Below the pieces are notes generated by a model. That model was not told where the DNA came from. It saw nothing but the letters and a program-made list of their open reading frames with translations, and ran no database searches. A DNA stretch of 32,000 nt from Kineococcus radiotolerans SRS30216 = ATCC BAA-149 (GTDB lineage: Bacteria; Actinomycetota; Actinomycetes; Actinomycetales; Kineococcaceae), in assembly GCF_000017305.1 (NCBI RefSeq), contig NC_009664.2, positions 4,530,001 to 4,562,000 on the forward strand, given 5' to 3'. Of the stretch, positions 1-32,000 are shown piece by piece. How positions within the stretch are numbered: the first letter of the stretch is position 1; the number at the start of each line of letters is the position of its first letter. The position numbers were made by a program, and so were the translations under genes.

Positions 1-784
1 CGGCGGTGAGCACGACGGAGGCGTCGAAGCCGCTGCCGGCCAGGTGCTTGATGGCGTAGACGATCGGGACGATGGTCAGCACCGACAGGGCCGCGGAGGG
101 CAAGTCGATGCGGTTGCCGGCCGGGTTGCGCGATTCGGGCAGCAGGGCGATACCGGCGATCAGGACGATGAGCATGACGGGGACGTTGAGCAAGAAGACC
201 GAGCCCCACCAGAAGTGCTCCAGCAGTGCCCCACCGATGAGGGGGCCGATGGCCGCGCCGCCGGTGGCGCCGGCGGCCCAGACCGCGACGGCGGTGGCGC
301 GCTGGCGGGGGTCATCGAAGAGGTTGCGCAGGATCGACAGGGTCGAGGGCATGATCATCGCGCCGAAGAAGCCGAGGAAGGCGCGGGCGGCGATGAGCAG
401 TTCGGGGTTGGGGGCGAAGGCACCCAGGGTGGAGCTGAGGCCGAAGCCGACGCTGCCGATGAGCAGCAGGCGTTTGCGCCCGACGCGGTCGGCGACGTTG
501 CCCATCGTCACCAGCAGTCCGGCGATCATGAAGGAGTAGATGTCGCCGGTCCACAGGATCTGGGTGCCGCTGGGGTTCAGGTCAGCGGTCAAGGCGGGGA
601 TGGCCAAGGCCAGGACGGTGCCGTCGACGGCGAGGAGCACCACGGCCAGAGTGAGGACGATCAGGGCCAGCCAGGCGCGCTTGCCGGCGCGGGCGGGACC
701 GGCGCCGGTGGTGACGCCGATGACGCCGGTGGGGCCGGCAGTGCCAGTCGGGCCGGTGGGGCCGGCGGGAGGAGTCGTGGTCAC
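1..784 (-). CDS. MFS transporter (DHA2/EmrB-QacA-like), N-terminal part; 3' end lies beyond the window
   Basis: Absent from the ORF track because it runs off the edge. Reverse-strand translation from the GTG at comp(782-784) gives VTTTPPAGPTG...KRAWLALIVLTLAVVLLAVDGTVLALAIPALTADL...MGNVADRVGRKRLLLIGSVGFGLSS...FLGFFGAMIMPSTLSILRNLF...WAAGATGGAAIGPLIGGALLEHFWWGSVFLLNVP. This is a typical MFS TM1-TM6 layout with the D-R-x-G-R-K loop. The + strand ORFs 44..850 and 72..539 are G/D/R-rich antisense artefacts. Confidence 0.8.
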   Translation of the reverse strand, partial: MTTTPPAGPTGPTGTAGPTGVIGVTTGAGPARAGKRAWLALIVLTLAVVLLAVDGTVLALAIPALTADLNPSGTQILWTGDIYSFMIAGLLVTMGNVADRVGRKRLLLIGSVGFGLSSTLGAFAPNPELLIAARAFLGFFGAMIMPSTLSILRNLFDDPRQRATAVAVWAAGATGGAAIGPLIGGALLEHFWWGSVFLLNVPVMLIVLIAGIALLPESRNPAGNRIDLPSAALSVLTIVPIVYAIKHLAGSGFDASVVLTA

Positions 785-958
785 CTGACCACCATATACG
801 TTTTAGTCGGTACAACAAGCCGATCGGTCAGTTGGGGTCCGAAAGAGTGACCAGCGAGGAGCTTCGCTGGGGCTGGGGCTGGGGCTGATGCAGCGGGGCA
901 GGTCATCGCTCTCCAGGTCGTGCCTCTGGTGCTGCGCAACGGGGATCGATGTCTGAGA

Positions 959-2332
959 TCAGTGTCTGGGGTCCTGGCTGGGGCCGTCCTGGCTGGGGCC
1001 GTCCTGAGCGGCGGCCTCCGAGGCGGCGGGTGAGGCGGCGGGTGAGGCGGCGGGTGAGGCGGGTCGCGGCGCTCGGGTCAGGCGCTGGATGAGGGGGTTC
1101 GCCAGGGGGCCGTGCAGGAGCACGCTGCCCAGCAGGGTCAGCACCGTGATGAGCAAGACGGTGTCGGCCACCACCCCGGTCAAGGAGTTGTAGGCCAGCA
1201 GACCGAAGACGATGGACGTCGTCCCTCGCGCCCCCAGCACCCCCAGCAGCACCCGTTCACGACCCGGCATCCCAGAGCGCGCGGTGCCGACCCACACCGG
1301 CAGCAGACGCACGAGCGTCAGGGCCACCAGCGTGAAGAGCAGCACCGGCCACGGCACGCCCCCGGCGAAGGCGAGCACGCAGGCGCTGCCCACCAGGAAC
1401 CACACCGCCATCACCGCCAAGCCGGTCACGTCGTGCAGGAAACGGAAGTCCTCCTCCCGGGTGAGCAGGAGCTGCTGGCGCTCGCCGTCTGGCCGTGTCC
1501 TAGCGGCCAGGGCTGCTACGACGCGGTGCACGTTGGCGAAGACGGCCCCGGCCACGAAGGAGGCGACGAAGCCGTTGCCGTTCCAGGCCAGCGTCACGGC
1601 GTACGTCAGCAGCGGGGCCATCAGCACCAACATCCGCCGCGCCGAGGCGTCCACCCAGCCGCGGGCGGCGGCCGCGTGCAAGCCGCCAGCCAACGCGGCG
1701 CCGACGACCACCCCCACCACCAGAGCCTTCAGGGCGTACGGCAGCGCGGTGGCCAGCCCACCGAGAGGGTCCTCCTGACCGCGCGGTCCAACGGCCAGGG
1801 CGATCGCGAAGAGGAACAGCGGGGAGATAAGAGCGTCGTTGTAGCCGCTCTCCAGGTTCAGTGTCGTCCGCACCCGGCTGCTCAGCCGCGTGTGCTTCAG
1901 CAGACGTTCGGCGGCGGCGAAGTCGGTGGGGACCACGATGCAGGCGATCACCAGCAGGACCGGCCACGTCAAGCCGCCCTGGGCCCCAGGGCCGCCGAGC
2001 AGAGGCACACCCAAGGCCACCGTCAGTCCGATGCTCAGGGGCATCGCCAGCAGCAGGACCCGTGCCAGCAGTCGGGGATGAGACCCGAAGAGTCGTCCCC
2101 CGCGCACCATCGTGGCGTCGGAGAACAGCAGCAGCGCCAAGACGACTTCGACCACGTGCTGAGCCACGGTGGTGTTCAGCGCCTCGACGGCCGAGCCTGA
2201 CGTCAGCAGCGGCGCCAGTGCCCCCATCACCAGCATCGCCGTCGCGGGGCCGGCCAGCCAGCGGTCCAGCACTCGCGCCAGCAGCGAGCGCACGATGATC
2301 GCGCCCGCGATCATCGCCAGGGTCAGCGTCAC
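959..2332 (-). CDS. cation:proton antiporter (Na+/H+ exchanger, CPA1/NhaP-like)
   Basis: 457-aa polytopic membrane ORF containing LNLESGYNDALISPLF (the exchanger ES..ND motif region) and many TM helices. The C-terminal tail is low complexity (PAAS x3, QDGPS x2) and is encoded by short tandem DNA repeats at 965-1065. Confidence 0.8.
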   Translation of the reverse strand: MTLTLAMIAGAIIVRSLLARVLDRWLAGPATAMLVMGALAPLLTSGSAVEALNTTVAQHVVEVVLALLLFSDATMVRGGRLFGSHPRLLARVLLLAMPLSIGLTVALGVPLLGGPGAQGGLTWPVLLVIACIVVPTDFAAAERLLKHTRLSSRVRTTLNLESGYNDALISPLFLFAIALAVGPRGQEDPLGGLATALPYALKALVVGVVVGAALAGGLHAAAARGWVDASARRMLVLMAPLLTYAVTLAWNGNGFVASFVAGAVFANVHRVVAALAARTRPDGERQQLLLTREEDFRFLHDVTGLAVMAVWFLVGSACVLAFAGGVPWPVLLFTLVALTLVRLLPVWVGTARSGMPGRERVLLGVLGARGTTSIVFGLLAYNSLTGVVADTVLLITVLTLLGSVLLHGPLANPLIQRLTRAPRPASPAASPAASPAASEAAAQDGPSQDGPSQDPRH

Positions 2333-2930
2333 CGTCCGGCCTCACCGGTATCGGCGGCGGCGGCGGAGGAGGCGGAGGAGGCGGCGGTATCGGTATCGGC
2401 GTCGGTGCCGTTCTCGGCTGTGGTCGGGGCCAGCCTGCTGCTCGCTTGCACTCGCCTCACGTACGTCACGCGTCCTCCATCACCTGGTCACGAGCCAGTC
2501 ATGGGCTCGAACATCCACCTTACAGACTATATGGTCGGCAAAACAGACCGCGTAGACTTCTCGTGCGTACGCTGCCAGTCCACTGCGCACGACGTCCGTT
2601 CTTCCCATCGGCGCCTCAGAGAGCGACCCCAACCGTGATCTCCCTCCACCGCACCTGCGGACCGTTGCCCCCTCAGGCGCCGTCCGTTCCGGCACCGCTC
2701 GTTCAGCCGTCCGTTCAGACGTCGCTACCGCAGACTCTGAGGCTTCTCGCGCAGCCCACGGATGCTGGCCGACCATCGAAAAGCTGCGCCCGCCCCGCCG
2801 CCTTGCGGGCGGTCGCTTTCCGGGCAGTTGCCTTCCAGGCAGTCGCCTCCCAAGCAGTTGAGGAGCGGGTTGTCGCCCGAGGTGCCTCCCGTATTCGCGC
2901 TGAGCATGACCGCGCCAGCGGAGGTCGCTC

Positions 2931-4715
2931 GTGACGGGGGCGGTGACTGGGGCGACGGACCGGTCGATGGAGCCGTCGATGGAGCCGTCGACGGGGCGGT
3001 CGACGGAGCAGTCGTTCGAGGGGTCGATGAGGCGTTCGCCGTCACTGGTCGCCCGGGCTGCCACAGCCATCACGCTGCTCTACTCCGCCTTCGGCGTCAT
3101 GTCGATCTTGCTGGCCTTGACCCCGGCGGTGCGCGCTGTGGCCGAGCAGGTCGACTTCGAGCGCAACGCGTGGGTCTACGTCCTGGGCTGGCCCAGCTTC
3201 GGATACGGCACCCTCCTGCTGCTGCTGGCCCGCTCCCTGCGCAAGCGCAAGCGGGCCGCCTGGCGGGTCCTGGCCGCCGTCGTCACCCTCAACACCCTCG
3301 GCGCCGTGGCCCTGGTGCTCACCTACCGCAACGCCCAGGCGTGGGCGGTGCTGGCCGTCTTCGTCCTGCTGCTGGCGGTGGTGCTCTACGCCCAGCCCGC
3401 GTTCACCGTACTGGGGGACCCGAAGAACCTGCGTGCGGCGGTGAGGGTGCTGGCGGTGCTGCTGGGGGTGTGCCTGCTGCTGGGCAGCACGCTCGTGACG
3501 GTCCTGGACGCCTCCCACGCCGGGTACCTGCAGCACCTGGCCTACACCTTCACCGCCGCGCTGACCTCGGTGGAGCTGTTCGAACCCGGACCGCTCACGC
3601 TGCAGTTGCCGCACTGGGTCGGTGTGCTGCTCAACACCATCGGCACCCTCGCCCTGCTGGGAGCCGGCTGGGCCCTGTTCGGGCCCCGCCGCGATCAGCG
3701 CGCCCACACCGCGGCCGACGACGCCGCCCTGCGCCGGCTGCTGGCTACGGCCGGCCCCCAAGACTCCCTGGGCTACTTCGCCCTGCGCCCGGACAAGTCG
3801 CTCGTCTTCTCCGCCAGCGGCAAGGCGGCCATCGCCTACCGCACCATCGGCGACGTCTGCTTGGCCAGCGGTGACCCGCTGGGGCACTCCTCGGCCTGGC
3901 CGGAGGTCATCGAGGCGTGGAGGATGCTGCTGCGCGAGCACGGCTGGATCCCCGCCGTCCTGGGCGCCTCCGAACGCGGCGCCCAGGCCTACGCCACCGC
4001 GGGCCTAGACGCCCTGGAACTGGGCGATGAAGCAGTAGTGGACACCACCACCTTCTCCCTGGAAGGCCGCGCGGTGCGCAGCCTGCGCCAGGCCGTCAAC
4101 CGCGTCGCCCGCACGGGGATGAGCGTCCGGCTGCGCCGGCAAGGTGACGTAGCCCCCGCTGAGCTGGTTCGGCTGGCCGAGCTCGCCGAGCACTGGCGAG
4201 CCGGTGAGGTCGAGCGGGGCTTCTCCATGGCGTTGGGCCGGGTGGGCGAGCCCGGTGACGACGACCTGCTGATCGCCGAGTGCCTCGACGCGCAGGGTCG
4301 TAGCTGCGCCTTGCTGACCTTCGTGCCCTGGGGGAGGGACGGCTTGTCGCTGGATCTGATGCGCCGGGACCGTGACGTGGAGCTCAACGGCCTGACCGAG
4401 TTCGCCGTGACCTCGGTCCTGACCCATGCCCCAGAACTCGGCGTCCAGCGAGTGTCGCTGAACTTCGCCGTTTTCCGCACCGCCTTCGACCGCGGTGGCC
4501 GGCTAGGCGCCGGCCCCGTCCTGCGGCTGTGGCGGCGAGTGCTCACCTTCGGGTCCCGGTGGTGGCAGCTGGAGTCCCTGTACCGGGCCAACGTGAAGTA
4601 CCAGCCGCAGTGGACCCCCCGCTTCCTGTGCTTCGCCAGTGCCCGCGACGTCCCCAAGATCGGCATTGCCGCGGCCCGCGCGGAAGGCTTCCTCCCCTCC
4701 AAGCTACCCGGCTGA
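2931..4715 (+). CDS. MprF/LysX-type phosphatidylglycerol lysyltransferase-domain (DUF2156) membrane protein
   Basis: N-terminal TM helices are followed by LGYFALRPDKSLVFSASGKAAIAYRTIGDVCLASGDPLG...FSMALGR...LTFVPWGRDGLSLDLMRR...EFAV...VSLNFAVFR...RANVKYQPQW.PRFLCF, the typical DUF2156/MprF C-terminal synthase domain. The start is uncertain: GTG 2931 (in the track) or ATG 3027, which has GAGGGG just upstream. Confidence 0.75.
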   Translation: MTGAVTGATDRSMEPSMEPSTGRSTEQSFEGSMRRSPSLVARAATAITLLYSAFGVMSILLALTPAVRAVAEQVDFERNAWVYVLGWPSFGYGTLLLLLARSLRKRKRAAWRVLAAVVTLNTLGAVALVLTYRNAQAWAVLAVFVLLLAVVLYAQPAFTVLGDPKNLRAAVRVLAVLLGVCLLLGSTLVTVLDASHAGYLQHLAYTFTAALTSVELFEPGPLTLQLPHWVGVLLNTIGTLALLGAGWALFGPRRDQRAHTAADDAALRRLLATAGPQDSLGYFALRPDKSLVFSASGKAAIAYRTIGDVCLASGDPLGHSSAWPEVIEAWRMLLREHGWIPAVLGASERGAQAYATAGLDALELGDEAVVDTTTFSLEGRAVRSLRQAVNRVARTGMSVRLRRQGDVAPAELVRLAELAEHWRAGEVERGFSMALGRVGEPGDDDLLIAECLDAQGRSCALLTFVPWGRDGLSLDLMRRDRDVELNGLTEFAVTSVLTHAPELGVQRVSLNFAVFRTAFDRGGRLGAGPVLRLWRRVLTFGSRWWQLESLYRANVKYQPQWTPRFLCFASARDVPKIGIAAARAEGFLPSKLPG

Positions 4716-4903
4716 CCGGTGGCCCGCCCCCACGCAGACCGTCGACAGCCCTTGCGGCCATGAGCTGTCGAAGCCTGTTCGTGCTCACATGAACCACTGC
4801 CTCGAAGGAGAACCGGACATGCTCATCGATCGCCGAGAACCCCGCCGGATCCGAGGAGAACAGCCATCACCCGCCTGGACCGGGAGAGGTCGGGTGCGAC
4901 GAC

Positions 4904-5560
4904 ATGGGTGATCTGCTCTCCCCGGACCGGTTGCTGACCACCTTCGGCGCCTTCGGCATCTTTGTCGTCCTCTTCGCCGAGACGGGCCTGCTCATCGGCT
5001 TCTTCCTGCCCGGGGACACCTTGTTGATCGCGGCCGGTCTGCTGGCCGCGACCCCGGTCACCGCTGCGGTGCACCTGGATCTGGGGGCGGTGCTGGTGGG
5101 GGCGGTCGCCGGGGCCCTGATCGGCGCGCAAGTCGGTTACCACATCGGGCGCCGGTTCGGTCCCGGGTTGCTGCAGCGACCGGAGGGTTCACGCATCGGC
5201 GCGGGCATGCGCCGCTCTCAGGACCTGCTGGAGCGTTTCGGTCCGGGCAAGGCCATCGTGCTGGCCCGGTTCGTCCCTGTGGCCCGCACCCTGATGAACC
5301 CCCTGGCCGGAGCCACCGGTGTGCCGGCGCGCCGGTTCCTGCTGTGGCAGGCAGCCGGCGGGGTGCTGTGGACCGTAGGCATCATCCTGCTCGGCTACTT
5401 CCTCGGTGCCACCGTCCCGAACATCGAGGTCTACCTCATCCCGGCCTTGATCCTCATCACCGTAGCCAGCGTGTTGCCCCTGGTTGTGCGCTCGATGCGG
5501 CAACGCCGCACCACCGAGAGGCAGCAGGCGAACACCGACCAGACCGACGTCCTCAGCTGA
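4904..5560 (+). CDS. DedA/VTT-domain family membrane protein
   Basis: 218 aa containing FGAFGIFVVLFAETGLLIGFFLPGDTLLIAAG...GKAIVLARFVPVARTLMNPLAGATGVPARRFLLW, the DedA signature. Confidence 0.85.
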   Translation: MGDLLSPDRLLTTFGAFGIFVVLFAETGLLIGFFLPGDTLLIAAGLLAATPVTAAVHLDLGAVLVGAVAGALIGAQVGYHIGRRFGPGLLQRPEGSRIGAGMRRSQDLLERFGPGKAIVLARFVPVARTLMNPLAGATGVPARRFLLWQAAGGVLWTVGIILLGYFLGATVPNIEVYLIPALILITVASVLPLVVRSMRQRRTTERQQANTDQTDVLS

Positions 5561-6261
5561 CCCCGGCTAAGTCGTGACCGTGCCCAGGACCCGCTCCGCA
5601 GGATGGGCATCGAGAGGGAGGAACTGGTGACGCACCAGCGACTGCGCGTCAAAGCTTGGCGTCTGCCCGGAGACACGCACAGGACGCGGATCCCGCTCAA
5701 GCTGATCCGCCTCGCCGCTGTCCGCGCCCTGTTGCGCACGGGGCTGCGACACCTTAGTGCGCCGGACATTACCCGCGAAGTACTCGCCATCACCGGGACT
5801 CGCACGAAGCGACGGCCCTGAATGCCAGCCGCGTCATCAGCCGCGGCGTCAGCAACGGTGTCATCAGCCGTGTCGTCGGTCGCGTCACCACTCGAGGCAC
5901 AGCATGCGGCGCCTGAGCGTCCTGGGCCTGAGCGTTCTACATCGCAAGGTTCTGTGCTCGACGGTTCGGCGGCGGGTGGAGCCGGTGCGGGGTGTCCAGG
6001 GATGGAGCACCGCGTGCAGATCACGCGACTGCAGTCGGTCGTGGACCGGCCGGAGAAGGCCTCTGATCCACTTTCAGACCATCCGTGCTTTACAGCCGAC
6101 CGATCGGTACGTAAGGTGGTGCTCAATAGCCAAGGGGCCCGTCGCACGCCGCAGTCACCCACACGTCACGCGACTCCCCTCACCGACCTTCAGCCGCCGT
6201 CCCCCGCGCTACCGAGCCAACTGGGGTAGCGGCGCAAGATCACGATGAACGGAGCACGACC

Positions 6262-7641
6262 ATGAGCAGTGCCATCACCCGATCCGTCGACCGATCTGTC
6301 GACGTCGTCGTCGTGGGCGCCGGCCTCGCCGGTTTGGCCGCCGCCGACCAGCTCGTTCAGGCCGGCCACGACGTCGTCATCGTCGAGGGTCGTGACCGTA
6401 TCGGCGGCCGGATCCACACCACCGAGGTCGCCGGCGTCCCCGTCGACGCCGGCGCGACCTGGGTCGGCCCGCACCACACCGAAGTGCGCGACCTCGCCAG
6501 CCGGCTCGGCGTCCAACTCGTGCCCCAGTTCCACACGGGCAAAGGATTGCTGTCCTTCAACGGGCGCCGCCGCGTCGAAAGCGCCACAGCCATGGCGCCG
6601 TGGGTTGTGCTCGACCTGACGCGGATCCTGGGCGCCCTGCAGAAGCTGGCCGACAGCCTGTCCGTCGAGGCGCCCTGGAAGCACCCGGATGCCGAGAAGC
6701 TGGACTCGGTATCCCTGGGGGAGTGGCTGACGTCCAAGCTGGCGCTCAAGGGCACCCGAAAGTTCGTGAACATGATCAGCCTGGTGCATTGGGGGGCGCC
6801 GGTCGGCGACGTCTCCCTGTTCAACGTGCTGCGCTACATCAAGACCCTCGGCAGTCTCGACATCATGCTCAGCGTCGAGGGCGGTGACCAGCAGGACCGC
6901 ATCCTCGGCACAGCCCACGGACTGGTCAGCCGTTACGCCGAGGCCGTGGACGCGCCGATCCTGCTCAACTCCCCGGTGCAGCGCATCACCACCGCCGCAG
7001 AGCGCGTCACGGTCCACACCGCCGAGGGCATGATCGAGGCCCGCTACGTGATCATGACCGCTTCACCCATGCACCGCGCCCAGATCGAGTTCTCCCCGGC
7101 GCTGCCCGAGCAGCACTACGGCCTGTCCCGCAGTTGGCGGCTAGGTTCGCTGAGCAAGGCGTTCGTCGCCTACGACCGCCCCTTCTGGCGCAGCGAGGGC
7201 CTCTCGGCAGAGTCCGTCTCCGATGACGACACCGTCTTCCTCACCTTCGACGTCAGCCCTTCGCCCGAGGGTCCTGGGATTCTCATGGTCTTCTGCGACG
7301 GGCGCCGGTTCGACGGTTTCGAGGAGCCCGAACGGCGCCGTCGCGTCCTCGAGCAGGTCGTCCACCTGTACGGGGAGCGAGCCCGGCACCCCCTCGACTA
7401 CACCGACTTCTCCTGGGGCAATGACTCCTTCGCTGCCGGTGGACCCAACCCCGCGGTCGCGCCGAAGGCGTGGACCTCCTTCGGGCGGTACCTGCGCGAG
7501 CCGGTCGGACTGGTGCACTGGGCCGGCAGCGAGACTGCCGACGCCTTCAGCGGAACCATGAACGGCGCCCTCCTGTCGGGACAGCGCGCAGCACGCGAGG
7601 TCACCACCCGGCTGGCGACGGAGGCAGCCACCAGCCAGTGA
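6262..7641 (+). CDS. flavin-containing amine oxidase (monoamine/putrescine oxidase-like)
   Basis: The N-terminus VVVVGAGLAGLAAADQLVQAGHDVVIVEGRDRIGGRIHT is a GxGxxG FAD fold with the amine-oxidase R-x-GGR motif. The C-terminus reads VHWAGSETADAFSGTMNGALLSGQRAA. A GGAG lies 7 nt before the ATG. Confidence 0.85.
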   Translation: MSSAITRSVDRSVDVVVVGAGLAGLAAADQLVQAGHDVVIVEGRDRIGGRIHTTEVAGVPVDAGATWVGPHHTEVRDLASRLGVQLVPQFHTGKGLLSFNGRRRVESATAMAPWVVLDLTRILGALQKLADSLSVEAPWKHPDAEKLDSVSLGEWLTSKLALKGTRKFVNMISLVHWGAPVGDVSLFNVLRYIKTLGSLDIMLSVEGGDQQDRILGTAHGLVSRYAEAVDAPILLNSPVQRITTAAERVTVHTAEGMIEARYVIMTASPMHRAQIEFSPALPEQHYGLSRSWRLGSLSKAFVAYDRPFWRSEGLSAESVSDDDTVFLTFDVSPSPEGPGILMVFCDGRRFDGFEEPERRRRVLEQVVHLYGERARHPLDYTDFSWGNDSFAAGGPNPAVAPKAWTSFGRYLREPVGLVHWAGSETADAFSGTMNGALLSGQRAAREVTTRLATEAATSQ

Positions 7642-7875
7642 GGAGCAGAGCTGTCGTTCCCCCATGTGGTGACGGTCCTGCGGTGACGGTCTCCCCATGG
7701 TGGGGCCTGCCCTGACCCGCCCGGTCGACCCCGGGGATCCGATCTTTCCAGTCTCCTCCCCGCCCTTCTCCTCGCCGTTCTCCCCGCCGTCGCCCCTGTC
7801 CCCGTCGACGGTGAGCGCCGTTCCCGGCGGGGGACGACACCACATCAACCCGACCAAGCACCCAAGGAGCCTTTC

Positions 7876-8997
7876 GTGAAGATCCTCGTCGTGGGAGCCG
7901 GCCTGGCCGGATGCACCACCGCCCTGCACCTACGACGCAGCGGACACGACGTGACGGTGGTCGACGCCATCACCGAGCCCTACCGCGGCGGGTACATGCT
8001 GCAGCTGGACCAAAGCGCCCAACGGTTCATGCAAGACCTGGAACTGGGGGACTTGATGGAGAAGTTCTCCGTACCCGCTCCGGACATCGCCGTGCTGCGC
8101 ACAAGTGCGCGCGGACACAAAACCATGACCACCCTCGACCCCAAGGGGTACCGCCTGGTGCGTCGCGGTGACCTGATCGGCGCGATCGGTGAGCGTACTG
8201 CCGCTGAAGTCCCCTTGCGCCTGGGCCGGGAACTGGCCGGCATCGAGCAGCACCTCGATCACATCGTCGCACACTTCGCTAACGGAGACGCCCAGCGCTA
8301 CGACCTGCTGCTGGGTGCCGACGGGGTGCGTTCGACTGTGCGCCGTCTCACCCTGGGTCCGGACGAGGAGTTCGTCTACGACAACGGCTGGACCAACGTC
8401 TGGGTCAACGTCCCCCTTGAGGCACTGGGGCAGGACCGGTCCGAGATCTACTACGGCAAAGGCATGGGTGCCTACTTCTTTCCCTATCCCGACGGGGACC
8501 AGGCCTTGTTCCTCGCCGTCATGCCCACCGGCTCGCGCCCGGTGCACACCAGCGATCTGATCGCCGAGGTGCGCCACCGCATGAACGTCGGATCGCGGGG
8601 ATTCCTGATCGCCTCCGCTCTGGCCGACGCCGATCTCGACGCCGTGCGGTTGACCCGGTTCGCGCAGGTGCGGATGCCCCGCTGGCACGCTGGCCGCGTC
8701 GTACTGGTCGGGGATGCCGCCTACTGCGTCGACCCCCTGTCTGGGGTGGGGACTACCGCGAGCTTGTTGGGCGCTGCCCGTCTGAGCCAGGCGGTAAACA
8801 CGCACGGTGCAGATGTCAACGCTGCTGCGCGTGAGTACACCGCCCGTGTAGCGCCTCGCGTCAGGCTCTGGCAGCACACGACAGCAGGTCTCCTGGAGTC
8901 GGTCACTGGCTCGAGAGCGAGTCAGCGCCTCCAGGGGACCTCGCAGCTGGCCCACATTGTCACTGACCTGACGCGCGTCGGCTTGGGCCGACGCTGA
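7876..8997 (+). CDS. FAD-dependent monooxygenase (UbiH/PheA/TetX-type fold)
   Basis: MKILVVGAGLAGCTTALHLRRSGHDVTVVDA (GxGxxG), GADGVRSTVRR (DG motif) and VLVGDAAYCVDPLSGVGTTASLLGA (GD motif). An AAGGAG lies 7 nt upstream of the GTG. Confidence 0.8.
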   Translation: MKILVVGAGLAGCTTALHLRRSGHDVTVVDAITEPYRGGYMLQLDQSAQRFMQDLELGDLMEKFSVPAPDIAVLRTSARGHKTMTTLDPKGYRLVRRGDLIGAIGERTAAEVPLRLGRELAGIEQHLDHIVAHFANGDAQRYDLLLGADGVRSTVRRLTLGPDEEFVYDNGWTNVWVNVPLEALGQDRSEIYYGKGMGAYFFPYPDGDQALFLAVMPTGSRPVHTSDLIAEVRHRMNVGSRGFLIASALADADLDAVRLTRFAQVRMPRWHAGRVVLVGDAAYCVDPLSGVGTTASLLGAARLSQAVNTHGADVNAAAREYTARVAPRVRLWQHTTAGLLESVTGSRASQRLQGTSQLAHIVTDLTRVGLGRR

Positions 8998-9620
8998 CTG
9001 GGCAGCCCCTACGGGCAGAGTCCAGCTCATGGACGGTCTGTGGGGTCTGCGGCGCGGAGAGCGCGGCGCGGGACGGCTGATCCTCCAGCGGCTTTCAAGC
9101 TGACGAAACCTCGGGGCCGCGGGCCGCGGGCCGCTGCGGGGTGATGTCGGTGACTAGCCCAAGATCACGCTGATTTGTCAAGCAGCGCTCTGCGTGGGTG
9201 GCGGCGTGCGATGGCCCGTCGTGAGCCGCATTGGGTCGTGGTCGGCCGGCCGGCGCAGGACCGATGGCTGGCGCGGCGCGTCAGCTCGCCGCAGGTGCCG
9301 CAGGTGCCGCAGGTGCCCAGGCGACGGTGCGGGGCGACGGTGCTGCGGGGGTGCGGCGGGGGCGCTGCACGGGTCGGGAGAGGTGGTGGCCAGGCGGCTT
9401 GGGGCTCGCGGGTGTGGATGAGGGTGGCCGCCTGCAGGAGGGGGCGAGGTCGAGGTCGCAGGTGTCGCAGAGATGGTGCAGGTCGGTGGGCTGTTCGAGG
9501 AGGACTTGCTGCACGTCGTGGAGGTGGTTGAGCTGGGCGCAGCGCGCTTGAGGTGTCGTGCAGGAGCCGCCGCGTTCGGCGCTTGAGCCGGGGAGTCGGA
9601 GGTCGACCGACGCGCGTCGG

Positions 9621-9676
9621 TGATTTAGGAGTAAACTACACTCTGTACCGATAATCGTCGAGGAGAGGAGACTGCC
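9621..9676 (+). promoter_or_regulatory. AT-richer patch with -10-like hexamers and a strong RBS upstream of the alcohol dehydrogenase gene
   Basis: tgatttaggagtaaactacactctgtaccgataatcgtcgaggagaggagactgcc stands out against the ~70% GC surroundings. It contains TAAACT (9632-9637), GATAAT (9650-9655) and GAGGAGAGGAG just before GTG 9677. Confidence 0.3.
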
Positions 9677-10723
9677 GTGCGCGCAGTCCAGTACCGGACC
9701 ATCGGAGCAGCACCGGAGGTCGTGGACATCGACAAGCCGACACCGGGCCCCGGGCAGGTGCTCCTGGAGGTGACCGCCGCCGGCATCTGCCACTCCGACG
9801 ACTTCGTCATGAACCTGCCCGCGGACCAGTACACCTACGGCCTGCCCCTCACCTTGGGCCACGAGGGCGCCGGGCGTGTCGCCGAACTCGGCCCGGGCAC
9901 CACGGGCATCGACATCTGCACCGACGTCGTCGTCTACGGTCCGTGGGGCTGCGGCACATGCCACGCCTGTGCGCAGGGCAAGGAGAACTACTGCTCGCGC
10001 GCGGCGGAGCTGGGCATCAACCCGCCCGGACTGGGTGCCCCCGGGGCGCTGGCCGAGTTCATGATCGTCGACTCCCCGCGTCACCTGGTGCCGATCGGCG
10101 ACCTCGACCCGGTGGCGACCGTGCCGCTGACCGACGCCGGCCTCACCCCCTACCACGCGATCAAGCGCTCGCTGCCGAAGCTGCGCGCGGGCTCGACCGC
10201 GGTCGTCATCGGCACCGGTGGCCTGGGTCACCTCGCCATCCAGATCCTGCGCGCACTCTCCCCCGCCCGCGTCCTCGCCCTCGACGTCACCGAGGAGAAG
10301 CTCGCGCTGGCCACCGCCGTCGGCGCCCACGACGTCGTCCTCTCCGACGCCGACGCGGCCGCGAACGTGCGCAAGGCGCTGGGTGGGCGCGGAGCCGACC
10401 TCGTCCTGGACTTCGTCGGCGCCCAGCCCACGATCGACACCGCGATGGCGGTGGCCGGGGTGGAGTCCGACGTCACCATCGTCGGGATCTCCAGCAAGCC
10501 CGCCGCCGCGCAGGTCGGCTTCTTCCGCCAGGCCTACGAGGCGTCGGTGACCGTCCCGTACTGGGGTTCGCGCGGTGAGCTCATCGAGCTGATCGACCTC
10601 GCCCACCAGGGCGTGTTCGACGTGCACACCGAGACGTTCGCGATGGCTGAGGCCCCCACGGCGTACGAGCGTCTCGCCGCGGGGACCCTGGCTGGGCGCG
10701 CGGTCGTCGTCCCCTCGCTCTGA
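9677..10723 (+). CDS. zinc-type NAD(P)-dependent alcohol dehydrogenase (MDR family)
   Basis: 348 aa with GICHSD, GHEGAGRVAELG, structural-zinc cysteines (GCGTCHACAQGKENYC) and the VIGTGGLGHLAIQ Rossmann motif. Confidence 0.9.
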   Translation: MRAVQYRTIGAAPEVVDIDKPTPGPGQVLLEVTAAGICHSDDFVMNLPADQYTYGLPLTLGHEGAGRVAELGPGTTGIDICTDVVVYGPWGCGTCHACAQGKENYCSRAAELGINPPGLGAPGALAEFMIVDSPRHLVPIGDLDPVATVPLTDAGLTPYHAIKRSLPKLRAGSTAVVIGTGGLGHLAIQILRALSPARVLALDVTEEKLALATAVGAHDVVLSDADAAANVRKALGGRGADLVLDFVGAQPTIDTAMAVAGVESDVTIVGISSKPAAAQVGFFRQAYEASVTVPYWGSRGELIELIDLAHQGVFDVHTETFAMAEAPTAYERLAAGTLAGRAVVVPSL

Positions 10724-10761
10724 CCCGTTTCTGACCCTCGAACTTCTTGGCCCCCTGGCAC

Positions 10762-10814
10762 CCTTCGTGGCCGTGGTCCCATAGGTACGGTTCGTGAGAC
10801 CACGGCCAGGAAGG
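10762..10814 (+). terminator. 17-bp inverted repeat (1 mismatch) with a 19-nt loop, 39 nt after the adh stop
   Basis: ccttcgtggccgtggtc (10762-10778) pairs with gaccacggccaggaagg (10798-10814). It could be a terminator. It also sits at the left edge of the repeat-punctuated locus. Confidence 0.4.
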
Positions 10815-10957
10815 GCCCACCGGACGTCCTGTGGGCGTGCTGATGAGGACAGCGGGGTGACGCACTTGAAGTCCGGACATCGACAGTATGCGAGTGATCA
10901 TCGTGCTCAGCTTTCCTTCGACATGAGCGTGACCACGCCGCCGCTGGCCATCAGCGG

Positions 10958-10990
10958 CCGCCCATATCGCGGGATGACCGGAAGGTCATG
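10958..10990 (+). repeat. Array element copy 1 (variant): ccgcccatatCGCGGGATGACCGgaaggtcat
   Basis: Shares ccgccc-N-tatcgcgggatgaccg with copy 7. In this copy the core is extended into a perfect palindrome, ATGACC-ggaa-GGTCAT (10974-10989), flanked by cgcgg/ccgcg. Confidence 0.85.
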
Positions 10991-11299
10991 GTCACCGCGG
11001 TCGAAGTCTGCCAGCATCAGGAGATGAGCACCGAGCAGGCCCAGAAGGCATCCCCCGACAAGCAGGGGCGCTTCAGCTTCGTGTCCTGCATCGGCGCCGT
11101 GTTCATGTTCCTCGCGGTCGTGTTGCTCGTGAAGGCAGGCACCACACGTGACGTGGTGGGGAGCTGCATCGTCCTCGTGGTGGGCGCGGACCTGATGCTG
11201 CCTCGGGGGGAGCAGAGTGGTCGTGTGGTGCGAGTAGCGAGGACGGTGCTCCTCGTGGTGGGGCTGACCCTGGTGGCCGTAGAGATCGCTGTGCTGTGA
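10988..11299 (+). CDS. small hypothetical membrane protein (about 3 TM)
   Basis: 103 aa (or 91 aa from ATG 11024) with hydrophobic segments VSCIGAVFMFLAVVLLV, VVGSCIVLVVGADLML and VLLVVGLTLVAVEIAVL. Codon third positions are mostly G/C. Its 3' 160 nt recur, frameshifted, at 15209-15368. Confidence 0.55.
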   Translation: MVTAVEVCQHQEMSTEQAQKASPDKQGRFSFVSCIGAVFMFLAVVLLVKAGTTRDVVGSCIVLVVGADLMLPRGEQSGRVVRVARTVLLVVGLTLVAVEIAVL

Positions 11300-11376
11300 G
11301 CCGGTGCTGTGGCCCGGTGCAGCGAGGAGCGACGTCACGCAGGAGCACGCACAACGCGGGATGACCGTGAAGTTGT
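11139..11376 (+). repeat. Copy A of a ~240-bp direct repeat (3' part of the small membrane gene plus array element copy 2)
   Basis: Matches 15209-15458. The first ~160 nt differ by one G-run indel and one substitution. The next ~50 nt are more diverged, with a 15-nt insertion in copy B. The two copies are then identical through gacgtcacgcaggagcacgcacaacgcgggatgaccgtgaagt. Confidence 0.9.
11347..11376 (+). repeat. Array element copy 2: acgcacaaCGCGGGATGACCGTGAagttgt
   Basis: Direct reading. acaac/gttgt form a 5-bp stem around the core. It lies 48 nt after the stop of the 10988..11299 ORF. Confidence 0.9.
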
Positions 11377-11442
11377 CAGGGGTTTGAGCGGACCAAGCGT
11401 CGCGTTCCGCGGCCTGTCGAGACTTGTCGTCTGTGAGGACGG

Positions 11443-11985
11443 CTACTCGTTGAAGCCATCGGCCTCGAGGACCGGTTCGCGCCAGGTCCAGGCCAGGGCA
11501 GCGGCGGGCAGCATGGTGGCGGTGAGGAACGAGGCGACGAGCAACGTCGTCCAGCCCCCGGTCTCGACGATCTGCACGCCCGCCTCGTCTGCCAGGAGGT
11601 TGTCGAGGACCGCAAGGACTGCCAGCGCGCCCAGCAGCAGCAGGGTGAGGCGGAAGCCGCGTCGGTAAGCATGGTCGCGGTCGCTGATCTCGCGTTCGTC
11701 GAGCAGGTTCTCCGGTGCGTCGTCCAGCATCCGCGTCGCGCGGCGCAGCACGGCCAAGGCGTAGCTGGCCGGGGCGATGGCAAATGCGACCAGCCCCGGG
11801 TCGAAGTCGCCGACGGTAGCGGCCAGGACACCAAAGGCGAAGGTGGCCGCGGGGAGCAGGGCGAGGGCGCGGCGGGCGGTGCGAGTGGCCAGCCACGCCG
11901 GCAGTGGCTGCTGGCGTTGTTCCTGGAGTCGGGCGTGGGTAGCGGCGCGTCGGTGCGCACGGTATTCGGTCCCGATGGGGTTCAT
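11443..11985 (-). CDS. hypothetical membrane protein, partner of the XRE regulator
   Basis: 180 aa with about 4 TM segments (ALALLPAATFAFGVLAATV, LVAFAIAPASYALAVL, LTLLLLGALAVLAVL, TTLLVASFLTATMLPAAALAW). Its ATG overlaps the stop of the upstream HTH gene (ATGA at 11982-11985). Confidence 0.7.
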   Translation of the reverse strand: MNPIGTEYRAHRRAATHARLQEQRQQPLPAWLATRTARRALALLPAATFAFGVLAATVGDFDPGLVAFAIAPASYALAVLRRATRMLDDAPENLLDEREISDRDHAYRRGFRLTLLLLGALAVLAVLDNLLADEAGVQIVETGGWTTLLVASFLTATMLPAAALAWTWREPVLEADGFNE

Positions 11986-12332
11986 GTGCTGGCTCCTGCC
12001 TGGGCGGGCGTGGTCGTCGGTGCCTCAGCGGGCGCCGTGGGGGATGTGGGGGCGGGGTAGAGCTGCGCTGACATGGGCGGGAAGGGGGTGAGGGAGAAGA
12101 GCGCCTCCACGGGTAGGCCGAAGTGGCCGGCCAGGCGCAGGGCGAGTTCGACGGAGGGGCCGTAATCGCCGCGTTCGAGGAAGCCGATGGTCTGAACGTT
12201 GACGCCGACCGCTTCGGCCAGCTGGCGGCGGGTGATGCCGCGTTCGGCGCGCAGCACCGCGAGGCGGTTGTGCAGGTGCTTCGCGCCTGCCGACTCCTTC
12301 GCCTTGTTCACCACCCCCCCATGTTGCGTCAT
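11982..12332 (-). CDS. XRE/Cro-C1 family helix-turn-helix transcriptional regulator (small y4mF/YozG-like type)
   Basis: NRLAVLRAERGITRRQLAEAVGVNVQTIGFLERGDYGPSVELALRLAGHFGLPVEALF is a textbook HTH_XRE domain. I place the start at ATG 12332 (MTQHGG...). The track ORF extends to 12407 through a low-complexity S/T stretch. Confidence 0.8.
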   Translation of the reverse strand: MTQHGGVVNKAKESAGAKHLHNRLAVLRAERGITRRQLAEAVGVNVQTIGFLERGDYGPSVELALRLAGHFGLPVEALFSLTPFPPMSAQLYPAPTSPTAPAEAPTTTPAQAGAST

Positions 12333-12455
12333 CGCAACACAGAGCGCAAGAGAGGCAATGGAGGTGGCGGACGAGGTGGTGCTGGATGACCCTGCGGACA
12401 TCGACATGAGCGCGACGGCGCGGCCATCGCCATGTGCGTGTGTCGGGCGCCGGGG

Positions 12456-13307
12456 TCAGTCCGCCCTGGTCCCGGTCTGCCGGTAGCGACCGGCGATCTG
12501 GCCGCCTCGAGAACTGGCGCGCAGCGTGCCTTCGGCGGCGGTCAACGCCTCCACCGCAGCCGGGTCCTCGAGCCCGGGCACGCACATCGTCTCGCCGTCG
12601 CGAAGCGCCGACAGCGAGGCCTCGACGACGTCTTCGGGTGGCATGCCGCCGTCGTCGTGGACCTTCTCCTCGCCAGGGACGGGCAGGTCGCCTCTGGTGA
12701 GGTGGAATTCGGTGGCGGTCAGTCCTGGGCACACGACCTGCACGCTCACCGGGGACCCGGCCAGTTCGGCGGCGAGGGTACGGGTGAACGTCACGACGTA
12801 GCCCTTGGTGCCGCCGTACACGGCGCGGTGGGGGAGTGGGTCCGGCGGCAGGCTCCCGGCGAACGCCAGCAGCGAGGCCACGCTGATGACGGCGCCGCGC
12901 CCGCGCGTCAGCATTCCGGGCACGGCGGCCCGGGTCAGCACCGTCAGGGCGGTGACGTTGACGGCCAGCACCTGGGTCAGCAGGTCGGCTTCGGTCTGCG
13001 CGAACGGGCCGTAGCCGTTGATGCCCGCGTTGTTGACCAGGAGGTCCACATCGACGGCACGTGCGGCGACCCGGGTCAGGTCGCTGGCCTGGGATAGGTC
13101 GGCGGTGAGGGTCTGCACCGTGACGCCGTGCTCGTCGCGCAGCGCGGCGGCAAGCTGCTCCAGGCGGTCGCCTCGGCGAGCGACGAGGACGAGACCCCAA
13201 CCCCGTTCGGCGAGCTGGCGGGCGTACACGGCGCCGATTCCGGAGGAGGCGCCGGTGATCAGGGCGGTCCCGGTGGTCTTGGTGGTGTCGAGTGCCATGC
13301 CGTCCAT
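12456..13307 (-). CDS. SDR family oxidoreductase (classical short-chain dehydrogenase)
   Basis: TALITGASSGIGAVYARQLAERG (TGxxxGxG), LLVNNAGI (NNAG) and a YGGTK active-site motif (YxxxK). The start is taken at ATG 13307, with GGAG 4 nt upstream. The track ORF starts at TTG 13385. Confidence 0.85.
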   Translation of the reverse strand: MDGMALDTTKTTGTALITGASSGIGAVYARQLAERGWGLVLVARRGDRLEQLAAALRDEHGVTVQTLTADLSQASDLTRVAARAVDVDLLVNNAGINGYGPFAQTEADLLTQVLAVNVTALTVLTRAAVPGMLTRGRGAVISVASLLAFAGSLPPDPLPHRAVYGGTKGYVVTFTRTLAAELAGSPVSVQVVCPGLTATEFHLTRGDLPVPGEEKVHDDGGMPPEDVVEASLSALRDGETMCVPGLEDPAAVEALTAAEGTLRASSRGGQIAGRYRQTGTRAD

Positions 13308-13592
13308 GGTGCTCCGGCCGCTGGGCGCGGCACGCCAGGACCTGGCCGCGCGTTGGGTGGCGATCGACTGCCCGGTGCGAGGCAAGGATGGTCACCTCCT
13401 GTCGCATCGACCACCGCCCGTAAGCCGAGACCCTCACCATCGAACGCGGCCTCGCTCGATGACCCGCAGCGCCTTGCCGGCGCGCCGTTCCAAGACGAGC
13501 TCGAGCTGCGACCGGTCACGGCGAAACGCGGCGGCGTGGCGAGTTCTCGTTTGACGGCCAAGCTGTCGTCCCGAGGATCCCGCACTGATCTC

Positions 13593-13610
13593 GGCACGAC
13601 CGTGACGTCG
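13593..13610 (+). repeat. Degenerate partial copy of the array element (ggcacGACCGTGAcgtcg)
   Basis: Lies 17 nt upstream of copy 3 and shares gaccgtgacgtcg with it, giving a local tandem duplication of the right half of the core. Confidence 0.6.
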
Positions 13611-13626
13611 CGGGGCGTCAGCCACA

Positions 13627-13655
13627 GCGCACAACGCGGGATGACCGTGACGTCG
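13627..13655 (+). repeat. Array element copy 3: gcgcacaaCGCGGGATGACCGTGAcgtcg
   Basis: Direct reading. cacaacg/cgtcgtg form a 7-bp stem (1 mismatch) around the core. Confidence 0.9.
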
Positions 13656-13692
13656 TGGGCAATGCCTTCTCCTGCGATGGCAGCAGCGGCCG

Positions 13693-14892
13693 TTACGGAA
13701 CCCCGGGCCAGCTCAGCAGCCGCTCCACAGCCTGACGTGGACGGGTCGGGATCGACACGCCCACGTTCTGCCCGTCGGCTCGGATCCAGTAGATGCCGGT
13801 CACCTCATCTTCAAGATGGGTGACCTGAGCCAGAACATCCCCGATGCGCACGACGGTCCAGCCGCCGGTGGGGTTGCGCAGATCGGTGCCCGCCACGATC
13901 GGCGGGGCGTCCGGCTCGGGTGGGGCTGTGGAGATGGTGGTGACGCCGGCTTGGGTGAGGCGGTGGAACGGCACAGTGTGCAGGTCGACCCCGGCGGGGA
14001 CGAGGAGCAGGTAGCGCCGTTGTGGATCGACGTGGCGGCGCAGCCAGACGCGTTCCTCACCCGAGGCGGGTTGTGGGCAGGGGCCGGTGAACGAAGCCTC
14101 GTCAGGGTCGATGTCCACGCCATCGCTCAGGACGCCGGGGGCGCCCCACATACCCAGGGTCTCGTAGCGGAACTCACGGGCGATGGGTCGCAAGTGCTCC
14201 AGAACCGCGGCGACGTGCTCGCTCAGGGGCAGGCCGGCTAGGGGGGCGGGGCGGGCTGCGGCGGCGCGGGCCACCGCCTCCTCTTCGATGCGGGCCGGCC
14301 ACAACGGGAGCTCGGTGTCCTGTGGCGGATCCGGCGCGGTGGGCCAGTCCGTGAGCACGCCGACGTCGCGGTACGTCCATCGCGCGGAAGGCCGCCCGTC
14401 GGGCAGGCGGGGGTCGAGCCACTCCAGGTGGGCTTGGCTGGAGCGGCTGATGGCGGCGAGGACGTGGGCGGTGGTGGGTCGGTCCATGTCCCCGAGGGTG
14501 GCGCCGAGGTCGACGGGGACGGCGGAGGCCAGGGCGGCGGCGATGCGCAGGACGCCTCGGTGGTGGCGGGCGTGGGGGAGGTCGGCGGGCAGCGGGCCTG
14601 GTGGGGCGTTGGGGTCGATGGCGGCGATGGCTTCGGCCCAGCGCAGGGTGGCGCGGGGGGTGCCGTCGGGGTGAGTGTCGAGGTCGAGGAAGCCAGCAGC
14701 GTCGAGGGTGGTGAGCCAGTCCCCGGTGCGGTGCAGCAGTTCGACGGCGACGGCGGGTGGGCCCAGCTCGATCCAGGCCATGGTGAGGACGTCGGTGAGT
14801 TGGCTGGAGGTCAGCGTCGAACCCGTCACGGGGGTGAGTCTCGGAGTGGACGGGTGGATGAGGAGGGGCTGGGCCCATCCAGTCATCGTCAT
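13693..14892 (-). CDS. hypothetical protein (399 aa, no domain recognised)
   Basis: Long ORF with ordinary amino-acid composition (W/L/T/D/P mix). The overlapping + strand ORFs are G/D/E/R-rich antisense-type. It occupies an entire module between element copies 3 and 4. No TM segment or signal peptide is seen. Confidence 0.65.
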   Translation of the reverse strand: MTMTGWAQPLLIHPSTPRLTPVTGSTLTSSQLTDVLTMAWIELGPPAVAVELLHRTGDWLTTLDAAGFLDLDTHPDGTPRATLRWAEAIAAIDPNAPPGPLPADLPHARHHRGVLRIAAALASAVPVDLGATLGDMDRPTTAHVLAAISRSSQAHLEWLDPRLPDGRPSARWTYRDVGVLTDWPTAPDPPQDTELPLWPARIEEEAVARAAAARPAPLAGLPLSEHVAAVLEHLRPIAREFRYETLGMWGAPGVLSDGVDIDPDEASFTGPCPQPASGEERVWLRRHVDPQRRYLLLVPAGVDLHTVPFHRLTQAGVTTISTAPPEPDAPPIVAGTDLRNPTGGWTVVRIGDVLAQVTHLEDEVTGIYWIRADGQNVGVSIPTRPRQAVERLLSWPGVP

Positions 14893-14920
14893 GGTGGGGA
14901 CGCCCCTGACAGCTCAGGAC

Positions 14921-14950
14921 CGCACACAACGCGGGATGACCGTGAAGTCG
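14921..14950 (+). repeat. Array element copy 4: cgcacacaaCGCGGGATGACCGTGAagtcg
   Basis: Direct reading. ccgcacacaacg/cgttgcgg can pair (with a bulge) around the core. It lies 29 nt from the start codon of the 13693..14892 gene. Confidence 0.9.
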
Positions 14951-15028
14951 TCGTTGCGGTGGGGAGGGCCGTCGCCGCATCTTGCAGCGCCGAGCCGGGG
15001 CGCAAGGGAAACGGTGAGTTGAGCTGCC

Positions 15029-15208
15029 TCAGCTGGTGGTGACGGCCACGCCCCACTGCGAGGGGCCGTCGTTGGGGTCAGTGACTTTGAAGGTGGCTTC
15101 GCCGGTGGTCGGGATGAGCTCACCGACGCGGTGGCCCTGCCCGTCGCAGTTGACGGTGACCGTGGTGCCGGCCAGGTCCAGACCGAGGCTCCCGTCGCCG
15201 GTGCAGGC
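15029..15208 (-). pseudogene. 3' remnant of a small Cys-containing, beta-rich (probably secreted) protein
   Basis: ...ACTGDGSLGLDLAGTTVTVNCDGQGHRVGELIPTTGEATFKVTDPNDGPSQWGVAVTTS* has strong G/C third-position bias. Upstream, this frame runs into the antisense of the duplicated membrane-gene segment (H/Q/P-rich, poor GC3). No plausible N-terminus or signal peptide remains. Confidence 0.4.
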
Positions 15209-15458
15209 GGCACCACACGTGACGTGGTGGGGAGCTGCATCGTCCTCGTGGTGGGCGCGGACCTGATGCTGCCTCGGGGGAGCAGAGTGGTCGTGTGGTG
15301 CAAGTAGCGAGGACGGTGCTCCTCGTGGTGGGGCTGACCCTGGTGGCCGTAGAGATCGCTGTGCTGTGACCTGATGCTGTGACCCGGTGGTGGGGGCCGG
15401 TGCAGCAAGGAGCGACGTCACGCAGGAGCACGCACAACGCGGGATGACCGTGAAGTCG
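15209..15458 (+). repeat. Copy B of the ~240-bp direct repeat (frameshifted 3' fragment of the small membrane gene plus array element copy 5)
   Basis: See copy A. The G6 run at 11205-11210 is G5 here (15276-15280), which shifts the frame to a premature TAG at 15305-15307. The 5' third of the gene is missing, replaced by the unrelated remnant at 15029-15208. Confidence 0.9.
15430..15458 (+). repeat. Array element copy 5: acgcacaaCGCGGGATGACCGTGAagtcg
   Basis: Direct reading. Identical to copy 2 over gacgtcacgcaggagcacgcacaacgcgggatgaccgtgaagt. Confidence 0.9.
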
Positions 15459-15524
15459 GCGCTCTACGGCTGCAGCCGCGACAAAAGGACGTGGTAGCCG
15501 CAGCTTGTCGGGCACTGTGGAGTC

Positions 15525-16031
15525 GTGCTCGCCAGCTTCTCGGTCGCCGTCGCCATCCGCATGGCTCAGGCCGCCGCTGATCTACCGCGTCCACGGGTAT
15601 CGCTGGTGCCGGCAGCGTCGTATCGCCTCGAGCGGGGCCACGACGAGCGCGAGGTGCTCGACGAGCCGTCCTTCGCGGTGAGTCTGGACCTCGCGGCGCC
15701 ACTGACCTCGCCGCATGAGGCGATCGGCTACCAAGTCTTCGACACCACCTCGCAGTGGGTGTCCCTGGGCGGCACCCTCCTGCTGCTGGACAACGCGATG
15801 GGCTCTGAGCGTTGTGAGCCGCGACCGGCGCGGTTGCGGAGCGAGCAGGACGGGGGTCTGCGCATGCCCTTCGACGGGTGGTGGGTCTTTCCCGACTTCG
15901 CTGACGAGCTGGATGGGCAGGTCGACATCACGGTGCTGACCACCGTGAAGTGGGTCCAAGAGGGCCGCGCCGTGCAGGAGGCTGAGGTGTTGATGGACTT
16001 CACCTTGGCCCTGTTGAACTCACGCCCTTGA
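15525..16031 (+). CDS. hypothetical protein (168 aa, no domain recognised)
   Basis: The ORF has high GC3 and ordinary composition (…GYQVFDTTSQWVSLGGTLLLLDNAMG…FDGWWVFPDFADELDGQVDITVLTTVKWVQEGRAVQEAEVLMDF…). It fills the module between copies 5 and 6, and its stop lies 20 nt before copy 6. The start (GTG 15525) is uncertain. Confidence 0.6.
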   Translation: MLASFSVAVAIRMAQAAADLPRPRVSLVPAASYRLERGHDEREVLDEPSFAVSLDLAAPLTSPHEAIGYQVFDTTSQWVSLGGTLLLLDNAMGSERCEPRPARLRSEQDGGLRMPFDGWWVFPDFADELDGQVDITVLTTVKWVQEGRAVQEAEVLMDFTLALLNSRP

Positions 16032-16050
16032 GTCGGTGGTGGGCGCGGCA

Positions 16051-16082
16051 CCGCCCGCACTGCGGAATGACCGTGAATCCGC
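16051..16082 (+). repeat. Array element copy 6 (diverged): ccgcccgcacTGCGGAATGACCGTGAatccgc
   Basis: Direct reading. gcgga/tccgc form a stem that closes on atgaccgtgaa. Confidence 0.85.
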
Positions 16083-16121
16083 TCGACGAGGTTCCACCCC
16101 TCCTGCACGCGGCATGATGCG

Positions 16122-16574
16122 GTGATGGCGACGACGTCAACCGAGCAAGTACGGCGTGATCCCCGCTACCGCGGGGGACGGCTGTTATCCGCGCTGGCGG
16201 TGCTGGGTCTGTCGGTGGCGGCCTGGCAGGGGTGGGTGAGCTGGTGGGCCGACGATGCCCAGGCGCCGGCCGCGGCGGGGTGGTTCCACCTCGGTGCGGG
16301 TCTAACGCTGGCGGCGGCTGTGGTGCTCGGCAGTGTCCGTCTGGGGGTCCTGCTGCCTGCTGTGGTGGCGACGGTGGTGGTGTGCGCCACCGCGGCGTGG
16401 ACGCTGAAGGACACCGGAGGCCCGTTCTGGATGGTGGGGGTGCTCACCGTGGGTGTCATCGCGGTGATGGTCACTGGGCTGGTCGGGGCGCTGGTGGTGC
16501 TGTTGCGGGCTCGGGCTGATCTGCGGCGCGAGGTCGATGCACCACCCTCCAAAGCACAGCGTGAGCGGGGCTGA
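16122..16574 (+). CDS. hypothetical membrane protein (about 4 TM)
   Basis: 150 aa with LLSALAVLGLSVAAWQGWVSWW, WFHLGAGLTLAAAVVLGSV, LLPAVVATVVVCATAAW and FWMVGVLTVGVIAVMVTGLVGALVVLL. It fills the module between copies 6 and 7. Confidence 0.7.
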   Translation: MMATTSTEQVRRDPRYRGGRLLSALAVLGLSVAAWQGWVSWWADDAQAPAAAGWFHLGAGLTLAAAVVLGSVRLGVLLPAVVATVVVCATAAWTLKDTGGPFWMVGVLTVGVIAVMVTGLVGALVVLLRARADLRREVDAPPSKAQRERG

Positions 16575-16653
16575 CAGCGTTACCGGGAGGTTCTCCGCAG
16601 GAAGCGCCGTCGCGGACTTCGGCAAGACCACAACGTGGTCAGGCCAGTTGAGG

Positions 16654-16694
16654 CCGCCCGTATCGCGGGATGACCGTGACGTTCAAGCCGCGAT
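16654..16694 (+). repeat. Array element copy 7: ccgcccgtatCGCGGGATGACCGTGAcgttcaagccgcgat
   Basis: Direct reading. atcgcgg (16662-16668) and ccgcgat (16688-16694) are a perfect 7-bp inverted repeat enclosing the core. Confidence 0.9.
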
Positions 16695-16758
16695 GGGGTC
16701 AGGCGGAGACGGCAGCTAAACAGTCCGGTCGGGCACTGCGTCATCGGACTGCCGGTGT

Positions 16759-17127
16759 TCAGTCGCGCGTCTCGTCGCGGACTTCACGCGGTGGGACGGG
16801 TTCTGCGGCGAGGTCCGCGCTGGCGTCCGCAGCGAGATCTTCGGCGCGGGAGAGGCAGGTGGGGCAGATGCCTCGCCAGGCCAGGCGTGGTTGGCGCATC
16901 CGGCGACCGCACAGTGTCCACGGGGTGGAGCTGGCCGTGGAGCGATCGCGGATGAGGTGGGCGGCGTGGCCACCCCGCCCCCGCCACACCCACCGGCCGC
17001 TGAGGTCGAAAGCGAGGTCAGCGTCAGCCTTGCCGGCGCTGCTACCACCCGCGTGACCATCCTCGACCCGCCTCACCGGAGGAGGCCCTTCGGGGTGCCG
17101 GCCGTAACACTTCTGGTCGTGGGTCAT
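16759..17127 (-). CDS. small hypothetical protein, DUF3039-like C-terminal Cys motif
   Basis: 122 aa with good GC3. ...AAHLIRDRSTASSTPWTLCGRRMRQPRLAWRGICPTCLSRAEDL resembles, from memory, the actinobacterial DUF3039 pattern (AHYV..........ALCGKVW.P.RDP...PVCP.CKEIY). The functional call is weak. Confidence 0.5.
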   Translation of the reverse strand: MTHDQKCYGRHPEGPPPVRRVEDGHAGGSSAGKADADLAFDLSGRWVWRGRGGHAAHLIRDRSTASSTPWTLCGRRMRQPRLAWRGICPTCLSRAEDLAADASADLAAEPVPPREVRDETRD

Positions 17128-17390
17128 GCCTCACCTACCTCGTGCCTGCCTCGAGGACTCCGTCGTGGTGACCCAAGATAACGAGACAGGGTGCCAGAAG
17201 CTTCCCAGAGCTCCACTGCGACTCCACGGCGACTTTGTCGCGGCAGACGTGGAGGTCAGTTGACCACGCTGTGCCGTCACGTACCCCGGTGGCCTGGGTG
17301 GACCCGGGTGTTCGGGGGTGACCCAGGTGGCTCGACCACGGGTGGCTCGACGCGGCCTGGGTAGTCGTGGGGACGGGGCCGGGGTCCGGG

Positions 17391-17419
17391 GCTGACCCCA
17401 GACCCCGGCTGGGGTCAGC
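17391..17419 (-). terminator. perfect 11-bp inverted repeat overlapping the MCP stop codon
   Basis: gctgaccccag (17391-17401) and ctggggtcagc (17409-17419) with a 7-nt loop. There is no U-tract, which is common in high-GC actinobacteria. Confidence 0.45.
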
Positions 17420-19004
17420 GCGGGAGGGTGAAGGAGCCCACGAGCTCGTTCAGTTCCACCGCCGCGCGCGAGACCTCACCCGCTGTGGTCGCGGTGTGCG
17501 TGGCCCCCGCGGTGGTCTGGTCCGAGGCCGCGGCGATGCCGGAGATGTTCGTGGCGATCTCCTGGCTGCCGGTGGAGACCTCGGTGACGTTGCGGACCAT
17601 CTCACTGGTGGTGGCGGACTGCTCCTCCACCGCCGCGGCGATGGTGGACTGCAACCCGTCGATGCGGGCGATGACCTCGGTGATCTCCGCGATCGCGGAG
17701 GCGGCCTCGGTGGCGTCGGTCTGGGTGGCGTTGACGCGGGTCACGATGGACTCCGTGGCCCGCGCGGTCTGCTGCGCGAGCTCCTTGACCTCGCCAGCGA
17801 CGACGGCGAAGCCCTTGCCCATCTCCCCGGCGCGCGCGGCTTCGATGGTGGCGTTGAGGGCGAGGAGGTTGGTCTGCTCGGCGATGGAGGTGATGAGCTT
17901 GACGACGTCGCCGATCTCGCGGGAGGAGGCGGAGAGGCGGTCGAGGGTCTCCCCGGCGGACGTGGCGGCGGCGACGGCGGAGGCGGCGGTGGAGGAGGCT
18001 TCGGCGGTGGAGGTGGCGATCTCGCGGATCGCGGAGGACATCTCGTCCCCGGCGGCAGCGACGGTGCCGATGTTGGCGGAGATCTCCTCAGTCGCCGCGG
18101 AGACGACCTGGGCCTGGGTGGCGGCCTCCTCCGCACCGGAGGAGAGCTGGGTGGCGACGGTGGTCAGTTCTTCGGAGGAGGCGGCCAGGGTGGAGGCGTT
18201 GCCGGCGATGCGGCGCACGGTGTCGGTGAGACGGTCCATGGTCGCGTCCAGCGCGGTGGCCAGCTGACCGACCTCGTCGCGGGTGGTGATGCCGACGCGC
18301 TGGTCCAGGCGGCCGGAGGCGAGGCCCTCGACGACGGTGAGGACGCGGGACAGCGGGCCGGCGATCTCACGGGCGACGGCGACGGCGACCACGACGGCGA
18401 CGGCCAGGGCGAGCGCGCCGATGACCAGCAGCAGCACGACCGCGGAGCGGTAGTCGCTGCCACCCTCGGTGGCCATGTCCTGGGCGGCCTGCTGCTCGAT
18501 GCCGCTGAGCTCATCGAGCTGGGTGTTGAGCTGCTTCACCAGGGGCGTTAGCACGCTCTCCCGCGTGCGGTAGAAGCCGACGGTGTCGTTGGCCGTGGCC
18601 AGGGGAATCAACTGCTTCCGCGCGGTGCGGAACTCCGCCATGAGGTCCTCGGCTTCCCCGCGTTCCTCGGTGGAGGCAGTCGGGTCGGTGCCCAGGTAGG
18701 CCTTCCAAGAGGCGTCGTAGACCGCGTCATCGGCAGTCATCGCGCTCAGCGCCGCCTGGGTGGCGGTCGCGTCGGGGGCCAGGGCGGCGTTGAGCAGGTC
18801 GAAGCGGGTGGTGGAGAAGTCCTCTTTGACCTTGGCGATCGACTGCACGGAGGCGATGCCGGAGGTGGAGACCTGGTTCAGGTTGGCTTGGGAAGAACCC
18901 AGGCGGTTGATGCCGAGCGCGACCACGACGGCCAGCAGCAGGCAGACGACGCCGAAGCCGGCGAACAACTTGGAGGCGACGTTCAGATTGCGCAGCGTGG
19001 CCAT
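17415..19004 (-). CDS. methyl-accepting chemotaxis protein (N-terminal sensor helices, HAMP, MA signalling domain)
   Basis: N-terminus [31 protein letters not shown], a second TM plus HAMP ([42 protein letters not shown]) and the conserved hairpin core [35 protein letters not shown]. The start is placed at ATG 19004, with AAGGA 5 nt upstream. The track ORF extends to 19133. Confidence 0.85.
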
Positions 19005-19314
19005 GACCATCCTTGGGCTCCCGGGTGCCCAGGCCGGCAGGTGAGCAGGCGGGCCCCGATGACGGGTGGATCCGACGCGCTGCTTGATCGGCATCCTGTT
19101 CATCGGGCGCTGAAGGAGATTGCTGAAGCACAACGGCCCTCTGAGTGGGCCCGGGCACCGAAAGACCCAGCACGGGTGTTCGCCGAGGTACGGGCGTGCG
19201 CCGAGGGGCTGACGAGACGCTGGGGCGGCTCCTTCGCCCGCGGGTCTGGACGAAGGAGCCTGGCGGGCGTGGGGCCCGGGCCGCCGCGCCCACCTGCCCG
19301 GTAGCCGAACACGA

Positions 19315-19348
19315 GCACCGCACTCCCGCGAGCGGGGGAGCGCGGTGC
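19315..19348 (-). terminator. 13-bp stem / 8-nt loop hairpin between the GAF-ANTAR gene and the MCP gene
   Basis: On the minus-strand RNA, gcaccgcgcuccc-ccgcucgc-gggagugcggugc pairs fully (one G.U). It begins 32 nt after the ANTAR gene stop and is followed by ucguguucgg. Confidence 0.55.
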
Positions 19349-19380
19349 CCTCCAGCTCAGGGGCTCAGGGGCTCACGGGC

Positions 19381-20289
19381 TCAGCGGTGCAGCTGCCCGG
19401 TGGTGGCCAGCTCCTCCGCGACCTCTCGCAGCTTGCGATTGGCGTCCTGGCTGACCCGGGCCAGCAAGGCGAAGGCCTGATCGGCGTCGAGCCGGTAGCG
19501 CTCCATGAGGATGCCCTTGGCCTGTCCGATGACGTCGCGACTCACCAGCGCGATCTGCACGTGGGAGAGCTCCTCCGCGCCTGCCAGGGCGATGGCGGCG
19601 TGGGCGGCGAAGAGTTGCCCGACGTCTTCGGCGTCGTCGTCGAGGACGTCGGGGGTAGTGGCGATGAGGTCCAGGGAGCCGAGGTTGTCCCCTTCGACGA
19701 ACAGCTGGAAGCACAGCACGCTGCGCAGCCCCGCCTGCCCGGCGTGCTGGGCCAAGCGAGGCCAGCGGGGGTCGGTAGCCAGGTCGGCGACGCGCACGGT
19801 CTGGTCTTCGTAGAGGGCGTCGAGGCAGGGGCCTTCGCCGGTCTGATCCTGCAGCTGGTCCAGCAGGGTGCCCAGGGGGCCCGCGCTGGCTTGGGAGAAG
19901 ACGTGGCGGCGGGCGCGTACCCGGGTGATGGTCGCGTCCTGCACGCCGGGGACGAGGGCGACGGCGGCGGTGACGATGTGCTCCATCACCGCTTGCGGGT
20001 CGTTGCGGCGTTGCAGCTCGTGGGCCAGCTGCGCCAGACGCTGCCCCGTGCTCACCTCGTAGCCCTGCTCGAGACCCGGCTCGAGACCCCGTTCGAGACC
20101 CCGTTCGAGACCCCGCCCATGACTCGGTCCGGGCCCTTGCCCGTTCCCACTGGGCAGGGTGTGCTGGGCGTGCCGGGTGTGGGAGCCGTGCTGGGCGGAG
20201 GGCTTGCCCGAGGGGGCTGCCCCGGCTTCAGTTGACCCTGGTGGGTGGGGGCGGTCAGGTCGCGTGAGCGGCTTGGAGGGGCGTCTCAT
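19381..20289 (-). CDS. GAF and ANTAR domain-containing RNA-binding regulator
   Basis: GAF region (…EGPCLDALYEDQTVRVADLATDPRWPRLAQHAGQAGLRSVLCFQLF…) followed by ANTAR (LVSRDVIGQAKGILMERYRLDADQAFALLARVSQDANRKLREVAEELATTG). The first ~75 codons of the track ORF are low complexity (GLER repeats from a 12-nt tandem at 20068-20115). The true start may be further in, for example GTG 20055. Confidence 0.8.
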   Translation of the reverse strand: MRRPSKPLTRPDRPHPPGSTEAGAAPSGKPSAQHGSHTRHAQHTLPSGNGQGPGPSHGRGLERGLERGLEPGLEQGYEVSTGQRLAQLAHELQRRNDPQAVMEHIVTAAVALVPGVQDATITRVRARRHVFSQASAGPLGTLLDQLQDQTGEGPCLDALYEDQTVRVADLATDPRWPRLAQHAGQAGLRSVLCFQLFVEGDNLGSLDLIATTPDVLDDDAEDVGQLFAAHAAIALAGAEELSHVQIALVSRDVIGQAKGILMERYRLDADQAFALLARVSQDANRKLREVAEELATTGQLHR

Positions 20290-20516
20290 ACTTGCCCGGT
20301 GTCAGTGCACCTGGCACGAGCTGACGGCGCCGCCGGTGCTAATCGCAACGTATCGGTGCTTGCGCCTGGGCTGGGACTGGGGGCCTGGGAGGAGGCGCCG
20401 CGCTGGTGCGGTGCCGCGTCGGGTCTGTCGTGGGCTCTTCTCCCGGTGGGGCTGGTGGGGCACACTGTGTCGAGGCCCGGCTTTGATGGAGACCTGCAAG
20501 TGACGCCTCCGAGAGG

Positions 20517-20846
20517 ATGATGGTCTCCATGGCTGCGCCCAGGAAGTACCCCGACGAGCTGCGTGAGCGAGCTATCCGTATGGCGCTGGACGCGCGCCGC
20601 GACCCCACCACCCGGGTCAACGCCTTCAAACGCATCGGCGGCCAGCTCGGCATCAACGCCGAGACCCTGCGCAACTGGGTCCTGCAGGCCGAGGTCAACG
20701 CCGGCGACCGGCCCGGTACTACGACCGACGCCGCGGCTCGCCTGGCCGAGCTCGAGCGGGAGAACCGTGAGCTTCGCCGAGCCAACGAAATCTTGCGCCG
20801 CGCATCGGCTTTCTTCGCGGCGGAGCTCGACCGCCCCTCTCGCTGA
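20517..20846 (+). CDS. IS3-family transposase OrfA (HTH plus leucine zipper)
   Basis: MAAPRKYPDELRERAIRMAL...IGGQLGINAETLRNWV...LAELERENRELRRANEILRRASAFFAAELD is the canonical IS3 OrfA. Confidence 0.85.
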   Translation: MMVSMAAPRKYPDELRERAIRMALDARRDPTTRVNAFKRIGGQLGINAETLRNWVLQAEVNAGDRPGTTTDAAARLAELERENRELRRANEILRRASAFFAAELDRPSR

Positions 20847-21765
20847 GCACCTGGCCAAGCACCGACCGGGTCGTCGAGTTCATCGACACCAACAAGCAGG
20901 AGCTGGGAATCGAGCCGATCTGCCGTGAGCTGCAGATCGCCCCCAGCACGTACTACGCCGCCCGCCACCGACCACCCTCGGCCCGCGCGGTCAGCGACCA
21001 GGCCGCCCTGGTCGAGATCAACGAGGTCCACGCCGAGAACCTGCGCGTCTACGGAGCCAGGAAGCTGCACGCAGCCATCAACCGCCGCCGCGCCCAGCGC
21101 TGCCCACCGGGCCAGACACCGGCCCGCATCGCGCGCTGCACCGTCGAACGCCTGATGCGCTCAGCCGGACTGCACGGGCTACGCCGCAACGGTAAGCCAC
21201 CACGGACCACGGTCTCAGCCGCACCCGATCAGCGCCCGGACTTGGTGCAGCGGAGGTTCTCCGCTGAGCGTCCTGACCGTTTGTGGGTCGCCGACATCAC
21301 CTACATCCGCACCTGCTCGGGCTGGGTCTACGCTGCGTTCGTCACCGACGTCTGCACCCGGCGGGTCGTGGGCTGGCAGGTCGCCACCCACCTGCGGACC
21401 GAACTGGCCCTGGACGCGCTGCAGATGGCGTTCTGGGCCCGCCGGCGCGAAGGCGTGGACCTGACGGGGCTGACGCACCACAGCGACAAGGGCGTCCAAT
21501 ACGTCGCCGTTCGCTACAGCGAGCGTTGGCCGCTGAGGGTGCGGTCGCCTCCGTCGGTTCTACCGGTGATTCCTACGATAATGCGCTGGCGGAGGCGTTC
21601 AACTCCCTCTTCAAGACCGAGTGCATCCGCAACCCTCACGTCCCCGGCCGCGACGGTCCCTGGCGCGGCATCGACGACGTCGAGATCGCGGTGGCGGAGT
21701 ACGTCGACTGGTACAACCACCGACGCCTGCACGGCGAGCTCGGGATGATTCCGCCGGTGGAGTAG
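20846..21765 (+). pseudogene. IS3-family transposase OrfB (DDE/RNase H fold), with an additional internal frameshift
   Basis: The -1 frame relative to orfA reads VVEFIDTNKQELGIEPICRELQIAPSTYY...YGARKLHAAI...RPDRLWVADITYI...GLTHHSDKGVQYVAVRYSER. The frame then breaks near 21524-21530 (gagcgttggccgc). The remainder, (L)AAEGAVASVGSTGDSYDNALAEAFNSLFKTE...YNHRRLHGELGMIPPVE, continues in another frame. A 1-nt loss therefore separates the two catalytic D residues from the E. Confidence 0.7.
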
Positions 21766-21846
21766 GAGGCCCGCTTCAGCACCACTCCCGCCCTGACGGG
21801 CGGCTGAGCGTTGCTTCACACCCTCCATCAGACCCGGGCCTTGACA

Positions 21847-22275
21847 TTCTTCTGGCACAGCCAGCTTCTGCCCTGCCGCCCCAGGGTGGCGCAAAGGCTG
21901 ATCGGCGGGTGCTCGGTGGTGGTAGGCGTGCACCTCGGCATGGCCCTCGCCGCGGCTGATCATCCAGCGGTTGACCGGGGTGGTGATGACGAAGGCCAGA
22001 GTCAGGGCTCCGGGCGGCGAGGCCCAGAACAGCCACGAGCTGATCCCGGCGTCGAGGGTACCGGGGATGGTCACCATGGCGGTGTTGTCGATGACCTCCA
22101 TGACGGCGATGGAGAGGGTGTCGGCGGCCAGGGCGACCTTGAGCGCGCTGCGGAAGTTCACCTCGGCACGGCGCACCCCACGCATGGTCAGCGCGTGGCC
22201 GAAGATGAAGGCCAAGGCGATGGAGAGCACGACATTGCCCGCGTCGTGCTGGATCGGCGATGCGCCGATGACCAC
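21847..22275 (-). pseudogene. DUF4396-like membrane protein, apparently truncated at both ends
   Basis: …VVLSIALAFIFGHALTMRGV…ALKVALAADTLSIAVMEVIDNTAMVTIPGTLDAGISSWLFWASPPGALTLAFVITTPVNRWMISRGEGHAEVHAYHH matches my recollection of DUF4396. The usual N-terminal Cys-containing segment is missing: there is no start codon upstream in frame. At the other end the frame reads without a stop straight into the IS3 right end at 21846. Confidence 0.5.
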
Positions 22276-22419
22276 GGCGACGAAGGCGGAAGCCCAAGGG
22301 GCTGATCGGGCTGCGGTTCTACTCGGAGTTGAAGGCGATCTCGACTCGGTGAGCCTGTTGAGGAAGCGAGATCGAGCAGGATGTCAGAGGGGGGAGGCTG
22401 TCGTGTCGGTGGTTCAGTC

Positions 22420-24525
22420 TCACAGGAAGGGTCGAGGGACTAGGCGGCCGCCTTCGTCGGCGAGGACGGTCCGATCGCGACCATCATTCTTGCCCTTGTA
22501 CAAGGCGCCGTCGGCGCGGTCGAGGACATCTGCCGCGTCTTCGCCGGGTCGCCACTGCGCGAGTCCGATGGTGGCGCTCTGTCCGTGGGGGACACTGGCG
22601 CGGATGCGGTCGGCGACGGTCACGGCGTCGGTGGCGCTGCACCCGGGCAGGGCCACGACGAACTCCTCCCCGCCCCAGCGGGCCAGGGTGTCGACCTCGC
22701 GCAGGTGCGTCGCCGCGGCGAGAGCGAAGGAGCGCAGCAGCTCGTCGCCGGCAAGGTGGCCGTGGGTGTCGTTGTAGGTCTTGAAGTGGTCCAGATCGAT
22801 CAAGGCGAAGGTCAAGTCCGCTGCGGGGCCCGCGCCGGCACGGGTCGCGTGACTGATCTCGTGCTGGGCGACCTCGTCCCAGCGCCGGCGGTTGGTCAGC
22901 CCGGTCAAGGCGTCGTGCTGGGCGGCCTGGGCCAGCTGGACGAGCAGGTCGGCACGTTCGATGGTGTGCGCGGCTTCCCTGGCCAAGGTCTGCAGCATGG
23001 CGGTCACCGTGGCGGGCAGCTCATCGACGCGGCGACGCCAGATGATCCCGAGCACCCCCAACGCCTCCCCGGAGCTGTTCAGCACCGGCTGCCACACCCC
23101 CGAGACGGTGTCCGAGGCGGCGATCATTACCGGGTCAGCCTCGGGGTGGTGGGCGACGTCAGCGACGAAGACCTGCCGACGGGTGCGCAGCGCGTGCAGG
23201 GGAAGGCCAGTGGGGCTGCTCATGGGCAAGCTCAGCTGGGTGCCTGCGGCGAATCCGGTCATGGCAGTGGAGGTCAGGTGGCCCTGTCCGTCGGGTTGCA
23301 TGAGGTAAGCGGCCTCGGCGTCGGTGATCTCGCGTGCAGCCTCGGCGATGGCCTGGTGCGGATCCGCGGAGCAGACGACGGTGCGCATGACCCCAGCCAG
23401 GGCCTCCACCTGCCGGGTATGGGCGCTCAGCTCCTCGCTGCGCTGGGCGAGCTGGGCGTGGGTCTCCTCCAGCTGGACGTGAGCCTGTTCCAGTCGCGTG
23501 TGGGCGGCTTGCAGCTGCGCCTGCCGCTGACGGGCGGCGGTGACGTCGTGCAGGGCCAGGACGGCCCCCAGGACCTCACCGCCGGCGCCGACGACGGTGC
23601 GCCCCGAGCAGGTGATCGAGACGTCGCCGCGTCCGGCGGCGCGCAGGACCATCTCGACATCATGGACCACACCTTCGCTCAGGACCCGTTGCAGAGGCAG
23701 GTCCTCCCCGTCCAGCGGTGTGGTGCCGTCGGCGCTGAACAGCCCGTAGGTGCTGGCGTGCGCAGCGGGCGGTAGACCGGTCCGCGGTGCTCCCAGCCAG
23801 TCGCGGGCGGTGTCGTTGAAGGAGACCAGCCGCCCGTCGGGATCGGTCACGACGATGCCGACGTCGACGCTGGCCAGGACCGCGGTGTTCAGCTCCGCGC
23901 GGTGCTCGGCCTCGGCCATGAGCAGTTCCACCAAATCGCGCTGCTCCTCGGCCTCCGCGACCAGCTGCGCGTTGGTGGTGGCTTGGCGGCGCCGCTCGAA
24001 CAGGGCCACCACGGCCCCGGCCAGGTCCTGCAGGGCGGCCAGCTGTTCGGCGCGCAGCCGGCGCGGCTCCTCGTCGGCGGCGCACAGGGTCCCCAGGGCG
24101 TACCCGTCGGGGCCGAGCAGGGGGATCGAGGTGTAGGAGCGGACCGCTCCGAGGCGCCCGTCGACCCAGGGGTGGTCGGCGTAGCGGGGATCGAGGCTGA
24201 GGTCGGGGACGTGGAGCGCTTCCCCGGAGGTGAAGTGGGTGGCGCACAGCGACTCGCTGCGTGCGATGGGCCGCCGCGGGACGCCGATCGCGCTGAGCGG
24301 GCAGTGGCGGTGGGCGTCGATGAGGTTGACGGTCACGGTGGCTGCCCTGGTCACGACGGCGGCGACACGGGCCAGGGCGTCAATCTGTTCATCCACGTGC
24401 CCGTCGGACGTTGCCTCAGGCCTCATCCCGGGTGTGGGGTCGAGGAGGCCATAGCGATGTACCGCAGCCACGCGACGTGCCTCGGCTCGGTCGGTGTTCC
24501 CCTCCACCTGAGCAAACATCGGCAT
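22420..24525 (-). CDS. sensor diguanylate cyclase (GAF-PAS-GAF-GGDEF)
   Basis: The N-terminal GAF opens with RVAAVHRYGLLD. This is followed by a PAS region, a coiled linker and a second GAF. The C-terminal region reads HDALTGLTNRRRWDE...FALIDLDHFKTYNDTHGHLAGDELL...RWGGEEFVVALPG (GGEEF active site) ...SIGLAQW...ADGALYKGKNDGRDR. The start is chosen at ATG 24525, with GAAGGCAGG upstream. The track ORF starts at 24594. Confidence 0.85.
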   Translation of the reverse strand: MPMFAQVEGNTDRAEARRVAAVHRYGLLDPTPGMRPEATSDGHVDEQIDALARVAAVVTRAATVTVNLIDAHRHCPLSAIGVPRRPIARSESLCATHFTSGEALHVPDLSLDPRYADHPWVDGRLGAVRSYTSIPLLGPDGYALGTLCAADEEPRRLRAEQLAALQDLAGAVVALFERRRQATTNAQLVAEAEEQRDLVELLMAEAEHRAELNTAVLASVDVGIVVTDPDGRLVSFNDTARDWLGAPRTGLPPAAHASTYGLFSADGTTPLDGEDLPLQRVLSEGVVHDVEMVLRAAGRGDVSITCSGRTVVGAGGEVLGAVLALHDVTAARQRQAQLQAAHTRLEQAHVQLEETHAQLAQRSEELSAHTRQVEALAGVMRTVVCSADPHQAIAEAAREITDAEAAYLMQPDGQGHLTSTAMTGFAAGTQLSLPMSSPTGLPLHALRTRRQVFVADVAHHPEADPVMIAASDTVSGVWQPVLNSSGEALGVLGIIWRRRVDELPATVTAMLQTLAREAAHTIERADLLVQLAQAAQHDALTGLTNRRRWDEVAQHEISHATRAGAGPAADLTFALIDLDHFKTYNDTHGHLAGDELLRSFALAAATHLREVDTLARWGGEEFVVALPGCSATDAVTVADRIRASVPHGQSATIGLAQWRPGEDAADVLDRADGALYKGKNDGRDRTVLADEGGRLVPRPFL

Positions 24526-24616
24526 TGGCACCTGCCTTCTTGACCCGGTGACCCCGCAGACTGGGAGTGCAGTGTTTGCGTGAGGCAAGTGCATTCCGGC
24601 TAGGACAACACCCCGG

Positions 24617-24966
24617 TCAGCCCTTCAAGCCGTGCTCACCAGCGGTCAAGTGGACCGAGAGGGAGGCGGCGGTGATCGCGGGGTGGCTGAGGTGCGGACA
24701 GTGCCCAGAGGCGTCGAGGGTGACGAGGGGGGCGTGGGGCGGCGGGCGGCGACGTCGCGGACGGCGGTGTCAAGGGCGAGGACGTCGGCGCGGTTCTGCA
24801 GGACGAGGACGGGGGCGGTGACCTCGGTGAGCAGGGCGCGGGAGTCGGCGCGGAAGGTGGCGCGGGCGAAGTTGCGATCGGAGGGAACGACCATGACGAC
24901 CTGGCGGACGCGGTCGGGGGTGGGCAGAGCGACGCGGGCGGCGATCATGGCGCTGACGCTGTGCCC
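24617..24966 (-). pseudogene. RsbQ/D14-like alpha/beta hydrolase remnant (frameshifted)
   Basis: The minus strand reads GHSVSAMIAARVALPTPDRVRQVVMV…VTAPVLVLQNRADVLALDTAVRDVAARRP. After a frame change in the G/C6 run at 24727-24732 it continues PLVTLDASGHCPHLSHPAITAASLSVHLTAGEHGLKG*. The nucleophile elbow (GHSVSAM) and the catalytic His region (GHCPHLSHP) are therefore in different frames. No clean N-terminal third could be read upstream (24967-25230). Confidence 0.5.
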
Positions 24967-25230
24967 GCGGTGCGGAGGACACCTGGTACCAGTGGTGTGC
25001 AGCTCGTGCCTCCACTGGAGTGCTCACCAAAGCGTTCCAGCGGGTCGCCTGGCCTGACCGGAGATCCTTGAACCTGGCCACCTCACCTCCAGCGGTGAGT
25101 ACCACCGGTGCCCAGGTGGGCCGCTCCGTGATCGCTCGCCGTTCATCAGATGGGTGTCCACTGACCTGCCCGCGAGGACCCTCAGCGCGGCAGTGCCGTT
25201 ACGAGGCGAAAGGAGAAGCGAGGGGCGGCG

Positions 25231-25400
25231 GTGTGAGGAGGGGTGTGAGGAGGGGTGTGAGGAGGGGTGTGAGGAGGGGTGTGAGGGGGGGTGTGAGGAG
25301 GGGTGTGAGGGGGGGTGTGAGGGGGGTGTGAGGGGGCGGTGTGAGGGGGGGTGTGAGGGGGCGGTGTGAGGGGGCGGTGTGAGGGGGCGGTGTGAGGGGG
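25231..25400 (+). repeat. G-rich tandem array: 14 units of 11-13 nt, GTGTGAGG(A/G)GG(G/CG)
   Basis: Counted directly. Units 1-4 and 6 are gtgtgaggaggg. Units 5, 7, 8 and 10 are gtgtgaggggg(g). Units 9 and 11-13 are gtgtgagggggcg. Unit 14, gtgtgaggggg, ends 1 nt before the stop codon (comp 25401-25403) of the PAS gene. Confidence 0.95.
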
Positions 25401-26168
25401 TCAGCTGGGTAGAGCAGCGATGATGCCGACGATGCGAGGTCCGCTCCCGGCGCTCGAGTCGATGACGCGTCCGCTGCTGAGACGCCAGGCGTAACTTCCG
25501 TCGCTCATGCGCGTTCGGTAGCGCGCTTCGTAGCGCTGGCGGGTGTCGAAGGCCCGGCTCAGGGCGTCGGCGATGCGCTCGCGGTCCTCGGGGTGGACGT
25601 GGTGCGCGAGCTGGTCTTCTAGTGTGGCGCCGTCTGTGGGGTGGACGTCGAGCAGGGCGGCGCACTGTTCGTCCCAGGACAGCCTCCGACTGCGGTGGTC
25701 CAGCTCCCAGGCACCTGCGCCGGGGTGGAGCAGCGCGCCATCGGCTAGGGCGCTGGGAAGGGCTGAGGGAGGTAAAGCGTTGCCGGGCGGGGTGGAGGTG
25801 ACATCGGCCGGGACGTGGTTGCTCGGGACGTGGTCGTCCGGGGCTGGCTCGGTGAGCTCCAGCTTCCTGAGAGAGATGTCGGCGCTGCGGGTGGTGAGCC
25901 ACGCGGTGAGGGCGGGGGGAAGCAGCTGCCAGGAGGAGGGGCCAGCGTCACGTAGCAGCTGCAGCAGCACCTCGTGGGTCAGGCCGTCACTTTGGACGAG
26001 TAGACCCTGGTCTCGCCCGCGCTCGTCGTCGATGAGGACTGCATCGGTGAAGATCGACAGGGTGGGGTCTGTGGTGGGGGGCATGTCATCGCCCCACATC
26101 TCGTACACGGCGTCGCGGACGCCGCGGGCACGAGCCTGGCGACGCTGTTCCGTCTCCGGGGTACCCAT
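25401..26168 (-). CDS. PAS domain-containing protein
   Basis: The C-terminal ~110 aa, AWELDHRSRRLSWDEQCAALLDVHP...TLEDQLAHHVHPEDRERIADALSRAF...RYEARYRTRMSDGSYAWRLSSGRVI...GPRIVGII, fit the PAS_3/PAS-fold pattern. The N-terminal half is unassigned. Confidence 0.7.
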   Translation of the reverse strand: MGTPETEQRRQARARGVRDAVYEMWGDDMPPTTDPTLSIFTDAVLIDDERGRDQGLLVQSDGLTHEVLLQLLRDAGPSSWQLLPPALTAWLTTRSADISLRKLELTEPAPDDHVPSNHVPADVTSTPPGNALPPSALPSALADGALLHPGAGAWELDHRSRRLSWDEQCAALLDVHPTDGATLEDQLAHHVHPEDRERIADALSRAFDTRQRYEARYRTRMSDGSYAWRLSSGRVIDSSAGSGPRIVGIIAALPS

Positions 26169-26623
26169 GCTTCCCTCGCCACCTCACTGCTGTCCTCACG
26201 CCTGCCGGACAGCGTTGTCCCCGGCGGTGCCGCGCTCGACACCGCTGTGTTCCACCCGTGGTGTTCGACTCCCTCGTACCCGCTGGCTGTGCGCAGTCGG
26301 GCGGCGACGTGTCTGCTTATCGGCTCATAGTGAAGGGCGATGCGCGGCGGTGTCCATGCGTTCTCAACTTTGGCTGCGGCTGTGGACCCGCAGGTCAGGC
26401 CCCCTTTCGAGGGTCATGGCAGTGACCGTCGGTTGGGCAGGAAGGAGACCTGCAGGGGAGCAGCAGAGGGGCAGACGCAGGACAGGCGCAGACGCAGGAC
26501 AGGTGTGGGTCCGGCCCCGGCCCTGGAGGGAGGCCACGAACGGCGCCGCAGTGCTGGGATACGGCCGGGCGGGTGCAGCGAAAGCCTGCAGCTGCAGCTC
26601 GCTGCGTCCTCTCCTGCTCGCAG

Positions 26624-27079
26624 CTACTCCGGTTCCCGCTCGCCGCTGCGTGGGTGCTCGTCGATCGGCGGCTGGCCGGCGGCGGGGAGGTGTCCGGCGC
26701 GGCGGGCGGCCTCGACGGCGGCGGTGCTGCTGCGCACACCGTACTTTCGGCGGATGGTGGCCAGGTGCTGGGCGATGGTGTTGGCTGAGCGACCCAGCCG
26801 CTCGGCGATCTGCGCGCCGCTGAGGCCCTCGGCCACCAGTTGCAGCGTCTCAGCCTCCCGAGCGGTGAGCCGGTTGACGCCAGGAGAGCTGTGGGCAGGG
26901 GCCATGTGCTGCTGCAGCCTGCGCAGCTCCGACTCCATCTGCTGCAGCTCCGACTCACTGATCATCACGACGCGCTCACCGCTGCGCGCCTGCAAGTACA
27001 TCCGGCGATCCCCGGCGGCGATGGCGTCGAGCAGGTGCGGCCACAAGGCGCTCGCGAGAGCTTGGTCGGTGTCGTGCAC
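26624..27079 (-). CDS. LuxR/GerE-family HTH transcriptional regulator with an unusual N-terminal domain
   Basis: The C-terminus LTAREAETLQLVAEGLSGAQIAERLGRSANTIAQHLATIRRKYGV is a GerE HTH. The N-terminus (ALWPHLLDAIAAGDRRMYLQARSGERVVMISESELQQMESELRRLQ) resembles a Phd/YefM-type antitoxin fold rather than a receiver domain. Confidence 0.75.
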   Translation of the reverse strand: MHDTDQALASALWPHLLDAIAAGDRRMYLQARSGERVVMISESELQQMESELRRLQQHMAPAHSSPGVNRLTAREAETLQLVAEGLSGAQIAERLGRSANTIAQHLATIRRKYGVRSSTAAVEAARRAGHLPAAGQPPIDEHPRSGEREPE

Positions 27080-27651
27080 GTGGTGCCACCTCCCTCTGCG
27101 TCTCGTCTGAAGAGCGCCGCTGCTTCATCAACGACCAGTATCCAGCCCCGCTGGCGGGCCAGCCCCACCTTCGCAGTCGCAGCGAGCCGCCGCACCTGCG
27201 CATCCACGGTCTGCGACCCGCCACCTCGTGTCTGCTGCGTGCTGCGCTGGGCCGGCGCTGTTCCGGCCTCGGCATCCTGGCCGGCGACCTTGAGCCTCTC
27301 ACCGGTACGTAACGGTATCTACGGCACAGTCCGTGCTCAGCCAGCACTCACCAGCTCGTCCTCATGCCTGGCCGGAGCCACGGGGAAGCGGTCGGGCTTG
27401 GACGCAGCAGGCTGCTCCAAGAACGGGGCGGGTCTCGGCACCCGCTCCGACGTCGATCTGCCGGGCTTGGATCCGTCACGCTTTGACCTGCCGACTTCGA
27501 AGCCGGCGGAAATCTCCTCGAGGTCCCCCGGGTCCCGCCCGGCTCCACCCGCTCTCCGTCCGCCCAGCGGCCATGCGCTCGCAGGAGACGCGGCAGTGGG
27601 ACCCGGACGGCGTCACCCGATTGGCTTCATGTTCTGACGCTCAGTGCCGAA

Positions 27652-27674
27652 GTACTAGTTAAGACAGCTAGTAC
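27652..27674 (+). promoter_or_regulatory. perfect 7-bp inverted repeat GTACTAG-N9-CTAGTAC in an AT-richer patch upstream of the tasA-like operon
   Basis: gtactagttaagacagctagtac lies 76 nt upstream of GTG 27750, in the divergent region shared with the LuxR-type gene. It is a candidate operator or promoter element only. Confidence 0.25.
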
Positions 27675-27749
27675 ACCCGTCAGACGCCATGCCCTGCCCG
27701 ACCGACGTCGGTGAGGACCCAGCCAGCTGGACCGCGACAGGAGAACATC

Positions 27750-28508
27750 GTGACCAATCCTCAGACCCCGAGCACTCCCCGAGGCGCCGACCTCACGGAT
27801 GCCCTGGACATGCCGAAGCTCCCTGCCCGTCACGCCGGTCTCGGACGCTTGCGGGCTTCCGGCCGCTGGGCCAAGACCCGCGCCCTGCTCGCCGGCGGCC
27901 TCGTCCTGGGCGTGGGCGGCTCGGTCACCCTGGCTGCGTGGACGGACACCGAATGGGTCTGGGGCGGCACCGACGGCGCCGGCGACATGGCCACCGCCAG
28001 CTTCGCGATCGAGCAGAACGTCTGGAACGGCACCTCCGGCGCGGCGGTCTGGCGCGACGGTGCTGACGAAGCCAACGCCGGCCAGCTGAACTTCACCATC
28101 GACGCCGCCAACCTCATCCCGGGCAAGACGGTGTACGCGCCGATGCAGCTGCGTACCAAAGCCGGTTCCGAGGCAGGCTCCCTCCAGCTGAATGGCGCTG
28201 TCCTTGCTCCTGGGGGTTCTCAGACCCTGTTCGAAACGTTGCGCTACACCGTGGTCACCGGCGTCGCCAAGGCCGCCTGCAGCGCCACCAACTTCTCCCT
28301 GCCCACCAGTCTCAGCGCCCGCCACGTCGTCGATGCCACCTTGAGCACCCCCGCGACCCAATCCATCCCGCTGGCGGCTGATGGTCCCAGCAGCGCCGGC
28401 AACGCCGTCGACGTCTGCTTCGCCATCACCCTGCCGGCCACCGCTGACAACACCATTCAGGACAAGACAGCCAGGCTGTTCTGGAAGTACGACGCGGCGC
28501 TGGCATGA
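27750..28508 (+). CDS. secreted protein with a SipW-dependent-type signal peptide (TasA/camelysin-like)
   Basis: WAKTRALLAGGLVLGVGGSVTLAAWTDTEWV matches the SipW-cognate signal pattern (basic residue, hydrophobic core, then TLAA[FW]TD). The mature part is beta-rich. The start is placed at GTG 27750, with AGGAGA 5 nt upstream. The track ORF begins at 27711. Confidence 0.7.
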   Translation: MTNPQTPSTPRGADLTDALDMPKLPARHAGLGRLRASGRWAKTRALLAGGLVLGVGGSVTLAAWTDTEWVWGGTDGAGDMATASFAIEQNVWNGTSGAAVWRDGADEANAGQLNFTIDAANLIPGKTVYAPMQLRTKAGSEAGSLQLNGAVLAPGGSQTLFETLRYTVVTGVAKAACSATNFSLPTSLSARHVVDATLSTPATQSIPLAADGPSSAGNAVDVCFAITLPATADNTIQDKTARLFWKYDAALA

Positions 28509-29197
28509 GCCTCCAGGACAGGCGGACGTTGCAGATGGTGCAGGCGCTGCAGACGATGCAGAAAAAAGAAACCTCGCTCACGCAGCAACAGCCGGCCACG
28601 CCGCCGACGCCGAACACCAGCGCCCAGTCCGCTGCGCTGGTCGACTCAGACGATGCTGGACCGGGCGAGCCCAGGCTGCGGCACTGGGTCCGCGAGACGG
28701 TCTTGACCGTAGCGGCACTTGGTGGAGTGGTCTGCCTGCTGGCCATCGCCGCGGCGGTGTTCTGCGACATCACCCTGGTGATGTTCCGCACCGGGTCCAT
28801 GAGCCCCACCATCCCCGCCGGCGCGGTCGCCGTGGTGCGTGCCGTTCCCGCGGCTGAGGTGGTGGTCGGTGACGTGGTCACCGTGGAACGGCCAGACGCG
28901 CTGCCCGTCACCCACCGCGTCCTGCGGATCGCGCCGAACCCCAACGGGCCTGCCGCCTCTCGGCTGCTGACCCTCAAGGGTGACGCCAACGCCACCGCGG
29001 ACCCGGTGCCTTACGCGGTCAGCGACGTGCGCCGGGTCATCGTCTCCCGAGCGCACCTGGGGCACTGGATCAACCGGGCTCGATCCCCGCTCGCTCTCAG
29101 CGCCACCACGCTCCTCGTCGGGGCCCTGGTGACGTGGACGTTCTGGCCGACAGCAGCCACGGCGCAGCCGCCAACTCGGTCGGGGATTCGTTCCTAG
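28505..29197 (+). CDS. signal peptidase I, SipW/archaeal-eukaryal (S26B) type
   Basis: FRTGSMSPTIPAGAVAVV (catalytic Ser box), GDVVTV, THRV (His box), LKGDANATADP and a C-terminal TM. Its start overlaps the upstream stop (ATGA). Confidence 0.85.
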   Translation: MSLQDRRTLQMVQALQTMQKKETSLTQQQPATPPTPNTSAQSAALVDSDDAGPGEPRLRHWVRETVLTVAALGGVVCLLAIAAAVFCDITLVMFRTGSMSPTIPAGAVAVVRAVPAAEVVVGDVVTVERPDALPVTHRVLRIAPNPNGPAASRLLTLKGDANATADPVPYAVSDVRRVIVSRAHLGHWINRARSPLALSATTLLVGALVTWTFWPTAATAQPPTRSGIRS

Positions 29198-29387
29198 CTG
29201 CGGCCCTGCACGCCGCGCCGCCGCTGGTGGAGTCGAACTTCAGCAGAGCTAGGCACGTCATGACCCTCATGACCCCCGACCGACACCGTGCCCCACTACG
29301 AGCGGCAACAGCTAGTCGATCACAGCGCCCCAGCAGCCACGGTGACCACGGTGACCGGCAAATCTCACAGCAGGAGGAGGTGACCAG

Positions 29388-30524
29388 ATGCGCCATCGTG
29401 GATTCGCCGATGTCGACCGTTCGACCCGCCGCCTTCTCGGCCCTTGGCTCGGTTCGAGAATCGGCGTCCTCACCAGCGTCGTGCTCATCACTGTGGCCGC
29501 CGGTACCGCGGGTTCCATCGCCCTGGCTTCTAGCGCGGTCGCCGACTCTACGCCGCCGAAGCTGCGCCTGGACTCGCAGTTCACCCGCCACGGACCCGCC
29601 ACTCTGGCCCCGGGCCGACGCATCCACTGGGAGATCGAAGCCACCCTCGAAGGCGGGGCGGTCGGCGCACTGGAACTGCAGGTCGCCTCCGAAGGCGCCC
29701 TGGTCACCCGCCCCGACGGGCTGTGGATCCAGGTCCGCACCTGTGATCAGCGCTGGCTGACCAAGCCCGCCCGCTGCCCCGGCAACCTGCTGCAGCTGCT
29801 CGCCCCCCAGCGCCTGGCCGACGTACCGGCGGAGACGATGGTGCCGGTCGGGAACATCTCCTTGGCCGACTCCCAATGGGTCCTGGTCACCATGAACCTG
29901 CCCGAGAACGCCTCCGCGGAGCTGCAAGGCGCCTCAGGGCGCATCGGCATCGGACTCACCGCCTCCGGCGACGACACCGGCGTTCCGACCCCCACGCGCA
30001 CCCCCACGCCCAACTCCACGCCCACGCCTGAAGGTGCCACCCCGACGGGCGCACCCACAGCCACCGCCCCGGCACCGACTTCCCCGGCCGTTGAGCTGCC
30101 CGCAGCGTCTCCGCAGAAACCCATCGAGGAGTCGCCCATCCCGGCGCCTCCTGCGGTGCCCCCCGCAGCGCCCACGTCGGCGCCCACCTCCACCTCGGCT
30201 CCCGCCGATGTGCGTCCCATCACGGTGGCACCCCTCGGCGCGTCCCCGGTGAAGGTGACGACGGGATCTGCCGCTCGGGCCGCTGGGGGCGCTCCGAGGT
30301 CGGGTGGTGGTTCCATGTCGGACCCGTCGGATCTGCCGACGCGCCTGGCTCGCACCGGGGCCGAACTGGGACCTACCCTGGGCTTGGCTCTAGGGGCCAT
30401 CGCCGCGGGTCTGCTCCTCAGCGCTCTGGCCCGGCGGCACCGCTCACCTCAGGATTCAACTCAGCGAGCACCTGAGCATGCGCCTGAGCGTTCAATACAA
30501 CGAGCCTCGCGGGGCCGACAATGA
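29388..30524 (+). CDS. cell-wall-anchored surface protein with a LAxTG sorting signal
   Basis: N-terminal signal/TM segment (IGVLTSVVLITVAAGTAGSIALASSAVA), a globular region and a Pro/Thr/Ala-rich stalk. The C-terminus is LARTG plus the hydrophobic stretch AELGPTLGLALGAIAAGLLLSAL plus ARRHR. An AGGAGGAGG RBS lies upstream. Confidence 0.7.
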   Translation: MRHRGFADVDRSTRRLLGPWLGSRIGVLTSVVLITVAAGTAGSIALASSAVADSTPPKLRLDSQFTRHGPATLAPGRRIHWEIEATLEGGAVGALELQVASEGALVTRPDGLWIQVRTCDQRWLTKPARCPGNLLQLLAPQRLADVPAETMVPVGNISLADSQWVLVTMNLPENASAELQGASGRIGIGLTASGDDTGVPTPTRTPTPNSTPTPEGATPTGAPTATAPAPTSPAVELPAASPQKPIEESPIPAPPAVPPAAPTSAPTSTSAPADVRPITVAPLGASPVKVTTGSAARAAGGAPRSGGGSMSDPSDLPTRLARTGAELGPTLGLALGAIAAGLLLSALARRHRSPQDSTQRAPEHAPERSIQRASRGRQ

Positions 30525-32000
30525 CCCGGCGCGCCGCCAGCTGGCGTGCGATCCGTCGGCGCACGGTCGGTCAGCCCCCGGTGAGCCAGCCCCCGGTCAG
30601 CCAGCGTGCGGTGAGCCGACGGGCGGTCACCGCTGTGGTCGCGACGACCCTTGCCGCACTGCTCAGCGTCGCGCACCTGGGAACGCTCGGCGACATCGCC
30701 GAGACCACCGATGCGTCCTGGGTGGACCGGGAGATGGTGCAGTCCTCCCTGTCGGTGGGTGGACCGCTCAGCTGCGCCACCCTCGGCCGTTACAGGAGCG
30801 CCAGCCAAGCGCGGATGACCACTGGTCGCCTGCTGGGACGCGACCTGTCCACAGTCGTGGACGTGGCCGGGGTGTCGGTGACCAACCCGGGGACTGGAGC
30901 CAGCGCGGTCCCAGCCACGACGACCCCCGTGGGTGCTGACGCATTCCGCAACAACCTCACCATCACCGCCTTGAACACCGCCCTCAGCACCGACCTGAGC
31001 GGAGTCCTCACCCTTCCGCTGGCCGGCACCAACCTCGGCGCCTACGCCCAGTACGCCCGGGCCGGCAGCGAGGGCAAAGCCGTCGCCGCCGCCGGGCTGA
31101 TCTCCGACACCGGTGCCCTCGCCCTCGGCAGCGCCGCTACCCCCGCCACCCCCGCCAGCACGCCCGCTGGGGATGCCGCCAGCATCGACCTGGCCAAGCT
31201 CGCCCCCGCCACCGTCGCGCTGGCTGGGGTCAACCTGGGTGTCGGCGCGGTCGGAGCCCGCGCCGCACTCCAGGGGTGCCAGCTGAGCAGTAACGTCCCC
31301 TCAGCCGAGCGCAGCTACGGCATCGCCTCGCTGAACCTCCGGGCCTCCGTTCCGGCGGTGAAGACCGTCGGCACCACCCTGACCACCCAGCTCGGTGCGG
31401 TCTCCACCACCGTCGACGGGCTGAAGACCACCCTGCAGTCGACGCTGAAGAACGTCGTAGGTCCTCTGCTAGGAGGTACTGCGGGAACGAGCACGGCGAA
31501 CATCACCCTCGACCTCGCGGCCTTGAACACCGAACTGCTGACTCCCCTCAGCGATGGGATGGTCACCGTGGACCTGCGCAACGGGCTGGTCACCGTCGAT
31601 GTGGCCGAGCTACTCAGCGGTTCCGGTGGCCTCAACGGGCAGGCGCCGAACACACAGTTGTTGCTGACCACACTCAACACCACCGTACCCAACCGGGTGA
31701 CGGCACTGCTGAACACCTGGAAGACGCAGGTCCAGCAGCGCCTGACGGCAGTCCTGAACGCCGCCGCGGTCGAGCTCCGCGTCACCGTGGCCCCGCTGGG
31801 ACTGGGGACGCCCAAGATCGTCGTCATCAACTCCACGCTCGGTGGGCTGGTGCAGGGCACCGGCACCACCAGCATCGACGGGGCAGCCCCCGCCGGCGGC
31901 TTGCTCTCCATCCTCACGTCGTCGCTGCTGCCAGCCCTGGGAGCGGTGGTCAACACCGCCCTGTTCGCCGCTCCTGCCGGCGCGGTTCCCGCCGTGGCGT
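30521..32000 (+). CDS. large secreted protein (possibly the 'choice-of-anchor G' type), 3' end beyond the window
   Basis: Absent from the ORF track because it runs off the edge. The ATG at 30521 overlaps the previous stop (ATGA). The translation MTRRAASWRAIRRRTVG...AVTAVVATTLAALLSVAHLGTLGDIAETTDASWVDRE... continues for more than 490 codons without a stop. It is rich in T/L/N/A/G with recurring L(D/N)L..LNT motifs. The minus-strand ORF 31315..31956 is antisense. The family assignment is from memory only. Confidence 0.6.
   Translation, partial: MTRRAASWRAIRRRTVGQPPVSQPPVSQRAVSRRAVTAVVATTLAALLSVAHLGTLGDIAETTDASWVDREMVQSSLSVGGPLSCATLGRYRSASQARMTTGRLLGRDLSTVVDVAGVSVTNPGTGASAVPATTTPVGADAFRNNLTITALNTALSTDLSGVLTLPLAGTNLGAYAQYARAGSEGKAVAAAGLISDTGALALGSAATPATPASTPAGDAASIDLAKLAPATVALAGVNLGVGAVGARAALQGCQLSSNVPSAERSYGIASLNLRASVPAVKTVGTTLTTQLGAVSTTVDGLKTTLQSTLKNVVGPLLGGTAGTSTANITLDLAALNTELLTPLSDGMVTVDLRNGLVTVDVAELLSGSGGLNGQAPNTQLLLTTLNTTVPNRVTALLNTWKTQVQQRLTAVLNAAAVELRVTVAPLGLGTPKIVVINSTLGGLVQGTGTTSIDGAAPAGGLLSILTSSLLPALGAVVNTALFAAPAGAVPAVA

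What the first reader, a model, noticed from the sequence alone, without database searches (positions are those of the whole stretch)
10958..16694. Seven co-oriented copies of a ~25-nt element divide 5.7 kb into six gene modules: a cassette-array-like locus with no recombinase in view
**The repeats.** The core CGCGGGATGACCGTGA, with conserved 5' flank (c)gcacaa or ccgccc-N-tat, occurs at 10958, 11347, 13627, 14921, 15430, 16051 and 16654. All copies are on the same strand. A degenerate half-copy sits at 13593. I found no other full copy in the remaining 26 kb.

**The modules between copies:**
1. a 3-TM miniprotein
2. an XRE HTH gene plus a membrane protein plus an SDR, all reversed
3. a 399-aa orphan, reversed
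4. two gene remnants
5. a 168-aa orphan
6. a 4-TM protein

**Why it looks like a cassette array.** For the forward modules each ORF stops 20-80 nt before the next copy. The next ORF then starts 40-70 nt after it. This is the geometry of gene cassettes followed by a recombination site. The content (small, membrane or unknown proteins, fragments, one duplicated module end) is what integron or orphan-module arrays usually carry. The locus is bracketed by ordinary genes (adh on the left, a DUF3039-like gene and an MCP on the right).

**Why that would be notable.** To my knowledge, classical integrons are essentially unreported in Actinobacteria, and the element does not look like attC. If it is a recombination site, it would belong to an undescribed system. 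The mundane alternative is a REP/MIRU-like intergenic repeat family.
Basis: partly seen in the sequence, partly recalled or inferred. Interest (0 to 1): 0.85.

Follow-up and report, generated by a model that had tools for sequence, protein, structure and literature searches.

The report
Integron-like gene-cassette array in Kineococcus
This 5.7-kb stretch of the Kineococcus radiotolerans chromosome is a small array of swappable gene cassettes separated by a 31-bp site, apparently part of an undescribed integron-like gene-capture system (arrays up to about 60 kb) in Actinobacteria, a phylum in which complete integrons have not been found.

Summary
Seven co-oriented copies of CGCGGGATGACCGTG lie at 10968-16678, with none elsewhere in the window.

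The cassette reading is supported and the REP/MIRU reading is refuted.
- The motif is specific to Kineococcus. In a complete genome it forms two co-oriented arrays, one with at least 83 sites over about 59 kb, rather than being scattered.
- The same cassettes recur in other species with different neighbours. Homology starts and stops inside the core.
- A second K. radiotolerans strain keeps both flanks but holds entirely different cassettes.

It is not an integron.
- The site is about 31 bp, asymmetric and unstructured.
- No IntI is present.
- Cassette genes point both ways.

The window holds no recombinase. In five Kineococcus species a simple Xer/Brujita-like tyrosine recombinase ("YR-2") sits inside the arrays, always opposite to the sites. 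Its relatives in Cellulomonas, Motilibacter, Jatrophihabitans and soil metagenomes are flanked by the same motif family (86 sites on the opposite strand, 14 on the same strand).

[quoted passage not shown] The array nature is firm. The enzyme and mechanism are inferred. I found no prior description.

The parts
10919..10942 (+). Variant ('left-part') site CGACATGAGCGTGACC..., 50 nt left of the first canonical site; leftmost recognisable element of the array
   Evidence: (family D12). Such motifs are co-oriented with the cores in the arrays: 50 on the top strand against 9 on the bottom strand.
10958..10988 (+). Site 1 (core 10968-10982; its 3' end is degenerate, CCGGAA)
   Evidence: Conserved in the second K. 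radiotolerans strain.
10988..11299 (+). Cassette 1 gene, a 103-aa small protein with no Pfam or PADLOC hit
   Evidence: About 85% homologues lie in arrays of other species (L087, L164, L081). Another copy at 82% identity lies elsewhere in the strain-2 array.
11345..11375 (+). Site 2 (core 11355-11369)
11443..12407 (-). Cassette 2a: 180-aa ORF (11443-11985) plus XRE-type HTH gene (11982-12407), both reversed
   Evidence: HTH_3, 2.4e-12. Conserved at 97.8% in strain 2. Homologue in L176 starts at the core.
12402..12413 (+). Variant site CGACATGAGCGC. Homology between the two K. radiotolerans strains ends exactly here.
   Evidence: Alignment A5.
12456..13385 (-). Cassette 2b gene: short-chain dehydrogenase, absent from strain 2
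   Evidence: (adh_short, 2e-42).
13590..13612 (+). Degenerate half-copy / variant site CGGCACGACCGTGACGTCG
   Evidence: (E=0.019).
13625..13655 (+). Site 3 (core 13635-13649)
13693..14892 (-). Cassette 3 gene: 399-aa orphan (Krad_2465), reversed
   Evidence: No family hit.
14920..14950 (+). Site 4 (core 14930-14944)
14945..15437 (.). Cassette 4: gene remnants. 15209-15456 duplicates the 3' end of cassette 1 plus its site.
   Evidence: families D2-D4, 94-100% identity.
15428..15458 (+). Site 5 (core 15438-15452)
15525..16031 (+). Cassette 5 gene: 168-aa orphan. The whole cassette recurs in Kineococcus sp. DK019 between other neighbours.
   Evidence: Alignment A1: 88% identity from core to core with unrelated flanks.
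16051..16081 (+). Site 6 (core 16061-16075, 2 mismatches)
16122..16574 (+). Cassette 6 gene: 150-aa ORF
16654..16684 (+). Site 7 (core 16664-16678), last recognisable site
16679..17410 (.). Distal variable segment. It holds one ORF, either 16670-17056 (+) or 16759-17127 (-). It is absent from strain 2, and the conserved flank resumes at the stop of the MCP gene.
   Evidence: (A6).

Best explanation
**What it is.** The locus is a small chromosomal array of mobile gene cassettes in Kineococcus radiotolerans SRS30216. Each cassette is bounded by a co-oriented, asymmetric site of about 31 bp: GCRCNCRNAN-CGCGGGATGACCGTG-ANGTCG.

**How it works.** Cassettes are inserted, lost and reshuffled by conservative site-specific recombination whose crossover lies inside the 15-nt core. 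The left flank of every site therefore travels with the upstream cassette and the right flank with the downstream one.

**Wider system.** The locus belongs to an integron-like but non-integron system that builds arrays of up to about 60 kb in Kineococcus. Variant cores, (C/A)GCGG(G/C)ATGA(C/G)CG, occur in other Actinobacteria.

**Likely enzyme.** The most likely catalyst is a simple, arm-less Xer/Brujita-like tyrosine recombinase (YR-2, about 310 aa). It is carried inside the arrays, usually on the strand opposite to the sites and often next to a toxin-antitoxin pair. On the window array it would act in trans, because the window holds no recombinase.

**Shown.** Array structure, clustering, co-orientation, cassette-level exchange with breakpoints in the core, within-species turnover, and the association of YR-2 with the sites.

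**Inferred.** That YR-2 is the catalyst, that circular cassette intermediates exist, and that the substrate is double-stranded.
For: **1. The repeats are real and confined to the locus**.

**2. The motif is genus-specific and clustered.**
- The 19-mer hits 108 stretches of 596 Gb, and 92 of them are in Kineococcus.
- In the complete DHX-1 chromosome every hit lies at 2.145-2.203 Mb (at least 83 cores) or at 4.703-4.711 Mb (17 cores). All are on one strand.
- Within 79 segments from 16 assemblies plus the window, cores are almost always co-oriented.

**3. The inter-site units look like cassettes.** There are 301 units with a median length of 745 bp, and 60% hold a single gene. The 711 predicted proteins are extremely diverse; the largest family has 6 members. 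They include GNAT, methyltransferase, APH, nucleotidyltransferase and XRE-HTH proteins.

**4. Cassettes move between contexts.** There are 29 full-length homologous cassette pairs (73-100% identity) between genomes or arrays. In none of the 25 informative cases is a neighbour the same. Identity jumps from background to about 0.9 exactly across the core.

**5. Cassettes turn over within a species.** Strain GCA_014191015.1 keeps the left flank up to window 12410 and the right flank from 17411. Between them it carries different cassettes spread over at least 20 kb on two contigs.

**6. YR-2 is associated with the sites.**
- It lies inside arrays in 5 of 5 Kineococcus species examined and is always opposite to the cores.
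- Its family has more than 6500 members at 70-94% identity across actinobacterial orders.
- Homologues in Cellulomonas, Motilibacter and a metagenome contig are flanked by 8-31 motif copies, against 1.3-2.0 expected, nearly all on the opposite strand.
- Across 80 metagenome loci there are 86 opposite-strand sites and 14 same-strand sites, with a peak 41-130 nt upstream of the gene start.

**7. YR-2 resembles integrases that work on simple sites.** It is about 45% identical to integrases of temperate Arthrobacter and Gordonia phages and matches the Brujita gp33 structure sequence. The simple tyrosine recombinase of phage Brujita drives both integration and excision (PMC8138268).
Against: - No recombinase lies in the window. 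No K. radiotolerans protein appears among the named members of six YR-2 clusters, so this particular array may be an orphan.
- The site has no obvious dyad symmetry of the kind seen in classical tyrosine-recombinase core sites (my inspection).
- In Jatrophihabitans the sites around YR-2 are in mixed orientation. In addition, 29 of 80 metagenome loci, mostly short contigs, show no site.
- The YR-2 association could mean only that YR-2 is a self-mobile element that targets these sites, as IS1111-attC elements do in integrons. It need not be the enzyme that moves the other cassettes.
- The arrays carry a strand-specific GC skew independent of gene direction. This could hint at a single-strand step.
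- No excised circle or recombination event has been observed. All evidence is comparative.
Confidence: 0.72

Rival explanations
1. REP/MIRU-like intergenic repeat family. The element would be a structural or regulatory repeat dispersed in intergenic DNA, with no role in moving genes. The local cluster would be incidental.
For: The element is short, GC-rich and intergenic. It also forms tandem mini-arrays of 27-29 nt units.
Against: - It is clustered in two regions of a complete chromosome and is not dispersed.
- It is strictly co-oriented.
- It shows no hairpin excess.
- Cassettes are exchanged with breakpoints in the core.
- The locus is hypervariable within a species.
Confidence: 0.03
2. A true integron or CALIN: attC sites recombined by an IntI integrase as folded single strands.
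For: The geometry is that of an array of small, mostly single-gene cassettes. The content is typical of chromosomal integrons, including GNATs and toxin-antitoxins.
Against: - The conserved site is only about 31 nt, has no R''/L''-L'/R' palindrome and folds no better than control windows.
- The associated recombinases score far below the IntI models: TIGR02249 gives 46-54 bits against a cut-off of 265, and only the C-terminus aligns.
- Cassette genes point both ways, 184 to 148.
- Surveys found no complete integrons in Actinobacteria (PMC4889954, PMC9024848).
Confidence: 0.02
3. Xer-dependent modules (IMEX or pdif-like). Cassettes would be moved by the chromosome-dimer-resolution machinery, for example the Xer-like recombinase that lies 1.9-4.6 kb from the end of the large arrays in DHX-1 and DK019.
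For: - A 341-aa Xer-like recombinase lies just beyond the 59-kb array of DHX-1 and beyond an array in DK019.
- Homology between genomes stops about 100 bp upstream of that gene, at a dif-like palindrome. It therefore borders a variable region.
Against: - The cassette site bears no resemblance to the dif-like site CCGCATAA-CGACGA-ATATGCGG, which is single-copy.
- The same recombinase is present with no array within 10 kb in G2 and NBC_00420.
- Sites are co-oriented, not alternating as in pdif modules.
Confidence: 0.07
4. Exchange by homologous or micro-homology recombination. The repeat would have some other primary role, such as a protein-binding or transcription signal. Cassettes would be swapped passively by double crossovers between neighbouring repeats after DNA uptake.
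For: - The window holds no recombinase, and K. radiotolerans is not seen to encode YR-2.
- Tandem mini-repeats suggest slippage or unequal crossing-over.
- The proximal cassettes are conserved between strains while the rest is replaced as a block.
Against: - The perfectly conserved stretch is only 15 nt and the whole site about 31 nt. From general knowledge of RecA-dependent recombination, that is short for efficient homologous recombination.
- This model does not explain strict co-orientation over 59 kb.
- It does not explain conservation of the motif across orders together with one recombinase family in a fixed relative orientation.
- It does not explain single-cassette mobility into unrelated contexts.
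Confidence: 0.1
5. Single-strand (HUH/Y1 or rolling-circle type) mobilisation. A nick at one site and termination at the next co-oriented site would release single-stranded cassette circles.
For: - The site is asymmetric and strictly co-oriented.
- The strand carrying the core is G-rich and T-rich in 50 of 52 arrays regardless of gene direction (median GC skew +0.074 inside arrays, +0.025 outside). One strand being preferentially exposed would produce this.
Against: - No HUH or Y1 gene was seen in or next to any array examined, though the search for them was not exhaustive.
- No hairpin lies next to the site.
- A consistent orientation of arrays relative to replication would also explain the skew.
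Confidence: 0.05

Closest known systems
Sedentary chromosomal integrons and CALIN (integrase-less attC clusters)
   Same: - Long co-oriented arrays of small, mostly single-gene cassettes of highly diverse and mostly unknown function.
- Cassette-level shuffling and strain-to-strain turnover between conserved flanks.
- Very homogeneous sites within a genus.
- Toxin-antitoxin cassettes.
- Integrase-less satellite arrays, like the one in this window.
   Different: - There is no IntI. The candidate enzyme is a simple Xer/Brujita-like tyrosine recombinase.
- The site is about 31 bp, asymmetric and unstructured, not a 55-140 nt folded attC.
- The recombinase gene sits inside the array rather than on a fixed platform with attI and Pc.
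- Cassette genes run in both directions.
- Tandem 'empty' site repeats occur.
Arm-less simple phage integrases (Brujita type) and related actinophage integrases
   Same: YR-2 has the same two-domain architecture with no arm-binding domain. It is about 45% identical to Arthrobacter and Gordonia phage integrases and matches Brujita gp33 (PDB 5vfz). The simple tyrosine recombinase of phage Brujita drives both integration and excision (PMC8138268). From my memory of Lunt & Hatfull 2016, it does so on short simple sites without a directionality factor.
   Different: YR-2 is not in a prophage. It is flanked on both sides by the same site and embedded among dozens of unrelated passenger cassettes.
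Xer-dependent modules (pdif modules of Acinetobacter plasmids; IMEX elements at dif)
   Same: Gene modules are bounded by short recombinase sites and moved by Xer-family tyrosine recombinases. Tandem accumulation at one site is possible.
   Different: The sites here are not dif-like (no 11-6-11 structure) and are co-oriented rather than alternating. They form arrays of tens of units on the chromosome.
Tandem accretion of integrative elements and cis-mobilisable elements (CIMEs/IMEs)
   Same: Repeated integration at one attachment site gives att-element-att-element arrays. Integrase-less elements are mobilised in trans.
   Different: The units here are about 0.2-3 kb single-gene cassettes, not multi-kb islands. 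There are 80 or more units per array, and no tRNA or gene-end attB is involved.
REP/BIME and MIRU intergenic repeats
   Same: They are short, GC-rich, intergenic and sometimes tandem.
   Different: This element is not palindromic and not dispersed. It is strictly co-oriented and marks the breakpoints of gene-module exchange.

Membership tests
Integron (IntI + attC) | The recombination site is an attC: 55-140 nt, with imperfect R''-L''/L'-R' inverted repeats that fold as a hairpin | tested here: not met
   Information content is confined to positions -9..+20 (448 sites). The folding energy of the sites equals that of control windows on both strands.
Integron (IntI + attC) | An IntI-type integrase (tyrosine recombinase with the IntI-specific insertion) that passes the TIGR02249/PRK15417 models | tested here: not met
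   YR-2 scores 53.5 bits and the dif-adjacent Xer-like protein 46.2 bits, against a cut-off of 265. Only about 70 C-terminal residues align. IntI4 (2a3v) matches only the C-terminus.
Integron (IntI + attC) | Fixed platform: intI divergent from attI and Pc, with cassettes co-oriented with Pc | tested here: not met
   The recombinase is flanked by sites on both sides inside the arrays. Gene orientation is 184 to 148.
Integron-like cassette array (functional sense) | Discrete cassettes occur in different contexts, with boundaries at the repeated site | tested here: met
   29 homologous cassette pairs, with different neighbours in all 25 informative cases. The identity step lies inside the core. 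Turnover occurs within a species.
Integron-like cassette array (functional sense) | A dedicated site-specific recombinase acts on the sites (excision circles, integration) | not testable with these tools
   Only association is shown: YR-2 lies inside arrays, with 86 sites on the opposite strand against 14 on the same strand.
Xer/dif modules (pdif, IMEX) | 28-bp dif-like site with two 11-bp arms and a 6-bp spacer; alternating orientation in pdif modules | tested here: not met
   The site consensus lacks dyad symmetry. Sites are co-oriented. The genuine dif-like site next to the Xer-like gene is different and single-copy.
REP/BIME (RAYT-associated) | Imperfect palindromes dispersed genome-wide in both orientations | tested here: not met
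   No folding excess. Exact copies in the complete DHX-1 genome are confined to two one-strand arrays. Degenerate copies outside the fetched blocks could not be scanned.
Simple (arm-less) tyrosine recombinases, Xer/Brujita-like (for YR-2) | SAM-like core-binding domain plus catalytic domain, about 300 aa, no arm-binding domain | tested here: met
   Pfam Phage_integrase 4e-26 plus Phage_int_SAM_1/4. Best PDB match is XerD at 6e-19; Brujita gp33 matches at 4e-8. Below the equivalog cut-offs for XerC and XerD.
CRISPR array | Regular repeat-spacer-repeat units with spacers of about 30-40 nt | tested here: not met
   Spacing runs from 27 nt to 5.8 kb and the intervals hold genes.

The most novel reading that the evidence does not exclude
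**A second, independent solution to gene capture.** The proposal is a phylum-wide actinobacterial cassette system with these features:
- A horizontally mobile, cassette-borne, arm-less tyrosine recombinase (YR-2 family; more than 6500 members at 70-94% identity).
- The enzyme recombines short, asymmetric, unstructured sites of about 31 bp.
- It stockpiles dozens of passenger genes in chromosomal arrays of up to about 60 kb.

This would fill the niche that integrons occupy in Proteobacteria. It could also help explain why integrons never established in Actinobacteria.
Probability: 0.55. Interest if true: 0.92.

Novelty: new variant of a known kind. Interest (0 to 1): 0.88.

Why it matters
**An open puzzle.** Integron surveys found no complete integron in Actinobacteria. 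They called the reason unknown and possibly an unknown hindering mechanism (PMC4889954, PMC9024848).

**What is new here.** Large, fast-turning cassette arrays do exist in this phylum, built on a different site and probably a different recombinase.

**If confirmed, this would:**
- reveal a hidden reservoir and exchange route for accessory genes in soil Actinobacteria. The cassettes include acetyl-, phospho- and nucleotidyl-transferases, families that include antibiotic-modifying enzymes.
- provide a natural comparison for how integron-like systems evolve.
- offer a compact recombinase plus a 31-bp site as a possible genome-engineering tool for high-GC Gram-positive bacteria.

**It is directly testable.** The site, the candidate enzyme and culturable strains (K. 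radiotolerans, DHX-1) are all in hand.

Tried and rejected
- **Viral contigs.** The 16-mer gave 70 hits, all single. Most came from one phage lineage with unrelated flanks, so they are chance or coding matches.
- **Rfam and tRNA scans of the window** found nothing.
- **PADLOC on the window orphans** gave only generic HTH hits.
- **Plasmid collection.** Only generic SDR homology appeared. There were no arrays, and no close YR-2 (about 40% identity at best).
- **First recombinase lead.** I followed the 341-aa Xer-like gene beyond the DHX-1 array.
  - It proved to be a conserved gene with its own single-copy dif-like palindrome.
  - It is present without nearby arrays in G2 and NBC_00420.
  - I demoted it to a side observation.
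- **'Left-part' motif as a start codon.** I tested whether the motif exists to provide the start codon of reversed cassette genes. Only 7 of 30 motifs open a long reverse ORF, so this is not a general rule.
- **attC-like folding** is not supported.
- **Start codon of YR-2 inside a core-like motif.** The metagenome hits were simply the upstream canonical sites, so this is not supported.
- **Within-strain polymorphism.** Logan read assemblies from the SRR58872xx runs are identical to the window and break at the repeats, so they are uninformative.
- **Limits reached.**
  - I could not establish whether K. radiotolerans encodes YR-2.

Full report
**1. The observation**

The 16-nt core CGCGGGATGACCGTGA occurs on the + strand at 11355, 13635, 14930, 15438 and 16664 (exact) and at 10968 and 16061 (two mismatches each). 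A degenerate copy lies at 13590. About one match is expected by chance.

The repeat finder returns the same eight positions as one 39-nt family. It also shows that 15209-15456 is a 94-100% duplicate of 11138-11373, which is the end of module 1 plus its site. A profile HMM built later from 448 related sites, and a generalized 12-nt motif, both find only these copies in the 32-kb window. The extra hit at 20755 lies inside an IS3 orfA and is unrelated.

- Zn-ADH on the left
- a 103-aa ORF
- reversed 180-aa, XRE-HTH and SDR genes
- a reversed 399-aa orphan
- remnants
- a 168-aa orphan
- a 150-aa ORF
- an MCP on the right

No Rfam family, tRNA or defence-system model matches. The window is Kineococcus radiotolerans SRS30216, genes Krad_2463 to Krad_2476.

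**2. Clustered arrays, not a dispersed repeat**

A scan of one genome per prokaryotic species with CGCGGGATGACCGTGAMGT gave 108 stretches. Of these, 92 are in Kineococcus, from 16 assemblies. The other 16 are isolated single matches in unrelated taxa, which by my estimate is what chance allows.

In the complete chromosome of Kineococcus sp. DHX-1 the hits fall only in 2,144-2,208 kb and 4,696-4,712 kb. Allowing two mismatches gives these counts, every one on the + strand:
- at least 83 cores between 2,144,955 and 2,203,429 (one 8-kb block could not be fetched)
- 17 cores between 4,702,699 and 4,711,049

Across 79 segments the cores of a segment are co-oriented almost without exception.

**3. 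The units between sites behave as cassettes**

I defined 301 core-to-core units:
- Length is 179-5775 bp, with a median of 745 bp.
- 60% hold one gene.
- Gene direction is mixed: 184 genes run in the direction of the core and 148 against it.

The 711 predicted proteins are extremely diverse; the largest family has six members. A Pfam survey of 150 representatives shows GNAT acetyltransferases, methyltransferases, XRE regulators, APH and nucleotidyltransferases, hydrolases and sigma factors. Most have no hit.

Twenty-nine pairs of full-length homologous cassettes (73-100% identity) occur in different genomes or arrays. Wherever neighbours could be compared (25 pairs) they differ. The window's own cassette 5 is an example: 15438-16076 is 88% identical to L137:930-1575 in strain DK019, and similarity starts in the left core and stops in the right core. 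Averaged over all pairs, identity steps from background (about 0.3) to about 0.9 across the left core and falls back across the right core. So the left flank of a site belongs to the upstream cassette and the right flank to the downstream one, and the exchange point lies inside the 15-nt core.

**4. Turnover within the species**

A second K. radiotolerans assembly (GCA_014191015.1) is 97.8% identical from window 5911 to 12410. That stretch covers the adh gene, sites 1 and 2, cassette 1, and the 180-aa and HTH genes. The assembly is 92.7% identical again from 17411, the stop of the MCP gene, onward.

Between these points it carries different cassettes (two GNATs and many small orphans). They are bounded by the same co-oriented sites and are spread over at least 20 kb on two contigs.

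The left breakpoint falls exactly in a variant motif, CGACATGAGCG, at 12402-12413. Such variant motifs are co-oriented with the cores in the arrays (50 on the top strand, 9 on the bottom) and often lie 30-45 nt upstream of a canonical core. The window has three, at 10919, 12402 and 13592.

**5. The site**

Anchored on the core, information content is confined to about -9..+20: GCRCNCRNAN-CGCGGGATGACCGTG-ANGTCG. The site is asymmetric. It folds no better than control windows from the same loci on either strand. Runs of 27-29-nt 'empty' units (core plus flanks) occur in many arrays. The site is therefore not an attC, a dif-like site or a REP hairpin.

**6. The search for the enzyme**

The window has no recombinase apart from an IS3 remnant.

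The first lead was a 341-aa Xer-like gene 1.9 kb beyond the DHX-1 array and 4.6 kb beyond an array in DK019. It turned out to be conserved across Kineococcus and at 55-60% identity across other actinobacterial genera. It has no array within 10 kb in G2 or NBC_00420. It has its own single-copy dif-like palindrome, CCGCATAA-CGACGA-ATATGCGG, at the point where inter-genome homology stops. I treat it as a probable XerS/XerH-style dif unit and a side observation.

Next I built an HMM of tyrosine recombinases and searched all six-frame ORFs of the array loci. This revealed a second family, YR-2. An example is L099:3342-4304 on the minus strand.
- **Position.** Members are 88-97% identical in five species. 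Each lies between two cores inside an array, on the strand opposite to the cores (5 of 5). Only the coding sequence is conserved between species.
- **Type.** YR-2 is a simple two-domain tyrosine recombinase. It falls well below the XerC/XerD and IntI cut-offs. It is closest to XerD and Brujita gp33 among solved structures and about 45% identical to Arthrobacter and Gordonia phage integrases.
- **Spread.** It has more than 6500 relatives at 70-94% identity in Cellulomonas, Motilibacter, Jatrophihabitans, Actinomadura, Spirillospora and soil metagenomes, and is multi-copy in some Kineococcus genomes.

**7. The association holds outside Kineococcus**

Counts of the generalized motif GCGGSATGASCG, allowing one mismatch, around YR-2 homologues:

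| Locus | Matches | Expected | On the strand opposite to YR-2 |
|---|---|---|---|
| Cellulomonas sp. ATA003 | 11 | 2.0 | 10 |
| Motilibacter peucedani | 31 | 1.4 | 29 |
| 41-kb metagenome contig | 8 | 1.25 | 8 |
| Jatrophihabitans | 10 | 1.6 | 5 (mixed) |

The Motilibacter count includes seventeen tandem 34-nt units.

In 80 metagenome loci, 86 sites lie on the opposite strand and 14 on the same strand. Sites peak 41-130 nt upstream of the recombinase start, and some lie 10-25 nt after its stop. The recombinase unit often also holds a toxin-antitoxin pair.

**8. Model**

- **Shown:** this is a family of co-oriented cassette arrays with exchange at a 31-bp site and rapid turnover.
- **Inferred:** YR-2 catalyses conservative recombination between sites, both circle-by-array integration and array-site-by-array-site excision. 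It is itself carried as a self-mobile, TA-stabilised cassette and mobilises passenger cassettes in trans. Integrase-less arrays such as the one in this window are satellites, analogous to CALINs.

Open points:
- The site lacks the dyad symmetry usual for tyrosine-recombinase cores.
- YR-2 could merely be an element that targets the site.
- No K. radiotolerans YR-2 was seen.
- Arrays show a strand-specific composition bias. GC skew is positive on the core strand in 50 of 52 arrays, independent of gene direction. This could reflect replication orientation or a single-strand step.

**9. Comparison with what is known, and novelty**

Functionally this works like a sedentary chromosomal integron with CALIN satellites. 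It fails every defining feature of integron membership (attC, IntI, and a platform with Pc). It also fails the features of pdif/IMEX modules and of REP/BIME repeats.

Integron surveys report no complete integrons in Actinobacteria (PMC4889954, PMC9024848). Eight full-text searches found no description of these arrays. Subscription-only literature was not searchable.

I rate it a new variant of a known kind, namely site-specific gene-cassette arrays, and of high interest.

Noticed in passing
L122:5268-6400 (DHX-1 chromosome, about 2,205,268-2,206,400); also L184, L137, L182, L186: A conserved 341-aa Xer-like recombinase has a single-copy dif-like palindrome, CCGCATAA-CGACGA-ATATGCGG, about 100 bp upstream of its start. 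Homology between five Kineococcus genomes stops exactly at that site, and everything to its left is variable. It lies at 46% of the DHX-1 chromosome. The arrangement resembles XerS/difSL or XerH/difH. Homologues at 55-60% identity occur in many actinobacterial genera.
   Followed up: partly
All arrays; window 10900-16700: The strand that carries the core as CGCGGGATGACCGTG is G-rich and T-rich. GC skew in the window array is +0.135, against -0.005 and +0.036 in its flanks. Skew is positive in 50 of 52 arrays, and the bias is independent of cassette gene direction, including at third codon positions.
   Followed up: partly
L106:5915-5985, L122:1439-1590, L108:6592-6690; L272:14993-15548: Tandem runs of 'empty' site units occur without cargo. 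The units are 27-29 nt in Kineococcus, and there are seventeen 34-nt units in Motilibacter.
   Followed up: no
window 20487-21748: IS3-family remnant: orfA (HTH_Tnp_1) followed by a truncated rve-domain ORF, 3.8 kb to the right of the array. IS3, IS481 and IS110 copies also sit in or next to arrays of other genomes (L106:7095-8000; L190).
   Followed up: no
L154:2825-5728 (Kineococcus sp. NPDC059986): Two adjacent, mutually distant tyrosine recombinase genes (385 and 393 aa) lie about 1 kb to the left of an array. They weakly match the XerA and GmtY/GmtZ models, which suggests part of a multi-recombinase (RIT/GMT-like) element.
   Followed up: no
L165:1711-2405, L190:11055-11578, L272:11028-11542: Toxin-antitoxin pairs (VapBC, Phd/ParE, RHH plus a partner) lie immediately next to the YR-2 recombinase, within the same site-to-site unit.
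   Followed up: no
window 10761-10815 and 17378-17415: Strong GC-rich hairpins lie just after the adh gene and after the MCP gene and look like terminators. They mark the ends of the conserved flanks on either side of the variable region.
   Followed up: no
L184:2170-3724 (NPDC059986): An aminoglycoside-resistance-family gene (Aminoglyc_resit) and a GNAT gene lie in the variable DNA just left of the dif-like site. APH and nucleotidyltransferase genes are also among the array cassettes.
   Followed up: no
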